A stretch of DNA of 64,000 nt. It comes from Candidatus Poribacteria bacterium (lineage in GTDB: Bacteria; Poribacteria; WGA-4E; WGA-3G). The translations under genes and the position numbers were made by a program. Positions 1 to 64,000 of the stretch are shown in pieces. The DNA is taken from positions 2,794,904 through 2,858,903 of the forward strand of contig OZ243935.1 of the NCBI GenBank assembly GCA_965214045.1, in the 5' to 3' direction. How positions within the stretch are numbered: position 1 is the stretch's first letter; each line of letters opens with the position of its first letter. The notes beneath the pieces are model-generated. The model was given only the letters and a program-made list of their open reading frames with translations, ran no database searches and was not told the origin of the DNA.

Positions 1-129
1 TCGTGATAAAATTACTGATAGCAACACGCCAACCGAAAACCAAGTTCGGAATAAAATGGAGAACGGCTTGAACACGAAAACCGTTAAATTCACAGAACCT
101 ATGACTTATCCGTAAGGTAAATTAAAAAA

Positions 130-885
130 ATGGCATCCGAAAAGACAGGTTTGACTCCTGCACAAAAAACGTTTTATCAAGAAAATGGGTATCTCGTTCT
201 TGAAAGTGTCTTCTCACAAGTAGAGTGTCAACGTTTTGTTGAGCACATGGAAGACCTTCACACAGGACGTAAGCAGCTCGAAGGGTTCTTCCAGCAGGAT
301 AAATACGGGTCTCGAACCTTTAATCAGCATCTCTACGACCCCTTCGTATTGGATCTGCTAATCCATCCTCGCTTACATAAGCCACTCGCGGACTGTTTCG
401 GTGGCGAGCCGGAAGGCATTCAAACGATGCATTTTTATGAGGGATCGGAGCATCCGCTGCATCAAGACCAGTATTATCTACCCGATTGTATGTCGGCATG
501 GATGGCAATGGTAAGTGTTGATGAAAACAATGGACCGCTGATCGTCCAGCCCGGTTCCAATAGAGGTAGATTGATTACGAAAAGTGATGTGCCTATGGCG
601 TTGCTCCCTGGGGAAACATACGAGTTGCAACAACACAACCGCTATTTCCCAACCGTCAAACAGGTTTTCCTCGAAAATGGGACTGACGCGGTTCAGGTTA
701 TGGTCAACGCTGGAGATGTAATCCTATTTGACGGAAAGTTAATCCACGGCGGCGCGCAGATTTTAAAGCCTGGAACACGTAGGCACGCGTTGGCATGCCA
801 TTATATCCCTTACGCCTCCGAAAACTGGGAACGCGATTGGCCCAGATTCTCATTCAATGGCAGTCGTCGGGTTCATTATCATTGA
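130..885 (+). CDS. Phytanoyl-CoA dioxygenase (PhyH) family Fe(II)/2-oxoglutarate oxygenase
   Basis: 251-aa ORF with the PhyH-like fold pattern (FYQENGYLVLESV..., HQDQYY, H-x-D...H arrangement). Recognised by eye. Confidence 0.65.
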   Translation: MASEKTGLTPAQKTFYQENGYLVLESVFSQVECQRFVEHMEDLHTGRKQLEGFFQQDKYGSRTFNQHLYDPFVLDLLIHPRLHKPLADCFGGEPEGIQTMHFYEGSEHPLHQDQYYLPDCMSAWMAMVSVDENNGPLIVQPGSNRGRLITKSDVPMALLPGETYELQQHNRYFPTVKQVFLENGTDAVQVMVNAGDVILFDGKLIHGGAQILKPGTRRHALACHYIPYASENWERDWPRFSFNGSRRVHYH

Positions 886-1047
886 CCCAAGTTACCACCT
901 TTTCTTAAGTTTAGTCTGCTCCTTGATCTATTGGGCATAAGAAGACATAAATATTGAAGAAAATGTTGTGATGAATATAATGGTCTCTGTATGGTTTTTG
1001 ATTGCGTAACAGTTTAGTTTTTTAATTTAAAATAGGGAGAAAAGATA

Positions 1048-3672
1048 ATGCGATGCCAATTGATTTTTGGGATCTGTTTAATTCTAATGGGTGCTTATTG
1101 CTTTTCGGTATCTGCTCAGGAAGCGGCACAACCCGCAAAATCTGCGACGCAGGAAGCACCCGCAAAAAAGAAAAAAGAGTTTGAAGATTTTGCTAAAGTT
1201 ACTGAGGACAGTAAAAGCTACGAGGGCTTTTTCAAATTATACCAGAAAAAAGAGAACCTCTATTGCGAAATTCAACCCTCCCAATTGGACAAACCGTTTC
1301 TCTGCATGATGAGCGTTGCGCGCGGCATGGGGGAAGGGCGTCTACTTTCAGGGATGACGCTGGAAGAGTGGATGCTCGTCTGGCGGCGTGTCGGTGATAG
1401 GGTACATCTGGTGCGAAAAAATGTGCGTTTCCGTGCTGATAAAGGGACACCGATTGCAGAAGCGGTTGACTTGGGGCACAACGACTCCGTGCTGTTTTCG
1501 CTCAAGATTGAAAGCATCCATCCGCAACGGAAGAGTGTGCTGGTGAACATCTCTCCCGTTTTTATATCCGACCTGCCGCCGCTGGCACGCAGGATTGCCC
1601 CTGATGCCCGCTTCGACAAAACGCGTAGCACGTGGGGAGCGGTCAAGGCGTTTCCGAAAAACGTTGAGTTGAAAGTCAATGCTGTATACAGTTCAGAAAG
1701 GAGTATGAGCACCATTCCCGACAGTCGTGGTATCCAGTTGACCCTGCACTACAGTCTCGCGGGACTTCCAGAAAACAATTATCGTCCCCGATTGGCTGAT
1801 GATCGTCTCGGACATTTTATGACAGCGGTCAAAGACTATTCGTCTCGAACCAGCGATGCCCCTTTTATCCGGTATGTCAACCGCTGGCATTTGGAGAAAG
1901 CGGACAAAGATGCAAAATTCTCACCCCCAAAAGAACCGATCATCTTCTACATCGAAAAAACCGTGCCGCACCGCTACCGACCCTATGTCCGACAAGGGAT
2001 TCTGGAGTGGAACAAGGCGTTTAAAAAAATAGGATTTGCGGATGCCATTGAAGCACGTATTCAGCAAGACCATGAGGACTGGGACCCTGAAGATGCACGG
2101 TATAACACGATTCGTTGGATGGTTGGCGCAGGGTTCGCAATCGGTCCCTCTCGCGTGAACCCGTTGACGGGGCAAATCCTGGATGCCGATATCCTTATCG
2201 GTGAGAGTTGGATCCGGTACTGGCAACGAGAGTATATGACCTTCTTTGATGAAGTGGCGTATGAACGCGATCACCCGATGGACCACTCTTCACGATTCCA
2301 ATGTCAGATCGCCACCGGCTTGGCGCGACAGATGGGCTTTATGGCGAGCGTCTTGCAGGCGCGGGATTTGACTGACGAAGACGGCGAACTACCAGAGGAA
2401 TTCATTGGGCAGGCACTCAAGACTTTAACGATGCACGAAGTCGGACATACGTTGGGATTCCGCCACAACTTTAAAGCGAGCACGATTTTCTCTCTTGATG
2501 ACCTAAACAAAAAAAGGGACGAAGCTCTTATCGGTTCCGTTATGGAATACGATGCTGTGAATATCGCGCCTGAAGGTCAAGAACAAGGAGATTACTATAC
2601 AAAGACGATCGGACCCTGGGATTACTGGGTGGTCGAGTACGCCTATAAACCCATTGATGCCAGCAAACCCGAAGGTGAATTGAAAGCGTTAGGTGAAATC
2701 GCTTCCCGTGTTGCGACATCAGATCTCACTTATGGAACAGATGAGGATGCTTATGGGTACCGTTTCAGGGATCTGGATCCACTGGTAAATCGGTGGGATC
2801 TTGGTGATGACCCGCTCGCGTTTGCCAGGCAACGGCGTGAAGTCGTCGTAGGACTCTGGGATAAGATCGCCGACAAAGTTACGAAAGAGGGGATGGGCTA
2901 TCAGCGTGTCAGGCGCGCCTTCGGAAGTCTGCTGTTTGAACACGGCTTCACAATGTATCTCGCAAGCCGATATATTGGTGGACAGTATCACCATCGCGAT
3001 CACCGAGGCGATGAGAATGGTCGTCTCCCCTTCGTGCCTGTGCCAGCCGCAAAACAACGCGAGGCACTCCAATTCATCAAAGAGCATGCACTTTCGGATA
3101 AAGCCTTCAGTTTCTCGCCCGAATTACTCAATAGCTTGGCAATCACCCGTTGGAGTGATTGGGGCGGAGATAGTTGGAATTCCTTACGTTTCGATTATCC
3201 CGTGCATGATGTCATTCTCCGAAATCAAACCCTCATCTTGGAGCGGTTGCTTTATCCGTCGGTGCTGTCCCGCGTTCAAGACGCTGAACTGAAGTTCCCT
3301 AAGGGTGAAGATGCGTTCACACTGCCGGAACTCTTTTCAGGCATTACGGATGCGGTTTGGGTTGAACTCGAAAAGGATGCGGGTGCGAAGCAGTGGTCGA
3401 ACTCGGATGCGTTTATCTCCAGTTTCCGTCGCGGTTTACAGCGTGAACACCTGAAACAACTCATCAAACTGGTGTTGGAAGCTGACAGTGGCACACCTGA
3501 GGATGCCAGATCGCTTGCACGTCTCCACCTCGGACAAATCAGGAGTAAGATACAGCGCGCGCTTCAAAATGCCAGAGGCACTCTTGACGATTACAGTTTT
3601 GCGCACCTTGAAGAATCACAAATTCGAGTCGAGAAAGCGTTGGATGCCAGTTTCCGGGTCGAGAAACGTTAG
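1048..3672 (+). CDS. Secreted zinc-dependent metalloprotease (met-zincin, DUF5117/DUF4953-type)
   Basis: 874 aa. N-terminal signal peptide (MRCQLIFGICLILMGAYCFSVSAQE). HExxH-containing block HEVGHTLGFRHNF, typical of DUF4953 met-zincins. RBS GGGAGAAAAG upstream of the ATG. Confidence 0.65.
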   Translation: MRCQLIFGICLILMGAYCFSVSAQEAAQPAKSATQEAPAKKKKEFEDFAKVTEDSKSYEGFFKLYQKKENLYCEIQPSQLDKPFLCMMSVARGMGEGRLLSGMTLEEWMLVWRRVGDRVHLVRKNVRFRADKGTPIAEAVDLGHNDSVLFSLKIESIHPQRKSVLVNISPVFISDLPPLARRIAPDARFDKTRSTWGAVKAFPKNVELKVNAVYSSERSMSTIPDSRGIQLTLHYSLAGLPENNYRPRLADDRLGHFMTAVKDYSSRTSDAPFIRYVNRWHLEKADKDAKFSPPKEPIIFYIEKTVPHRYRPYVRQGILEWNKAFKKIGFADAIEARIQQDHEDWDPEDARYNTIRWMVGAGFAIGPSRVNPLTGQILDADILIGESWIRYWQREYMTFFDEVAYERDHPMDHSSRFQCQIATGLARQMGFMASVLQARDLTDEDGELPEEFIGQALKTLTMHEVGHTLGFRHNFKASTIFSLDDLNKKRDEALIGSVMEYDAVNIAPEGQEQGDYYTKTIGPWDYWVVEYAYKPIDASKPEGELKALGEIASRVATSDLTYGTDEDAYGYRFRDLDPLVNRWDLGDDPLAFARQRREVVVGLWDKIADKVTKEGMGYQRVRRAFGSLLFEHGFTMYLASRYIGGQYHHRDHRGDENGRLPFVPVPAAKQREALQFIKEHALSDKAFSFSPELLNSLAITRWSDWGGDSWNSLRFDYPVHDVILRNQTLILERLLYPSVLSRVQDAELKFPKGEDAFTLPELFSGITDAVWVELEKDAGAKQWSNSDAFISSFRRGLQREHLKQLIKLVLEADSGTPEDARSLARLHLGQIRSKIQRALQNARGTLDDYSFAHLEESQIRVEKALDASFRVEKR

Positions 3673-3680
3673 GAGAACAA

Positions 3681-4607
3681 ATGGAAATTTCCCAGTATAT
3701 ACCTGACATGCAAACACCGGTGCCCCAATTTTACAACCGTATGACCGTCAATGTCCCGCATTGCTATCCAGTAAGAGAGGAAGAATTTGCGATTGCAATG
3801 CACCGAATTACAGCCGACAAAGCCGATATAAAGGAGGATGGCCTCGATTCCGAAGCTGCCTTTATCGCGGTAGCGGACGGTGTTATACAGGCGTTTATTC
3901 ACGTTGGTATCAGTCGATCTGGAGAAAATAGGGAGCAAAAATTAGGTGTTATTCGGTTTTTCGCTTACGAACGCGGTGCCCGGCGCGCTGGACAAGCCGT
4001 ACTGGAAACGGCGGAGGCGTATCTGAAAACGTTTAACGTTTCCCAAATTTCCGCTTTCCCACAGGAATGTCAGTATCGTTTCTATCATTTTGAACACGCC
4101 TATCTATCGGATGCGCTCGATCAAGTTCAAGGGCTCCTCGGATTTAACGGATACCGACGTTCGAGTGGCGAGGTGTTTTTAGATTGGGAAGACTATTCCG
4201 TTACACCCATCCCTTCAAGCCTACCGGTAACGCTTTCTGTCGAGTGGAAGGACGGACGCGGACAATTCCCAAATTGCACTGTGCTCGCCCACCAAAACGG
4301 TGAACAGGTCGGTATCTGTGAATCTGTTTGCGGTGGGGAGTTCTCCAGCCACACGGATGCGCAAGCCTGGCTGCATACGACGTGGCTCGGTATTGAGGAC
4401 GATTTTCAGAGGCAAGGTTTAGGGCGTTACCTGCTCCAATACGCACTTCAAGAGATGAAGAAAATCGGATACCGGCACGCCGCGATTAGTACTGCTTGGG
4501 ATAACCACCGGGCGTTCCTCTTTTACAGCAACTGTGGGTATCGGACCGTAGATTGGACCTACGAATTCGTCAAAGATCTCTCCGAAGCACCGACACACAA
4601 GTGGTAG
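3681..4607 (+). CDS. GNAT-family N-acetyltransferase (two acyl-CoA N-acyltransferase-like halves)
   Basis: 308 aa. C-terminal Q/R-x-x-G-x-G/A motif QRQGLGRYLLQYALQEMKKIGYRHAAIS typical of GNAT motif A. Starts 9 bp after the metalloprotease stop. Confidence 0.5.
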   Translation: MEISQYIPDMQTPVPQFYNRMTVNVPHCYPVREEEFAIAMHRITADKADIKEDGLDSEAAFIAVADGVIQAFIHVGISRSGENREQKLGVIRFFAYERGARRAGQAVLETAEAYLKTFNVSQISAFPQECQYRFYHFEHAYLSDALDQVQGLLGFNGYRRSSGEVFLDWEDYSVTPIPSSLPVTLSVEWKDGRGQFPNCTVLAHQNGEQVGICESVCGGEFSSHTDAQAWLHTTWLGIEDDFQRQGLGRYLLQYALQEMKKIGYRHAAISTAWDNHRAFLFYSNCGYRTVDWTYEFVKDLSEAPTHKW

Positions 4608-4756
4608 TTTGTAATTCAGGCAATCAGCACGCCCTTAACCGCAGCATTTCATTCCCTGTTATCTGGAAGCGATGTCGTCCTCGGAGAGATTAAACATACC
4701 CAAGTATTCGTCAAACGATCTTCCCCAAGGGATAATGTCTTTGTAATGGAAATCCA

Positions 4757-5800
4757 TTATTGCGCAGTTCGGACATTTACTTCTTGCAGGACTGCAACTG
4801 CACGCTGTGCCAATTCGGTCGTGGCATCACGCTTGACTGATCGGTTTAAGTGTAGGATGGCGCGTTCGTCCCCACCTCTCGCCAGCTCCAACGCTTCCTC
4901 AAACCCTTTGTTCCCGTAACTGAGATCCCTTGGCAGGACAGTCAGGTCACGATCTTTCCAATAATACTTCAACGCATCGGATTCCCAATTGCGGTAGACG
5001 TGTTCCCACGTAAGGGAGTTGAAGATGTTCAAGTGCGGTTCAAGCATGTGCTCAGCAATCGGGGCATCGGCAGCCTGATAGCGGTTGTCCAACGACACAC
5101 GAAGTCGATCCTCGGTCAAATTCGGGAGTGCCTTGTGAATGGTCAACGCAGGGAAGATGAGCGTATCGCCAACCTCATAATTCGTGGAATGCCATTCACC
5201 CAACAACTCGTCCTCATTAACGCACAGACTCCCAGCACCGAGCGAAAAGTGATGCTCCATGACTTTGTTAATCTTATGCGAACCCGGTAGGACAGCCAGA
5301 CCTCCCAACTCAATTGGACAATCTCCGATGGGTGCCCAACACGTATAGGTCTGGAAATTCCCTTGAAAGTGGACGAAGTCTTGGTGTATCGGTGTGGTGT
5401 GCGCCGTGTACTTAGGAAACCAGAGACGCGCAATTTTCTGTGGATGCGGTAGCACCTCTCTACCGACAATTTTCTCCACCATATCGACGACTTCGTGCCA
5501 GTGTCCGGAACGGTGAAACGCTTCTAACTTATACACCTCATGGTATACGTCTGTGTATTCGGGGTCACCCTCGGTACACTGGGTAGATACATCAGCAATG
5601 CCGTCCATCGGGTCGGTCCCCGCGACGAGCCAACCGCCTTCCTGCATCGTCGTTAGCATTTCTCGCCGCAACGCCCAGAGTTTGTCGGGATCTTGCAGCC
5701 TCTTGAAGAAGACATACCCTTCTTCCGATATCCGGTGACGTAATTCTTCCGGATCATTCATCGCATCGTTGGATACGCGAAGTTCTTTTAATGCCTCCAT
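4757..5800 (-). CDS. Phytanoyl-CoA dioxygenase family protein
   Basis: 347 aa. HQDFVHFQG...LPGSHK...TIHKALPN pattern (2-His-1-carboxylate plus C-terminal His) of PhyH-type oxygenases. Confidence 0.55.
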   Translation of the reverse strand: MEALKELRVSNDAMNDPEELRHRISEEGYVFFKRLQDPDKLWALRREMLTTMQEGGWLVAGTDPMDGIADVSTQCTEGDPEYTDVYHEVYKLEAFHRSGHWHEVVDMVEKIVGREVLPHPQKIARLWFPKYTAHTTPIHQDFVHFQGNFQTYTCWAPIGDCPIELGGLAVLPGSHKINKVMEHHFSLGAGSLCVNEDELLGEWHSTNYEVGDTLIFPALTIHKALPNLTEDRLRVSLDNRYQAADAPIAEHMLEPHLNIFNSLTWEHVYRNWESDALKYYWKDRDLTVLPRDLSYGNKGFEEALELARGGDERAILHLNRSVKRDATTELAQRAVAVLQEVNVRTAQ

Positions 5801-5993
5801 CTGACTTTCTCCTTCGGTTTACTCATGTTTGAGACTCATTTTTTAGATTTTGTCCCTAACAAAGTGCCTCTTCAGTGTATCTATCTGTTATCATAACCCA
5901 AGTTGCCACTTTCAAATAAGCGAGGTTATTTTCATCAGGTTTTGGGTTCATCGGATTTCTATCAGTAATTAGGGTATAGAAATCAAGAGTTGT

Positions 5994-6086
5994 TTACTCC
6001 AAAGCCCCAGCGGGGTGACATGTGTGTAGAAACTCACCGAATCCCAGGCTTAAAGCCCCAGCGGGGCGATATGTGTATAGAAACTT
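5994..6086. repeat. Two tandem copies of a ~35-bp element AAAGCCCCAGCGGGG(Y)GA(Y)ATGTGTRTAGAAACT with a ~17-bp spacer. Core CCCC-AGC-GGGG is a hairpin.
   Basis: Copies at 6001-6034 and 6052-6085. Same family as the 4-copy array at 31309-31506. Intergenic between two minus-strand genes. Confidence 0.7.
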
Positions 6087-6141
6087 GCGTTATTATAGTA
6101 TAACACGGATATAACGAGAAATCAATTTTTTTAGATCGCGC

Positions 6142-6969
6142 CTACACCCTATTTTTCTCAAGCCAATCAACAGCAAAGTCAACTACGGCAGATTGCGGCA
6201 TCAGTTGGCAATTCGCGTTGCCGACCTTACCGTGCCGAACCACCTTTCCCGCATCAGACCGCACAAAATCTTCACCGATCCGATCAAAATCCGAAGCGTC
6301 TACATCGATATTATCAAAGGTTGTCCATGCGCTTGAACCCGCCTGCGAAATCGGGGCACCCTCTCGGACGATGCGTTTGGTTGGGAAGTCTGCCAGGTAT
6401 TCTGCGAGATGTATGGATGTATTGTTTGAGTGCCCAACGCCGAGGAGCAGAACAGAACCGTGCAAGTCATAGATTCTACCAAGTGGTGAGTTTTCACCAA
6501 AGCCGAATGCCAAGGCGTGGTTATCTGTAACATAAGAGGCTTCGGGTCCGCTTGCACAAAACGAATTCTGTGGATGCATGCTGCGAAGAACACCTTTTTG
6601 CCTTCGGAACGTTTCGACAATTTTGCCCATTGAACGGGTCGGTGTCAAATCGGGATCGTAGGCAGGCATCGTCTCCCGTATTATTTGCCACCACGACGCC
6701 GGCACGGGCGGATTCTCCCACTGACTCGGATCGCTGAGGTCAGTCGAGTGAGTCGGCATCACAAGCGTGCCAGTTTCCCCTAATACTTCCTGAAGTGCGA
6801 TAATAACGGCAACAGGACCACCACAGACCCATCCCATTGCACTCAAGGACGAATGAACAAGTAAGACCATCCCTTTTTCGATACCGAGTGCTTTAAAATC
6901 AGCCTGTAGCGACTCGACCGTGACAGGTGTTTCCGTTTTGTGAACTACTTGACCTTCAGGCATTATCAA
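6142..6969 (-). CDS. AAC(3)-family aminoglycoside 3-N-acetyltransferase-like protein
   Basis: 275 aa. LVHSSLSAMGWVCGGPVAVIIALQEVLGETGTLVMPTHS, LLLGVGHSNNTSIHLAEY and HGKVGNANCQL blocks match the Antibiotic_NAT (AAC(3)) fold pattern. Confidence 0.75.
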   Translation of the reverse strand: MIMPEGQVVHKTETPVTVESLQADFKALGIEKGMVLLVHSSLSAMGWVCGGPVAVIIALQEVLGETGTLVMPTHSTDLSDPSQWENPPVPASWWQIIRETMPAYDPDLTPTRSMGKIVETFRRQKGVLRSMHPQNSFCASGPEASYVTDNHALAFGFGENSPLGRIYDLHGSVLLLGVGHSNNTSIHLAEYLADFPTKRIVREGAPISQAGSSAWTTFDNIDVDASDFDRIGEDFVRSDAGKVVRHGKVGNANCQLMPQSAVVDFAVDWLEKNRV

Positions 6970-6976
6970 TCACCCT

Positions 6977-7849
6977 TTATTTCGTCCCTATCGCAAGAAT
7001 ATGCGCACTCATACCAAGGAGCGAAGGCTCTGTTTCGACTTTGCGAATCAGATCTAAAACGACAGAACGCAGATCCGGATCCGTCCAATAATTTTTAAAC
7101 GACTCAAAAAGCCATGCCGGTCCTTCCACAGCAAGTGTCGCCTGATGCTGAAAACCTGCTTCGATAACTTCGGAACCGAGTTCTTCCGGACGGTGAAGAT
7201 AGGCATCTGTAAAGTACTTGAGGGTGTCAGTGAGGTTACGATGGTAACCCGTTTCAAGGTCGTTTTGAACGATGTCTCTATGAACAGGATCCCTGAATCC
7301 TCCCTCAAAAAAACTGTCGAGTAGAGACGCAAAGCGTGAGATACCCGCGGCAACCATAACACCACCGTTTCGCAGGACACGATACGCTTCTTTGAGTGCC
7401 AACAACCGTTCACTTTTATCAATCAGATGATAGAGAGGTCCCAATAACAGAACGGTGTCCGCTGACATCGACGAAAAACGGAGTTCTCGTGCGTCGCCAA
7501 GCGATATGCTGGCGATCGGATGATCTATCTGTTGGTTTGAGGCTTCTTTCGCTTGTTCAATGTGTAAATCCACAGGATCTACGAGGTGGACCTCATAGCC
7601 TACTTTTGCTAACCAACAGGCATAGGGACCCGAACCGCCACCGATGTCCAAAACCACTGCCGGCGGTGGGGGCAAATAGCGTGTGGTGATCTCTTGGGTC
7701 CGTACAAATTCCAACTGACCTTCAGTATTAGTCGTAAGTCTTTCCGATTCTTGTGTCTGTCTATAGAATGAAAGAATCTCGTCTGAAGGTTGATACAATT
7801 TCTTATTCCTTCTGAAACCCATTATCGGGTCTGTTTCACCCATGCCCAC
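6977..7849 (-). CDS. Class I SAM-dependent methyltransferase
   Basis: 290 aa. Motif I VLDIGGGSGPYACWLAKVGYEVHLVDP. The start may be at an internal Met (overlaps the upstream gene by 28 nt as drawn). Confidence 0.6.
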   Translation of the reverse strand: MGMGETDPIMGFRRNKKLYQPSDEILSFYRQTQESERLTTNTEGQLEFVRTQEITTRYLPPPPAVVLDIGGGSGPYACWLAKVGYEVHLVDPVDLHIEQAKEASNQQIDHPIASISLGDARELRFSSMSADTVLLLGPLYHLIDKSERLLALKEAYRVLRNGGVMVAAGISRFASLLDSFFEGGFRDPVHRDIVQNDLETGYHRNLTDTLKYFTDAYLHRPEELGSEVIEAGFQHQATLAVEGPAWLFESFKNYWTDPDLRSVVLDLIRKVETEPSLLGMSAHILAIGTK

Positions 7850-8580
7850 GTAGTCGCCAGTTTATCTTCTGGGTCAACAGAAAGCGGTTCGAGATCTAAG
7901 ACGTTGGTAACATCAACGTAATTCGCCTTTCCAAACCCACCGTCACCATCGTTTCCGTTTTTGGTGTTATCGCTGGCATTGCCTTCATCGAAAGTGTAAT
8001 GTGCGTTTAAGCCCTGTTCATCGCCGTTGAGCACCTTCATCATGAACTCGTTGATTTCTTCTTCGGTCCGAGCGACTTCCCAGATACGGATTTCATCAAT
8101 CGACCCTGTACAAAACCAATTTTGACTATCACCGACACCGATATACAGTGAAGCGTCGGTTGCCGCTAATTCCTTTGCTCCAAAAGGTGCTGCACCCTTC
8201 TCTTCCCCATCAATATATGTTCGCATCTCTTTACCGTCCCAAACCCCAGCGACATGTTGCCATTTGTTGGGCTCCAATCCAGGGACATCAAGGATTTTTG
8301 TGCCAGGCCAGAGGACAAAACGTAATCCGTTTCCATTTTGGACAATCTCTGGAAAGATGTAATCCCTTTGACCGCCCCAGTCCTTTGCAAGACACTCACC
8401 GACGGGTTTGCTCATGTTCATCCATGCTTCTATCGTTATCGCTGTTTTCGGATTTAAGCTGTCACTGTTTGGGACTTCAATAGCCGTCGCCCCATCTAAC
8501 GCCAGTGCCATATTTTTCGCCCATAGTGTGCTGGGCACTGTCAGACTGATAACGAGGGTCATAAAAAATAAAACTCTCAT
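7822..8580 (-). CDS. Secreted LamG / concanavalin-A-like lectin domain protein with conserved C-terminal tail ...KLATTWAWVKQTR
   Basis: 252 aa. Signal peptide MRVLFFMTLVISLTVPSTLWA. LamG-like block (DEIRIWEVARTEEEINEF). C-terminal tail shared with 62249..63025 and 22503..25526. Confidence 0.5.
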   Translation of the reverse strand: MRVLFFMTLVISLTVPSTLWAKNMALALDGATAIEVPNSDSLNPKTAITIEAWMNMSKPVGECLAKDWGGQRDYIFPEIVQNGNGLRFVLWPGTKILDVPGLEPNKWQHVAGVWDGKEMRTYIDGEEKGAAPFGAKELAATDASLYIGVGDSQNWFCTGSIDEIRIWEVARTEEEINEFMMKVLNGDEQGLNAHYTFDEGNASDNTKNGNDGDGGFGKANYVDVTNVLDLEPLSVDPEDKLATTWAWVKQTR

Positions 8581-8629
8581 AGTTTTCCTCCTGAGTTGCC
8601 AATTTCATCGATTAGCAATTAGAAATTAT

Positions 8630-9400
8630 TTATTTCACTTCTAAGTTTGGTGTGCGTCCACCAAATATAGCATGTCCAGCCTTCATCCAGAACATATCAA
8701 CATTGGTGAACCCAGCCTGTTCAAGCCATTTGAGTTGATCAAATATCGACGATGGTTTGTCAATCGAATCTGGATCGGGTTTGGATTGTGCGTAATGATT
8801 CCAGCCGAGTTCACAGAAGTAATCATAACCGCGTAGATCCCCGTCCAGATCGAGTGAACGTTGACGCACCGATTCGTCCCATGTATCCGCCGCAAGCTTT
8901 TGTCCAAACCCATCCATGGGTTCAGTCAGATCGGCAATAATGAAACTTCCACCCGGTACGAGTATGGTTGCTATGTCTTTGAACAACGCTTGTTTTTCAG
9001 TATCGTCCAAATGATGGATTGCGAGAGACGATACGACAGCATGGACAGGAAAAGGGAACTCACGCCAATCACTTGCAGCTAAATCGAATTGCTTTGCCTT
9101 AAAACGATCTCCATAAGCGATGAGTGCCTTTTCTGTGTGCGCGATCATTGTCGACGAGCCGTCTAAACCGTAGACGTGGCATTCCGGAAATTTGTCTAAC
9201 AAAGCCCGCGTGAGAAGTCCTTCCCCGCAGCAGAGATCCAGAATATACACGGATTCCGATGGGGGCGGAATTACCTCGCACATACAATTAATTTGGATCT
9301 CCCGATCAGGAACGAAGTATTTTCCGTAGTCAATGAAATCTTGGGAATTTTCCTCTCCCCATTGAGGCGTGATGATTGAGTCTTGCATAAAATTTACCAT
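8630..9400 (-). CDS. Class I SAM-dependent methyltransferase
   Basis: 256 aa. Motif I VYILDLCCGEGLLTRALLDKFPECHVYGLDGS. Motif post-I/II present. Confidence 0.6.
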   Translation of the reverse strand: MVNFMQDSIITPQWGEENSQDFIDYGKYFVPDREIQINCMCEVIPPPSESVYILDLCCGEGLLTRALLDKFPECHVYGLDGSSTMIAHTEKALIAYGDRFKAKQFDLAASDWREFPFPVHAVVSSLAIHHLDDTEKQALFKDIATILVPGGSFIIADLTEPMDGFGQKLAADTWDESVRQRSLDLDGDLRGYDYFCELGWNHYAQSKPDPDSIDKPSSIFDQLKWLEQAGFTNVDMFWMKAGHAIFGGRTPNLEVK

Positions 9401-9436
9401 GCGATGTCACGCTGGTTTTCCGCGTTTCAGTTTTCT

Positions 9437-10327
9437 CTATGATGCCAGATCGTCAAGCATCTGGCGGATGTTGTGTTCGCCACTATCAATAAACAGAGGG
9501 GCTAAGGGACCTCTACCATGCAAAGTTTGAAGTAGGGCATCAATCTGTATCATACGCTGTTGCGGTGTGCGGCACCTGAGCCATTTTTTTACGAAGTCGC
9601 GCGCGGGTCTCGGATTGCCAGTTCTGAGTGAACGGGTGCTTTTACGCCATGCCTGCCATCTGAAGGTATATTGACAGTTCGGGCATTCGAGCTTTTCGTC
9701 CTTCTTTTTTAAACTTTTCCGGTAATCCCGCCACCTACGTTTGTAGCCGCAGACCGTGCACTCGATATTACCGTGCTGATGGAGGGCAATACCTTGACAT
9801 TTGGGGCAGTGCAATTCAGGGCTGCGTTGCCGATGTCTGACAGTTTGAACCGGAGGCTCCGGTCTGCGGACGAGATCAAAACAGTGAGGACACGGTAAGA
9901 GAACGCGGGTTCTCAGGGATTGTTTGTAAGCTTCCGGGGACCATGTTTTCCCACAGGCACATCGGAACATAACTTCTTTATGTAGAACAGCATGACAGTC
10001 GAAACATCGTGGGACGTTTCGGAGTGCCTGACGACAGTCGCGCCAAAGTAGTCGCTCAGCACAGTGTGGGCAGCGAAACCAGTGTTCGTGTGTGCCACCT
10101 TCGCCAGAACTGAAGAGTGGGTCAATCCGACGTGCCACCTTTGTGCTGCACTTCGGGCAAGGCACACGTCCCCCTCGGTAAACATCGGCGACTGTAGCGA
10201 TGTCCATACACCGGGCGTAGAGTTCCCAGCCGACATCGTGTAGCAACGTATCATCGTAGATACCGAGCCGAGCATACCGGTAGAGCCGACGAATTTTGAT
10301 GGGTTTTACACGAGGTGCCCAGTCCAT
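9437..10327 (-). CDS. Hypothetical cysteine-rich protein with about seven CxxC zinc-ribbon-like pairs
   Basis: 296 aa. CPKCS, CPHCAE, CFDCHA, CPHCFD, CPKCQG, CTVCGY, CPNCQY. I recognise no family. Confidence 0.3.
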   Translation of the reverse strand: MDWAPRVKPIKIRRLYRYARLGIYDDTLLHDVGWELYARCMDIATVADVYRGGRVPCPKCSTKVARRIDPLFSSGEGGTHEHWFRCPHCAERLLWRDCRQALRNVPRCFDCHAVLHKEVMFRCACGKTWSPEAYKQSLRTRVLLPCPHCFDLVRRPEPPVQTVRHRQRSPELHCPKCQGIALHQHGNIECTVCGYKRRWRDYRKSLKKKDEKLECPNCQYTFRWQAWRKSTRSLRTGNPRPARDFVKKWLRCRTPQQRMIQIDALLQTLHGRGPLAPLFIDSGEHNIRQMLDDLAS

Positions 10328-10390
10328 AGTATTTCCTTCATTTCCTTTTCTAAGACATTCCCTCTTGCCCTGAGATTCTCGGTAACCCGC

Positions 10391-10597
10391 TCATACGGCT
10401 AACAACAACGCCTCAAAATGTTCTTCAGGGACTGGTAGCTCATCTTCTTCAAGTGCAACAATATAGCCCTCAATTGCCTCTCGAATACTGCTGACCACCT
10501 GTTGTTTGGTTTCAGCTTGACTGATACAACCGGGCAAACTGGGACATTCAGCAATCCAATAGCCATCTTCACCCGGATAAATAACCACTTGTCTCAT
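10391..10597 (-). CDS. HicB-family antitoxin (UPF0150)
   Basis: 68 aa. MRQVVIYPGEDGYWIAECPSLPGCISQAETKQQVVSSIREAIEGYI matches the HicB N-domain pattern. No adjacent HicA ORF of >=60 aa. Confidence 0.6.
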   Translation of the reverse strand: MRQVVIYPGEDGYWIAECPSLPGCISQAETKQQVVSSIREAIEGYIVALEEDELPVPEEHFEALLLAV

Positions 10598-10672
10598 TGT
10601 TTACCTCCAATACAAAAATCTTGCTTAGAGATCAATATTATGAAAAAACTCAATCTCTATCTATGCTATGAG

Positions 10673-11692
10673 TTACGCAGGAATTTGAACGACTTCACCG
10701 GTTTCAATGCTACGGCTAATCGCTTCCAAAACGCGCATGTTCTGGTAGGAATCTTCGAGGCTGGCGTGCGGTTGTGTTCCCGCCTGTAGCGATGCTGCCC
10801 AGTGTTGCATCTCTTCAAGATAGCCGGGTCTACCGATGCCGTGATATGCGGTGTTGAGATCCCATTCTTCGGTCGGTGTATCCGCATAACCGCCCCCCGC
10901 GTCGAGCCATGTCGGCATACGGTAACGGCGCAATCTGCGCGTCTCCAACACTTGGATCGCCTGATTGCCGGTGCCTTTCGCGAAAACCATGGCTTCTAAA
11001 ACCGGACCAGTACCAAGCGTCATTGTGCCGATACCGCCGTTCTCGTAACGAAGGTTCACGGACATTGAAACCGTACTCGATCCGGCATCAATTGCGCCTG
11101 TGGCGTAGACTTCGCTGACCTGTCCCATAAAGAAACGCATGCAATCGGTCGGATGGATCACCTGATCAAGCATAAAGGACCACGCAAACGGGGATCCGGC
11201 TTCTTGAAGACGCGGACCCGGAGCGAGGTAGCGGGTATGGTATTGGCAGGCTTCACCGAACGCTGCTTCATCCATCAACTGTTTGGCAATCTGGTGCGCA
11301 GGAGCATGCCGCCACATTGTGCCTACCATCCCTGTTTTGCCGCTCTCAACTGACGCATCGACGAGCATCTTTGCACCCTCAGCAGTGGTCGCGGGTGGCT
11401 TTTCGGTGTAGATGTGATAGCCGCGCTGGAGGCACGCAATACCGATGTCCCGATGCAGTTTATCCTCCGGTCTACCGACGACAGCCACTGCGTAGAGATC
11501 TTCATTTTTGAACATCTCATTGTAATCGGTGTAGTGCCGGAGTGCTCCGAACCTTCGAGCGTTCGACGCTGCTTTCTCTTCCACGAGGTCACAGGTCGCA
11601 ACAAATTCAAACGCTGGCACCATCGGTATGCACTGTTGCAATTGCGATGACATGCCACCACAGCCAATAAAAGCAATTCGGATTTTGTCCAT
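10673..11692 (-). CDS. Gfo/Idh/MocA-family NAD(P)-dependent oxidoreductase
   Basis: 339 aa. N-terminal Rossmann IRIAFIGCGGMSS. Family-typical EKP motif (YTEKPPA). Confidence 0.65.
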   Translation of the reverse strand: MDKIRIAFIGCGGMSSQLQQCIPMVPAFEFVATCDLVEEKAASNARRFGALRHYTDYNEMFKNEDLYAVAVVGRPEDKLHRDIGIACLQRGYHIYTEKPPATTAEGAKMLVDASVESGKTGMVGTMWRHAPAHQIAKQLMDEAAFGEACQYHTRYLAPGPRLQEAGSPFAWSFMLDQVIHPTDCMRFFMGQVSEVYATGAIDAGSSTVSMSVNLRYENGGIGTMTLGTGPVLEAMVFAKGTGNQAIQVLETRRLRRYRMPTWLDAGGGYADTPTEEWDLNTAYHGIGRPGYLEEMQHWAASLQAGTQPHASLEDSYQNMRVLEAISRSIETGEVVQIPA

Positions 11693-11895
11693 AATGTATT
11701 CTCCAATTCGCTTGTAGGAGCGACTTCTTACTGTATCCTATAGGACTTACGCAGTTGACCCGTTTTCGGCAGTCTTTGGTTCGTAGTAGCGCAATTTTGC
11801 GGCGTACTCGCCCAAATGCGACGTGCATTATTGCGCTTTCTTCGGGAATATTCGCTCAATTTTGGCATGAGAGCCAATTTTGCGTAAGTCCTGTC

Positions 11896-12462
11896 CTATT
11901 CAAAAAGTTGTGCAACCCGACAGGAAAACCCCAGCACGACATCCTCACCCGTAAGCGTGTCGGCACCCGTAAACACCTTAATATCTGTTGTAGAACGATA
12001 CACTGTTACTGTTTTCATAACGGATTCAACGACCCATACCATTTGGGTTCCGGCATCCAAGTAGGCTTGGACCTTTTCAGTGACGCGCCACTGGACATCT
12101 GTTGGCGAGACGACTTCGACGGCAAGATCAGGTGGAATTGGGGAGCCCTTACTTTCATCTTCAGGCAGGCGCGCGGTTGAAATAAATGCAACATCGGGTT
12201 TCATCCCGCGTTCTCCCACTTTGAATCCTGCTTCTACAAACACATCACCCAACTGATTTTCGCTTACATAAGTAAATAGATAGTGCGTGATTCTGGCACT
12301 AATCTTAGCGTGTCCTAATGACGGAGACGACAGCGGTACTAATTCTCCTTTAACATATTCATACCCCTCTATATCGCGTGAGAGAAATTCTTCCACTGTC
12401 ATTGTGGTGTGTTCGGGCGGGTGCATTTCTTGCCCGGCTTCGGCAGCTTCTTGTAAATCCAT
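11896..12462 (-). CDS. Uma2-family (DUF820) endonuclease
   Basis: 188 aa. MTVEEFL...YEYVKGELVPLSSPSLGHAKISARI...PDLAVEVVSPTD pattern characteristic of Uma2. Confidence 0.7.
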   Translation of the reverse strand: MDLQEAAEAGQEMHPPEHTTMTVEEFLSRDIEGYEYVKGELVPLSSPSLGHAKISARITHYLFTYVSENQLGDVFVEAGFKVGERGMKPDVAFISTARLPEDESKGSPIPPDLAVEVVSPTDVQWRVTEKVQAYLDAGTQMVWVVESVMKTVTVYRSTTDIKVFTGADTLTGEDVVLGFSCRVAQLFE

Positions 12463-12482
12463 TTTTCGTTCCTCCTTGCAAA

Positions 12483-13202
12483 CTATGCTATTCCTAATAT
12501 ATCTGCTAACTCATTAAAATCACTGGCGACGAGGTCCGACGGATGTGCATTTACGCCTTGAACTCTACCGGGTCCGTACTCCAGAGGACGCGGCACCAAC
12601 GCTGTTTGAAAACCAACGGCTTGCGAGGCTCGAAGATCATCAGGATGTGCGGCGACCATCATAACTTCGTTCGGAGACAAACCGAGCAGCGCGGCAGCAG
12701 TTTGGTAGACTTCGGGGTCAGGCTTGTAATGCCCCGTTAACTCAGCAGACAGGATGCAATCCCACGGTAGACCCCCAAATTTTGCCATATTGGTTAGCAA
12801 GGCAACGTTGCCGTTAGAGAGGGTCGCAACAATATATCGCTTACGGAGTCGTGTCAACCCGCTGACTGCATCGGGCCACGGTTTCAGTCGATGCCAAACC
12901 CGATTCAGATAGTCTTTATCCGCTTCGCTCAAACCTACAATGTTAAATTCATCAAGGAGGCTATCCAAAATGAGTCGATGCAGTGCGTCAATGTTCTGCC
13001 ACGGCAATTCACCGCGCCGAACTCTGTTCATCGCGGGACCGTAACCGGCGCGCCATTTCAAGGCGAATTGCGACCAATCAATGTCAATACCATGGGTGCC
13101 CCCGAATTCTTCGCCTTCGGCAACAATTGAGCTATACCAATCTACGACCGTGCCGAAGACATCAAAGGTGAGTGCTTTGACTTGAGTACGTGCGTTTTCC
13201 AT
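12483..13202 (-). CDS. HAD-superfamily hydrolase, type II (haloacid dehalogenase-like)
   Basis: 239 aa. HAD motif I LTFDVFGTVVDW. Downstream motifs present. Confidence 0.6.
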   Translation of the reverse strand: MENARTQVKALTFDVFGTVVDWYSSIVAEGEEFGGTHGIDIDWSQFALKWRAGYGPAMNRVRRGELPWQNIDALHRLILDSLLDEFNIVGLSEADKDYLNRVWHRLKPWPDAVSGLTRLRKRYIVATLSNGNVALLTNMAKFGGLPWDCILSAELTGHYKPDPEVYQTAAALLGLSPNEVMMVAAHPDDLRASQAVGFQTALVPRPLEYGPGRVQGVNAHPSDLVASDFNELADILGIA

Positions 13203-13314
13203 TGTGTTACGCCCCTTTCTGTTATCTGAGATTTGCCAAGAAGGGAGGGGCTATTTCTTTTCCATCTGAATTCACATCATACATCAATCCGCCTCAATTG
13301 TCTATTGAATTATT

Positions 13315-13704
13315 TCACATAAACGGGTTGTGTGCGACTTCCCAATAGAAACCGTCAGGGTCCTTGAAATAGCCTGAGTAGCCACCCCAAAACGCTTCTT
13401 GTCCGGGCTTAACAAGCTCAGCACCCGCCGCGACCGCCTCTGCTAAGGTCATATCTACCTCCTCTGGAGAGGCAACGTTATGTGCAAGTGTAAACCCTTG
13501 AAAGCCTGTGCCCTCAGGCGCGATTGTAATGTCTTCAGCCAGTTCGTTTCTCGGATAGAGCGCGAGCATCGTTCCACCCATTTCAAAAAACGCGATGCTC
13601 TCCGATTCGTCTTTTCGGGGTAATCCTAATCCCTTTTGGTAGAAATCAATGGAGCGTTCCAAGTCTTCAACACCAAGTGTAATAATAGTAATATGTGGTT
13701 TCAT
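13315..13704 (-). CDS. VOC / glyoxalase-family protein
   Basis: 129 aa. ITLGVEDLERSIDFYQKGLGL typical of the VOC beta-alpha-beta-beta-beta module. Confidence 0.55.
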   Translation of the reverse strand: MKPHITIITLGVEDLERSIDFYQKGLGLPRKDESESIAFFEMGGTMLALYPRNELAEDITIAPEGTGFQGFTLAHNVASPEEVDMTLAEAVAAGAELVKPGQEAFWGGYSGYFKDPDGFYWEVAHNPFM

Positions 13705-13803
13705 CTCAATTTCCTTTGCGGGTTTTCCAATGTATGTTGTTATTCTTCAAAACGGAATATTGCGTTGGAGGTGAGGGGCGGCACTTTCATGGGTACTCCT
13801 CTA

Positions 13804-13842
13804 AAAAAAGCACCCTGGCGTGAAATCGGACGCCAGAGTGCT
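13804..13842 (-). terminator. Rho-independent terminator downstream of the ECF sigma gene
   Basis: On the minus strand: GC-rich hairpin AGCACTCTGGCGT-ccgatttc-ACGCCAGGGTGCT followed by TTTTTTT. Confidence 0.5.
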
Positions 13843-13878
13843 AAAAGGGTTTATATTTAAAACCTAAGAACCTATATA

Positions 13879-14469
13879 TCATAAGCGGGTCCTGTAGGGT
13901 GCCAAAAATTTCCGGAGTTGTCGAATCGCAGCGTTTTTACGTGAGGCAACAGTGCCAATCGGACATTGAACGATCTCGGCAACTTCCTGATAAGACAATC
14001 CTTGAACTTCTGTTAGCCGAAACACTAATTGGTGTTCTTGCGACAGTTTGTTGATTGCCGCCTGAATTGCCTCGTAAGTCTCCTTGGCGATAAGCAACGC
14101 CTCTGGAGAGTAGTTGCTGTCTGCGATAGCAACCGCAATGGGGTGAGAGTTTTCATCTTCATCGCTATAGGGTGCATCCAAAGATTCGATCTGCGGTGTT
14201 CTCTGATCCTTCGCCAACTGCTTCAAACATACGTTCTTGGCGATGTGATAAAGGAACGTTCTAAATTTCGCAATAGGGCGATACGTTGGCACACAACGCC
14301 ATACCCTTAGAAACGTCTCTTGACAAAGGTCTTCCGCAACCGTCCGGTTTTTGACAAATCGATAGATAAAATTTAAAGTGTTTGTATAGTGTCGCTCGGT
14401 TAAAATTCGGAATGCATCTCTGTTCCCGTCCTGCACAGAGAGCATCAACTGTTCGTCAGTGTGTAACAT
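13879..14469 (-). CDS. ECF-subfamily sigma-70 factor
   Basis: 196 aa. Region 2 (FLRVWRCVPTY) and region 4 HTH (LSYQEVAEIVQCPIGTVASRKNAAIRQLRK). Confidence 0.75.
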   Translation of the reverse strand: MLHTDEQLMLSVQDGNRDAFRILTERHYTNTLNFIYRFVKNRTVAEDLCQETFLRVWRCVPTYRPIAKFRTFLYHIAKNVCLKQLAKDQRTPQIESLDAPYSDEDENSHPIAVAIADSNYSPEALLIAKETYEAIQAAINKLSQEHQLVFRLTEVQGLSYQEVAEIVQCPIGTVASRKNAAIRQLRKFLAPYRTRL

Positions 14470-14939
14470 GCTTGTCTCCTCAAAAGAGGAGCGTAATCAA
14501 GCGAAGGCGCGTAACCCTCCTTCCATCCCGTAATGGAAGATGCCTGCTTGTTCACTCCTCGGTCTGTGCCTTCTCCATAAATAAATCTTGGTCCAACAAC
14601 GGAACACGTTGGCAATTTTAGATGCCCGTGTCTTCAACGAGGTCCGGTCTCCCGAAGTACAATCTCGCTCATTTCCTCCGGTTCCATTGTTCCAAATTCT
14701 GCTGCTAATCGCCCAAGCGTGAGGCATTGCCTCTGTTAAATACGAAACATACTGACGCATTCTGAAACTCCTTTCTAAGTTTATTCGTCAGGCAGGGACA
14801 GCGTTCGATGCCCCTTTTTCGGTCAATTAAAAAAGATCGTCTATAGGTTAACCCGTATATTCTGAAACAATTCATTTAAAATTCAAAAAATATTTTTCGC
14901 CTTTAATCTCGATTTTCCAAAACATGCAAAGATATTCCG

Positions 14940-16070
14940 TTAAACCCGTGTTGGCTGAAATGGTTCTAAGGGCAATGATGGCTGTCCTGTGGTGATGAGT
15001 TCAGCAATAAGTTGTCCTGTAATCGGGGCAAGGAGAATACCATTTTTGAAATGACCCGATGCCAAAACGACGTTGTCATACCCGGGCAGATACCCAAGAA
15101 GCGGTCCCTTTTTGGCGTAAGGACGTAGACCGACCCATGTTTGCACAAAAGTGCTATCGGCAAGTTGGGGCGCGATGGCGATTCCTGCGTCAATCATCTG
15201 TTTGGCACCGTCCACGGTTGCGGTCTTGTCATAGCCGACAAATTCGACCGTCGCCCCGAGTAAGATTTTACCGTCCGCTCTCGGTACAATGTAGATACCA
15301 AGTCCATCAATGGTTCGCTCGAAAAGTGGGGGCATCGCTTCAACGAGGACGATCTGTCCTTTCGCAGGTTCAACGTGAATCGGAACATCGAGTTGAGCCG
15401 TAAGCGTCCCTGTCCAGCATCCGGCAGCAATTATGAACGTGTCGGCGTAATAGGTTTCACCGTTCACAACGACACCTACGACGTGTTCCGCACCGTCCTC
15501 CCTCATTCGGATAAAATCGGTGACAGGATTGCCTACTTGGAATTTCGCACCCAGTTTCGCTGCAGCCTTGGCGAGTGCAGTCACCATCTTCGGATTACGG
15601 ACTTGTGCATCTTCAGGGAACAGAACGCCACCCGCGATAGATTTTGAGAGGGCAGGCTCCAATTCCCATGCTTGTTCTGCTGTTAGAACTTCCGCTGAGA
15701 AGCCGCGCTTCACACGCCGGTCCGCAAGACCTATTAATCCTGCCGCTTCAGCTGAATCGAAGAATACCGACAGCGTTCCAGATTGGATCAACTCAATATC
15801 TATCTGGGTCTCTACTCGGAGTTCTTCCGCCAACGCTGGATAAAGTGCAAGGCTCGAACGGCATAGGATTGGATACGGCTCATGTGTTGAGGCGTGTGAG
15901 GTTAAAATTCCCGCACCCGCCCATGAGGCTTCTGTACCAACAGCGGATGCTTTATCGATCACCAACGATTTTACGTTTCGTTTGGCGAGATCGTAAGCAA
16001 TATTACACCCGATAATGCCCGCACCGATAATGATGACATCGGCATGATTTTGGCTCAAGGTATCCTCCAT
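14940..16070 (-). CDS. FAD-dependent oxidoreductase (glycine oxidase ThiO / D-amino-acid-oxidase-like)
   Basis: 376 aa. N-terminal dinucleotide motif DVIIIGAGIIGCNIAYDLAK. DAO-family length and C-terminal pattern. Confidence 0.6.
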   Translation of the reverse strand: MEDTLSQNHADVIIIGAGIIGCNIAYDLAKRNVKSLVIDKASAVGTEASWAGAGILTSHASTHEPYPILCRSSLALYPALAEELRVETQIDIELIQSGTLSVFFDSAEAAGLIGLADRRVKRGFSAEVLTAEQAWELEPALSKSIAGGVLFPEDAQVRNPKMVTALAKAAAKLGAKFQVGNPVTDFIRMREDGAEHVVGVVVNGETYYADTFIIAAGCWTGTLTAQLDVPIHVEPAKGQIVLVEAMPPLFERTIDGLGIYIVPRADGKILLGATVEFVGYDKTATVDGAKQMIDAGIAIAPQLADSTFVQTWVGLRPYAKKGPLLGYLPGYDNVVLASGHFKNGILLAPITGQLIAELITTGQPSLPLEPFQPTRV

Positions 16071-16289
16071 TTTGCCAGAGAATCAAACAACAACCCTTCA
16101 AAAAGAAAACGCCGACACCCACGAAATCCGAGACGCACTCATTACCGCTATTGAAAAACTTCAAACACTTCAAGACACACAGCACACAGTTCACAGAGGC
16201 ACTCGTTTATTTCCTACAACTCATTCTTCAAGGGAATCCATGTTTCGGGATTGAACGGGTTCGGGAAGTTGGCAAACAACTGCGTCTTT

Positions 16290-17432
16290 TCAATCTCTTT
16301 GAGGATGCGTTAGAAGATGCGAATGAATATCCTCAAGGCTTTCCGCGGTGAGGCTCTTTTCAAAGAGGGCATCGAGCACGTCAGTGTTCTCGATGGCGGA
16401 AATCTCGATGCGTATCGCTTCGGGAACGTTCTGAAACTGGTGTTGTAGGAACTTCAGGAGTGCCGCCTGTTTGGCGCGGGTTTCCCCTTGTTCGATGCCT
16501 TGTTCGATGCCTTGTTGAAGTCCGCGTTGTTCGCTGAGCTCTATAATGGATTCAGCCATGTCTACAATCTCCCTATTTTGCGTATGCGCTTGGGTGAGGA
16601 TATCGAGTAAGTCTTGGTGTTCACCAGCACTTCTGCGGTGGAGGATGAAGAGAAAGAGATACAAGATCGCCCGTGTATACTGATCCGGCGTGTTCGCCTG
16701 CAAGTCGGCAAGCCCTCGTAACGCCTCAAGGAGTGCGGCTCGCATGACAGATGGATCGGAGTTCTCGTGCTTCAGGACAGCCAAAAGCCACCCCAAGGGG
16801 TCCCCCGTTTGGGTCAACGCGTCGGGGTGCGTGGCTTTGACATCAAGCAGCAATGTGTCGAAAGTGGGGACGAACCGATTCAGCACTTCAGGGATGTCCA
16901 TGACAGCGGTCAAAGAGATCGGGACGTTCCATTCTCCTGTCCCGGTGTAAAAGACGATCGGCAAGATCGGGGTCAACTGCCACTCCGTCTGTGGTTGCGA
17001 TGCCGCTATCCACTGCCGGCGCTCCTCCATCCATATCTGCGTCATGTAAGACAGCACCCGCAAGCCCATGGACGGGTCCACGGTGGATTGGTGCTCTATC
17101 AGCAGGTAGATGATCACTTCCGGATGCGTCTGCCTCGGCGACCGAAACGGCACGCTGAAGACCATATCGGATTCTTGGGTCCGCAGTTCATCGGAGATGA
17201 AACTCCGGTTGAGTTGCTCGACCCGCGCAAAGTCAAGTGCCTCGGCGACATCACCGGCAACCATTTTCAGCAACGCTTCGAGATGTTCGCGCTGCCGGAG
17301 CAACCATTTCGCACTTCTATCCGGGAAGTGGTGGCTCGACATCTCCGACAACTCCCGAAGGTCTCGTTCTCTGAACATTTCTTCGCCTCTTCTGAAACGG
17401 ATACACCCTGACACGGGGCGCACGCTTCTCAC
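16290..17432 (-). CDS. Rpn-family recombination-promoting nuclease / putative transposase (PD-(D/E)XK, C-terminal DUF4351)
   Basis: 380 aa. DMVFSVPF...EVIIYLLIEHQSTVDPSMGLRVLSYMTQIW core. C-terminal QQGIEQGIEQGETRAKQAALLKFL repeat typical of DUF4351. Confidence 0.65.
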   Translation of the reverse strand: MRSVRPVSGCIRFRRGEEMFRERDLRELSEMSSHHFPDRSAKWLLRQREHLEALLKMVAGDVAEALDFARVEQLNRSFISDELRTQESDMVFSVPFRSPRQTHPEVIIYLLIEHQSTVDPSMGLRVLSYMTQIWMEERRQWIAASQPQTEWQLTPILPIVFYTGTGEWNVPISLTAVMDIPEVLNRFVPTFDTLLLDVKATHPDALTQTGDPLGWLLAVLKHENSDPSVMRAALLEALRGLADLQANTPDQYTRAILYLFLFILHRRSAGEHQDLLDILTQAHTQNREIVDMAESIIELSEQRGLQQGIEQGIEQGETRAKQAALLKFLQHQFQNVPEAIRIEISAIENTDVLDALFEKSLTAESLEDIHSHLLTHPQRD

Positions 17433-17570
17433 TTATATCGTATAATCTAACACACTTCAAGAACCCTTGTCAAGAAAAATCCCACTGTCTGAATCAGGAT
17501 TTACAGGATAAGAGGCGTTAGGGAAGATAGGAAGTGGGGAGTTGTCTGAGTAAACGAACGATCGGGTACC

Positions 17571-18359
17571 TTATTCCCCTTTCGCTTCGGATACCTTCTT
17601 CGCACGATACCGTTTCTTCTCATAATCCGGGTGCTTCTTGCGCCATTCCCGCATATACGCAGCCTTGCGGTGTCTGTAGTTCGGATTCTCTTTTTTCCAG
17701 GCGTTCCAGCGTTCTTTCTGTTGCTCTCGGTATGCCGGGTCTCCAGCATACTTCTTCCGGCGTGCGGCTTTGCGGGCTTCAGCGTATGCCGGGTCATTGG
17801 CATACCGCTCTTTGTCGTAATCGGGGTTCTTCGCGCGCCACGCCTGCTGTCGCTGTTTCTGTTTCGCTTTATACGCAGGATCGTTTTTACGGCGTTTCCG
17901 CTGGTATTCGCGTTCGTATGCCCGCTGCTTCTCCGTGCGACCTGTGCGTTTCTGCCTGCGTTTCATGGCGCGCTTCTCTGAAGACCTGCGTTGATACTCG
18001 CGTTCCTGTTCACGACGGACAGGATCGTTCTGAAATAGTTCTTTGAAGGTGTCGAGGGTCGGCGGTTTTGAGAGGCACGCCGTCTTGACCCACTGATAGA
18101 CAGCATCGGTGAGATACACCCATGCCCTGCGTCCATCAACCCGTGGAAATGTTTCAAGGTGTTGCTGATAGGCGGTGCGAGCGGCGGCTTCTGTGCTGAA
18201 GGTTTCAATGCCGAGGAGTTCGATCTCCTGATGGGTCACGGACTTCGCGGCTTTGATACGTGCGTAAAACGTGCGAGCCGTGCTCACACCGAGTTTACAG
18301 GCAGTGTCGTCTTGATACCGCCATGCATAGACGAAATGTTGGTGAGGGGATAAATCCAT
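17571..18359 (-). CDS. Hypothetical protein: N-terminal T5orf172 / GIY-YIG-like domain plus C-terminal K/R/E-rich periodic repeats ((N/G)DPAY, NPDY, NPNY, HPDY)
   Basis: The track ORF (17571..18539) begins at a TTG 1 nt from the upstream stop. A more plausible start is the internal Met at MDLSPHQHFVYAWRY (~18359). FVYAW...CKLGVST...EIELLGIE resembles T5orf172. Confidence 0.35.
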   Translation of the reverse strand: MDLSPHQHFVYAWRYQDDTACKLGVSTARTFYARIKAAKSVTHQEIELLGIETFSTEAAARTAYQQHLETFPRVDGRRAWVYLTDAVYQWVKTACLSKPPTLDTFKELFQNDPVRREQEREYQRRSSEKRAMKRRQKRTGRTEKQRAYEREYQRKRRKNDPAYKAKQKQRQQAWRAKNPDYDKERYANDPAYAEARKAARRKKYAGDPAYREQQKERWNAWKKENPNYRHRKAAYMREWRKKHPDYEKKRYRAKKVSEAKGE

Positions 18360-18382
18360 GGAGGTATCGGTAGAAGGTAAGG

Positions 18383-18412
18383 AAAGGCGCGGTTTCAGAC
18401 CGCGCCTTTTCC
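18383..18412 (-). terminator. Palindromic GC hairpin (AAGGCGCGGT-ttcag-ACCGCGCCTT) with flanking T-runs; probable terminator of the giant surface-protein gene
   Basis: Perfect 10-bp stem located 130 bp downstream of the 18541..22257 stop. T-rich on both sides. Confidence 0.4.
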
Positions 18413-18511
18413 AAAGCGTTTCGTAGGGGTTGGGTTTCCCAACCCGTGTGATTGTGGGAGCGAGGGATACCCCGCGACTCCCACTCCTGCAAATCTCTAA
18501 ATCCTGTAAAT

Positions 18512-18539
18512 CTGCTGATTGCCGACTGCTGACAGCCAA
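18512..18539. repeat. Heptamer tandem repeat (CTGCTGA/TTGCCGA/CTGCTGA/CAGCCAA)
   Basis: Member of the CTGACTG-type 7-mer repeat family seen at 46573, 50513, 51523, 55476 and 60531. Confidence 0.5.
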
Positions 18540-18540
18540 T

Positions 18541-21500
18541 TTACTTCAATATTACCATCTTGCGCATCAACGACATCGCGTCGGTTTCCAACTGGTAGAA
18601 ATAAATTCCGCTCGCAACCTGTTCGCCGAGCGCATTCCGACCGTCCCAATACGCCGCACGATCCCGACCCACGTAGTAGCCAGCTGACTGATGACCCAAC
18701 TGCAACGTCCGGATCACAGCACCTTGGGCGTTGTATATCGTGAGACGCACATCGGTATCTGTCGCCAACTCGTAGGGAATCCACGTCTCGGGGTTGAACG
18801 GATTCGGATAGTTCGCCAGCAACTGCGTCTGCTCTGGACGTGCCGTCGCGATGAGCTGCTGCAGGTAAATCAGCGTCCGCATCGCCGCAGGGGACCGATC
18901 CCCCGTCGCAATCAACAGATCGATCTGTTCTTGGAGAACATCTACCTGCACGGCACTCAACTGCATGCCAAGAACCGTCGGCGCACTCGCGGCACCCTCG
19001 TCACGGTTATCGAAAACGAGGAGGAGATCCAGGAAGTTGACCGTGCCGTCGTTGTTGACATCGTATTTCGCGTTGCTCGTTCCCATCGCCTCTGAGACTA
19101 AACCTGCGTCCATGTTATCCACAGTGCCGTCGCCATTAACATCGTATTTTGCGTTATCAGCGGTCGTCGTCGTTGTGGTTGTCGTTGTCGCCGCAGGTGC
19201 CGCGATGCTGTTGCTCAGCACCATGTCACCCGGACTCCCTAACCCGTCAACGACATTCGAGACACCAGACCCGTCAACCGACGAACTCTGGATCCTGCCA
19301 CGCGAGTTCGTCCAGAACAACTTGCCACGCGAACTATCGAGACCGATACCGATCGGCACCGCAAAGATCGAAGCGACATCCGTGATACCGCTACCGTTGA
19401 GATTCGCAGACTTGATCCGACCGCCATTTTCACCCGTCTCTTCCGTCCAGTAGACTTTACCGCCACCGATCACGAGACTCCCCGCAGCATCGGCACCATT
19501 GGAGATATTACGCACCTGTTTTTGACCCTTGAGACTCGCAAACCCGATGCCACCGTTGCTATGCGTCCAATACACATTACCCCCCGCAAGTCCGATATCC
19601 AGGGGACTCGTCAGGTTCTGGAGAACGTTTTCGACGCGTCCGGAACCATCAGCGTTCAGGCTCTGGATTCTGCCCCGTGAGTTCGTCCAGTAGAGGAGAT
19701 TCGCGGTGGTGTCGACGGTAATCCCCATCGGGACCGCCATGATGGCTTTGAGTTCCTTGATGCCGGTGCCGTCGAGATGTGCGCTGTTGATCGTGCCAGC
19801 ACTGTCACCCGTTTTCTCCGTCCAATAGACCGTATCGCCACCGATCGCGAGGCTCAGCGCGTTATCCACAGTCGGTGCGAACCGTTGCACGTCTGTATCC
19901 ACGAGTGCGTAAATCGCGCCATTGTCTACCCAGAGCATCGGTGGACGTTTCGCGGCTGCGGTATGCACAACCGGGCTGATCGTGTCGGAGCCTGTGTCGG
20001 TATCGCGTGTCGTCGGGGTCGCAGCACCACCACTCGCTGTGATCGTAAACGTAACGCGCCGCGTCACACCGCTCGCTTCCGCTTCAACCGTGCTACTTGC
20101 GCTGATCGGGGTATACGGTGCGCGTGCATAGCCGTTAGTATCGGTTTGGAGCGCGATCGCACGTCCGTTGCCGCGTTCTGAAAGCCGTCCCTGTCCCGTG
20201 CGGACTCTGAAGATAACTCTCGTCTCAGCGACGGCATCCCCGTCATCATCAAGAACTCTGACGAGCAGCGGTGCGTCGAGAGCCGTATTCGCTGTGCCGC
20301 TGCGTGTCGATTGACCGGCGATCTGGAGACTACTCGGTTCACTAACAGTTGGTGTGGTTGTTGTCGGTGTTGTCGGTGTTGTCGGGTCCGGTGTGGTATC
20401 AGTTGTCGTGGTAGTTGTTGCACCCGCGGTGAATGTAACCTGCCGGGACGTATACCCCGTGGCACTGACCGTCAAGATATAGGTGCCCGTGGCGGGAACT
20501 GAGACGATTGCCCGACCGCTCCCGGTCGTCAATATCTCACCGCTACCGACGCGAACGCCGCCACGGGTCACTGTAAACGCTACGGTGCGACTCGGCGCAG
20601 AACTTGCCCTTACGAGAATCTGTTGCTGGAGACCTGTCTGGGCACCGTCTTTAGAGACAGTGAGCGTGCCGAGTGCCTGTGGTGCTTCGACAGTCACAGA
20701 AATCTGTCTATCGGTATATCCACTCGCACTGACAGTGAGAATATAATTGGCTGCTGTCCTCGGAAGCGTAATCGTCCGAACCGTGCCGGAACCCGAGACC
20801 GCGCCACCTGCCGATGTGAAACCGGAACTGCCTTGGACCCGAACTGTTGCGGTGCCTGCCCCGACGGTAATATCCTGTGCGGAACCAGGCGCGCCACTGA
20901 GACTCGTTGACGAAACCGAAATGGTGTTGGTTGGCGGTGGTGTGTCGTCCTCATTACCACTACCGCCACTGCCTGCGTTTCCACTGCGATCGCTTCCAGT
21001 ATAGGTAAAGGATATCTCTGCGCCTTTCTTATTCGGATCCTGACCGGAAACAGTAGCTCTCACGACGCTGACACCTTTGTTACTGAGAAATACTCGCGCA
21101 ACTTTGGATCTTGCGAGGAACTTACCGGGGGGAGTTTCGGCCCCATCCGATGTTCTTTCAAATACAGTTCCAGGACCTGAAATAACTTCATATTGAATCA
21201 GAACAGTGTCCGAAGTATCGGTCCCTGTCAGATCAAAAAAATGATCTATCCGATAAGGTTCTGTTCCATGATATTTATCATCGTCTGGAGCATCAATACC
21301 CGTAACATTCTTATTCTCGTCCACGACATAAAGCGTAAACTCAATATAAGCTCGTTGCGAAGGAACTGTAGTCCACGGTGTGTCTTCTAAAGGGGTAGCA
21401 TCTGTGATTCTGACCTTATACGTTCCTGTTGTATCAGCCCCACCTGGAGTACATACTAAAGTGACCGACCTTGGAAGACCGTTAGGGTCAATTATAGGAT

Positions 21501-22257
21501 CTTCCTTTAGGTCTGTAATGGGGGTCTGGAAACTTGAAGCCTTCAGTTTGAAGGTCATCGCAGAGTCTGCCGAACCATCCTTGTTAACACTAATCGTGAT
21601 TCGCTCTTGATTGTAATGGTATCGTTTAGCGTCGAGTACGCGGGGTGCAAATTCCTCTTGTTCTATTCTTACTCGACTCCCTGCCTGAGCAGTGACCGGT
21701 CTGACATCATTCTCATCATTAAAATCACCATCTGCGGGGCTACTATTATCTACCCCCTCAACAGCATCTCTGTAGTAGTAAAGGGCAAGTCCGCTATTGT
21801 CGTAAGCATACTTACTGCTATCAGCAAATATGGCTGTGCTGTCTGGGGTTATATAATCACTGCCACGCTTTGCTCGTATAGGAGAAGCGTGACTCGTCGG
21901 AGCACGATCCTGTAAGGCACTGATGGTGGCAGTAGTCTCAGTATTTCGACGATCTACACCGTTCTTTGATGTGACAAGATACCCTTGGGCATCAATTCGC
22001 CGTGCCTCACCAGTTGTACCATCATCAATTAGCTTGTTATCACTGTTCCTGATAGGCGTGGTATTCGACCGAGTTCCGACAGTAAATGATATCTCAAACG
22101 GCCCGTCTGTTGCTGATTTCGTCTGGAGATCGCCAGATGTCTTCCTTAAAGGTAAGTGTTCTGCTTCTGCAACACCCTGCACACCCAACGCCAATACAAA
22201 TGCCATCAGCAGTCCGATATATCCCTTCCGTGTCAAAAATTGTGTCTTCACAATCAT
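18541..22257 (-). CDS. Giant secreted multidomain surface protein: Ig-like (Big) repeats, T/P-rich linker, YWTD-type beta-propeller repeats, two dockerin-type Ca-binding repeats, T9SS/FlgD-Ig-type C-terminal sorting domain
   Basis: 1238 aa. Signal peptide. Repeated ~90-aa Ig-like units (TGTYILTVSATGYTSRQVTF). Repeated (K/N)(V/L)YWT(D/E/N) blades. AKYDVNGDGTVDNMD and AKYDVNNDGTVNFLD. C-terminus LANYPNPFNPETWIPYEL...IYFYQLE. Confidence 0.7.
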   Translation of the reverse strand: MIVKTQFLTRKGYIGLLMAFVLALGVQGVAEAEHLPLRKTSGDLQTKSATDGPFEISFTVGTRSNTTPIRNSDNKLIDDGTTGEARRIDAQGYLVTSKNGVDRRNTETTATISALQDRAPTSHASPIRAKRGSDYITPDSTAIFADSSKYAYDNSGLALYYYRDAVEGVDNSSPADGDFNDENDVRPVTAQAGSRVRIEQEEFAPRVLDAKRYHYNQERITISVNKDGSADSAMTFKLKASSFQTPITDLKEDPIIDPNGLPRSVTLVCTPGGADTTGTYKVRITDATPLEDTPWTTVPSQRAYIEFTLYVVDENKNVTGIDAPDDDKYHGTEPYRIDHFFDLTGTDTSDTVLIQYEVISGPGTVFERTSDGAETPPGKFLARSKVARVFLSNKGVSVVRATVSGQDPNKKGAEISFTYTGSDRSGNAGSGGSGNEDDTPPPTNTISVSSTSLSGAPGSAQDITVGAGTATVRVQGSSGFTSAGGAVSGSGTVRTITLPRTAANYILTVSASGYTDRQISVTVEAPQALGTLTVSKDGAQTGLQQQILVRASSAPSRTVAFTVTRGGVRVGSGEILTTGSGRAIVSVPATGTYILTVSATGYTSRQVTFTAGATTTTTTDTTPDPTTPTTPTTTTPTVSEPSSLQIAGQSTRSGTANTALDAPLLVRVLDDDGDAVAETRVIFRVRTGQGRLSERGNGRAIALQTDTNGYARAPYTPISASSTVEAEASGVTRRVTFTITASGGAATPTTRDTDTGSDTISPVVHTAAAKRPPMLWVDNGAIYALVDTDVQRFAPTVDNALSLAIGGDTVYWTEKTGDSAGTINSAHLDGTGIKELKAIMAVPMGITVDTTANLLYWTNSRGRIQSLNADGSGRVENVLQNLTSPLDIGLAGGNVYWTHSNGGIGFASLKGQKQVRNISNGADAAGSLVIGGGKVYWTEETGENGGRIKSANLNGSGITDVASIFAVPIGIGLDSSRGKLFWTNSRGRIQSSSVDGSGVSNVVDGLGSPGDMVLSNSIAAPAATTTTTTTTTADNAKYDVNGDGTVDNMDAGLVSEAMGTSNAKYDVNNDGTVNFLDLLLVFDNRDEGAASAPTVLGMQLSAVQVDVLQEQIDLLIATGDRSPAAMRTLIYLQQLIATARPEQTQLLANYPNPFNPETWIPYELATDTDVRLTIYNAQGAVIRTLQLGHQSAGYYVGRDRAAYWDGRNALGEQVASGIYFYQLETDAMSLMRKMVILK

Positions 22258-22403
22258 ATCTCCTCTTTGATCTGTGGTATTCAGTTGTTGTCTGTTCTAA
22301 CGTGTGTTACTTGACAGCATCACTTGGCATCAACCTGTCTCAAAGGTTTGGATAGGACTCGGAGTAGATCACCCCGAGTTGAGACCCTATCCGCCAAGTA
22401 TCA

Positions 22404-22443
22404 TGAAAACAAAAAAGGCGATGAAGTTCCCTCCACCGCCTTT
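22404..22443 (-). terminator. Rho-independent terminator downstream of the lamin-tail-domain protein gene
   Basis: Minus strand: AAGGCGGTGGAGGGAACTTCATCGCCTT hairpin followed by TTTTTTGTTTTC. Confidence 0.5.
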
Positions 22444-22502
22444 CTTGCTGGTTAAGGTTAGTTCAAACAAATTTTATCCCTGAAATAACCTCTTTGTTGC
22501 TA

Positions 22503-25500
22503 CTACTCATTGGACGTTTTGAGTTCACCCCACGTGGCGGTGAGTTTGCCAGCAGCACCGATATGCCCTCTGAGGCGTGTGCCGTGGGTCAGCGTCTGAC
22601 GATTCCCATCGAGGGACACGTCTTCAATTTGGTAGTAGTATACGACATTGGGTTGCGCAGTGCTATCCGTGTAGGTATAGAACTGCTTCTCTGATGTTGT
22701 GCCAGCACCGGCGACCATTGTGGCATTGATGACTTGGAACTGTCCGTCGCGTTGCTGTGAACGCTTGATGAAGAATCCAGCGTTGTTCAGCTCTGACTGT
22801 GTGGACCAGGTAATCACCACTTGACCGGTCTCTGCGTTGCGCACCGGACGGAAGTGTGAGAGTTCAACGGGGAGTGCGCCACCGGCTCTGAAGCCCGGTG
22901 TACCGACATCGTTCATCGCACCGTAGTAACTGCTCGCCCGGACGTGTGTCGCTTGTGCGAAACTCGTATCGGAGGCGAGTGCCCAACTCTCCATCATTGC
23001 GCCGTCTTCTGGCTCCGCAGGACCGATAGAGACCGGAATGTGTCTACGGATAATAGAACTCCGTCCACCTTCATCACTCATCGGCAATGCCCAAGTAGCA
23101 GCACCATCAGCACCGAGGTTGCCTGCCATATCCGTGGCGGCTGTGTGAGCTGCCATGGCTTTCAAGTCAGACGCTTTCGCTGCGGCTTTCTGTGCTGCCG
23201 TTGCGGTTGCGGCGACGACTGTTGCCTTCGGAGCGGGGGGTGCGAGGACGATTTCAAACGCCATATCACTCAAGAGCGAGTAGCGGCGTTTCGTCACACC
23301 TGCGAGAATCAGTTCCGTCTGACCGGCTTGCCAGAGATTCAGAACCTGACCGCTCGCCGCAGGGACGTTATTCCGACCGATTTCCGTGACAACGAGGAGC
23401 GTTGACGGCGACTCATTCTGAGCACTCGGCATAATCTTCGTGCCTTCGGGGATCGTGAACATGATAGACGCACCGACAGAAACATCAGCATCTGCGACTG
23501 CGTTATTCACGGTCAACGTCCATCCGGAGAGATTGACCTCTTCCGTGCGGGAACCGTTGGAAATCTCAATCCACTGTGGCAGTGTGCCACCACCTGCGAA
23601 CATCACTTCACTGACATAGATAGCACCGACTGCTGGGACCATGACAGACGTATCCGCGGCTTTTGCGGCTGCGGCTGCATCTGCAGCGGCTTTCGCTTTT
23701 GCGGCGGCTTCCATCGCTGCCATTTCAGCAGGAGTCGTCTGATGGGCGGCTCCTGGTGTTCCGACACGGATACCTTGGATACCTAACTTGAAGTTGGCAC
23801 CCGGCGGCGTAGACGCCGTCCAACTCGAAGCCATTGTGCCGTCCGCGTATGCGCTTGTCGTCGCATCCATCACACGGCGCATCGAGACAATCGGCGTAAC
23901 AGGACCTGGAGCAACAGTGATCTCAATGTCTTCTTTTACTTCGAGAGGCGTGCCACTCGTCCCGCTTTGACCTTTACCCAGGATAGACCAATAAACATCC
24001 CTTGCGACTGCTGGGGCTGTGCCACCCGCAGCGACTGCGGCTGCAGCTATTGATGCTGCTGATGTTTTCGTACCGACACGGTCCTGGAGAACACCATCGG
24101 TATAGGACGCAGGCGGTGTCTCATTCGCGGCATAGAACCACAACTTCCATTTATTTTCACCAACAGCGATGGCGGTCGCAGTGCTATTCGCGATCTCTAT
24201 CCATTGACTCTTGGTAACAGGATTCAGACTCGAATCCGTGCCCCACATAATCTCACTGATATGGGCACTGCCTGCCGCCGTGCCATCATAAGAAACGAGA
24301 TCAATCGTCCCATTATTCAGAAGGAACGACTCTAAGTTCGGAACACTTCCAGAACCTCTGACATTGAATAACAATTGCGCATCTGACTGCTTGGCAGCGA
24401 TGTTCTCATCGTCTTTTTCATGAGAGGCGTTGATACCCGACCCAGCTTTATCTCTCGTCAGCAAGTAATAGCCATTCGCAGGAATCATCGCAGCTTCTTC
24501 GTGCCGTAAGGAAAGCGGAGTTCCGGCTGGTTTCGCTGCTGCTGCTGCTGCTGGATTGTTGGTCTTGACCATCAGAACATCTCTGCCTGCGACGAGAGCA
24601 CTGTCAGCCGCCCGAATATACATTTCTTGAGCACTACCAGCAGGAGGTTTCTCCATACCCGCAAAATCCGTGACTTTGATGGTAACATCCTTGGCACCTT
24701 CTGCCTTTGTTTTCAGAGTGACGAGATAGAGATGGACCATACCATCTCGCCAACTCGGAACACTCGCTTCCATCTCAATTCCGGCCTGGTTCGCATCCTG
24801 GGTTCTGTTAATAACCATTGGTGGCGTTACTGGCGATGCTAACTTAACAACCGAAGCAACAGTTGCGTTATCTCCAACGTCAATGAGGTCTTTGACAGCC
24901 TCTTTCGGTTTTTCGCTCAACAGCACATGAACCATAAATTCAGCGGAAGTGACCTCTGCGTAGGGTTCACCAACCCTTGCGATCTTCAAAACATCTGGTA
25001 GCAATGTGGGAGGGGTATTTTCAGCACCTGGATTTGCTGGATATAGATTAATAGTCGCCTTTAATTCGTTGCTCTTCTTATCCTTCAGTCTAATCGTGTC
25101 AGTAGCACCAATAGCCTTATCGGCTATGAACAACTCTAGAGAAGTTGTGCCTGCGTCGATAGTGTTAGGTGCAAACGTAAGGCTAACCATCTTAGTTTTA
25201 GAACCATCAACAGTAGGGGCCAATTTCTCAATGAATCCATTTTCACCATAAGCATTGACCGTAATTTCATCCGTAACCGTCACTGCCTCGGCGAAGTTGA
25301 GCGTCAACTCAAGTTCTGCCGTTGCATCGAACTCAAGTTGCAAGCCATCGGCATTGCCTATATCATTCATCATGTCAAGTGACACGCCGAAGTCCCCCGC
25401 TATTGCGGAAGGGGCGACAAAAGCCAAAGCAAGTATAGTGATTAAACTCATTAACGAAACTGTCATTTTCTTCGACAACATTCGTTTAATCTCCTTGTTC

Positions 25501-25526
25501 TTATGTGGAATAAAATTTTGAAACAT
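22503..25526 (-). CDS. Large secreted protein with two lamin-tail-domain-like (LTD) modules and a C-terminal beta-sandwich domain ending ...KLTATWGELKTSNE
   Basis: 1007 aa. Signal peptide. LTD-like blocks AHISEIMWG...QWIEIANST and IYVSEVMFAGGGTLPQWIEISNGSRTEEVNLSGWTL. C-terminal LPVELSHF...VITWSTQSELNNAGFFIKRS module. Confidence 0.55.
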   Translation of the reverse strand: MFQNFIPHKNKEIKRMLSKKMTVSLMSLITILALAFVAPSAIAGDFGVSLDMMNDIGNADGLQLEFDATAELELTLNFAEAVTVTDEITVNAYGENGFIEKLAPTVDGSKTKMVSLTFAPNTIDAGTTSLELFIADKAIGATDTIRLKDKKSNELKATINLYPANPGAENTPPTLLPDVLKIARVGEPYAEVTSAEFMVHVLLSEKPKEAVKDLIDVGDNATVASVVKLASPVTPPMVINRTQDANQAGIEMEASVPSWRDGMVHLYLVTLKTKAEGAKDVTIKVTDFAGMEKPPAGSAQEMYIRAADSALVAGRDVLMVKTNNPAAAAAAKPAGTPLSLRHEEAAMIPANGYYLLTRDKAGSGINASHEKDDENIAAKQSDAQLLFNVRGSGSVPNLESFLLNNGTIDLVSYDGTAAGSAHISEIMWGTDSSLNPVTKSQWIEIANSTATAIAVGENKWKLWFYAANETPPASYTDGVLQDRVGTKTSAASIAAAAVAAGGTAPAVARDVYWSILGKGQSGTSGTPLEVKEDIEITVAPGPVTPIVSMRRVMDATTSAYADGTMASSWTASTPPGANFKLGIQGIRVGTPGAAHQTTPAEMAAMEAAAKAKAAADAAAAAKAADTSVMVPAVGAIYVSEVMFAGGGTLPQWIEISNGSRTEEVNLSGWTLTVNNAVADADVSVGASIMFTIPEGTKIMPSAQNESPSTLLVVTEIGRNNVPAASGQVLNLWQAGQTELILAGVTKRRYSLLSDMAFEIVLAPPAPKATVVAATATAAQKAAAKASDLKAMAAHTAATDMAGNLGADGAATWALPMSDEGGRSSIIRRHIPVSIGPAEPEDGAMMESWALASDTSFAQATHVRASSYYGAMNDVGTPGFRAGGALPVELSHFRPVRNAETGQVVITWSTQSELNNAGFFIKRSQQRDGQFQVINATMVAGAGTTSEKQFYTYTDSTAQPNVVYYYQIEDVSLDGNRQTLTHGTRLRGHIGAAGKLTATWGELKTSNE

Positions 25527-25931
25527 AAACCTAAAACCTGTAAGAGTTGTTAGTTCTTAACCGATGCCTAACACCTCTTCTGAAATGAAGAACGGATCCA
25601 GGGATTGTAAATCCATTCACATTTGAACTTAACCTTTTATACCTTTTGTTAATTTCGGCAGAAGATCGGTCAGATTTTAAGGCATCCGCAGGAGTCAGAA
25701 ATGTCGCGAGCGGGAGATATACCTTAATATATACAGGATTTACGCAAAATTACAGAATTACGCGTACCACCACGCGGAGGGCGCGGTTTGATGAAAGGCC
25801 CCCACCAGGGAATTACGTAAGTCTTATAGATGGAGCGGCAGGAAGTGTTGAAGTTTCAATGAATATTAGGAGTCCTGATGTAGAAGGATTTCGCGTTTTT
25901 TGGTGAGTTATACATTTTTTTGTATTTTAAT

Positions 25932-25960
25932 TTGACAAAATGCGTTAAAAAGTGTATAAT
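25932..25960 (+). promoter_or_regulatory. Consensus sigma70 promoter, copy 1 (TTGACA-17 bp-TATAAT)
   Basis: TTGACA at 25932-25937, 17-bp spacer, TATAAT at 25955-25960. Confidence 0.55.
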
Positions 25961-26053
25961 TAATAAAATAAAGGGTTGAAACGCGAGTTTTTCACAATTT
26001 TCACTGTAAATTTCGCGTTTTTTGGTGAGTTATACATTTTTTTGTATTTTAAT

Positions 26054-26082
26054 TTGACAAAATGCGTTAAAGAGTGTATAAT
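26054..26082 (+). promoter_or_regulatory. Consensus sigma70 promoter, copy 2 (TTGACA-17 bp-TATAAT), proximal to the small HTH gene
   Basis: TTGACA at 26054-26059, TATAAT at 26077-26082. AAGGA RBS 9 nt before the ATG at 26141. Confidence 0.6.
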
Positions 26083-26140
26083 TAATAGCATAAAGGGTTG
26101 AAGCGCGATGTTTTTCACACAATTACGTAAGGAATGCACG

Positions 26141-26434
26141 ATGCGCCGCTTAAACACAAAGACGATTTTGACTGCCTGTGAGATGTCCTTCAACGGGAAA
26201 CCTGACCATGAAATAGCGGCTGATTTAGGTGCCTCTGTTTCAGCAGTCTCCCGGTGGCGGAAGCATGAGATATGGCAAGAGTTTGAGAAAGAGCTCATAT
26301 CGACACATAAGCAGTCGTTGTTAGAAGCGCATCGGTCAACAACCCTTGAAGAGAGCACACCTTCAGGTGTGCGAAACATGCAAAAGGTATATTTTGTTAG
26401 GTTCGGCAGTCCCTTCCCTCTCTTGGCTGCGTAA
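26141..26434 (+). CDS. Small helix-turn-helix protein (terminase-small-subunit / HTH_23-like N-terminus)
   Basis: 97 aa from the ATG at 26141 (the track ORF starts at 26108). ILTACEMSFNGKPDHEIAADLGASVSAVSRWRK is a typical HTH. Good RBS. Confidence 0.4.
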   Translation: MRRLNTKTILTACEMSFNGKPDHEIAADLGASVSAVSRWRKHEIWQEFEKELISTHKQSLLEAHRSTTLEESTPSGVRNMQKVYFVRFGSPFPLLAA

Positions 26435-26742
26435 ATTTTTCGCTCTTTCCTTTTTCAACGGGGCCTCACCCCTGATTCCCCTAATTTTCCCAAATATCCG
26501 CGTTCTCTACGATTCTGACAATCACCAAAATATTTATAGTAAAACCCACGATTAAGTTTACACGCTGTAATGTGCCGACCGTAGGTTTTCATTAGAAATT
26601 GCGTAAGTCCTATCTAAAACGCGTTTGCGTAAATCTATTGAATATGCCATAATAGATGTATTTTATTACCTATCCCCCGTCAAAGCCCCATGCTTTAGCT
26701 TGCGGGATGTAGACGGCGTTTAGGGGTGTCGTAAAAATAAAC

Positions 26743-26772
26743 TTGACAAAAACTCTAAAAATCCGGTATAAT
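26743..26772 (+). promoter_or_regulatory. Near-consensus sigma70 promoter (TTGACA-18 bp-TATAAT) with no convincing ORF downstream
   Basis: TTGACA at 26743-26748, TATAAT at 26767-26772. Downstream are paired stems (GGATAGG...CCTATCC, AACGG...CCGTT). Confidence 0.5.
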
Positions 26773-27102
26773 TATATTAATCGTTGGATAGGAAAGCAAG
26801 CACCTGCAAACCTTGCGGGTGTCCTATCCGCCTACTTGCTTGGGTTGAACGATGAACGGTTATTCCCGTTAATACCACATTCGGATTATACATTTTGGGT
26901 TATGATCCCCAGTTCGTTTCGTGATGAGTTCTGCCTCGCTTTATAGGATTGTGGCGGTGTTCCCTCCACAACTGCGAAAATGTCAGAACACTATAGAATC
27001 AAAGTATCGGTATATCTTAGGGAGTTTATCAAGATATTCCGTAGTCGGACGTTGGCTGGTCCCACAATCCTTTTGCAGATTGTGTCACCCGAGAAGTTTC
27101 TA

Positions 27103-27145
27103 TTCACGAAAAAAGCCCGATGAAACTTCACAAAAATCGGGGAGC
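27103..27145 (-). terminator. Rho-independent terminator on the minus strand (CCCCGAT-loop-ATCGGG followed by CTTTTTTC)
   Basis: Read on the minus strand the hairpin is followed by a T6 run. It lies 370 bp downstream of the PhyH paralog, or it ends an unannotated minus-strand sRNA. Confidence 0.45.
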
Positions 27146-27511
27146 GTGCTATAAGCCGTAAAAGTGTACCCACCGACTGAAACAGGATCGGCAGTTGAAG
27201 AAACCCCCTTGCTTCAGCTGGGGGAGCAGTCATGTGATGTCTTCAGCGGTAAGGTTGAATGAAGATTAAAGAATCAGATAATCGACGGCAATAAATGGTT
27301 TCCCTACTACGAACAGTTCGCTTGTAGTAGTACTATTTATAGCATGTAGACTTACGCACGATGCTCTTTTGTAGCGCAAACTGTTAGTTTGCGTCTCTGC
27401 GCGTATTACTTTTTTAGGGGTTCGTAATCTAACAGATCGGATTACGCTCAAAACTGCGGAAGTCCTGTTCTTATTGTAAAATCTCATCTACCAATTAGGG
27501 GATAAAATTCC

Positions 27512-28249
27512 TTAATTTTCTTCAGCTATAACATAAGGACGGTTGCCGATGGATGGCGGCTTCAACATCCGTTTCTGTTGCTCCGTTAACCCGTCGTATT
27601 TACTGATGTCGTAGTAGTTACCCGCCCACGCGGAGTGTCCAGGACTATATTTATAGAGCAATGACCGGCGTTGATGTTTTGCTGTCCACGGCATCGTCCC
27701 GTGAACGAGTGCTTCCGTGAAGAAGAGCACGTCTCCTGCTTCCAGTGCCGGTTGGACGACGTAGTGCGTTGAACGTTCAAATCGACGGACTTCCGATGGG
27801 ATTTCCCGGAGAAAGTTGCTCTTATGACTTCCCGGAATACAAGCGAAACCGCCCGCGCCTTCCGGTGCATCTGCCAAATTATAGGTCATCACGCATAACC
27901 CATTCCGCATAACCCCGTCTCGGTATTTGTACCAGTGATCGCCTTCGGGACCACCCGGTCTACCGCCATCTTCACCGCCATGTAATCCACCGCGTCCTTG
28001 TCCCGCTTCCAAGAAGATGGCGTAGTCGTGGTCGAGACGAACGTGCGGACCCAATAAGTCTATGAGATACGGCAGGATCTTCGGATGATCGATCAATCTC
28101 CTAAACGGATCACCCCAGAGACTTGGCGGTCCTTGACGTTCTGTATTATCGATAATCTCGTTCATTTCAGCGACTTCATCATCGGTCAAGACGTTCTTTA
28201 TGATAAGGTAGCCTTCAAGGTCTACTGTAAATTTTTCTTCACCAGTCAT
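27512..28249 (-). CDS. Phytanoyl-CoA dioxygenase family protein (tandem paralog 1)
   Basis: 245 aa. PhyH pattern (HVRLDHDY...IPGSHK...HGTMPW). ~80% identical to 28445..29179. Confidence 0.65.
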   Translation of the reverse strand: MTGEEKFTVDLEGYLIIKNVLTDDEVAEMNEIIDNTERQGPPSLWGDPFRRLIDHPKILPYLIDLLGPHVRLDHDYAIFLEAGQGRGGLHGGEDGGRPGGPEGDHWYKYRDGVMRNGLCVMTYNLADAPEGAGGFACIPGSHKSNFLREIPSEVRRFERSTHYVVQPALEAGDVLFFTEALVHGTMPWTAKHQRRSLLYKYSPGHSAWAGNYYDISKYDGLTEQQKRMLKPPSIGNRPYVIAEEN

Positions 28250-28302
28250 TTGTAGAAACTCCTTCGTCAGTAATCAGCAGTATTTACAATAATGGTAGGT
28301 GC

Positions 28303-28345
28303 GGTTTGATGAAGTTTAAATAAATAGTTCGGTAATTCTATGTTT
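28303..28345. repeat. Dispersed ~43-bp element GGTTTGATGARTTTTAAATAAATAKTTCGGTAATTCYAT (copy 1)
   Basis: Near-identical copy at 31183-31225. Confidence 0.6.
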
Positions 28346-28444
28346 CCCCCAGGCCCGGTAGGGTCTTTCACGCAACCGCACCGGTCATCATTAGGAAATT
28401 ACCGAATTAAATTCTGAATCTTCATGTAACCGCACCGGATTTCT

Positions 28445-29179
28445 TCAATCTTCTTCTATCACGCGAGGACGGCGTCCGATGGATGGTGGCAACAACATCC
28501 GTTTCTGCTGCTCCGTCAACCCATTGTATTTGCTGATGTCGTAATAGTTCTCCGCCCATGAAGAGTGTCCGGGACTGTATTTATAGAGCACAGACCGACG
28601 TTCATGATCGGCTGTCCACGGCATCGTTCCGTGGATAAGTGCTTCTGTGAAAAAGATTACATCTCCCGCTTCAGCAGGCGGTTGGAGGACGTAGTGTGCC
28701 GGACGCTCGAATCGGCGGACTTCTGTAGGGATTTCCGGTCCAAAGTTGGTTTTATGGCTTCCGGGAATACAGGCGAACCCACCTGCACCTGCTGGCGCAT
28801 CTGCCAGATTATAGGTCATCACGGACAGTCCATTCCGCATAACCCCGTCTCGGTATTTGTACCAGTGATCGCCGACGTTTCCACCAGCGCGTCCACCGTC
28901 CTCACCACCGTGCAGTCCGCCGCGACCTTGCCCTTTCTCCATGAAGAGGGCATAGTCGTGGTCAAGTCGGACATACGGTCCGAGCAGTTCGATGAGATAG
29001 GGTAAGATTTTCGGGTGATCGATGAGCCGTTTGAACGGTTCACCCCAGAGACTCGGCGGTCCTTCGATATCTCCGTTGTCGATAATAGCGTTCATCTCAG
29101 CGATTTCATCGTCGGTCAGAACGTTCTTTATAACGAGATAGCCTTCGAGGTCTACCTGAAATTTTTCTTCACCAGTCAT
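28445..29179 (-). CDS. Phytanoyl-CoA dioxygenase family protein (tandem paralog 2)
   Basis: 244 aa. Collinear paralog of 27512..28249. Confidence 0.65.
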   Translation of the reverse strand: MTGEEKFQVDLEGYLVIKNVLTDDEIAEMNAIIDNGDIEGPPSLWGEPFKRLIDHPKILPYLIELLGPYVRLDHDYALFMEKGQGRGGLHGGEDGGRAGGNVGDHWYKYRDGVMRNGLSVMTYNLADAPAGAGGFACIPGSHKTNFGPEIPTEVRRFERPAHYVLQPPAEAGDVIFFTEALIHGTMPWTADHERRSVLYKYSPGHSSWAENYYDISKYNGLTEQQKRMLLPPSIGRRPRVIEED

Positions 29180-29655
29180 TATGTAGAAACTCCTTTGTCA
29201 ATAATCAGCAGAATAGCCATCAGATATCAGCAGTCAGTCTCCAGTGTTCGATTGTGATTGACGACAGTCCATTATAGCATTACCCAAATATTTCGTAAAC
29301 TTCATAAAACTGTAGAGTATGGGCATTTATAGTAAAACCTAAAAATATGTAGACAGTTTTCCAATAAACAAGCACCCACCACCGCTGGCGAGGGGGTTTT
29401 TGATAGGGCGTTTCCTCAATTTCCTCTTGTATCCTCGCCTCTTTGGAGTGTCTCATCGATTCTAAACTGTACTATAATTTTCCTGTAGGAGGGATCTCCG
29501 AATCCCGACTCCTGTTGTCCCCCTGATAAGGGGGATTGAGGGGGTTGGTTTCCCCTGTAGAAAGGGAGTTTTGCTTGGTTGTTTCTGTGGATTTCTACTG
29601 ACTCTTACGTGAACCGTGGAATGTGACGTTTTATGTTTTTTTAACGATTGCCCTT

Positions 29656-30888
29656 TCAACTCATTTTCCGATCTTTCGGTGCAGTCACTTCAAAATCGAA
29701 ACCGCCAAGCACATCGCCGTTCACCTCCACCTCGAAACGGTGCCAACCGAGACACGCCTTTCCGTCCGCGTGTTGCTTGAGCGATGGCAACGGAAACAAA
29801 GATTTTTCGTAAGCGACGCGTTGTCTCGGCTTCAACTTCCTCTGACTGAGACGATAACGTTTCCGCGTGATGTGTCCTGTCGGACGCTTGTAAGCGACTG
29901 CGTAGTACGTAAGAATCGTTTGCTCAACATCGGAGTCGCTCTGTAGACTGAACGAAAAATCGAAAACTTCATTGATTGGAAGGAGCTGACGTTCAGGTTT
30001 CAGTTCGGTGAGTGAGAGGTCTGCCTTACCTAACTTCGGGACGGCTCCCATACCGAGGAGTTTAAAAGCGCGTGCATCCCCAATCTTCACCTGATATTTC
30101 AGAGCCTGCCGGAGAATTTTCTTCATCTCTGACCGTCCGTCCTGATCCCAGCGTTCCAGTGTGGTATATCCTACTTCTGGATAGTCCTTGACGATGTCGC
30201 GTATATCAGTAGCGACCTGTTCCCGAACACGCGCATCTGAATCGTCTTTGAGTATTTCCAGAAGTGCCAAGATCGGTTGCGGATCTTGGATAAACGGACG
30301 CAGCCATTTTTGGTGTATGCCGCGTGTGCAGAGCGATGCCGCCACGAACAGACGAAGGTTTGCGTTGTCGTCCGTGACCCATTCACCGAAACGTTCAAAG
30401 CACCGATTCGGATCTTCGATGATAAACGCACGGATATCACCGCCACGGGTACACCGATGTTTTGAGAGTTCGCGGAAAGCGTCCAACGATGCATCGAAAT
30501 CCGCGGGTCCGTGAAGACTGACAAAGTGCGCAATCGGTCGCAGGCTCGTCTCGACTTCGGGAGTCGGGTGTCGCATCGGTTCCGGTGGAGCCTCGGTCTC
30601 GACAAACACCATCAAGATAGCGAGTGCATCGGAATAGTCCTCTGGTAGATACTGACGCAGGACGCGACCGATAGCTTTCGTCACGTTATAGATCGTCTGA
30701 CCTTCCATCTCCGTCTGGACATCCGAAACGAAGGCAGGCACATCGAACTCAGGATAGATCCGCTGAATCTTTTTACCGATGACCAAACCGTCCTGTGTAA
30801 GATCGAATAATATGCGTTGATCTCTCATGTTCAATAGATTTTTTTCTTTGGATGTCGGTGATTTCCGTGAATGTGAGAATGATAACAT
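29656..30888 (-). CDS. HEAT/ARM-repeat protein, possibly DNA-alkylation-repair-like (AlkD-like). Start uncertain; the internal Met at ~30828 is plausible.
   Basis: 410 aa. Helical repeat composition. Weak resemblance to DNA alkylation repair enzyme family proteins. No catalytic motif recognised. Confidence 0.3.
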   Translation of the reverse strand: MLSFSHSRKSPTSKEKNLLNMRDQRILFDLTQDGLVIGKKIQRIYPEFDVPAFVSDVQTEMEGQTIYNVTKAIGRVLRQYLPEDYSDALAILMVFVETEAPPEPMRHPTPEVETSLRPIAHFVSLHGPADFDASLDAFRELSKHRCTRGGDIRAFIIEDPNRCFERFGEWVTDDNANLRLFVAASLCTRGIHQKWLRPFIQDPQPILALLEILKDDSDARVREQVATDIRDIVKDYPEVGYTTLERWDQDGRSEMKKILRQALKYQVKIGDARAFKLLGMGAVPKLGKADLSLTELKPERQLLPINEVFDFSFSLQSDSDVEQTILTYYAVAYKRPTGHITRKRYRLSQRKLKPRQRVAYEKSLFPLPSLKQHADGKACLGWHRFEVEVNGDVLGGFDFEVTAPKDRKMS

Positions 30889-31182
30889 ATCCGACGAATG
30901 GGTGTCAATTATTAGTTAACGCCAGTTTGAAAATAAACCTGTAGGTGTTTTTGATAGGGTGTTTCCTACAGGTAGAGCGGTAAATACACACCAAAAGTCT
31001 TAGTATTGGGACGAATATGCCACTTTTCAAGACACTTTCTGCCTCAATACCGGTAGCGAAACCCGACAGTCCACTTTTATCAAACTCACGTTAGATAAAC
31101 AATTGGCAACTTAGGTTGTTATAGTAAAACTGAAAAACAAGGCGATCCTTTAGAGAGCAGCAACCTTCTGCTTCACTGGCGG

Positions 31183-31225
31183 GGTTTGATGAGTTTTAAT
31201 AAAATATTTCGGTAATTCCATTTGA
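31183..31225. repeat. Dispersed ~43-bp element GGGGTTTGATGAGTTTTAATAAAATATTTCGGTAATTCCAT (copy 2)
   Basis: Matches 28303-28345. Confidence 0.6.
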
Positions 31226-31308
31226 AAAAACGATTGTAGAGGGTTTTTGCTTGGGTGTTTCTTGGTTTTGTGCCTACCCGCACATTACTTCAGGTTTTCG
31301 TCAGCGAT

Positions 31309-31506
31309 TGTTGCTTATTCCCAAGCCCCAGCGGGGCAGCATGTCTGTAGCAACGCGTCCGACCGCACGTCTAAAGCCCCAGCGGGGCGACATGTCTGTA
31401 GCAGCGCGACCAGTCCTATTTTCCCAAGCCCCAGCGGGGCGGCATGTCTGTAGCAGCGCGATCAGTCCTATTTCCCAAGCCCCAGCGGGGCGACATGTCT
31501 GTAGCT
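31309..31506. repeat. Tandem array (3.5-4 units, period ~51-52 bp) of AAGCCCCAGCGGGGCGACATGTCTGTAGCAGCGCG with ~16-bp TCCTATTTCCC-type linkers
   Basis: Copies at 31323, 31374, 31426 and 31477. Linkers are nearly identical to each other, so this is not CRISPR-like. Same family as 5994-6086. Confidence 0.8.
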
Positions 31507-31806
31507 GTAAGGCTTCAGATGCGTTTATTTGTGAGTCTCCGTTGTGGAAAAAAATAATTTGGCGGAAAGTGTAACATTTTTCGTTGCAACGATTATTGGT
31601 TTTCTTTTTTCTGAAAACATAACATACTATAAGGGTAACATGTATAAAGGCAAAGAGTCAAGGGCACATTAGATTTTTGAATTGTCTAAATTCGGATTAC
31701 CATAGACTTTGGGGGGGATTTTTGCTGGAAGTTTTACATACAGGAAAAAGATGCTACGATTCTACAAACGGTGGCATCTTTTCTGTTGTGAGATTGGCTG
31801 CTGAGT

Positions 31807-32892
31807 TCAACTTAACGCTTGTTGTAGACTTGCTTCAACCCCTTCAGCTGGTAATAGGCGTATCATTTCATCTGCCATCGCTTTTCCACCTACTTCTCCT
31901 GTTCTTCCTTCGTATTCACCATCCTTGCGCCAATCTATTTCTGATGCAGCTTTTACTAAACGTCTGACGTTGTCCCAATTCATACCTATTTCCTCGTTGT
32001 AGCTCCGCGAGAAAATTTGTGCCCCGGTATACGACCAAGCTATCAGACCTGTGAGCTCAAGGAGTTTGTACTCAAAAGCGTTTCTGCGACTGCCCTTTAT
32101 TTCAGGATCATCGAGTTTTTCAATATCTGCCCATTCTTCATGAAGATGGTCAGCGATTATCGTCCAGAGCTCGGACATGTACTCGGTTTTCTGATCAACA
32201 TCTAAATCTTGAACTCCTCCGAGTCCAAATAGGCGCGTAACTTGCTTTGCCACACTATGGAGAGCAAATAGATGTGTACGCTGCATTGATGTCTTTGTAA
32301 TCCTTCCTTTAAAGGGACTGTCATCTCGTTCATTAAGTTCCCATCCGACTTGTGCTTCTGGTTTCCCTTCAAGGTAAGCTGTTAGAGGTTTGGGTACTCC
32401 TTTTTGGTTGTCGTTGACATTGATGAATTCTTTTGCTTCTTGTTCAGGAGTGAGATTTGGAAGCAGAATGAAGGAAACTTCGCGTACATCACTGTCAGAT
32501 TCATACAGCTCTACAAAGCCACCAAGACGATGTTGTCCATCAAGGATAGCGGCTTTTCCTCGAATGATAAGTTTTCCAGTATTTTGTCCTTCCCCATTTG
32601 GTTTGAATTGCCAGTTACCACGTCCGGAGAGCAGAACGGGTGGAACTATACTATCGGGGTATTCTGTGAGAAACTTCGCGACCTGTTTCATACGAGTTAG
32701 TGAACCAGGTCTCTGGTAACCCTCTTCCACGATTTCATTAAGACAAGTTTTACGACTGGATTCAATAACGGGGACAAATGTCACGTTCTTAACCTTATCA
32801 GATTTAATTGTTCCAAATAAGTACTTCTGATTGCCTTGAGTCTTCAGAATGACTCCTTTTATTTCCCCAATTGTATTCGTTTTATTAGTCAT
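31807..32892 (-). CDS. DGQHR-domain protein (DndB-like)
   Basis: 361 aa. Contains AILDGQHRLGG, the signature of the DndB/DGQHR family. Last gene of the minus-strand defense cluster. Confidence 0.7.
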   Translation of the reverse strand: MTNKTNTIGEIKGVILKTQGNQKYLFGTIKSDKVKNVTFVPVIESSRKTCLNEIVEEGYQRPGSLTRMKQVAKFLTEYPDSIVPPVLLSGRGNWQFKPNGEGQNTGKLIIRGKAAILDGQHRLGGFVELYESDSDVREVSFILLPNLTPEQEAKEFINVNDNQKGVPKPLTAYLEGKPEAQVGWELNERDDSPFKGRITKTSMQRTHLFALHSVAKQVTRLFGLGGVQDLDVDQKTEYMSELWTIIADHLHEEWADIEKLDDPEIKGSRRNAFEYKLLELTGLIAWSYTGAQIFSRSYNEEIGMNWDNVRRLVKAASEIDWRKDGEYEGRTGEVGGKAMADEMIRLLPAEGVEASLQQALS

Positions 32893-32936
32893 TGATTAAT
32901 TCTCCTCAATGCAAGTGCGGTGTCGGTTTAACGGAA

Positions 32937-33227
32937 TCATTCTAACGTTTCAACCTCGTAAGGTGCCATCTGTGTCGCATCCGTTTTGCGGACGCGAAAT
33001 TGGATGTCCTTAAAGAGTCCATCATTATTTTTTCTCAAGCTTTCAAGGGATTCCCCTAAGGAACGTGCTGATATGTAGAAGATATACTCAAGGTCATTGC
33101 TGATTTTTTTTACGTGAAGAATAGGGGCATACCCCTTAAATGTCAAAACAACATCCGGTTCAGAGATAATTTCCAATTCTATCCATCCGGTCCCGACTTT
33201 TAAAGGCGGTGGTAATTCTTGAGGCAT
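32937..33227 (-). CDS. Hypothetical small protein (96 aa) within the defense cluster
   Basis: ORF only. 8-bp gap to the upstream gene. No recognisable motif. Confidence 0.3.
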   Translation of the reverse strand: MPQELPPPLKVGTGWIELEIISEPDVVLTFKGYAPILHVKKISNDLEYIFYISARSLGESLESLRKNNDGLFKDIQFRVRKTDATQMAPYEVETLE

Positions 33228-33235
33228 AGTTTCTC

Positions 33236-33751
33236 CTATAGATCATGCAGTGCTTCGGCAAGCTGATTTTGAATCGCTTGTTCCTCTGTAACAGGTTCGG
33301 ATTGCAGTAGGTCGTCAAGGGCATCAGAAAGGTTCCATATCGGGCTTTCGGAGCCTTCGTTTAGCATTTTCACGATGTGGGGGACACCTGCAGCTGCCAG
33401 ACCGTTGGCGATGTCCATCATGCGACGCGGCTTAAGGACAACCTCTAAGTTTCCTTCAACGGCTATCGCAATTAACATGATCGCTTGCGCCTGCCAGCCA
33501 TCCGTGTCAAAAATATTACCGCTAATGATGCTAACAGTGTCCTTTTTCTTTTTTGTTAAATGCATCGGTTTAAGATTCTGACGCGCTGCCAGCGAGAGTC
33601 CGGCAAACCAGAGATCCACCTTTCGTGGAAACGGAGTCTTAGCGGCTTTCGCACCTGCTCCCGTTTGGCAGTAATGATCGTAGTCATCCCGCTGTATAGT
33701 AGGTGATATGATTTGCATATTGCGAAAAGGATTATCGTAGTGTTGTGCCAT
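33236..33751 (-). CDS. Hypothetical protein (171 aa) within the defense cluster
   Basis: ORF tightly packed between the DndD-like and the 96-aa gene (9-bp and 8-bp gaps). No recognisable motif. Confidence 0.35.
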   Translation of the reverse strand: MAQHYDNPFRNMQIISPTIQRDDYDHYCQTGAGAKAAKTPFPRKVDLWFAGLSLAARQNLKPMHLTKKKKDTVSIISGNIFDTDGWQAQAIMLIAIAVEGNLEVVLKPRRMMDIANGLAAAGVPHIVKMLNEGSESPIWNLSDALDDLLQSEPVTEEQAIQNQLAEALHDL

Positions 33752-33760
33752 AGTGATCTC

Positions 33761-35884
33761 CTAAGATTCCGGCTGGATTTCTACCTCAACATCCGTGCGT
33801 CGCTTGCAGCGTTCACATTCTCCGAGGTCCTGGCACTCACACCGGAGTGCCTGCGGTTCATTTATATGTGGATCGTTTACTAATATAGTGGGGTAGTGTG
33901 CCGAATTTGTAATGGTGATGATACGTCCTGCTTCATCTGCTATAATATCTTCACAGTCTTTAATTTCGGAACGCGTCAGAAAGAGGATCAGTTGTGCACT
34001 TTCTTGAACAGCTGTTTTGAGAACGGAACGTTTGACAAACCCGTCCATCATTCCGAGGGGTGTATCAATCACGTTTGGTGCTATAACTTCACTGACTTTG
34101 GTGAGGGCGAGAATAAACGCTACCGTCAATGCTCTCCGAGAGGCACCATTTAAATCTTCCCTGGGGTTCAAAGCGCGTTTATTGGGTCCATAGACGAGAA
34201 TATTAAAATCTGGACTGATTTCTGCTTTCTGGATGATTGCTCCCTGTTCAGCGTCCGCGCCGATCATTTCCAGAAAAAATGTGTTCATCAACCGACTCAC
34301 TTCTTGCAATTCTTCGTTTGTGATTCGTTCGTATGAATTTTCAAGGATTTGCTCTATATCGCGCGTGGCATCTAATCTGGCTAATATTCCTTCCCCTCTT
34401 CTCTGTTTACTTATAAGGTTATTATGTGTTGCTGTTAAGGATCTCTGACTTTTTTTCAGGCGGTCAAGTTCTATTTCGTGCTCTATATGGGTACCGTTCA
34501 AAGAATCGCGTTGAGCAATATAGTCTTGCTTAGTGGCGCGAAGTTCTTGAATGTCGGTATCCCCTATACTCTCAAGTTGGACTTCCAATACGCTGAGTTC
34601 TTTTTCCAATTCTACGCGTCGAGCTTCAAGTTCATCGCGAAGGATTGCGTTTCTCTTGTATTCAGCGATCCAGTGTTGCTCATGGCTAATCTCTATCGGT
34701 TTCAGCTCCAATGAACCGAAATAAAGACCGGTCAGACGTGTTTGAAGTTCATCTGTTTCCCGACTCTCGCTAATGAGTCGTTCGATATGCGCTCTGCGCC
34801 GCTGTCCGTCTTCCGAGTGTTGATCCAGGGACTCTCCACAAATGCAGGCAGGACCTGTGAGTCGTTCTTCAAGCACAGGAATCGTTGTTTTCGGCAGTTT
34901 ACCCTGGTTGCTGAGTTCATCCAATTTCTCAAAACTTTTTTCCAAAACCGGGGCGAGCAGATCTCGGAATAGCGGCGGCTTTCTGAAGAATTGTGACTGC
35001 TCAGAAACCAGTTTTTCCTCTTGATTTTTGATTCTTTTTAGTTCTGCTTCTGATTTTTGCAGTCCGCGATTAAGTTCTTCTTGGTCCCCCTTAAGCAACG
35101 CTGCTTCAATGTCTTTATCAATTTCCGTTAGACTGTGATTGACTGCATCAAATTGAAGTTTCGCATCATCTCTTTCCTTTTCAAGACGTTCAACCTTTTC
35201 ATCTATCTCCCCCAATTCTGTAGCGATTTCGACAAGTTCTGTATCGGTTCCGATATTCTTTGAATCTCTATTGAGTCCAGCCATTGTCTTTTTCAAGTGA
35301 TCGAGAGCAGTCTCAATCACATCAAGGCCTAACAATGATTGAATGGCTTCCTGAACCTGTTTACGCTTATCTGTTCGTGAGTCTGCTTCAATGAAACTCA
35401 GTGCCCTGTCTCCGTCGGTGAAAAATACTTCACGCAAATTAGAGGGGACCAGGAGTCTGGCGATCTGTGCATCTGGTGTAGGTATTGGGGTGCTCCCAGT
35501 TTCTGTCAGTTCAAACAATTCTATTTTCGGGTTTTGTCTGAGCCCCTCGGTTGTCTCCTCTACGGAACGAATGAGGCAGTAGCGACTTGTCTTATTTCTA
35601 TTTGCCTCTGATGCAGGTGTTTCAAAATCGACTTGCACAGATATCGGAATTGCTTGACCATCAGGGACATCCCAATCAATTGGAAATAGTCGGTGTCCTC
35701 TACCTTTATCCGGTAGGGCATCATCGCCGTAGAGAGCCCATTGTAGCGCGTTTAAAATGGTCGTTTTTCCGCTCTCATTGGAGGCGCGAATGACCGTGAG
35801 TTTTCTGTCGTCACTGGTCGAAAAATCTAATCTTAGGTCTCGTAGCAGTCGAAAGTTTTGAAATCTTGCCCTGATGAGTTTCAT
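33761..35884 (-). CDS. DndD-like SMC/ABC-type ATPase
   Basis: 707 aa. N-terminus MKLIRARFQNFRLLRDLRLDF...LTVIRASNESGKTTILNALQWALYGD matches the DndD/AAA_23 Walker A region. Long coiled-coil middle. C-terminal signature/D-loop region. Confidence 0.65.
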   Translation of the reverse strand: MKLIRARFQNFRLLRDLRLDFSTSDDRKLTVIRASNESGKTTILNALQWALYGDDALPDKGRGHRLFPIDWDVPDGQAIPISVQVDFETPASEANRNKTSRYCLIRSVEETTEGLRQNPKIELFELTETGSTPIPTPDAQIARLLVPSNLREVFFTDGDRALSFIEADSRTDKRKQVQEAIQSLLGLDVIETALDHLKKTMAGLNRDSKNIGTDTELVEIATELGEIDEKVERLEKERDDAKLQFDAVNHSLTEIDKDIEAALLKGDQEELNRGLQKSEAELKRIKNQEEKLVSEQSQFFRKPPLFRDLLAPVLEKSFEKLDELSNQGKLPKTTIPVLEERLTGPACICGESLDQHSEDGQRRRAHIERLISESRETDELQTRLTGLYFGSLELKPIEISHEQHWIAEYKRNAILRDELEARRVELEKELSVLEVQLESIGDTDIQELRATKQDYIAQRDSLNGTHIEHEIELDRLKKSQRSLTATHNNLISKQRRGEGILARLDATRDIEQILENSYERITNEELQEVSRLMNTFFLEMIGADAEQGAIIQKAEISPDFNILVYGPNKRALNPREDLNGASRRALTVAFILALTKVSEVIAPNVIDTPLGMMDGFVKRSVLKTAVQESAQLILFLTRSEIKDCEDIIADEAGRIITITNSAHYPTILVNDPHINEPQALRCECQDLGECERCKRRTDVEVEIQPES

Positions 35885-36126
35885 TGCGTAACCTCTGTCG
35901 TTGGGTTATCTGTATCACGTTTCCTCGCGAGAAAATCGCCAGCCTTATGGCATGCTTGGTTTACCTGTTTTTGAATGGTTGTTCTTTGTGCTTGATGTTC
36001 TCTCTCGGCACTGAGGATTTCAACGATTGCCTCAAGCACTTTTTTCCTGTAGCCGTCGCATCTTTCCTCAATAGATTCACATTCATTGAGAATCATCTTT
36101 ACCATTTTTTCCTTGTTATATGACAT
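35881..36126 (-). CDS. Hypothetical small protein (81 aa), translationally coupled (ATGA overlap) to the DndD-like ATPase
   Basis: ORF only. 4-bp overlap with the downstream gene start. Confidence 0.3.
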   Translation of the reverse strand: MSYNKEKMVKMILNECESIEERCDGYRKKVLEAIVEILSAEREHQAQRTTIQKQVNQACHKAGDFLARKRDTDNPTTEVTQ

Positions 36127-36137
36127 AATCTCCTCCG

Positions 36138-38282
36138 TTATACGTAAAGGGTTCTAACCAGTTGGTCGATGTGGCTTAAGGGTCCATCAGGTCTACCAAA
36201 GTTCTTCGCAAGGTAAGCGAACGCTTGAATCCGTTTGAGTTCGGACGCTATTAAGGCATGTGCGCGAGTGTCCAGATTATCCAAATCCGGGGGTAGCGCG
36301 ATAAAATCGTGGATTTCACTGTGCGTTTTGCTGGTCTTACTACACGTGCGGAGCAGCCTCCCGCGCCGCTGCGTCCACTGCCGTTCCACTGTGGTGCTCG
36401 CCAAAATAAAAGCCTTCTCAATTTCTGGGATATTCACGCCTTCATCAAGTACACGCTTTGCGGTTAAGACACGCAGCGTTCCTTCTTGAAAGGACTGAAT
36501 AATCTGTGCGGTTTTTTTACGGTCACCTGTTTCTTTGTAGGTCAGTTGATGAAACAGCACCCCGTGTCTGTTCAGTAAGGCGTTAACAGCTTTCAGCTGC
36601 TGCGGTGCCTTGTCAGAGGCGTAAATCAAGGTATGCTGGAGTTTGTTGAAATCTTCGCGTTGCGTTAAGACATCTTCTAACACGGCGACCTTATTTTCTG
36701 CGTTCTCCAAAAGTGCCCGACGGTCTCGGAGCAATTTCATAAGGTACACATTGTCCGCATCCTCGTTCTCCTGCATCCACGCATTTTTCCTGATCTCTTC
36801 CGTGAGAGCATACCACTCCTCCATTTCGTCCTCTGTGAGTTCTACCGGATGCACGTAGTATTCGTATTCAACGAGGCATCTGCCGATGGCTTCCTCAAGT
36901 GTGAACTCAAAAACAATAGGTCCGAAAAACGCAAATAACTGATCCGTGCCTTCTTCATCGTATTGACGGATCGGAGTTGCGGATAAACCTAATCGATAAT
37001 CGAAAAATTCAGGCGGATCGGTGATGAATCCTTCACTTCCGAGATTGTGGACTTCATCAGCAATGAGTAAGGTTTTACAATCGAATTTCTTCAGTTCCTC
37101 TTTAAAATTAGGACTGCAAAGGGTCTTATGAGAAACAATGGCGATCTCAATGTCGCTACTACCGAATCGAAGCCTCCGCTCAAGTTTCTTAAGTTCAGCT
37201 GCACGTCCCCTTGCTCCATTCACCTCAGTCAGATTAACTGGCTTCAGCCCAAAGGATGAAATTTCATCACACCACTGTTGGATGAGGGGTATATAGGGCG
37301 CGGCAACGACGATAAGCAGTGGTTTCTCCGTCTCATAGAGTCTATGTGCACAAATCATGGCAGCGATGGTTTTTCCTGAACCTGTTGCCATTTCTAATAT
37401 CCCTTGATGACCGCCTTCACACCACGCTTTCACAGCTCTCCCTTGATGTTCAAAGTCACCCTCCTCAAATTCCAGATATGATGGTATTGTAAATGAAGGA
37501 CGGGGCACCTTAAAGTCGTAAGTTGTAGAAGCTTCCTGTATAGCAGCAGCTTCCGCTTTGTAGAGTGTGTGAAAGTCGTCCTCTGTCGGTGGGATATCGG
37601 AGTTATAGGTTTTCAACAGATTTTCCTTAATTGCTTGTGGTATCGGAATCACAGTGCACGTCTCATCGTAATTCGTCCAAAATTGCTTGAACTGATCGCA
37701 CAATTTTTCTGTAATATAGTATTGGTTACCATCTTCCCACGATTTGGAGATGGACATCTGCTCAATATTTTTCTGAATACCGGCGTAGGTCATATTGCTG
37801 GAGCCGTGTGCTGCGATAACATCGTCACCCTCGTGAAAGAGCCAGACCTTGGGGTGGAAAAGCGCATCTTTCATCAAAGCGATTTTGATTTCCACGCGTC
37901 TGTGACGCAGCATCCATGAGAGGCATTTCAGCGTATGCTGCGCAATAGCGTTTTCGGTAACAACAAAATCTTCTAAAGCTGTGTTGACGATATCCTCTAC
38001 GGAGGCTACGCCTTCTGCTATTGCCGCTTTGTCTTCAGGGCGGAGCAGCGGACTGATAATCAGACGCAAACTTTCGTCTGCACAGTTTATGAACGTTGCT
38101 AATCCTGGCGCAAGGGACACCAGAATTTCACTCGAAAAGAAACCTATCATGCAATCAACATGCGTAGCAGACTGAAAGCACGGAATTAGGACATCTTCTG
38201 TCGCGGGATCCTTTGGCAACATGTAAAGGGGTCGAATATCGGGTATCGCCCGAAGTGTCATCCCATGATTTTTTCTTTTCAT
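36138..38282 (-). CDS. Phospholipase-D-family nuclease domain fused to an SF2 (DEAD/DEAH) helicase
   Basis: 714 aa. N-terminal HxK...GSxN (HPKVWLFHEG...GSSNMTYAG). Helicase motifs I MATGSGKTIAAM, II IADEVHN, VI QRRGRLLR. Confidence 0.65.
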   Translation of the reverse strand: MKRKNHGMTLRAIPDIRPLYMLPKDPATEDVLIPCFQSATHVDCMIGFFSSEILVSLAPGLATFINCADESLRLIISPLLRPEDKAAIAEGVASVEDIVNTALEDFVVTENAIAQHTLKCLSWMLRHRRVEIKIALMKDALFHPKVWLFHEGDDVIAAHGSSNMTYAGIQKNIEQMSISKSWEDGNQYYITEKLCDQFKQFWTNYDETCTVIPIPQAIKENLLKTYNSDIPPTEDDFHTLYKAEAAAIQEASTTYDFKVPRPSFTIPSYLEFEEGDFEHQGRAVKAWCEGGHQGILEMATGSGKTIAAMICAHRLYETEKPLLIVVAAPYIPLIQQWCDEISSFGLKPVNLTEVNGARGRAAELKKLERRLRFGSSDIEIAIVSHKTLCSPNFKEELKKFDCKTLLIADEVHNLGSEGFITDPPEFFDYRLGLSATPIRQYDEEGTDQLFAFFGPIVFEFTLEEAIGRCLVEYEYYVHPVELTEDEMEEWYALTEEIRKNAWMQENEDADNVYLMKLLRDRRALLENAENKVAVLEDVLTQREDFNKLQHTLIYASDKAPQQLKAVNALLNRHGVLFHQLTYKETGDRKKTAQIIQSFQEGTLRVLTAKRVLDEGVNIPEIEKAFILASTTVERQWTQRRGRLLRTCSKTSKTHSEIHDFIALPPDLDNLDTRAHALIASELKRIQAFAYLAKNFGRPDGPLSHIDQLVRTLYV

Positions 38283-38318
38283 ATTGGTTTACAGGTATAG
38301 AAATTGATGTGATTAAAA

Positions 38319-39572
38319 TCAGTGTTGGTTTGCCCCTTTGCGAGCGTTACATTGTCTGCAAAGTGTTTGGGCGTTTTCAAGAGTTGTTTTCCCACCATCC
38401 GCGTGAGGAGTTATGTGATCAGCTTCCATTTTATCAAATTCGATTTTTTGGTTGCATCCTTGACAAGTCTCATTGTCTCTACGCCAAATCACAATTCGTT
38501 CGTCACGAGAGAAAGCACGTTGTGAGTCTTTTCGCACTAAGTGCTGGATGTCTCGGAGGAATCGTCTTTTATATACTTCATGTCGCTTTTCGAGGTTAGG
38601 TTTTGTCCCACCTGAGCGGATGAAAGCTTCAATGTAATCATACATATCTCTATCCCAAAGACTTTTGCCTGCAGCAAGTAATTCACTGGGATCTGATATA
38701 ACTGACCGCCTCTCTTCTTCAAAGGCAACGTAAAAATCAGCGAAGTCAATCTCGTGATCTCGGATAACATAGGACTTATTCATTTCCGAAATTAGTAAAT
38801 ATAAGTCTACAAAGCCCCACTTAACGTCCATGTCGGGAGGACGATTTTCCAAAACTTTTTCCATATATCCTAAGTGCCGTCGAACTTTTTTGGCAACAGA
38901 TCCATTGTGGTCAAAATTCTGATTATTCCTGTACATTTTGGTGAGACTCGGTGCCTTGACATCCGTTGGTCCTTGTGCTATCTCCAGACGCGTTACTACA
39001 GCGGCCAGGTCATGCCACCCAAATCTCTTTTCTGAAAGGAAGGTTAATGGAAAAACACGATGGTTATCTCCTAAGTTTGCTATGAAATCTCGCATTTTAC
39101 CCGGCATAGCGTTTCGTTTTTCTACAGGATTCAAAGACAGTCCTTCTTGCAATCTTAGAAAAAGATCTCGTATATCTAAATCTGATGCATCCTCAACCTC
39201 AACTAAATTAAGCTCAAATATTGCAAATTGATCCTGAATATCGCTTGGCAATTCTGAGAATTTCTTACCTGATAAGTCCCCAAAATTAGGTATGTCTCTT
39301 GATGCTTCACCCAGGACATACTGATCATCATGGAAATCCCAAATAGCATTCAGCCTTTGCTGTCCATCAACAACCTCATGCTCATACTCAGAATCAGACG
39401 ATACTCGGAGGTAAAATTTGGGCATATCATATTGTCGAAGTATTGAGTCAATAAGCAATTGCTTTTTTGCCTCATTCCAAACTGGAGTCCGCTGATACTG
39501 AGGTCTTGGATTTATCTTTGGCTTCCTTCTGGCAATTGTTTCAATTGTCCAATGTCTTGGTCGAGTTTTCAT
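38319..39572 (-). CDS. DUF262 (ParB-like, DGQQR motif) plus C-terminal HNH nuclease; GmrSD / SspE-like
   Basis: 417 aa. N-terminal VVDGQQRLNAI. C-terminal CQGCNQKIEFDKMEADHITPHADGGKTTLENAQTLCRQCNARKG. Confidence 0.65.
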   Translation of the reverse strand: MKTRPRHWTIETIARRKPKINPRPQYQRTPVWNEAKKQLLIDSILRQYDMPKFYLRVSSDSEYEHEVVDGQQRLNAIWDFHDDQYVLGEASRDIPNFGDLSGKKFSELPSDIQDQFAIFELNLVEVEDASDLDIRDLFLRLQEGLSLNPVEKRNAMPGKMRDFIANLGDNHRVFPLTFLSEKRFGWHDLAAVVTRLEIAQGPTDVKAPSLTKMYRNNQNFDHNGSVAKKVRRHLGYMEKVLENRPPDMDVKWGFVDLYLLISEMNKSYVIRDHEIDFADFYVAFEEERRSVISDPSELLAAGKSLWDRDMYDYIEAFIRSGGTKPNLEKRHEVYKRRFLRDIQHLVRKDSQRAFSRDERIVIWRRDNETCQGCNQKIEFDKMEADHITPHADGGKTTLENAQTLCRQCNARKGANQH

Positions 39573-39621
39573 GGGTCAGCCCTACTCCGATTGCATAAAT
39601 AGATTCTGTGCAGTAGAAATA

Positions 39622-40473
39622 TCACTTATGGCACGCCAAACACGGTTCCTCATCATCCTCATCGTCAAGCACATCCGTGAAGATTTGCACCAAACGTTGA
39701 TTCGGTCTCTCGGATCGCTTGGCGGCAAGGGCTGCTGTAGCCTCCGCCTTAATCTGCGCGACACGCTCCGGTCGCGACAACTCCGCTAAACTCTCGCCTT
39801 GACACCACGTGAATTGTTGATCTGTCCTGGCATTTTCATTAGGCTCTTCTTCATATTTCCTCGCGAGCGCAAAGAGATCAGGATGCTTTTCTAATAAGCC
39901 GACCCACTCGGCTTTACGCTGGAAGAAACAGAAATAACACCCGGAACGCGTCCGCCACTCGTAATACGTCGGAAGCCCGAGCCCGCTCTCCTCCAGAATC
40001 CGATAGACATCCTCTTTCGTGATGCCGTCCTCTTTGAACGGATACTTCGGTTCAATGTTCCGTAAATCCGTGGTTCTCAGCGGTTTGTAACCCGTCCTGT
40101 CTTCGTCTGCACGGATGGCGATGTAGTGATACGCTTTGTCTGCGCCGATGTATTCCTCGAAAGGTATGATTTTCAGGTTAGCTGTGCACCAGCGGACTTG
40201 GGAGGACGGCAAGAGCCCCCCGTATAAGGCTAACCAGTGGTCAAAACTGCGGTCTTCATTCGGATCCGGATTCATATTGAGACGGACAATCGGTTTGCCG
40301 AGATGCGCTTCTAACCGATCCAGGTATTCATACGTCTCTGGAAGTTCCTTACCTGTATCCGAGAAAAAGTATTCCATCTCTATTTCCGGTTTTTCTCTAC
40401 GCATGTAAACCGCGAGGGCGGAACTGTCTTTGCCGCCAGAGAGTCCGAGGACGTGTCGGATATTTTCTGCCAT
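39622..40473 (-). CDS. PAPS-reductase-family ATP pyrophosphatase (SspD/DndC-like)
   Basis: 283 aa. PP-loop LSGGKDSSALAVYM. C-terminal CxxC (CLACHK). Confidence 0.65.
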   Translation of the reverse strand: MAENIRHVLGLSGGKDSSALAVYMRREKPEIEMEYFFSDTGKELPETYEYLDRLEAHLGKPIVRLNMNPDPNEDRSFDHWLALYGGLLPSSQVRWCTANLKIIPFEEYIGADKAYHYIAIRADEDRTGYKPLRTTDLRNIEPKYPFKEDGITKEDVYRILEESGLGLPTYYEWRTRSGCYFCFFQRKAEWVGLLEKHPDLFALARKYEEEPNENARTDQQFTWCQGESLAELSRPERVAQIKAEATAALAAKRSERPNQRLVQIFTDVLDDEDDEEPCLACHK

Positions 40474-40546
40474 GTCTCCTCCTACGAGTCAGTTGTGCAG
40501 AGGCGTATAAAACACGAGGCACAACCGAACAGGGTATGCTACGGTG

Positions 40547-43500
40547 TTAAATTGCCCTTTCGTTCTCAAATGCCTGCATCAGTTTTTGTGAGATACGCGC
40601 CAAAACAGCGAGTCGGAATCCGTGATTTTTCTCTGCGTCCAGTTCATCAAAAGCCGTCTCAATCGCGCGTTCCAATCCAACTGCCTGTGCCTCGGCAGTT
40701 GCGGGTAAAGTGACGACCTGTTCTTGTTCGGGTTGGTTTCGGGTTGTAATACCGATCCGAATCGCTTCACCTGTCGAGGTTTCAGTATGACCGGGTTGAT
40801 CGTAAGACACGGCTTCAAGGTGTCGGAACTTCCGTGCAAGATGTGAAAGATTATTTTGGAATTGGGCTTTATCTGTGTCTAACCATTTATCCGGCGGTTT
40901 TTTCGCGAGATAACTCGCGAGAGCGACAAGCCAGCTTTTGAAATCGTGTCCACCGCTATGGATGTTGATTAAGAATCCCTTGAGGTCGGTTTCGATCGCG
41001 ACCGGTAACAGGACTTCAGCTCTACAGACGAGGGCATCGCGGAGTGTCTCTGATGTGAGATCAAACGCTGTCGCTAACATCTCCTCAAGAGAATCCAATA
41101 GACGGTCGTATGCCTGATTTAACTCGGATAACGCCCCTTGCAGCGTCCCGAAAAATTGTGAAACGCCGTGGGGATCCGTTGCTGTCTCTGCCTTAAAAGC
41201 CGGGAACCCGAGTGCTGCTGGCAGCTGTTTAAAGAGGAGTTCATCAGGTTCGCGTGCATTTCCGAGGGTGGCACGGAGATTTTGAGCAGCTTCACTGAGT
41301 TCTTGCGTGGTCCGCGTGTACTGCGGGAGTTCGCTGATCGTCTGGACCAACGGCACGACAACCGTCAAGAGATCCGGTTTTTCAGAGGCTTCAGCGGTAT
41401 CGAGCGCGCCTAAAAATTGGGGGAACAGGTCGGCACGGATATCCGTCATCCGAAAACGTTTCAGTTCAAAGCGTTCTGGTCTTTTAATTAACCTTTCAAA
41501 GACGGGGATCGTCCAGTTCGGGATGAAGGATCCGTTTTCATAGAGGGCGATCTCTGTTTTGTAGTGAAGTATCACCGCACATAACAGGATAGGCAGCGGT
41601 CCCTCGCGGGCACCAATAGGCGGTTTCATCAGGTCTGTGTAGAGGTTAGGCAACGGCTGCCGTCTGTCTTCACACGTTTCAAGGAACTGCTCAATCGCTT
41701 CCCATATCGGTCGGACATCGTTTGTCGCGTCAGGTGAGGGCGGATGAAACCGCCACATATCCGATCCTGGAATTTGACGATGGATGCCTGTTTCTAAGAG
41801 AAGCGACCGGTAGATACTCATTTCAGCGGGGTAACCCTCTATACCGAGATTATCTTCGGCTTCCTTTTCAAGCATCGCTTGGATGAGTTTCCGCCTCGCG
41901 GTTGTAACAGCACCGGAGACTTTCCGTCTGTTAATGAGTTCGTGCCGAATCACAGGCGTTTTGGGGTAGACAGCATCGCAGATTTCTGAGAGATATCCAT
42001 TTCTCTCACGCAGCGACTTGATGGGGATCTCTTTTCCCTTATGATACCATTGACACGGATTGTCAGTACCGCCTTTACCTTTAAAGAGTGACGTTACTTC
42101 TTCAGATACACTGCGTTCCGCTTCTGAGGAACGGATTGCGAGTTCACGTCTGGCGGTTTTATCGCCTTCAAGTTCTTCCGTATTCTGCGAGACCCAGTGC
42201 AAACACGCAAGTTCTCTGACGGCACCGTATAGCGTATCTGTGGATGTTGGCATCGCAAGGAGTACCTCCTCGCGGCTTTCGAGGTTTTCACGTTTCGCTT
42301 TTTCGAGGATTTGCTTACCTTCGTTTTCATCCCCCGGCAATGCATAGAGCACAAGTCCATCTGCCGAATCAAGAGGTGCTGCGAGGGTATCCTCAAAGTT
42401 GTCAAGGTCTGTATAACGCACTGTGAAATAGCGGAGGGTGCCTTTCTCAAAAAGATGTCTGCGTGCGATGAGAGGGCGCGGCGGTATGAAATCTGACAAA
42501 TAGGTCATCAATCTTTCGTTTCGATTGAGCTGCCCTTCTGCATGCTGGAGCCGCTCTTCGATATTAATATCGCTGCCTTCCCAGAGCGCATAGGTCTTAT
42601 TATGCCGCCGATGGATCACAATTGAACGGGCTTGGATGTCTTCAAGTGTCCTGCTAAATTCCTCCTTAAATCCTGCCGTCTGATCGTCTAAAGCATAACG
42701 GAGGACCCCTTCTGAAGCGTTTAGGTTTCTACTGACTTCTCCGACAATCCCAAGCAGACCGATGGTTTTGATGAGTTTCACGAGCAGCGGCGATGGATCC
42801 GCCAATCGGTTGATAGCCATCTCAACTTCGAGCCACCGGTCCCCTTCGCGCGAGGTATAGAGTCGGTTTCCCAGACTGAGCTGGAGATAATCGTAGAGGT
42901 CGGGGATTGAAAACATCGGCAGCGTGTTCCCGTCATAAGACCGGTTTTCCAGAAAATCGCGGAGTCCATGCGGTTCAACTGCATTCAGGAAAGCAAAGAG
43001 AGAGCGTTCATTTTGTGCGAATTTTCGGAAAACGGGTCCGATGAGGAGTGCTACAGTTGGGTGAAGCGGTAGACAATTTCGGAGCAACTCGCGAAAGGCA
43101 GCCGCATCGCCGAATGGATTGAGATTGAGATCAGAGGCAGGCAGCAGCTGCAGGTCTCCGATACCTTCCGTGTCCTTGTTTTGGATAGCGGAGCCAATGA
43201 GTTGAAGGATTTGATCTGCCGGTTCCACGAAGGCGAGATCTTCAAACCGTCCTTGAACCTTTGCCCATTCCTCGCGTTGTGAGGCTGCTGCTCTGTTTGC
43301 ATAGTGTTCAAAAGCTTGATGCAAGATAGTCATGAAAAAGAGGGGTGTCTCTGCACTCCGTGTCGCAAATTCAGCGAGGGTTTGTAGCACAAACACATCG
43401 CCTTGCGCAGGATGTTGTGCGGCGTGTTCAAGGAACTTGCCAAGTTCGTCAACCACGAGTAACAAACCGCCACCGCCTTTTTTCTTGATTGTCAGTGTTG

Positions 43501-44056
43501 CAGATTCAAAAAGTGCTGTGACTTCAGTTGCTGACAAGGGATTGCCGTTTTTCTCTGTTTTCAAGAGTGCTTGGATGTCTTTTCGCAGGGAGTGTCTTGC
43601 GGTGATATGAAAGGTTTGAAGTCCGTGTTCTAATCCTTGCAAGAGGGCGTGTGTAATGGATGCGCGTTCGCCAGAGATAAGCACTGGACAAAAACCAACT
43701 GCCGTTTTTTCTCTGTTCCCGTTTAGGCTCAAAAAACGTTCGTATAATGGCGGATCGCTGTGTTTGAGTAATTTCAGAGCGTGTTTTGTTGTGGCGGTGT
43801 CAGTGTTTCCGAAGAGTTTTGCGGCGAAGAGTGCGAACGCAGATTTCCCCGCTCCGTAAGGACCCGTGAGGGACCACGCTTTTGATGTCGCCTCGTTCTC
43901 TCGTGCTGTGATAAGCCGAGCAAGGGTCTCCCGTGCTTTGACAGTCACAACGTAGCCATCTAAGGCGTTTTCGGTATAGAAATCGCGTGCCAGATGAACA
44001 GAACGTTGAAAGCGTTTGGTGATGTGAAAAATATCTGACAAGGGTGTGTTAGCCAT
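40547..44056 (-). CDS. Large P-loop ATPase (SspC/BrxC-like, DUF499-type)
   Basis: 1169 aa. Walker A LTGPYGAGKSAFALF (~aa 66). Walker B LLLVVDELGKF (~aa 210). 8-bp overlap with the upstream DUF4007 gene. Confidence 0.55.
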   Translation of the reverse strand: MANTPLSDIFHITKRFQRSVHLARDFYTENALDGYVVTVKARETLARLITARENEATSKAWSLTGPYGAGKSAFALFAAKLFGNTDTATTKHALKLLKHSDPPLYERFLSLNGNREKTAVGFCPVLISGERASITHALLQGLEHGLQTFHITARHSLRKDIQALLKTEKNGNPLSATEVTALFESATLTIKKKGGGGLLLVVDELGKFLEHAAQHPAQGDVFVLQTLAEFATRSAETPLFFMTILHQAFEHYANRAAASQREEWAKVQGRFEDLAFVEPADQILQLIGSAIQNKDTEGIGDLQLLPASDLNLNPFGDAAAFRELLRNCLPLHPTVALLIGPVFRKFAQNERSLFAFLNAVEPHGLRDFLENRSYDGNTLPMFSIPDLYDYLQLSLGNRLYTSREGDRWLEVEMAINRLADPSPLLVKLIKTIGLLGIVGEVSRNLNASEGVLRYALDDQTAGFKEEFSRTLEDIQARSIVIHRRHNKTYALWEGSDINIEERLQHAEGQLNRNERLMTYLSDFIPPRPLIARRHLFEKGTLRYFTVRYTDLDNFEDTLAAPLDSADGLVLYALPGDENEGKQILEKAKRENLESREEVLLAMPTSTDTLYGAVRELACLHWVSQNTEELEGDKTARRELAIRSSEAERSVSEEVTSLFKGKGGTDNPCQWYHKGKEIPIKSLRERNGYLSEICDAVYPKTPVIRHELINRRKVSGAVTTARRKLIQAMLEKEAEDNLGIEGYPAEMSIYRSLLLETGIHRQIPGSDMWRFHPPSPDATNDVRPIWEAIEQFLETCEDRRQPLPNLYTDLMKPPIGAREGPLPILLCAVILHYKTEIALYENGSFIPNWTIPVFERLIKRPERFELKRFRMTDIRADLFPQFLGALDTAEASEKPDLLTVVVPLVQTISELPQYTRTTQELSEAAQNLRATLGNAREPDELLFKQLPAALGFPAFKAETATDPHGVSQFFGTLQGALSELNQAYDRLLDSLEEMLATAFDLTSETLRDALVCRAEVLLPVAIETDLKGFLINIHSGGHDFKSWLVALASYLAKKPPDKWLDTDKAQFQNNLSHLARKFRHLEAVSYDQPGHTETSTGEAIRIGITTRNQPEQEQVVTLPATAEAQAVGLERAIETAFDELDAEKNHGFRLAVLARISQKLMQAFENERAI

Positions 44057-45032
44057 AACACCTCTCTAAAAGTTCCATTTCATTAAGATCTCTCTGTCGA
44101 TACAGTTGTTTCAGACCCGTCGTTTCATCGTATTCAAACGCGCCATCTGTGAGTTCTGCGAGGTCCTCAAGATAGACCGTCAGGGTATCCTCATCTAATC
44201 TGAAAACGCGTCCAGGACTCGATGGGGCATACATCAGTTCTGAGAACGCCAGTGAGTTTCTCTGGGAGAATTCGTTCGCCGAAAACGTGTCTTGTGCCCA
44301 AGGGTATGGATGTTTCCAAAATGTGTTCAATGCCCAGGCGACGACTGCCGTGGAAAGTGTTTCTTTTTCGCCACGCTGGAATTCATAACCATCTCCACCC
44401 ATTAATTCCGAGATCAGGTTCAACTCGACGAGCGGGCAGTCGAAGGTATCTTCAACGACAGCAGTGGTATCGCGTGATTGACAGTAAGTTCGGAGAAAAC
44501 AATTGACATCGCGCCGGAGTGTATTGTCGGAGACCAACCGCATCCCGGGTCTCTGTTGCTGTGCCCACCTGTAGACCTTTTGTGTAAATATATCCGGCAT
44601 AAACGGATTATCTGTTAAAATATTGAATGCCCAATACCAGGCTGTGGCTTGGGTGCCGCCTGTTGCGATCTGGTAGTGGATGATCCATAGCGTCGCCGGG
44701 TCTTCAAGGTATGGGTCGAATCCTTCTTCAGCAAAAATGTCTTTACCGAGTTGAGTCGGTGCAAATTGCCCGCGTCGGGACTGGGCGGTATCCTCTTTGA
44801 TGAGTCGAGTTGCCCGACACCAATGCCGAATGGAGTCCACCATGTTTTTTCCGACCCCTAAAGTAACGGAAGCATCCGCAGCTGAAAAAATGGTCGGATT
44901 TTCTATCACGGCATCAACGCCTTTCTTCAACCATGTATAGCGAAAAGGGAAGGTCTGGTGTCCTGAAAAAGAGGGGGAGATCGGTGGGATGTTACGCATA
45001 ACCTGCCCCCCTGGAGTATCTGGGCGGGTCAT
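44049..45032 (-). CDS. DUF4007-family protein (SspB-like)
   Basis: 327 aa. N-terminus SFSGHQTFPFRYTWLKKG matches the DUF4007 signature as I recall it. First gene of the operon. Confidence 0.5.
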   Translation of the reverse strand: MTRPDTPGGQVMRNIPPISPSFSGHQTFPFRYTWLKKGVDAVIENPTIFSAADASVTLGVGKNMVDSIRHWCRATRLIKEDTAQSRRGQFAPTQLGKDIFAEEGFDPYLEDPATLWIIHYQIATGGTQATAWYWAFNILTDNPFMPDIFTQKVYRWAQQQRPGMRLVSDNTLRRDVNCFLRTYCQSRDTTAVVEDTFDCPLVELNLISELMGGDGYEFQRGEKETLSTAVVAWALNTFWKHPYPWAQDTFSANEFSQRNSLAFSELMYAPSSPGRVFRLDEDTLTVYLEDLAELTDGAFEYDETTGLKQLYRQRDLNEMELLERCYG

Positions 45033-45159
45033 GCGAAAAGCAGGACGCGTCGAGCGTAACGCGGAACAATGAAAATAGCCCTTCGGTTAAGCGAGCGCGC
45101 GGGATAGCGGCAGCTGCAATAAAGGATTTATATTGTGTTTTACTTAATTTTTGTAAAGT

Positions 45160-45169
45160 GGGGGGGGGG
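45160..45169. repeat. G10 homopolymeric tract ~130 bp upstream of the defense operon start
   Basis: GTGGGGGGGGGGT read directly at 45160-45169 in the 460-bp intergenic region. Confidence 0.85.
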
Positions 45170-45491
45170 TAGATTGGCTTGTTAAATCAGGTGCCCAGAC
45201 GGCTTCCGGGGGTACGAATAACCTCTTGAGGCAAGGATTCTTATCAAGCATACGTGCTATTCTGATTATAGTGTTCATATCTCGATTTTTCATTCGCTTT
45301 ATTGATTAAGTACAGAGTGATGGGAATATTCAGATTTTTGTTCCTGATGTCAAGTTTACTTAAAATTTTAGCACGGATTCGTATTAAATGTCAAATTTTT
45401 TTGCTTTACTGCATCTATCATTAGTTTTTAGAATTTTATATGGATCGGATGTTCTAAAAGTTTAAGGGATATCGCAGGAAAAATTGGAGGG

Positions 45492-46385
45492 TTAGTAAAT
45501 TGAAAGTTCTCGGTAGTTTCCTTGAAACACTTCCCTAACATGCCAACCAATGAACTGTACCTCTGGATAATGGGATTGTCTTTGCGGGAGAAGAAGCGTT
45601 TTGCCGTGATACCGCTGCAGCCATTCCTTAAAGCCTTTTGTTCCGTGCGCGTCATCTGATACAAGGATTTGTCGTTGCTTGGATAGCGTAAAAGCTCCGC
45701 GATCAAATAATTCGTGATGTAACACGCATAAAGCAAGGCCATTCACTGCTTCACTGGGACCGCCATGCGATTTCCATTTGATATGTGCAGCTTCTAACGC
45801 GATAGGCGTATTTCCTAATTTCACATCGAAGCCGCATACTGCACATTTACGCTCGTAAGCTCTTAGGATGTTTTCTCGGAAATTGAGAGAGCGTCTTTTC
45901 GTCTCAAAAACTTGGAATGGTGGTTGAATGTTGACAGCTTGTAAAATTTCGCTGTGGCGTGTGAGAGGGAAGTGATCATCCAGCAAATCGTAGATTATTT
46001 CAAAGGCGAGTCTTGAATCGTTTTGAAGTTGATTTGCGATTGATTTAGGGAAACCACCGACTCCATGATGTCGTAAATCGGTTACGTAGGCATCTCCACT
46101 GGAAGTTTGTCGAATTCGATCGGTATTCCTTATCTCCCAGATTTCGTCGTTTTGCAGCCGCCAAAATGGGTGTTGAGGATGATAACTTTTGCGCCACGGT
46201 CCAAATTCTCTCAGCAAATTGCGAAGATCGTCCTCTGTAGCCTCAAATGAAATGTGTTTATCTTCACCGCTCAGCAATTTTCCGATTGCATACAATATTA
46301 ACAGTGGCTTGTGGGCTGCCCTTTGGTCGCCTCTTTTCCATACATTCAGATTCTGGAATTTATGAATGATTTCTTCTCGTGTCAT
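45492..46385 (-). CDS. HNH endonuclease with an N-terminal DNA-binding/sensor domain (type IV restriction-like)
   Basis: 297 aa. C-terminal CAVCGF...LEAAHIKWKSHGGPSEAVNGLALCVLHHELFDRGAF HNH motif. N-terminal HKPLLILYAIGKLL domain of unknown specificity. Confidence 0.6.
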   Translation of the reverse strand: MTREEIIHKFQNLNVWKRGDQRAAHKPLLILYAIGKLLSGEDKHISFEATEDDLRNLLREFGPWRKSYHPQHPFWRLQNDEIWEIRNTDRIRQTSSGDAYVTDLRHHGVGGFPKSIANQLQNDSRLAFEIIYDLLDDHFPLTRHSEILQAVNIQPPFQVFETKRRSLNFRENILRAYERKCAVCGFDVKLGNTPIALEAAHIKWKSHGGPSEAVNGLALCVLHHELFDRGAFTLSKQRQILVSDDAHGTKGFKEWLQRYHGKTLLLPQRQSHYPEVQFIGWHVREVFQGNYRELSIY

Positions 46386-46572
46386 TTGCAGTGGACCCCG
46401 TCGAGCAATTTACCAAGTTGCCTCCGCAATTCTGCCATAGAAACTTCTTCTCCGCTTGTTATCATCAATGGACCTGACGCAAACATATCTCAAAGTATAC
46501 CACAGACTTGGCGACACGTCAAAAGTTTTCGTTAGTTGTTCAGGGGTATTTATTGTTACGAGCCCCCTCTTA

Positions 46573-46607
46573 CCGACTGCCGACTGCCAACTGCTGATTG
46601 CCATTCT
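46573..46607. repeat. Heptamer tandem repeat (CCGACTG x2, CCAACTG, CTGATTG, CCATTCT)
   Basis: Read directly. Intergenic between divergent genes. Confidence 0.6.
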
Positions 46608-46754
46608 TGTAGGACGGAACTCCGATTCCCGACTTTTCGCAGCAATCGGACAAAAACCCGAAAACGAAATCGCGCTGCCTCGGCTCCGTTTCTTATGGAT
46701 TTTCATGTTGGAATCTGATATAATTGTCGGAGCCACTTAAAGGAGCGTAAAAAA

Positions 46755-48353
46755 ATGAGATGGTTTGAGACCCGCGGGCCTGTCTATCTTGAGGATAACT
46801 ACGTCGTCGCACGCGGAGCGGAACTCTCGGATTTTGTGAATCGACTCACAAAAGGGAGGTATATTGTCCTCTTTGCACCGCGCCAGACAGGCAAGACCAC
46901 ATTTTTCCAAAACGCGCTCAGCACGCTTGAAGACCAAGAGCGGCTCTATGTGCCGATACAGCTTAATTTTGAGGGGTATGTAGACAGTGACGCGACCCTT
47001 TTTTATCCATCCCTCTGTTATGAAATATGTAAGAAAATTAAAAACGTCTTTCACAAACGCCAAGAGAATCTGCCCGATAAGCTCAATCGTTTTTTAGCGA
47101 GTGCGGAGATTACCGAACACATTTCGATGCGAAAGTTTTTTGAGGACCTTGGGAGTCTATTGGAAAATCAGCGGTTTGTTATGGTGATTGATGAGTTTGA
47201 TGGTATCCCCCAAGACGCGATCAGAGGATTTCTGCATTCGCTTCGTCAAATTTACCTTTCCGGACGGACTCGCTGTCCGCATAGCATCGGCATCGTCGGG
47301 GTCAAGAACATCACACAACTCAACTATGATCGCTCTATCTCCCCCTTTAATATACAAGACGAATTCAAATTGCCTAATTTCACAATTGAACAGGTGCAAG
47401 AATTATTTTTACAATATACCGATGAAGTTGGGCAACCTATCACCCCTGACACTATTGAAGCGATTCACAAACAGACGGCTGGACAGCCTGTGCTGGTCAA
47501 TCGATTCGCACAAATTCTTACCGAGGAATTAGACATTCCGAAAAGCGAACCGATTACAACGGAACACTTCTCAGACGCATATATGCAGCTCCTTCGAGAA
47601 GGACACACGAATATTGATCACCTGATAACCAATATCCGTCGGGATCGACGGTTTGAGAGGCTCCTCATGGCAATTGCTTCCTATGATGAAGGTATAAGAT
47701 TTAACATTTACAATGAACGCATCAATGAACTCGCTACTTACGGTGTCATTGCGGAAGGTGCTGACGGTATGTGTGAAATTATCAATCCAATCTATCACTA
47801 TGGTATTATACATGCATTCAAACCGATAGTGAATGGACTCGAACGGGAGTATCTACCAGAAGGCAACCGCACCGGCTTTCAGGAGTATCTCACACCGGAC
47901 GGGCAGATTCAGATGGCAGCACTCCTTGATAACTTCCGGGACTTTATCGCCCGGGCAGGCTTCAAAATCTTACAAGTCCCGGATACGCCTCAGGAATATG
48001 TTGGACAGCATCTGCTCTTTGCCTATCTTGAGCAGTGTGTTCAAAGTGTCGGCGGAACGATGTACCTTGAGGTGCAAACCGGGCGTGGCAGAATGGATCT
48101 TCTCATCCATCATAACCATCGAAAATATATAGTTGAGACGAAAATATGGGGCGGGGATTCCCGGTATCAGGCGGGCAAAGCACAACTGGCAGCGTATGCA
48201 AAATTAGAGAGCGCAGCGGAAGGATATTATGTCGTGTTCGACCATTGCAGCACACCGGAACCGCGCGTGGAAACAGAAATATTAGATGGATTCGCAATTC
48301 GGAGTTACGTAATTCCTGTGACGCAAGAACGCCCTTCAGACGAACGATGTTAA
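46755..48353 (+). CDS. AAA-like (AAA_35-type, APRQTGKT P-loop) ATPase with C-terminal PD-(D/E)XK-like nuclease motif
   Basis: 532 aa. RYIVLFAPRQTGKTTFFQ. C-terminal MDLLIHHNHRKYIVETKIWG (D...ExK). Paralog of 52479..54125. Confidence 0.55.
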   Translation: MRWFETRGPVYLEDNYVVARGAELSDFVNRLTKGRYIVLFAPRQTGKTTFFQNALSTLEDQERLYVPIQLNFEGYVDSDATLFYPSLCYEICKKIKNVFHKRQENLPDKLNRFLASAEITEHISMRKFFEDLGSLLENQRFVMVIDEFDGIPQDAIRGFLHSLRQIYLSGRTRCPHSIGIVGVKNITQLNYDRSISPFNIQDEFKLPNFTIEQVQELFLQYTDEVGQPITPDTIEAIHKQTAGQPVLVNRFAQILTEELDIPKSEPITTEHFSDAYMQLLREGHTNIDHLITNIRRDRRFERLLMAIASYDEGIRFNIYNERINELATYGVIAEGADGMCEIINPIYHYGIIHAFKPIVNGLEREYLPEGNRTGFQEYLTPDGQIQMAALLDNFRDFIARAGFKILQVPDTPQEYVGQHLLFAYLEQCVQSVGGTMYLEVQTGRGRMDLLIHHNHRKYIVETKIWGGDSRYQAGKAQLAAYAKLESAAEGYYVVFDHCSTPEPRVETEILDGFAIRSYVIPVTQERPSDERC

Positions 48354-48413
48354 CCTACCCAAGCCCTTCAGTTTTTAGATTTACGATGCGTTAATTATAT
48401 TTTTACGCTTACT

Positions 48414-49133
48414 ATGCACATTGAAACACTCGATTACCCTTTCATCCATATCCCCGCTGGCGAATTCACGATGGGGACGATTCCGACCGGAATGCGGAAA
48501 ACCGATCCAGAGGAACCACAACGAAGCGTTCTGCTCGATGCTTACGCCATCGGGATGTATCAGGTCACGAACGCACAATACACGCGGTTTGTTGACGAAA
48601 CAGGGAACCCACAACCGCTGTTCTGGACGGAAGAACATCTCAACGCTCCCGATTTTCCTGTCGTCGGGGTGAGTTGGCAGGATGCGACGAATTTTTTGGA
48701 ATGGCTCAATGGACTTGAAAACATGGCGTATCGCTTGCCGTCGGAAGCAGAATGGGAGAAAGCGGCACGCGGCACGGATGCTCGGGAGTATCCGTGGGGC
48801 GATGTATGGGATGCGAGTCGAGCGAACACGTCGGAATCGGGGAATAAGCGGTTGGTGCCGGTTGGGAGTTATCCTGAAGGTGTGAGTCCTTACGGGTGCT
48901 ACGATATGGCGGGGAACGCCTACGATTGGTGTAGCGACTGGTTTCACATGGAGACGTATAAATACTCGCCTACAGAGAATCCGTTGGGGGCGAGTGAAGG
49001 TCGCCGTAAAGTGATTCGCGGCGGTTCGTGGATTGCGCGTGGGGAGTTCGCCTCGCGGTGTGCCAGCCGTGCGGCGTATGAACCGATCCAAGCGATCCAT
49101 AGCGTCAGTTTCCGGATTGCCATGGACCTTTAA
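48414..49133 (+). CDS. Formylglycine-generating-enzyme (SUMF1/FGE) family protein
   Basis: 239 aa. YRLPSEAEWEKAARG and RGGSW...FRIAMDL blocks typical of the FGE-sulfatase domain. Confidence 0.7.
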   Translation: MHIETLDYPFIHIPAGEFTMGTIPTGMRKTDPEEPQRSVLLDAYAIGMYQVTNAQYTRFVDETGNPQPLFWTEEHLNAPDFPVVGVSWQDATNFLEWLNGLENMAYRLPSEAEWEKAARGTDAREYPWGDVWDASRANTSESGNKRLVPVGSYPEGVSPYGCYDMAGNAYDWCSDWFHMETYKYSPTENPLGASEGRRKVIRGGSWIARGEFASRCASRAAYEPIQAIHSVSFRIAMDL

Positions 49134-49176
49134 ATTGGGCAACCCTATAAGGAAGATTTTCAACCAAGAAGTGTCT

Positions 49177-49279
49177 ATAATCCTGAGAATCCTTGAATCC
49201 TGAAAATCCTGATTCTGACAATAAATATACCAGATTACATCCGCGAAATCCGTATAATCCGCTACAATCCGCGATTCAG
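49177..49279. repeat. Two adjacent octamer-type tandem repeat blocks: (AATCCTGA)x4 then (AATCCGC-n)x4
   Basis: ataATCCTGAgAATCCTTGAATCCTGAaAATCCTGAttctgac ... ATCCGCGAAATCCGTATAATCCGCTACAATCCGCGATTC. Confidence 0.7.
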
Positions 49280-49282
49280 ATA

Positions 49283-50377
49283 AATATGCACAAAAAACCT
49301 TTACACAAACACTACCAAGATTTTCGGGATGCGTTGTTGGTATGGTTCAAGGATTATCAGCGCGATATGCCGTGGCGACGCACAGATGACCCTTACCGAA
49401 TTTGGGTCTCTGAAGTGATGCTCCAACAGACGCAAGTCAAGAAGGTTGTCGGATACTATGAGCGATTCATCGCACAGTTTCCAGATGTGCAGCACTTAGC
49501 CGCCGCACCGCTACAGGATGTCCTAAAGGTGTGGGAAGGTTTAGGGTATTACGCCAGGGCGCGGAATCTCCACAAAGCGGCGCAGCTTATCGTGGATGAA
49601 CTGGACGGGAAAATACCTGTGGATTATGCGACCTTTCGGAAGTTGCCGGGTGTCGGGGATTATAGTGCAGCGGCGGTACAGAGTATCGCTTTTAATGCAC
49701 CGTATGCCGCAGTAGACGGGAACATCAAACGCGTCCTGGCGCGTCTGTTTCTAATGGAGTCCCCGATTAACGACGCGAAGTCGGCGAAGGCGTTTCAGCA
49801 GAAAGCAGATGAACTCTTGGATCCGAATGCACCCGGATTTTTCAATCAGGCGATGATGGAGTTAGGGGCAATGGTGTGTCGTCCGCAATCGCCGACCTGC
49901 CTCGTCTGTCGGGTGAATTCGTTTTGTGAGGCGTTCCACACGGCACGACAAGATGAATTTCCGTATCGGCGCGAGACGAAACCTGTCCCGGAACACCATC
50001 TCGCTGTTGGGGTTATCTATAAGGATAACGAGGTTTTACTTACGCAGCGGCAATTGGACGGTCTGCTCGGTGGACTCTGGGAGTTTCCGGGTGGACAACT
50101 TACCGAAGGTGAGACCGCGGAGGCGGCTTGCATCCGACATATTGATGATGTCGTCAATCTCTCTGTCACCAATGTCCGGTATCTCGCGCAGGTCAGGCAC
50201 GCCTACACCCATTTCAAGGTTGTTGTGGACGTGTTTCGGTGCGATTATCAGGCGGGTGAAGTGGTTCTAAAGGGTCCGCGGGATGCAAAGTGGATCGAGG
50301 TTACGGCACTGCGGGAGTATCCGCTCCCACGTGTGACGCATAAGTTTTTGGAAAAATTAGTTGGGGGAGAAACGTAA
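49283..50377 (+). CDS. mutY: A/G-specific adenine DNA glycosylase MutY (HhH-GPD plus [4Fe-4S] plus C-terminal NUDIX-like domain)
   Basis: MutY N-terminus pattern (RDMPWRRTDDPYRIWVSEVMLQQTQV). VCRPQSPTCLVCRVNSFCEAF cluster loop. The start is chosen at the ATG at 49283 because upstream sequence is short tandem repeats. Confidence 0.75.
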   Translation, partial: NMHKKPLHKHYQDFRDALLVWFKDYQRDMPWRRTDDPYRIWVSEVMLQQTQVKKVVGYYERFIAQFPDVQHLAAAPLQDVLKVWEGLGYYARARNLHKAAQLIVDELDGKIPVDYATFRKLPGVGDYSAAAVQSIAFNAPYAAVDGNIKRVLARLFLMESPINDAKSAKAFQQKADELLDPNAPGFFNQAMMELGAMVCRPQSPTCLVCRVNSFCEAFHTARQDEFPYRRETKPVPEHHLAVGVIYKDNEVLLTQRQLDGLLGGLWEFPGGQLTEGETAEAACIRHIDDVVNLSVTNVRYLAQVRHAYTHFKVVVDVFRCDYQAGEVVLKGPRDAKWIEVTALREYPLPRVTHKFLEKLVGGET

Positions 50378-50512
50378 TTATTATTGTAGGAACGCAATTT
50401 ATTGCGCTTTGAAACAGGCGATGAAGGGTTCCCTACTATGAGCTTGTATATAGCCATCAGCTATCGGCTTTCAGCCATCAGAAAGAGATATGTCTTCATC
50501 AGAATCCTCTTA

Positions 50513-50553
50513 CTGACTGCTGACTACTGATAGCCGACTGCTAATTACTAATT
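50513..50553. repeat. Heptamer tandem repeat (CTGACTG, CTGACTA, CTGATAG, CCGACTG, CTAATTA, CTAATT)
   Basis: Read directly between convergent genes. Confidence 0.6.
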
Positions 50554-51516
50554 TGCGCCGAAACGTGCTTCGTATTTCTCCCAGACTTCATCGGGGAGCG
50601 GTGTGCTGGCGGCTCGGACGTTCGCTTCGAGTTGCTCGACGTTCAAACTCCCGATGTTGTTACCCTGAATCCGTTCTTCTTTCAGACAGAACTGAAGCGC
50701 GAGTTGAAGCAAACTTATGCCTTCTTCAACGCACCATTCCCAAATTGGGTATGCTGCTGCAACATCACCTTCTTTTTTCCAGCGCCCTCTTTCAATCTCA
50801 GCGTCGATATCCACACCTGTAAGGATACCGCGCAGGATCGACCAACCGTTCATGACCCCGATGTCTGCTTCAGCAGCAGCGGGAAGGATGTCGTCAGCGG
50901 CGTTCTGCCGGACGAGATTGTAGTCGTTGAAGCAGAGGATAAGGTCAACATCGCCTGTTGCCATCGCCTTGAGATGGAAATCATGGGGACGCATCCCGTA
51001 TCCGAGATGACGGACAAGTCCACGCGCTTTACACTGAAGCAAGCCGTCGAGCGTGCCGCCCTTCTCTAGCGTCGGATCGATCTCGCTTGGGTCGTGGATA
51101 AGCATGCCGTCGAAATAGTCCGTGCCGAGAAGTTCGAGTTGATCTTCGAGGTCGGCGATTGCGCGTTCGGCGGAATAGTTGGGTCTGCCATCTCCGTAGC
51201 CACCCCAATCGGCGGCAGAATGGCAGCAAAGCCTTCCGGTGATGATGACGTCCTCGCGTGGGATCTCCTTCAACGCCAAACCGAGTTTCCGCATTGAATC
51301 CCCATAACAGCGTGCGCAATCGAAGTGGTTCACACCGATGGACACCGAGTGTTTCACAAGTGCGACAGCCTCTTCGTCTGAGACGAAACCGAAGTTGTTT
51401 CCAAACCCTTGTGTGCCGAACGGAATAACAGGGATGCTGAGTTCCGTTCGTCCGAGTCGTCGCCTCGGAATTGTGGGAAGATCTTGATTGGTTTCCATAA
51501 AATTCCTTTCTGTCAA
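50548..51516 (-). CDS. Aldo/keto reductase family oxidoreductase
   Basis: 322 aa. AKR (beta/alpha)8 pattern with catalytic D-Y-K-H. FDCARCYGDSMRKLG. Confidence 0.65.
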   Translation of the reverse strand: MTERNFMETNQDLPTIPRRRLGRTELSIPVIPFGTQGFGNNFGFVSDEEAVALVKHSVSIGVNHFDCARCYGDSMRKLGLALKEIPREDVIITGRLCCHSAADWGGYGDGRPNYSAERAIADLEDQLELLGTDYFDGMLIHDPSEIDPTLEKGGTLDGLLQCKARGLVRHLGYGMRPHDFHLKAMATGDVDLILCFNDYNLVRQNAADDILPAAAEADIGVMNGWSILRGILTGVDIDAEIERGRWKKEGDVAAAYPIWEWCVEEGISLLQLALQFCLKEERIQGNNIGSLNVEQLEANVRAASTPLPDEVWEKYEARFGAN

Positions 51517-51522
51517 TTGGGT

Positions 51523-51550
51523 GTCAGCGGTCAGCAGTCAGCAGCCGGTA
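51523..51550. repeat. Heptamer tandem repeat (GTCAGCG, GTCAGCA x2, GCCGGTA; reverse complement of the CTGCTGA type)
   Basis: Read directly. Confidence 0.6.
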
Positions 51551-51619
51551 AGAGGATATCGTTAAACGAATACCTCTTAACTGATCACCGATCGCTGATG
51601 GTTTCCGATAGCCATGCCG

Positions 51620-52246
51620 CTAATATTGGTCTGAACCCTCAAGTGGGAGTGAGACTGCCCAGATGTTCCGGTACCGAACGTCATTGCCGTGGTCTTGCAG
51701 TTTGAGTGGACCCGGTGTAGAGGCTTCTGAATCGATACTCCCGCCGGTTGTGCCAGCGAGTTGTGCGTTGTTGATGATGACTAAGCCGTTCTGAATGACA
51801 GTTATCCGAGGACCTTCAGTCATTTCGCCTGCGTCGTTGAAACGCGGCGCGCGGAAGGTGATGTCGTAGGTCTGCCACTCAAGCGGTGGTTTGCAAGCGT
51901 TGACGAGCGGTGCAAATTGGTTGTAAATCGCGCCGCAGTCGCCCATCCCAGGGACTTCGATGCCGTAAGAATCCAAGACTTGAACTTCATATCTGCCTTG
52001 AAGGAAGACACCGCTGTTGCCTTTTGCCTGTCCGGTTGCTTCGGGCATATCGGGGCATCTGAATTCGACATGAACGAAATGATCCGTGAAGGTTTCCTTG
52101 CTGATGACATCACCGGAGCGCGGGACGACGAGCATTGCGTCGCCTTCGACTTGCCAACCCGGTTCGCTGCCATCTAAGCTGGTCCAGTTGCTGAGGTCTG
52201 TGCCGTCAAAGAGGATGACAGCGGATTCTGGAGGAGTTTGTGTCAT
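51620..52246 (-). CDS. DUF1080 (3-keto-disaccharide hydrolase-like) domain protein
   Basis: 208 aa. LFDGTDLSNWTSLDG...WQVEGDAMLVV...GNSGVFLQGRYEVQVLDS is the DUF1080 signature. Confidence 0.65.
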   Translation of the reverse strand: MTQTPPESAVILFDGTDLSNWTSLDGSEPGWQVEGDAMLVVPRSGDVISKETFTDHFVHVEFRCPDMPEATGQAKGNSGVFLQGRYEVQVLDSYGIEVPGMGDCGAIYNQFAPLVNACKPPLEWQTYDITFRAPRFNDAGEMTEGPRITVIQNGLVIINNAQLAGTTGGSIDSEASTPGPLKLQDHGNDVRYRNIWAVSLPLEGSDQY

Positions 52247-52478
52247 GAGGTTTCCTTTCGCATGCTGTGCATGGGTAAATTGATGTAGTGAAAAAACATT
52301 TTTTTATTTTAACGAAATTCGCTTTTTTGTCAAGGAATTATGGGTTTCACGGCAAGGCTATTTATGGTAAACCAGAAAAATAAGCAGACATTCTCCCCCC
52401 CGGGTAGGCGAGGTTTCTAACCTCGCCGATGCAGCGTGTCAAAGTAATTCTAAAATCTACCATAAATGACGCTGGGTT

Positions 52479-54125
52479 TCACGGTTGAGATGGGAGTGCC
52501 TGAAGGACAGGAATAACGTAACTGTGAATCGTCCGACCGTCTACTATATCCGTTTCCGTTCGGGGATCCGGATTTTCGCGGTAATCAAACACCACATAGT
52601 AGCCTTCTGTTACATTTTCGGACTTGAGATATCTTGCGAGTTGCTGTTTGCCTGCCTGGTAATTTCGTTCGCTGCGCCATACCTTCGTTTCGACAATGTA
52701 GGTCTGTCTGCTGTACGAAATGACAAGATCCGCTCTGCCTCTGCCGGTTGGGACTTCAAGGTACATAGCAGCACCAACGATTTTCACAAACTCGTTGAGA
52801 TAAGCGAAGAGGAGATATTGCCCTACGAATTCTTGGGGTGTATCCGGGACTTGGAGTATTCTGAATCCTGCGCGTGCGATGAAGTCCTTAAAATTTTCGA
52901 GGAGCCTTGGCATTTGAAGCTGCCCGGTCGAGGCGATATATTCTGAAAAGTCGATAGGACCGTCTTCAGGGAAGTATTCGTCCTCAAGTCCGTTTATCAA
53001 AGGCTTAAGTGCTTGAATGAGGCAATGGAGATAGATAGGGTTAAGGATCTCACATGTTTGGTCTTGTCCTCTCGTAATAACGCCGTAAGTTGCGAGTTCA
53101 CTAATCGTTTCGTTGTGAAGCGTGAAATCATATCTGCTCCCATAGAAAGCAATACGCATGAGCATTCTTTCAAAGCGTGGGTCTCTACGTACATTTGTAA
53201 TTAGGTGTTCAATGTTAGTGTTTCTCTCCTCGATGAGTCGTGTGTGTGCCTGTGAAAAGTGCGACGCATGAATCGTTTCGCTTTTGGGGATGCTGAGTTC
53301 CTCAGTGAGGATCTGAGCGAACCTATTTACGAGGAAAGGTTGCCCTGCTGTCTGTTTATGGATCGTTTCAATGACTTTGGGGGCGAATTGTTGTCCGACC
53401 TCGTCGGTGTACTGGGTAAGGAGTTCACGGATCTGTTCTAAAGTGAAGTTTGGGAGTGTGAACTCATCCTGTATGTTGAACGGCGAGATGGATCGATCGT
53501 AGTTGAGTTGTGTGATGTTTTTAACCCCGACAATGCCGACGCTATACGGAGAACGGGCTTCGCGTCCAGTGAGATATATCCGGCGGAGCGAACGGAGAAA
53601 TCCGTTGATAGCGTCCTGTGGGATACCGTCGAATTCGTCGATGATAAGGATGACCCGTTGGTTTGCCGCTAAGGCGGTGAACTCTTCAAAAAATTCACGC
53701 ATCGAAATGTGGTTGGTTATCTGGGCATTCGTCAGAAAGGTGTCCAGTGCTTGAAAAACTCGCTCACCGCGTTCTCGAAATACTTTTCGGATCTCTTTGC
53801 AAATTTCTTTACACAACGAATCGTAAAAATCGGCGGGTGTTATCTCTTCGTATTCCTCGAAGTTGAGTTGTATTGGAAAATGGTCCGTTCCTTCGACTGC
53901 GAGTGCCTTGAGTGCATCTTGGAAAAATGTGGTTTTACCGGTCTGTCGTGGTGCGAATAGGACGATGTATCGTCCCTGCTTAACGCGGTCGATGAAATCG
54001 GAAAGTTCCTCATGCCGAGCAACGACGTAATTATCTTTGGAATTAACGGGACCTTGGGTTCCAAATCGTCTCATGTTTTTCTCCTGTTGTCTTGGGTGCA
54101 AACATTGTATCAGATTTCCGCGCAA
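52479..54125 (-). CDS. AAA-like (AAA_35-type) ATPase with C-terminal PD-(D/E)XK-like motif; inverted paralog of 46755..48353
   Basis: 548 aa. RYIVLFAPRQTGKTTFFQ. C-terminal ADLVISYSRQTYIVETKVW. ~60% identity to its paralog over the full length. Confidence 0.55.
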   Translation of the reverse strand: MRGNLIQCLHPRQQEKNMRRFGTQGPVNSKDNYVVARHEELSDFIDRVKQGRYIVLFAPRQTGKTTFFQDALKALAVEGTDHFPIQLNFEEYEEITPADFYDSLCKEICKEIRKVFRERGERVFQALDTFLTNAQITNHISMREFFEEFTALAANQRVILIIDEFDGIPQDAINGFLRSLRRIYLTGREARSPYSVGIVGVKNITQLNYDRSISPFNIQDEFTLPNFTLEQIRELLTQYTDEVGQQFAPKVIETIHKQTAGQPFLVNRFAQILTEELSIPKSETIHASHFSQAHTRLIEERNTNIEHLITNVRRDPRFERMLMRIAFYGSRYDFTLHNETISELATYGVITRGQDQTCEILNPIYLHCLIQALKPLINGLEDEYFPEDGPIDFSEYIASTGQLQMPRLLENFKDFIARAGFRILQVPDTPQEFVGQYLLFAYLNEFVKIVGAAMYLEVPTGRGRADLVISYSRQTYIVETKVWRSERNYQAGKQQLARYLKSENVTEGYYVVFDYRENPDPRTETDIVDGRTIHSYVIPVLQALPSQP

Positions 54126-54347
54126 AAATCAATTATGGATGTTTTGGAATCAGGGCGATTCAATTTTCCGTTTTCTACGAGTGGCATGGGAGAAGTTAAG
54201 AATCGGAGATCGCTTTTGTGGGATAGCCGGAAACGGACAAAAAACTTTTCAAAAAAAGGAAGGTTGTGATATAATGGAATTGTATTTGGGCGTGTTCGGT
54301 AGACGCGCTGCAGTCATAGAGAAAAGGAAATTGAGAAGCGAAGCGTT

Positions 54348-55439
54348 ATGCTAAAACCGAAACCCAGCATTGACACGATTCAACCCTATCAGGGTGGTAA
54401 ACCGATTGAAGAGGTCCGACGCGAGTTGGGCATTACCGATATTATTAAACTGGCATCTAACGAGAATCCGTTAGGTCCCTCACCGTTGGCGATGCAGGCG
54501 ATCTCAGAGAGTGCCACACAGGTGCACCTCTACCCTGACGGGAACGCCTATTATCTTAAAGAAGATCTCGCAGAATCTCTCGGAATATCTGCTGAACATC
54601 TGATTTTAGGGAACGGCTCGAACGATGTACTACAACTCGTTGCCGAAGCTTATGTTGCACCGGGTGATGAGGTCATCTATGCCGCTGGAGCATTCGTTGT
54701 CTATAGTGTCGTGACAAAGTTGTGCAGTGCGACAGCAGTCGTCGTGCCGATGGTGGAGCATACACATAACCTGTCCGCTATGGCGGCAGCAATTACCGAT
54801 AAGACGAAAGTCATCTTCGTGGCGAATCCGAACAACCCTACTGGCACGATGGTCACAGCAGGCGGGACAGCGGCGTTTATGGAACAGGTACCTGACGATG
54901 TGCTCGTCGTTTTTGACGAAGCCTATTACGAATACGTTGACCGTTCAGACTATCCACAGACCCTCCCTTATGTGCTGGAGGGACGAAACTTCGTCATCAC
55001 ACGAACATTTTCCAAAATTTATGGGCTGGCTGGGCTTCGCATCGGATACGGTATCGCGCCACCACCGTTGGTTGAGACGTTAAATCGGATACGCCAACCC
55101 TTCAATTGTAGCTTAGTCGGACAAGCGGCGGCGCGAGCGGCACTCAAGGATACTGCCCACGTTACAAGGAGCCGAGAACAGAACGCTATCGGTAAAGCCT
55201 TTCTCTACGACGCGTTTGACGACATGGGACTCCGTTATGTGGAAACCGAAGGCAATTTCATCATGTTGCACCTCGAACAATCGGGAGCAGACATCGCCGA
55301 CGTTCTGCTAAAAGAAGGGGTCATCGTGCGTCCAATCGAGGGCTACGGTTACCCAAATGCAGTGCGTGTAACGATCGGCACACAACAGGAAAACGAAAAA
55401 TTTATTGACGCATTGACAAAATGTAAAGATTTAAAATAA
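54348..55439 (+). CDS. hisC: Histidinol-phosphate aminotransferase
   Basis: 363 aa. IKLASNENPLGPSP. PLP-lysine region FSKIYGLAGLRIGYGIA. Confidence 0.75.
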   Translation: MLKPKPSIDTIQPYQGGKPIEEVRRELGITDIIKLASNENPLGPSPLAMQAISESATQVHLYPDGNAYYLKEDLAESLGISAEHLILGNGSNDVLQLVAEAYVAPGDEVIYAAGAFVVYSVVTKLCSATAVVVPMVEHTHNLSAMAAAITDKTKVIFVANPNNPTGTMVTAGGTAAFMEQVPDDVLVVFDEAYYEYVDRSDYPQTLPYVLEGRNFVITRTFSKIYGLAGLRIGYGIAPPPLVETLNRIRQPFNCSLVGQAAARAALKDTAHVTRSREQNAIGKAFLYDAFDDMGLRYVETEGNFIMLHLEQSGADIADVLLKEGVIVRPIEGYGYPNAVRVTIGTQQENEKFIDALTKCKDLK

Positions 55440-55475
55440 TCCATGTAGGGTCAGGTCTTGTGCCTGCCCACGCAT

Positions 55476-55503
55476 TGCTGACTGACAACCGATAACTGAC
55501 AAC
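55476..55503. repeat. Heptamer tandem repeat (TGCTGAC, TGACAAC, CGATAAC, TGACAAC)
   Basis: Read directly between hisC and ispG. Confidence 0.55.
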
Positions 55504-55514
55504 TATTAAAAAAC

Positions 55515-56630
55515 ATGAAAGAATTGCTACAAATCAACAACAAGCGTCCGACGCGAAAAATTATGGTAGGAAACGTCCCGATTGGCGGTGGGAATCCCAT
55601 CTCCATCCAGACGATGACGACAACGCTGACGCGCGATGTCGATGCCACATTGGCACAAGTGGAGCGGTGTGCGGAGGCGGGTGCACAGATTGTCCGCGTC
55701 GCTGTTCCCGAAGAACCGGACGCCAAGGCACTCAGTACACTTGTAAAACGTGCCTCTGTGCCTATCGTTTCGGATATCCATTTCAACTACGGATACGCAC
55801 TCGTAGCAGTAGACGCAGGGGTCGCAAAGGTTCGCATTAATCCGGGTAACATCGGTAATGAGAAACGGATCGCTGAAGTCCTGTCTGCGGCGAAAGCGGC
55901 GAATATCCCTATCCGTATCGGGGTCAACGAAGGATCGCTGGAACGGGATCTTTTAGAGAAATATCCATCACCGACAGCAGAAGCGTTGGTAGAGAGCGCA
56001 ATGCGGCACGTCAAGATTTGTGAGGAACACGATTTCAGAGACATCGCCATCTCCGTGAAGTCGAGTGATCCGCTTCGGATGATAGCAGCGAACCGTCAGT
56101 TTGCCGCGAAAGTTCCCTACCCTTTACATCTCGGTGTGACGGAAGCCGGTACACCTCGGCGCTCGCATGTCAAATCGACACTCGGCATTGGAACGCTTTT
56201 GATGGACGGGATTGGGGACACCATCCGTATCTCAATTACCGGTGACCCAGTGGAGGAGGTTTTGACTGCTAAAGAACTCCTGCGGGCATTAGGAATGGCG
56301 GATGACATGTTAGACGTTGTTTCCTGTCCGTTCTGTGGGCGCGGCGACCCCACAGCGGATTATGAGAATATTGTGGCTGTCGCTGAGGAACTTTTAGAAA
56401 AACACGGCATCAAAATCCCTGTCGCTGTGATGGGGTGTGAAGTGAACGGACCCGGTGAGACGCGCAATGCTGAAGTCGGCATCCATTTGGGGGGCAAGGA
56501 GCTTGCGGTCCTAAAGGTTCGTGGTGAACGGGTACGCACCTTCCGAGGTAAAGACGAGGTCAACCCGGAATTTTTGGCAAATGCGTTGTTAGAAGCGGCA
56601 CAACAGTTAGAAGCGAGTGGTGAAAAATAG
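55515..56630 (+). CDS. ispG: 4-hydroxy-3-methylbut-2-en-1-yl diphosphate synthase (flavodoxin)
   Basis: 371 aa. RRPTRKIMVGNVPIGGGNPISIQTMTTT N-terminus. C-terminal CPFCGR [4Fe-4S] ligands. Confidence 0.8.
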   Translation: MKELLQINNKRPTRKIMVGNVPIGGGNPISIQTMTTTLTRDVDATLAQVERCAEAGAQIVRVAVPEEPDAKALSTLVKRASVPIVSDIHFNYGYALVAVDAGVAKVRINPGNIGNEKRIAEVLSAAKAANIPIRIGVNEGSLERDLLEKYPSPTAEALVESAMRHVKICEEHDFRDIAISVKSSDPLRMIAANRQFAAKVPYPLHLGVTEAGTPRRSHVKSTLGIGTLLMDGIGDTIRISITGDPVEEVLTAKELLRALGMADDMLDVVSCPFCGRGDPTADYENIVAVAEELLEKHGIKIPVAVMGCEVNGPGETRNAEVGIHLGGKELAVLKVRGERVRTFRGKDEVNPEFLANALLEAAQQLEASGEK

Positions 56631-56652
56631 TCATTTTATAATGACTTAGACC

Positions 56653-58182
56653 TTGATGGTGGACGGGGTTGGAACGATGCACAAAAACGCAATAATTAAA
56701 AAAATTCCTGTGCAGATTGGGTTGCTCGCGCTATTTTTCTGCGTTTACCATCTATTCTTGTATTACAGCATGCGCGAGAGGTCTATCAATCTGGGTGCGG
56801 TGCGATTTGAAAAACACATTTTGCCCCTTTATGCCGAACCGAGTTTTGACGTGAGTTGGTGGATATTGCCTGCCCTCGTGATATGTATCGGTTTTCTATA
56901 TATTTGTCAGAGGTGCCTGCTTTCGGGGACATCCACTCGTCGCTTACTCTGGATAGCGGTTGCTTGCTTCATTGCCATTAACATGAGTGTTGCCCAAATT
57001 GATGGCTACCGAGAGATTGAACGAGATGGCGAAACGGAGCGGGTCTTGACCCTTTTAGAGCCGTATACGCGGACTTCGTTGGAGTATTACGGCGATGTGC
57101 CGCGGGTTGACGAACTCGGGATCCGTAGGTTTCTCAGGGATTATAGTAAACCGGAAGTGTTTAACACACTCTCAGGACACACCCGCACCCATCCGCCGGG
57201 CGGTGTGCTTTTCTTATGGCATGTTAGCGGACTCTTCGGTTACAATCTCATATCGGCATCGTTGGTTACAATTTTCTTTACTGCCATCACAGTTATACCG
57301 ATCTACCACCTCGGCGAACATCTCTACGGTGAAAAGGTCGGTCGGTACGCGCTGCTCCTTTTTCTCATCACCCCCAACTTTGTGATGTTCACCGGCACGT
57401 CAATGGACGGTCCCTTCAGTGTCTTCCCGATCCTGAGTGTTTACCTGTTTTATAGAGCACGAGATCGGGAAACCATACCGGACCAAAGATGGCATGAATT
57501 CCGTCCTTATAGCTTACTAACGGGGCTTACGCTTGCGCTTGGGATGTTCATGACCTATGCGACGGTCGTTGTGGGGGTCTTTTTGTGTGTTGTCGCCTTA
57601 CTGGAACGGAAGCAATTCGTGCAGTATCTGAAGGTCTTGCTATTCGCGGCTTCGGGATTTATCGGATTTTACCTATTGCTTTTCGTCCTGACCGGATTCC
57701 GTCCAATCGATGCACTCTGGGCGGCTATCAAGAAAGATGAGATGGGTATGGGGACAGGTTATGAAAGCATTGAGCGTTATTTTCACCTGAGTTTCGCGAA
57801 CCTGTTTGCATTCCTCATCGGCGTGGGACTACCGATAACGACCCTCTGGCTGCGGGAACTCGTTGCATCAGTGAAAGAATGGCGGCAGAATACTCAGGCA
57901 TCAGTGCCGGAGCGAAATGGCAGTCGTATCCCTTGGATACTCCGCCATGATGACGCGTTGGACAGTTTCATCGTTGGTTTCCTAATCACGCTCCTCTTCT
58001 TCACATTCTCGACACTATTTACGATGGAGGTCGAGCGGATATGGATTTTCATGGTACCGTTTTTCGTCATTCCGGTCGCTAAACACCTCACAGCGCGTCC
58101 GATGTCGGATTTCTATTGGGCCGCCGGTATACTCGTTGGGCAACTGATCTTGGGAGAAGCCCTGCTTTATACGTATTGGTAG
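56653..58182 (+). CDS. Polytopic integral membrane protein, possibly a GT-C-fold glycosyltransferase (PMT/ArnT-like)
   Basis: 509 aa. ~11-13 hydrophobic helices. Located beside GT4, deacetylase and uppP genes. Family not confirmed. Confidence 0.35.
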   Translation: MMVDGVGTMHKNAIIKKIPVQIGLLALFFCVYHLFLYYSMRERSINLGAVRFEKHILPLYAEPSFDVSWWILPALVICIGFLYICQRCLLSGTSTRRLLWIAVACFIAINMSVAQIDGYREIERDGETERVLTLLEPYTRTSLEYYGDVPRVDELGIRRFLRDYSKPEVFNTLSGHTRTHPPGGVLFLWHVSGLFGYNLISASLVTIFFTAITVIPIYHLGEHLYGEKVGRYALLLFLITPNFVMFTGTSMDGPFSVFPILSVYLFYRARDRETIPDQRWHEFRPYSLLTGLTLALGMFMTYATVVVGVFLCVVALLERKQFVQYLKVLLFAASGFIGFYLLLFVLTGFRPIDALWAAIKKDEMGMGTGYESIERYFHLSFANLFAFLIGVGLPITTLWLRELVASVKEWRQNTQASVPERNGSRIPWILRHDDALDSFIVGFLITLLFFTFSTLFTMEVERIWIFMVPFFVIPVAKHLTARPMSDFYWAAGILVGQLILGEALLYTYW

Positions 58183-58464
58183 GAAGTGGTAGTCCGTCGC
58201 CAGTTCTCGGTTTTCACCTCACAAAGGGTGATTCTTCGTAGTGTAGGAAACTGTTGGTATCCTGCACACCCCTTGCTTACGGGCGGTAGCGGGTGGCACA
58301 ACCTAACAGATTATGCTACAATAGGTTCAAAACCGTTAGCCCGTAAGCGTAGCGGAGGGCGGATTTGAGGGGCGCACGTCAAAGTTGAGACGTCCGTTGT
58401 TCCCCCGCAAGGTAAAATTAAAAATCCGCAAGGTAAAATTAAAGTTCTTTATGTCATTGATTCC

Positions 58465-59538
58465 ATGACAAAGGACGGTGCCGAATCGCAACTGCTCAAG
58501 ACATTAGATCGATTGCCACCGGAGCAGTATGAAGTGTCCGTCGTATTAAGCCGCGCCGAAGGAGAACGCGTCAGAGAACTCGCCGCACTACCGTGTGTGC
58601 GGGAGGTCGCAACACTCACAAGTGACAGCAGACGCATGAAGTTACTCGAAAAAGCGTTTGCACTCGGTGGGATCATCAACGCTTTTGAACCCGACATTGT
58701 GCATAGCTGGTTATGGTATTCCAATTTCCTCTGCGGACTCTCCCGTAAATTCGGGTTGTGGCGACAGATTCCGTTCATCGCTTCACAGCGCGGCGACTAC
58801 CACGCCAGGTACGGCAAGTTTCGGCTCTATCTTACCGAAAAACTCATCTACAATACCGCCGATGTCCTTCTGACGAATTCAGCGCAGATCCAACGGCATC
58901 TCCACCAGCGGTATCCAAGCAAAAACATTGTGAGCATCCCGAATTTATTGGAATTACCCGCCGAGGAATGGTCTCAGCAACGCCGAGATCACACCAGAGA
59001 GAAGTTAATAATAAGCGTCGGACGGCTCGCACCGGAAAAGGGGCATCGGTATCTGATTGAGGCGTTAAATTTGTTGGACCGAGAAGATGTCGCATGGCGA
59101 TGCACGTTTCTCGGTGAGGGAGAGTTAGAAGCGGAACTCCGTGCGCTTGTGGCAGAATACGGACTCTCGGAACGGGTGACGTTTCCGGGGTTTTGTGAGG
59201 ATGTTTTTTCTCTGCTTTTGACGGTAGATGTCTTTGTGCTTCCGTCGCTGCACGAGAGTTCACCAAACGCATTGATTGAAGCGATGGGGATCGGAATGCC
59301 GTGCATCGCCTCGGATGTCGGGGGCATCGTGGATCTGATAGAAGATGAGAAGAACGGTATCCGGGTGCCGCCACAGGATCCGACGGCGTTAGCAGCTGCC
59401 CTGCATCGGGTGTTGACGGAACTGGACTTCGCGAGTGAATTGGGTAAAAATGCCCGCGCAACAATTCAGGAGAAGTTTGACAGTACGGTATCTGTTCGGA
59501 AATTGGAAGAAGTTTATGCAAAAGTTATCAGTTCGTAG
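58465..59538 (+). CDS. Glycosyltransferase family 4 (GT-B, group 1)
   Basis: 357 aa from the ATG. C-terminal E-x7-E region LPSLHESSPNALIEAMGIGMPCIASDVGGI. The in-frame upstream sequence encodes KIKVLYVIDS (conserved GT4 N-terminal strand) without a canonical start codon. Confidence 0.65.
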   Translation: MTKDGAESQLLKTLDRLPPEQYEVSVVLSRAEGERVRELAALPCVREVATLTSDSRRMKLLEKAFALGGIINAFEPDIVHSWLWYSNFLCGLSRKFGLWRQIPFIASQRGDYHARYGKFRLYLTEKLIYNTADVLLTNSAQIQRHLHQRYPSKNIVSIPNLLELPAEEWSQQRRDHTREKLIISVGRLAPEKGHRYLIEALNLLDREDVAWRCTFLGEGELEAELRALVAEYGLSERVTFPGFCEDVFSLLLTVDVFVLPSLHESSPNALIEAMGIGMPCIASDVGGIVDLIEDEKNGIRVPPQDPTALAAALHRVLTELDFASELGKNARATIQEKFDSTVSVRKLEEVYAKVISS

Positions 59539-59593
59539 GTCGGGTAGAACGACAGCAAAACCCGACAACTCTATCCTGAAAACCATAAAATAG

Positions 59594-60505
59594 ATGCGTA
59601 ATTTTATTAAGAATGTAATCGCAATTTTTATTTATGTGTCGTGGATACCGATTCTCATTCGGGAGTGGGTCTGTCGGCATCGGGTGGCGATCCTCCTGTA
59701 TCACGACCCGAAACCAGCGATTTTCCTGAAACATATATCCTACCTCTCGCGCCACTACACGATTATCTCACTGGATACCCTCGTCGCTGCTGTTCATCGA
59801 CAGGATTTCTCAGAGATCCCCGCAAAAAGCGTTGTGATTACGATCGACGATGGACACGCTGGCAATATCGCACTCCTGCCGATTTTCAAGCAGTACCGCA
59901 TTCATCCAACGCTCTACGTCTGCACGCAGATTATTGACACGCACCGACATTTCTGGTTCAAGATAGACGGACAATCTAAAGCAGAGAAGGAAAGACTGAA
60001 AAGGCTCCCAAATGCAGAACGGTTGATGCACCTCAAGCGGACATCTAACTTTGAACCTGAAAAGGTGTATCCAGACAGACAGGCACTCACCAGCGCAGAA
60101 ATGAAAGAGATGGCAGCGAGTGCCGATTTTCAACCGCATACTCGATTCCATCCGATCCTACCGCGCTGTACAGAAGCCGAATGTGAGAAAGAAATACTTG
60201 GAAGCAAAACGGACTTAGAAACGCTTTTCGGGGTTGCGTGTTCGCATTTCAGTTATCCGAACGGCGATTACACAGAACGCGAGATTGAGATGGTAAAAGC
60301 CGGTGGATTCCGTTCAGCACGCACGACGGATATCGGATGGAACACGTTGGAAACGTCGCCGTATCAACTAAAGGCGATTCCGATCACCGATGACGCTGGA
60401 CTGATTCTCTTCCGTTCAGAACTCACAACGATTCCGCAACGGCTCAGCAGATGGGTGAATTCTTTATTATATGGCAGTCAGCAATCAGTAAGAGAATCTT
60501 CTTAA
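59594..60505 (+). CDS. Polysaccharide deacetylase (CE4) family protein
   Basis: 303 aa. NodB-like motif VVITIDDGHAGN. TM anchor at the N-terminus. Confidence 0.6.
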   Translation: MRNFIKNVIAIFIYVSWIPILIREWVCRHRVAILLYHDPKPAIFLKHISYLSRHYTIISLDTLVAAVHRQDFSEIPAKSVVITIDDGHAGNIALLPIFKQYRIHPTLYVCTQIIDTHRHFWFKIDGQSKAEKERLKRLPNAERLMHLKRTSNFEPEKVYPDRQALTSAEMKEMAASADFQPHTRFHPILPRCTEAECEKEILGSKTDLETLFGVACSHFSYPNGDYTEREIEMVKAGGFRSARTTDIGWNTLETSPYQLKAIPITDDAGLILFRSELTTIPQRLSRWVNSLLYGSQQSVRESS

Positions 60506-60614
60506 ACGAAAACCTCTTACCTGACTGCTGAAAGGGTTTTCGTAGAAAACCCGACCCGACGGAAACCGACCGCCAAGTACCTGACGGCTAATTGCTATTA
60601 TACGGAGATGTCGC

Positions 60615-61298
60615 GTGACAGAATGGCACCGTGCCTACATCCAGAATGCTTACCGCGAATTAGAAAATGGCACAACGCGGAGGCAACTCGATACTTTGAA
60701 GATTAATACTGCCGGTAAGAGGGTATTGGATGTCGGGTGTGGACCGGGGAATCTGCTTGTTGCCCTCTCCACCGATGCTCCAGAACTCCTTGTCGGTATC
60801 GATGTGGATGCGATTTTCTTGGCGACCGGACGTTCTCAAATTGGGAAGTTCATGGAGCCGTCTTCTACAGAGCCTGCCTTGCTACATGCGGCACTTCCAA
60901 ACCTACCTTTTGCAGATGAATCTTTTGATCTCGTCACCTGTTTCCTCGTCATGCCGCATGTCCCTGACGATAGGATTGCCTTAACTGAGCTTGCACGGGT
61001 TTTGAAACCCGGAGGCACGCTCGCGATCTCTGGACACGGATTCGGGTTCCCGCTTCGGTATCTCAAACGTTTCAAGCTGAAACCGTTACAAATGTATCTC
61101 GCCAGTCTGATTTATGGATGCACTGGGAAAAAGTGGATTCGGAACACATTGCAAAACGATAGGAAAGTCTGTGAAACCTTAGAGAGTATCGGTGTGGTGC
61201 CAGAGATACGACACTACAACAGAAAGGTGCTTGGATGCGTCGCAACTTACTGGATCAAAGCGATTAAGAGTGAAGTTAACCCCAAAGCGACGCAATAG
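60615..61298 (+). CDS. Class I SAM-dependent methyltransferase
   Basis: 227 aa. Motif I VLDVGCGPGNLL. Motif III region VLKPGGTLAIS. Confidence 0.6.
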   Translation: MTEWHRAYIQNAYRELENGTTRRQLDTLKINTAGKRVLDVGCGPGNLLVALSTDAPELLVGIDVDAIFLATGRSQIGKFMEPSSTEPALLHAALPNLPFADESFDLVTCFLVMPHVPDDRIALTELARVLKPGGTLAISGHGFGFPLRYLKRFKLKPLQMYLASLIYGCTGKKWIRNTLQNDRKVCETLESIGVVPEIRHYNRKVLGCVATYWIKAIKSEVNPKATQ

Positions 61299-62086
61299 TA
61301 GGAGAAAGCTGAGAATTTGCCTCGGTTGAGTATGACTAACAGGAACCGCAACGCGATATAACCGACGATAAACGAGGCGAGCATTCCAGTTCCCACGATG
61401 TGAAACGGGATCTCGGTGTCTCCGATGTCCCGGATTTTGAGTGCAACCGCACCGAGTATCGCAGGAATTGAGAGGAGGAAGGAGTATTCCGCGGCAGTTT
61501 TTGCAGGAATCCCTAAAAATAGTGCCAACGAGATTGTCGTGCCGGAACGAGATATACCCGGTGTGATTGCGCATCCTTGTGCGATTCCGATGAGCGGTGC
61601 GTGCCACGTTTTCAACTTTTCGGCTGGGTCGTCAGGAGTATCCGTTTTCTTTCTGCGGAGTCGCGGTAATTGGAGGATAACACCGGTGAGGATTAGCATG
61701 ATGCTCACGAGGCGTACCTCATCGAAAAAAGACTCTAATTGGGTCTTGAAGACCACTGCGATGATTCCCGTTGGAATAGAGCCCAGAAGTATCAGCCATA
61801 TAAACTTCAGTTCTGCCGACGTGTTGAGCGTTGCCTTCGGTTGTTGCCAGAATTGTGTATTTCCCAGTGCAGAAAGTCCACCGATGACTAACCTCCCTAT
61901 TGCGGCACGATATACGACGAGCACAGCGGCTAATGTTCCAACGTGAAGCATCACATCGAAAAAGACGAGAGGTTCCTTTAATCCGAGAAATTGTTGCGCC
62001 AGGACAAGGTGTCCTGAACTACTGACGGGTAGGAATTCGGTTAAACCTTGTAAAATCCCAAGAAGGATTGCTTCAAGAAATGTCAT
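61247..62086 (-). CDS. uppP: Undecaprenyl-diphosphate phosphatase
   Basis: 279 aa. MTFLEAILLGILQGLTEFLPVSSSGHLVL N-terminus and PGISRSGTTIS motif are diagnostic of UppP/BacA. Confidence 0.8.
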   Translation of the reverse strand: MTFLEAILLGILQGLTEFLPVSSSGHLVLAQQFLGLKEPLVFFDVMLHVGTLAAVLVVYRAAIGRLVIGGLSALGNTQFWQQPKATLNTSAELKFIWLILLGSIPTGIIAVVFKTQLESFFDEVRLVSIMLILTGVILQLPRLRRKKTDTPDDPAEKLKTWHAPLIGIAQGCAITPGISRSGTTISLALFLGIPAKTAAEYSFLLSIPAILGAVALKIRDIGDTEIPFHIVGTGMLASFIVGYIALRFLLVILNRGKFSAFSYYCVALGLTSLLIALIQ

Positions 62087-62248
62087 GCCGTTATTGTAGC
62101 ACTAAAGACCTTGACTTTCAAGGTGAAATTGAAAACAGATTTCCACCATTCACCAACGGCTTGATATAATTCTGGGACTGTTGTATAATGGATTGACGGT
62201 GTTCCAGATTTATGTTAAAATGTTAAAAATGCTTAAGGAGGCACAAGG

Positions 62249-63025
62249 ATGCGTAGAAATTTATTCCTGTTGGGGCTGACAGCAATCTGTGTATTTGCAG
62301 TGAGTCTCTCAGATGCTTTCGAGGAAGAAGATATCCTCGTCTATTACTCTTTTGACAAGCTGAGCGGTAATAAGGTCACTGATGATTCTGGCAACGGAAA
62401 TGACGCTGAATTGGTCGGAAAGGGCTCGCCTGTTGATGGGGCATTCAATAAAGCCATCCAGCTCAACGGTGGTGTCGTTGTCATGGAACAGAATGACTTT
62501 ATCGTTCCAATCGGTGAGAAGACAGAGATTACAATGGAAGCGTGGTTTTACCTGAACCAGCACGCCTCGTATGATGGGATTATCTCGATTGAAGCCGCTG
62601 CCGGTGGCTGTTGTGAATTTCGGACGATGGTCAATCCCGCTTTCAACCCGTTTTGGGATGCTGGGCATCACGCCGATAAAAGTCTCGGCAACTTCAAATT
62701 TGAATTAAAAGAGTGGTACCACTACGTTTTGGTTGCCGATGGGAAAGATGGCAAAATCTATGTCAACGGTAAATTTATCGGTGAACAGCCAGAGAATTTT
62801 AAGTGGCCCAAGTTCAAAGAGGCAGCGATCTACATCGGTGCTGGCGAAAATCCAAACCTCCATAAAGTCGAAGATGCAATCATCGATGAGGTCGTCATAT
62901 ACGCGGCGGCGTTGACTGAAGAAGAGGTGAGGGAAAATATGGAACTGAGCATACCGGTGGTGCTCGCCGTTGAAGCCCGCGATAAGTTGGCGGTGACATG
63001 GGGAGAACTGAAAACCGATTTCTAA
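62249..63025 (+). CDS. Secreted LamG / concanavalin-A-like lectin domain protein ending ...KLAVTWGELKTDF
   Basis: 258 aa. Signal peptide MRRNLFLLGLTAICVFAVSLSDA. LamG-like block (EWYHYVLVADGKDGKIYVNGKFIGEQ). RBS AAGGAGG. Confidence 0.5.
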   Translation: MRRNLFLLGLTAICVFAVSLSDAFEEEDILVYYSFDKLSGNKVTDDSGNGNDAELVGKGSPVDGAFNKAIQLNGGVVVMEQNDFIVPIGEKTEITMEAWFYLNQHASYDGIISIEAAAGGCCEFRTMVNPAFNPFWDAGHHADKSLGNFKFELKEWYHYVLVADGKDGKIYVNGKFIGEQPENFKWPKFKEAAIYIGAGENPNLHKVEDAIIDEVVIYAAALTEEEVRENMELSIPVVLAVEARDKLAVTWGELKTDF

Positions 63026-63081
63026 AATAATTTGTAGGGTGAGGCACTTCCACCTCAGCCCTACACCCATTCGGAGACGCT

Positions 63082-63474
63082 ATGAAATTAGGATTCTTAT
63101 CAAAAATTTTTGAAGGTGCGCTGAGTATTGAAAAAACATATAACCAATGCGATCAGGCACTCGGCGAACTAAAAGCCTACAACGAAAAATGTAAAGAGGC
63201 GGATTTTCAGATCTCGACTGAGGACAAAGAGGCATTAGACGAGGTTGTCAACACGGCTATTACAAATGCTACCCGTATCATTGATAAAGAAGGCGATCGG
63301 AATTGGCCCGGTGTGTTTCGGGAAATGCGCACGAATTTGGCACACCTCTATTTGGAACTTGACGAACACGATAAAGTTCGAGAGGAATGTGAACGCCTCC
63401 AAGGCTATGGCGAAGCCGGTAGACTCGATGCCGATGAGGTACTGCAGAGCCTCAAGGAGAAAGAGGATTCTTAA
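63082..63474 (+). CDS. Hypothetical acidic alpha-helical protein (130 aa)
   Basis: ORF only. No recognisable motif. Confidence 0.3.
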   Translation: MKLGFLSKIFEGALSIEKTYNQCDQALGELKAYNEKCKEADFQISTEDKEALDEVVNTAITNATRIIDKEGDRNWPGVFREMRTNLAHLYLELDEHDKVREECERLQGYGEAGRLDADEVLQSLKEKEDS

Positions 63475-63581
63475 TGTTCTTTGCAGTATTGTAGTTCCAA
63501 GCAACACACCGGGACGGATATACGCCGAGGCACGTTTTTGCACAAGCGACCTCATCGAACCGCAAGGAAAATTAAAGAGGC

Positions 63582-64000
63582 ATGCAATTCCTGAACCCTG
63601 CCGCGTTTTATCTGCTGGGTGTTATTCCAATAGTGATGGCACTTCACTTTCTGAAATTACGTCGTCACACCCGTGTTGTTTCCAGCATTATGTTTTGGCT
63701 CTCCACTGACGAAGACCAGAGAGCAAATGTCCCTTTCCAACGAATCCGCAACCTACTTCTCCCACTCCTACAGGTGCTGTTTTTGTTACTCCTTGTGTGC
63801 AGCATCGCGCGCCCCGCCCTGCGTAGACCCGGATTTATGCCCGGCAAAGCAATTCTCATCGTTGATAATTCCGCAAGTATGTCGTCAAAAGAGATGGGAC
63901 AAACACGCCTCACACTCGCGAAACAGGAAGCACAGCAATACATTGAAAGGGTTTCCGCGAGCGGTGGGATGATGCTCATGGTGACGAACTCCCCTGAAAC
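63582..64000 (+). CDS. BatA/aerotolerance-type N-terminal TM plus VWA domain protein (5' fragment; runs off the window end)
   Basis: My own translation from the ATG at 63582 (RBS AAGGAAAATTAAAGAGG). MQFLNPAAFYLLGVIPIVMALHFLKLRRH...AILIVDNSASMS matches the BatA N-terminus plus VWA MIDAS start. The ORF is open to the window end. Confidence 0.5.
   Translation, partial: MQFLNPAAFYLLGVIPIVMALHFLKLRRHTRVVSSIMFWLSTDEDQRANVPFQRIRNLLLPLLQVLFLLLLVCSIARPALRRPGFMPGKAILIVDNSASMSSKEMGQTRLTLAKQEAQQYIERVSASGGMMLMVTNSPE

What the first reader, a model, noticed from the sequence alone, without database searches (positions are those of the whole stretch)
62249..63025. Conserved short C-terminal tail KL-x-x-TWGELKT shared by three unrelated secreted proteins: candidate novel sorting/anchoring tag
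LamG-like protein 7822..8580 ends DPEDKLATTWAWVKQTR. LamG-like protein 62249..63025 ends EARDKLAVTWGELKTDF. The 1007-aa lamin-tail-domain protein 22503..25526 ends AAGKLTATWGELKTSNE.

All three have N-terminal signal peptides and otherwise differ in size and domains. The tail has no hydrophobic helix, so it is unlike PEP-CTERM / LPXTG / IPTL-type signals. It is far shorter than the ~80-aa T9SS CTD present on the other giant protein.

A short C-terminal recognition tag (secretion, cell-surface attachment or a protease-processing site) is the simplest explanation.
Basis: seen in the sequence. Interest (0 to 1): 0.7.

Follow-up and report, generated by a model that had tools for sequence, protein, structure and literature searches.

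The report
Phylum-wide C-terminal tag on secreted proteins
A roughly 20-residue tail (…L-A-V-E-[A/P]-x-G-K-L-x-x-T-W-G-x-L-K-xxx-end) sits at the very end of hundreds of otherwise unrelated exported proteins in the uncultured phylum Poribacteria; it appears to be an undescribed address label or docking peg whose receptor is unknown.

Summary
All three ORFs end in K-L-x-x-T-W-[G/A]-x-[L/V]-K plus 3-4 residues (3 DNA-pattern matches against 0.01 expected). A back-translated scan of reference genomes hit 93 Poribacteria-labelled loci and 7 unclassified loci, every one at a C-terminus. 13 of the 16 hits in other named taxa were internal and look like chance.

A position-blind profile search of 1.84 billion proteins found 240 clusters at E<=0.001. 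In 137 of 139 motif-bearing new hits the motif lies 1-8 residues from the end (mode 3). Synonymous codons vary freely, so the peptide is what is conserved.

Carriers have signal-peptide-like N-termini (77 of 83) and unrelated bodies: LamG, DUF1080, LTD+Fn3 giants, PD40 and Kelch propellers, CBM9, NPCBM.

AlphaFold2 leaves the tail disordered beside confident domains in two contexts, so it is not a LamG strand. It has no TM helix or Arg cluster, matches no Pfam or NCBIfam model, and was not found in the literature searched. In one orthologue a type I dockerin replaces it.

Best reading (about 0.55): a lineage-specific tag, recognised in trans, for surface docking or sorting of Sec-exported proteins. 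The partner is unidentified and the function untested.

The parts
62249..63025 (+). Carrier 1: 258-aa exported LamG (Laminin_G_3) protein. Signal-peptide-like N-terminus MRRNLFLLGLTAICVFAVSLSDA. LamG at aa 91-227.
   Evidence: orthologues are Ca. Poribacteria LamG proteins; AF2: core pLDDT>90
62963..63022 (+). Tail of carrier 1: LAVEARD-KLAVTWGELK-TDF (aa 239-258). The core decamer is at 62984..63013.
   Evidence: Invariant V241, K246, L247, W251 and K255 across 84 orthologues. pLDDT<50 for residues 244-258.
7822..8580 (-). Carrier 2: 252-aa exported LamG protein (Laminin_G_3 at aa 30-177) with a long linker.
7825..7884 (-). Tail of carrier 2: LSVDPED-KLATTWAWVK-QTR, a variant with A-W-V in place of G-E-L. 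The core decamer is at 7834..7863.
   Evidence: The same variant occurs in orthologue fragment P0135.
22503..25526 (-). Carrier 3: LTD (lamin-tail-domain) giant, 1007 aa as listed. The true start is probably the internal MLSKKMTVSL..., as in its homologues.
   Evidence: homologues start MLSKKM...
22572..22883 (-). Fn3-like beta-sandwich domain (LPVxLSxFRP...W.T.SELNNAGF...YYYQIEDVS) immediately before the tail of carrier 3.
   Evidence: pLDDT 80-92; Foldseek hits to Fn3 domains, E about 4e-3
22506..22565 (-). Tail of carrier 3: HIGAAG-KLTATWGELK-TSNE. The core decamer is at 22518..22547.
   Evidence: pLDDT<50 for residues 106-126 of the 126-aa construct

Best explanation
The tail is a portable linear C-terminal tag specific to the phylum Poribacteria. 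Its consensus is h-[A/S]-V-[E/S]-[A/P]-x-[G/D]-K-L-[A/T]-[T/V]-T-W-G-x-[L/I]-K followed by 1-8 (usually 3) variable residues and the free C-terminus.

Proposed mechanism:
1. Carriers are exported by Sec through their N-terminal signal peptides (inferred from sequence).
2. In the cell envelope the tail, flexible and exposed at the end of a linker, is bound in trans by a shared but unidentified poribacterial receptor. This could be a scaffold or anchor protein, an outer-membrane translocon or a processing enzyme.
3. The receptor docks or sorts this subset of lectin-like, adhesin-like and propeller proteins to a common destination, most likely the cell surface.

Shown: portability, strict C-terminal position, purifying selection on the peptide, association with signal-peptide-like N-termini, lineage restriction, structural independence from the carrier domain, and one natural replacement by a dockerin. 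Inferred: the docking or sorting function, the destination, and whether the tail is cleaved.
For: Position: 106 of 119 strict-pattern hits lie <=20 aa from a stop, 78 of them at exactly 13. In the position-blind HMM search, 137 of 139 motif-bearing hits have 1-8 residues after the final K.

Lineage: all 93 Poribacteria-labelled loci and all 7 unclassified loci are C-terminal, while 13 of 16 loci from other taxa are internal. Every named cluster member is Ca. Poribacteria, including a hot-spring MAG.

Selection on the peptide: Leu uses 6 codons and Thr and Gly use 4 each at the motif positions. The motif carries about 48 bits over 17 positions, with K, W and K at 100%. The tail is kept in all full-length orthologues down to 63% identity and in 116 of 120 homologues retrieved with a tail-less query.

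Portability: at least 15 BLAST-unrelated carrier clusters. Pfam finds LTD, Laminin_G_3, DUF1080, PD40, Kelch, CBM9, NPCBM, He_PIG, Big_9 and fn3.

Export: 77 of 83 carriers have signal-peptide-like N-termini.

Exposed linear motif: AF2 gives pLDDT<50 for the tail beside confident domains in two unrelated contexts.

Docking analogy: in orthologue P0391 a Pfam-significant type I dockerin (30 bits against a cutoff of 22.9) replaces the tail directly after the conserved ...ELAV junction, and this is a genuine chromosomal gene.

Subset marking: in the window a Met-zincin with a signal peptide lacks the tail, and a neighbouring protein carries a T9SS-type CTD instead.

The tail meets 5 of Haft's 7 attributes of small C-terminal sorting signals.
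Against: No receptor, sortase or translocon candidate was found. No non-carrier gene recurs next to different carrier families. There are no localisation or proteomic data.

Signal peptides were called with a simple hydropathy heuristic, not a trained predictor. AF2 disorder is what a trans-binding motif would show, but it is also what an uninformative prediction looks like. The dockerin swap is a single case.

The tail lacks the TM helix and basic cluster of all characterised small sorting signals, so there is no mechanistic precedent for how a soluble 20-mer would be sorted.
Confidence: 0.55

Rival explanations
1. Self-assembly element. The tail folds only on oligomerisation, for example as a short Trp-centred beta-hairpin (K-L-T-T-T / W-G / E-L-K-x-x-x) comparable to a foldon. 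It would zip carriers together into homo- or hetero-oligomers or a surface lattice, with no dedicated receptor.
For: There is a fixed length of 3 residues after the final K in 70% of tails, which would complete a symmetric hairpin. W and G are invariant at the putative turn. The tail is disordered in the AF2 monomer. Carriers often occur in tandem arrays. The comparison with foldon rests on my own knowledge, not on a tool result.
Against: No amphipathic strand pattern is seen in the consensus (strand moment at the 11th percentile of shuffles). AF2 predicts no hairpin. Very different carrier sizes (250 to 1950 aa) make a common lattice less obvious. The dockerin swap points to heterotypic docking.
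Confidence: 0.12
2. C-terminal propeptide or processing-and-quality-control signal. The tail is recognised and removed by a periplasmic C-terminal processing protease (S41/Ctp-like), or marks the protein for controlled turnover. The conserved V-E-[A/P]-x-[G/D]|K junction would be the cleavage site, and the tail would have no addressing role.
For: The junction V(-5), [A/P](-3), [G/D](-1), K(0) is strongly conserved. The distance to the free C-terminus is constrained. The tail is flexible and accessible. That Ctp-type proteases recognise C-termini rests on my own knowledge.
Against: It does not explain why only lectin-, adhesin- and propeller-type exported proteins carry the tail. It does not explain why a docking module can replace it. 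About 48 bits of conservation is much more than typical protease sites carry.
Confidence: 0.1
3. Direct membrane or LPS anchor. The tail itself inserts at a membrane interface through its Trp and Leu residues, like the C-terminal amphipathic helix of PBP5, and tethers carriers without a protein receptor.
For: There is an invariant Trp flanked by Lys residues, with L-x-x-x-W-x-x-L spacing. Carriers are envelope proteins.
Against: The consensus is not amphipathic (helical moment at the 2nd percentile of shuffles). It is hydrophilic overall (mean KD -1.0). Near-invariant sequence is atypical of lipid-binding helices, which conserve character rather than residues (the latter point is from my own knowledge).
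Confidence: 0.07
4. Glycosylation or lipid-glycan attachment sequon. The conserved T-T-W is modified by a periplasm-facing GT-C enzyme, so the tag is a modification site.
For: There are conserved Thr residues next to an invariant Trp. The flagged gene lies in conserved synteny with a PMT_2 GT-C glycosyltransferase, a GT4 enzyme, a polysaccharide deacetylase and UppP.
Against: The synteny is seen only for this one orthologous carrier family among closely related genomes. Other carrier families have no such neighbours. Position 3 is V as often as T, and position 4 tolerates L, I, A, E and Q.
Confidence: 0.06
5. Not a feature: either chance similarity or the last strand of the LamG fold.
For: Two of the three window carriers are LamG proteins.
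Against: There are 3 matches against 0.01 expected in the window and hundreds of C-terminal occurrences on non-LamG folds. The tail lies outside the LamG model and is unpacked in AF2.
Confidence: 0.01

Closest known systems
Small tripartite C-terminal sorting signals (LPXTG/sortase, PEP-CTERM/exosortase, GlyGly-CTERM/rhombosortase, MYXO-CTERM/myxosortase, PGF-CTERM/archaeosortase), as summarised by Haft, bioRxiv 10.1101/2023.06.07.544157
   Same: Extreme C-terminal position, many copies per genome, a near-invariant signature motif, N-terminal signal peptides on carriers, carriers otherwise unrelated, lineage-restricted distribution, and similar length (about 20-30 aa).
   Different: There is no hydrophobic transmembrane segment and no terminal Arg cluster. 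An intramembrane or membrane-anchored sortase-type mechanism therefore cannot apply as known. There is no HMM match.
T9SS C-terminal domain (type A CTD, TIGR04183 / PF18962)
   Same: A C-terminal signal without a TM segment on Sec-exported surface or secreted proteins of a diderm. It is found on the same kinds of carriers (LTD, LamG, propellers). A CTD protein is the immediate neighbour of carrier 3.
   Different: The CTD is a folded beta-sandwich of about 70-100 aa. This tail is about 20 aa, predicted disordered, and matches no CTD model. T9SS structural genes were reported as not found in Poribacteria (PMC3909097).
Type I dockerin modules (cohesin-dockerin docking)
   Same: A C-terminal appendage on diverse exported proteins that mediates non-covalent docking to a common scaffold. 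A dockerin replaces the tail at the same junction in orthologue P0391. Dockerins are common on poribacterial exported proteins.
   Different: A dockerin is a folded Ca2+-binding duplicated EF-hand-like module of about 60-70 aa. The tail has no such repeats, is three times shorter, and has no sequence similarity to it.
Cargo-targeting peptides of encapsulins and bacterial microcompartments
   Same: Short (about 10-20 aa) conserved terminal peptides on a flexible linker, attached to unrelated cargo and recognised in trans by one shell protein. There is a superficial resemblance of T-W-G-E-L-K to the encapsulin ...G-S-L-K motif (recalled from my own knowledge).
   Different: Those cargos are cytoplasmic enzymes without signal peptides. 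Here 77 of 83 carriers have signal-peptide-like N-termini and lectin, adhesin or propeller bodies.

Membership tests
Small C-terminal sorting signals (Haft's seven attributes) | 1. [quoted passage not shown] | tested here: met
   K-to-stop distance is 10-20 aa in 106 of 119 hits, with a mode of 13. 137 of 139 profile hits have 1-8 residues after the motif.
Small C-terminal sorting signals (Haft's seven attributes) | 2. [quoted passage not shown] | tested here: met
   There are 3 in this 64-kb window. There are also tandem paralogues. A whole-genome count was not possible.
Small C-terminal sorting signals (Haft's seven attributes) | 3. [quoted passage not shown] | tested here: met
   K0 100%, L1 91%, T4 90%, W5 100%, G6 91%, K9 100% (n=325).
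Small C-terminal sorting signals (Haft's seven attributes) | 4. Strongly hydrophobic segment long enough for a TM helix | tested here: not met
   The maximum KD over 15-aa windows is <=1.15, and the mean KD of the last 13 residues is -0.1 to -1.0.
Small C-terminal sorting signals (Haft's seven attributes) | 5. Cluster of basic (Arg) residues at the end | tested here: not met
   The post-motif residues are mostly S, T, Q, R, F and D, usually 3 in number, with no Arg cluster.
Small C-terminal sorting signals (Haft's seven attributes) | 6. Most carriers have an N-terminal signal peptide | tested here: met
   77 of 83 complete carriers have a hydrophobic signal-peptide-like N-terminus (hydropathy heuristic). 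The same pattern holds in the profile hits.
Small C-terminal sorting signals (Haft's seven attributes) | 7. Carriers include many pairs with no other homology | tested here: met
   At least 15 BLAST-unrelated clusters. The Pfam families are distinct.
Small C-terminal sorting signals | A cognate processing enzyme co-distributed with the signal | not testable with these tools
   Whole-genome phylogenetic profiling is not available. The neighbourhood analysis found no candidate.
T9SS type A CTD | Match to TIGR04183 / PF18962 and a folded beta-sandwich of about 70-100 aa | tested here: not met
   There are no hits even at E<=10. The tail is about 20 aa and has pLDDT<50.
T9SS type A CTD | T9SS machinery (PorV, Sov/SprA, PorU and others) in the genome | not testable with these tools
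   Kamke et al. 2014 reported none in poribacterial single-cell genomes. This was not re-examined here.
LamG / ConA-like fold (tail as its terminal strand) | The tail lies within the domain model and packs into the sandwich | tested here: not met
   The Pfam boundaries end 30-75 residues upstream. The tail is unpacked in the AF2 model and is present on non-LamG folds.
Outer-membrane protein beta-signal | Terminal aromatic residue on a beta-barrel protein | tested here: not met
   The last residue is F, Y or W in about 34% of tails only. The carriers are soluble lectin, propeller and Ig-like domains.
Dockerin type I | Duplicated Ca2+-binding repeat matching PF00404 | tested here: not met
   There is no Pfam hit for the tails. 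By contrast the replacement module in P0391 scores 30 bits against a cutoff of 22.9.
Encapsulin / BMC targeting peptides | Cytoplasmic cargo lacking signal peptides | tested here: not met
   Signal-peptide-like N-termini occur on 77 of 83 carriers.

The most novel reading that the evidence does not exclude
The tail is the recognition signal of a previously unknown protein-sorting or surface-attachment pathway specific to Poribacteria. A soluble linear C-terminal peptide would be read in the periplasm or at the outer membrane by machinery unrelated to sortase-type enzymes and to T9SS. In that case the tag defines the phylum's surface and secreted 'interactome' of lectin- and adhesin-like proteins.
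Probability: 0.3. Interest if true: 0.85.

Novelty: new variant of a known kind. Interest (0 to 1): 0.66.

Why it matters
Poribacteria are abundant, uncultured symbionts of marine sponges. Their many lectin-like, propeller and 'eukaryote-like' exported proteins are the prime candidates for mediating contact with the host.

A single, easily searchable 20-residue tag that marks a large, coherent subset of these proteins gives three things. First, it is a sequence-only way to define that subset in any poribacterial genome or metagenome. Second, it is a handle (phylogenetic profiling, peptide pull-downs) for finding the unknown machinery that reads it. This bears on an open point in the literature, namely how poribacterial proteins with C-terminal sorting domains are exported when no T9SS genes are found (PMC3909097). 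Third, it may be the first example of a short, TM-less C-terminal sorting or docking peptide in a diderm, which would widen the known repertoire of such signals.

The core also forms an ideal tryptic peptide (L-x-x-T-W-G-x-L-K), so existing sponge metaproteomes could show directly whether it is retained or cleaved.

Tried and rejected
1. LamG terminal strand: rejected.

2. DNA-level repeat or mobile cassette: rejected, because synonymous sites vary freely and the three window copies differ.

3. Known models: tail-only and 126-aa C-terminal queries against NCBIfam and Pfam at E<=10 gave nothing.

4. Literature: string searches for TWGELK and variants, Poribacteria with sorting, sortase or PEP-CTERM, and Poribacteria with T9SS or dockerin gave no description of the tag.

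5. Tail as a mimic of the first beta-hairpin of the Fn3-like 'LPVxLSxF...W.T.SEL' domain: hhalign probability was 0.8% with only 7 columns aligned, so there is no support.

6. Amphipathic helix or strand: the consensus moment lies below most shuffles.

7. Partner by gene neighbourhood: clustering 795 ORFs from 116 loci gave no non-carrier family recurring beside different carrier families. The apparent 'family 1' was a single-linkage merge of beta-propeller proteins.

The 45-aa profile then returned only short gene-call fragments, which were useful for motif variants but not as a census.

9. Cross-phylum 'choice-of-anchor' test with a tail-less CBM9 body: the best 120 hits were all close poribacterial relatives, so no comparison with other phyla was possible. 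The search did yield the 116 of 120 retention figure and the dockerin swap.

Full report
OBSERVATION

The three ORFs are present as described. 62249..63025 (+) encodes a 258-aa protein. 7822..8580 (-) encodes a 252-aa protein. 22503..25526 (-) encodes a 1007-aa protein. They end ...DKLAVTWGELKTDF...DKLATTWAWVKQTR and ...GKLTATWGELKTSNE.

A six-frame scan finds K-L-x-x-T-W-[G/A] in long ORFs only at these three places, always 13-14 residues before the stop. As a DNA pattern there are 3 matches against 0.01 expected, and none of 100 dinucleotide-preserving shuffles reaches 3.

Pfam places Laminin_G_3 at residues 91-227 and 30-177 of the two small proteins, and LTD in the large one, so the tail lies outside those domain models.

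DOES IT RECUR?

Homologues of the flagged protein are all Candidatus Poribacteria LamG proteins.

Of the 119 instances, 106 lie 10-20 codons before a stop, and 78 lie at exactly 13.

Cross-tabulating with the record titles:
- All 93 Poribacteria-labelled loci and all 7 'uncultured bacterium' loci are C-terminal.
- 13 of the 16 loci from other named taxa are internal or far from a stop, as chance would give.
- The remaining three are a 14-codon ORF, an ambiguous Parcubacteria case, and a 3.4-kb contig in a Bathyarchaeia bin whose content looks poribacterial.

In the same roughly 900 kb of fetched DNA, a relaxed form of the motif occurs at the C-terminus of 34 further, unseeded ORFs. Only 7 internal matches occur in 337,336 residues of six-frame ORFs, which predicts about 0.6 at C-termini. 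Carriers therefore often lie in tandem.

POSITION-BLIND TEST

A 23-position profile of the tail alone was run with HMMER against 1.84 billion cluster representatives. It gave 240 proteins at E<=0.001. Of the 142 new ones listed, 139 contain the motif, and in 137 it is followed by only 1-8 residues, with a mode of 3. The profile has no knowledge of protein ends, so this establishes C-terminal placement without bias. The cluster members that carry a source name are all Candidatus Poribacteria, including a hot-spring MAG.

WHAT IS CONSERVED, AND AT WHAT LEVEL

At the motif positions Leu uses all six codons, and Thr and Gly use four each. The peptide is therefore under selection, not the DNA.

From 325 non-redundant tails the consensus is L(-7) A V(-5, 88%) E [A/P](-3, 95%) x [G/D] K(100%) L(91%) [A/T] [T/V] T(90%) W(100%) G(91%) x [L/I](94%) K(100%). 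This amounts to about 48 bits. Exactly three variable residues follow in 70% of tails.

Within the orthologous LamG family the tail is kept in every full-length member down to 63% identity, and V241, K246, L247, W251 and K255 are invariant. In a second family, retrieved with a query from which the tail had been removed, 116 of 120 homologues carry it, and three of the other four are truncated.

WHO CARRIES IT

With signal peptide and tail trimmed off, complete carriers fall into at least 15 BLAST-unrelated clusters. Pfam finds the following among 60 full-length profile hits: LTD (28), Laminin_G_3 (14), PD40 and Kelch beta-propellers, 3-keto-disaccharide hydrolase/DUF1080, CBM9, He_PIG, Big_9, fn3 and CHB_HEX_C. 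Among the cluster representatives it also finds NPCBM and a weak M12-like metalloprotease match, and several have no Pfam match at all.

77 of 83 complete carriers have a hydrophobic, signal-peptide-like N-terminus by a hydropathy heuristic. The exceptions are fragments or the chance hit.

Not every exported protein carries the tail. In the window a Met-zincin with a signal peptide has none, and the dockerin/CTD protein uses a different C-terminal module.

STRUCTURE

AlphaFold2 was run on the 258-aa protein with an 84-sequence alignment. It gives a confident LamG sandwich (pLDDT>90) and a helix at 224-240. The tail (244-258) is left at pLDDT<50 and does not pack on the domain.

The last 126 residues of the LTD protein give a confident Fn3-like sandwich, with Foldseek hits to Fn3 domains. 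The tail there is again below pLDDT 50.

The tail has no TM-grade hydrophobicity. Its consensus is not amphipathic as either helix or strand. It behaves as an exposed linear motif.

IS IT KNOWN?

No Pfam or NCBIfam model matches the tail, even at E<=10. Full-text searches for the motif strings, and for Poribacteria together with sorting-signal terms, found no description.

Kamke et al. 2014 noted only TIGR04183-type CTDs on poribacterial proteins. They stated that no T9SS structural genes were found and that the export route remained to be revealed (PMC3909097).

Against Haft's seven attributes of small C-terminal sorting signals (10.1101/2023.06.07.544157), the tail meets five: C-terminal position, multiple copies per genome, invariant signature, signal peptides, and unrelated carriers. 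It fails the two mechanistic ones, the TM helix and the Arg cluster. It is therefore not a member of the sortase, exosortase, rhombosortase or myxosortase class. It is also not a T9SS CTD, an OMP beta-signal, a dockerin, or an encapsulin/BMC targeting peptide (see the membership table).

MECHANISM

The pattern is an invariant linear peptide on a flexible linker, at a fixed short distance from the free C-terminus, on many unrelated Sec-exported lectin-, adhesin- and propeller-type proteins of one phylum. The best account of this pattern is recognition in trans by a shared envelope component.

One natural experiment supports a docking role. In orthologue P0391 the tail is replaced by a type I dockerin (30 bits, Pfam cutoff 22.9) directly after the conserved ...ELAV junction. 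P0391 is a genuine gene seen on independent contigs of a poribacterial chromosome. Dockerins are frequent on other poribacterial exported proteins.

I therefore favour a surface-docking or sorting tag, with confidence of about 0.55. Whether it is retained (non-covalent docking) or cleaved (sorting or transpeptidation) cannot be decided here. The rivals are self-assembly via a Trp-centred hairpin, a C-terminal propeptide or quality-control signal, direct lipid binding, and a glycosylation sequon. Each is less well supported, and each is listed with its refuting test.

No receptor candidate emerged from gene neighbourhoods. The idea that the tail mimics the first hairpin of the preceding Fn3-like domain found no support.

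VERDICT

This is a real, strongly conserved, lineage-specific C-terminal tag that appears undescribed. Functionally it resembles known sorting and docking appendages, but it differs from all of them in architecture. Its function is inferred, not shown.

Noticed in passing
L092:2391-4445(+) and 4775-5137(+); L061:191-1780(+) and 2071-2433(+); also L014, L042, L069, L106, L107 (loci syntenic with the flagged gene; not inside the window): Exported proteins with an N-terminal dockerin-like repeat pair end at an in-frame TGA exactly where the first Cys of a thioredoxin CxxC motif should be (…VVEFYTDW-TGA-PFC…). The thioredoxin fold continues in frame after the TGA in 10 of 10 cases checked. These are probably selenocysteine (UxxC) thioredoxin-like exported proteins. 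No SECIS search was done.
   Followed up: partly
window 18541-22257 (-): A 1238-aa exported protein next to the LTD carrier combines a type I dockerin (aa 1038-1081) with a T9SS-type CTD (FlgD_ig/Por_Secre_tail, aa 1150-1224; ends …GIYFYQL…RKMVILK). Similar CTD proteins flank LTD carriers in L028 and L049. The literature reports no T9SS genes in Poribacteria.
   Followed up: partly
window 56656-62086 (genes upstream of the flagged ORF): The flagged LamG carrier lies in conserved synteny with envelope-glycan genes: a PMT_2 GT-C glycosyltransferase (56656-58182), a GT4 enzyme (58465-59538), a polysaccharide deacetylase (59594-60505) and uppP/bacA (61247-62086, -). The synteny recurs in 7-19 orthologous loci. 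This may simply be shared gene order among close relatives.
   Followed up: partly
window 7822-7849 (-): The last codons of carrier 2's tail overlap the start of the downstream methyltransferase gene (6977..7843/7849) by 22-28 nt. This carrier also has the most divergent tail (TWAWVK in place of TWGELK).
   Followed up: no
P0197 (222 aa, from the exhaustive profile search): This PD40-type protein has one internal and one terminal copy of the tail. It looks like two tandem paralogues fused after loss of a stop codon, and it is the only such case among 142 hits.
   Followed up: partly
L084 (uncultured bacterium SRP200020_co5_420, 359-kb contig): A divergent lineage has tails that end directly in …WGELKW or …WGQLKW (a single Trp after the final K) on PD40-like proteins with Arg-rich signal peptides. 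It may be a deep-branching relative that uses a variant of the tag.
   Followed up: no
window 27512-28249 and 28445-29179 (-), 130-885 (+): There are tandem PhyH-like (phytanoyl-CoA dioxygenase-type) paralogues, a family noted as expanded in Poribacteria (PMC3909097 supplementary list titles). They were judged from N-terminal sequence only and were not scanned.
   Followed up: no
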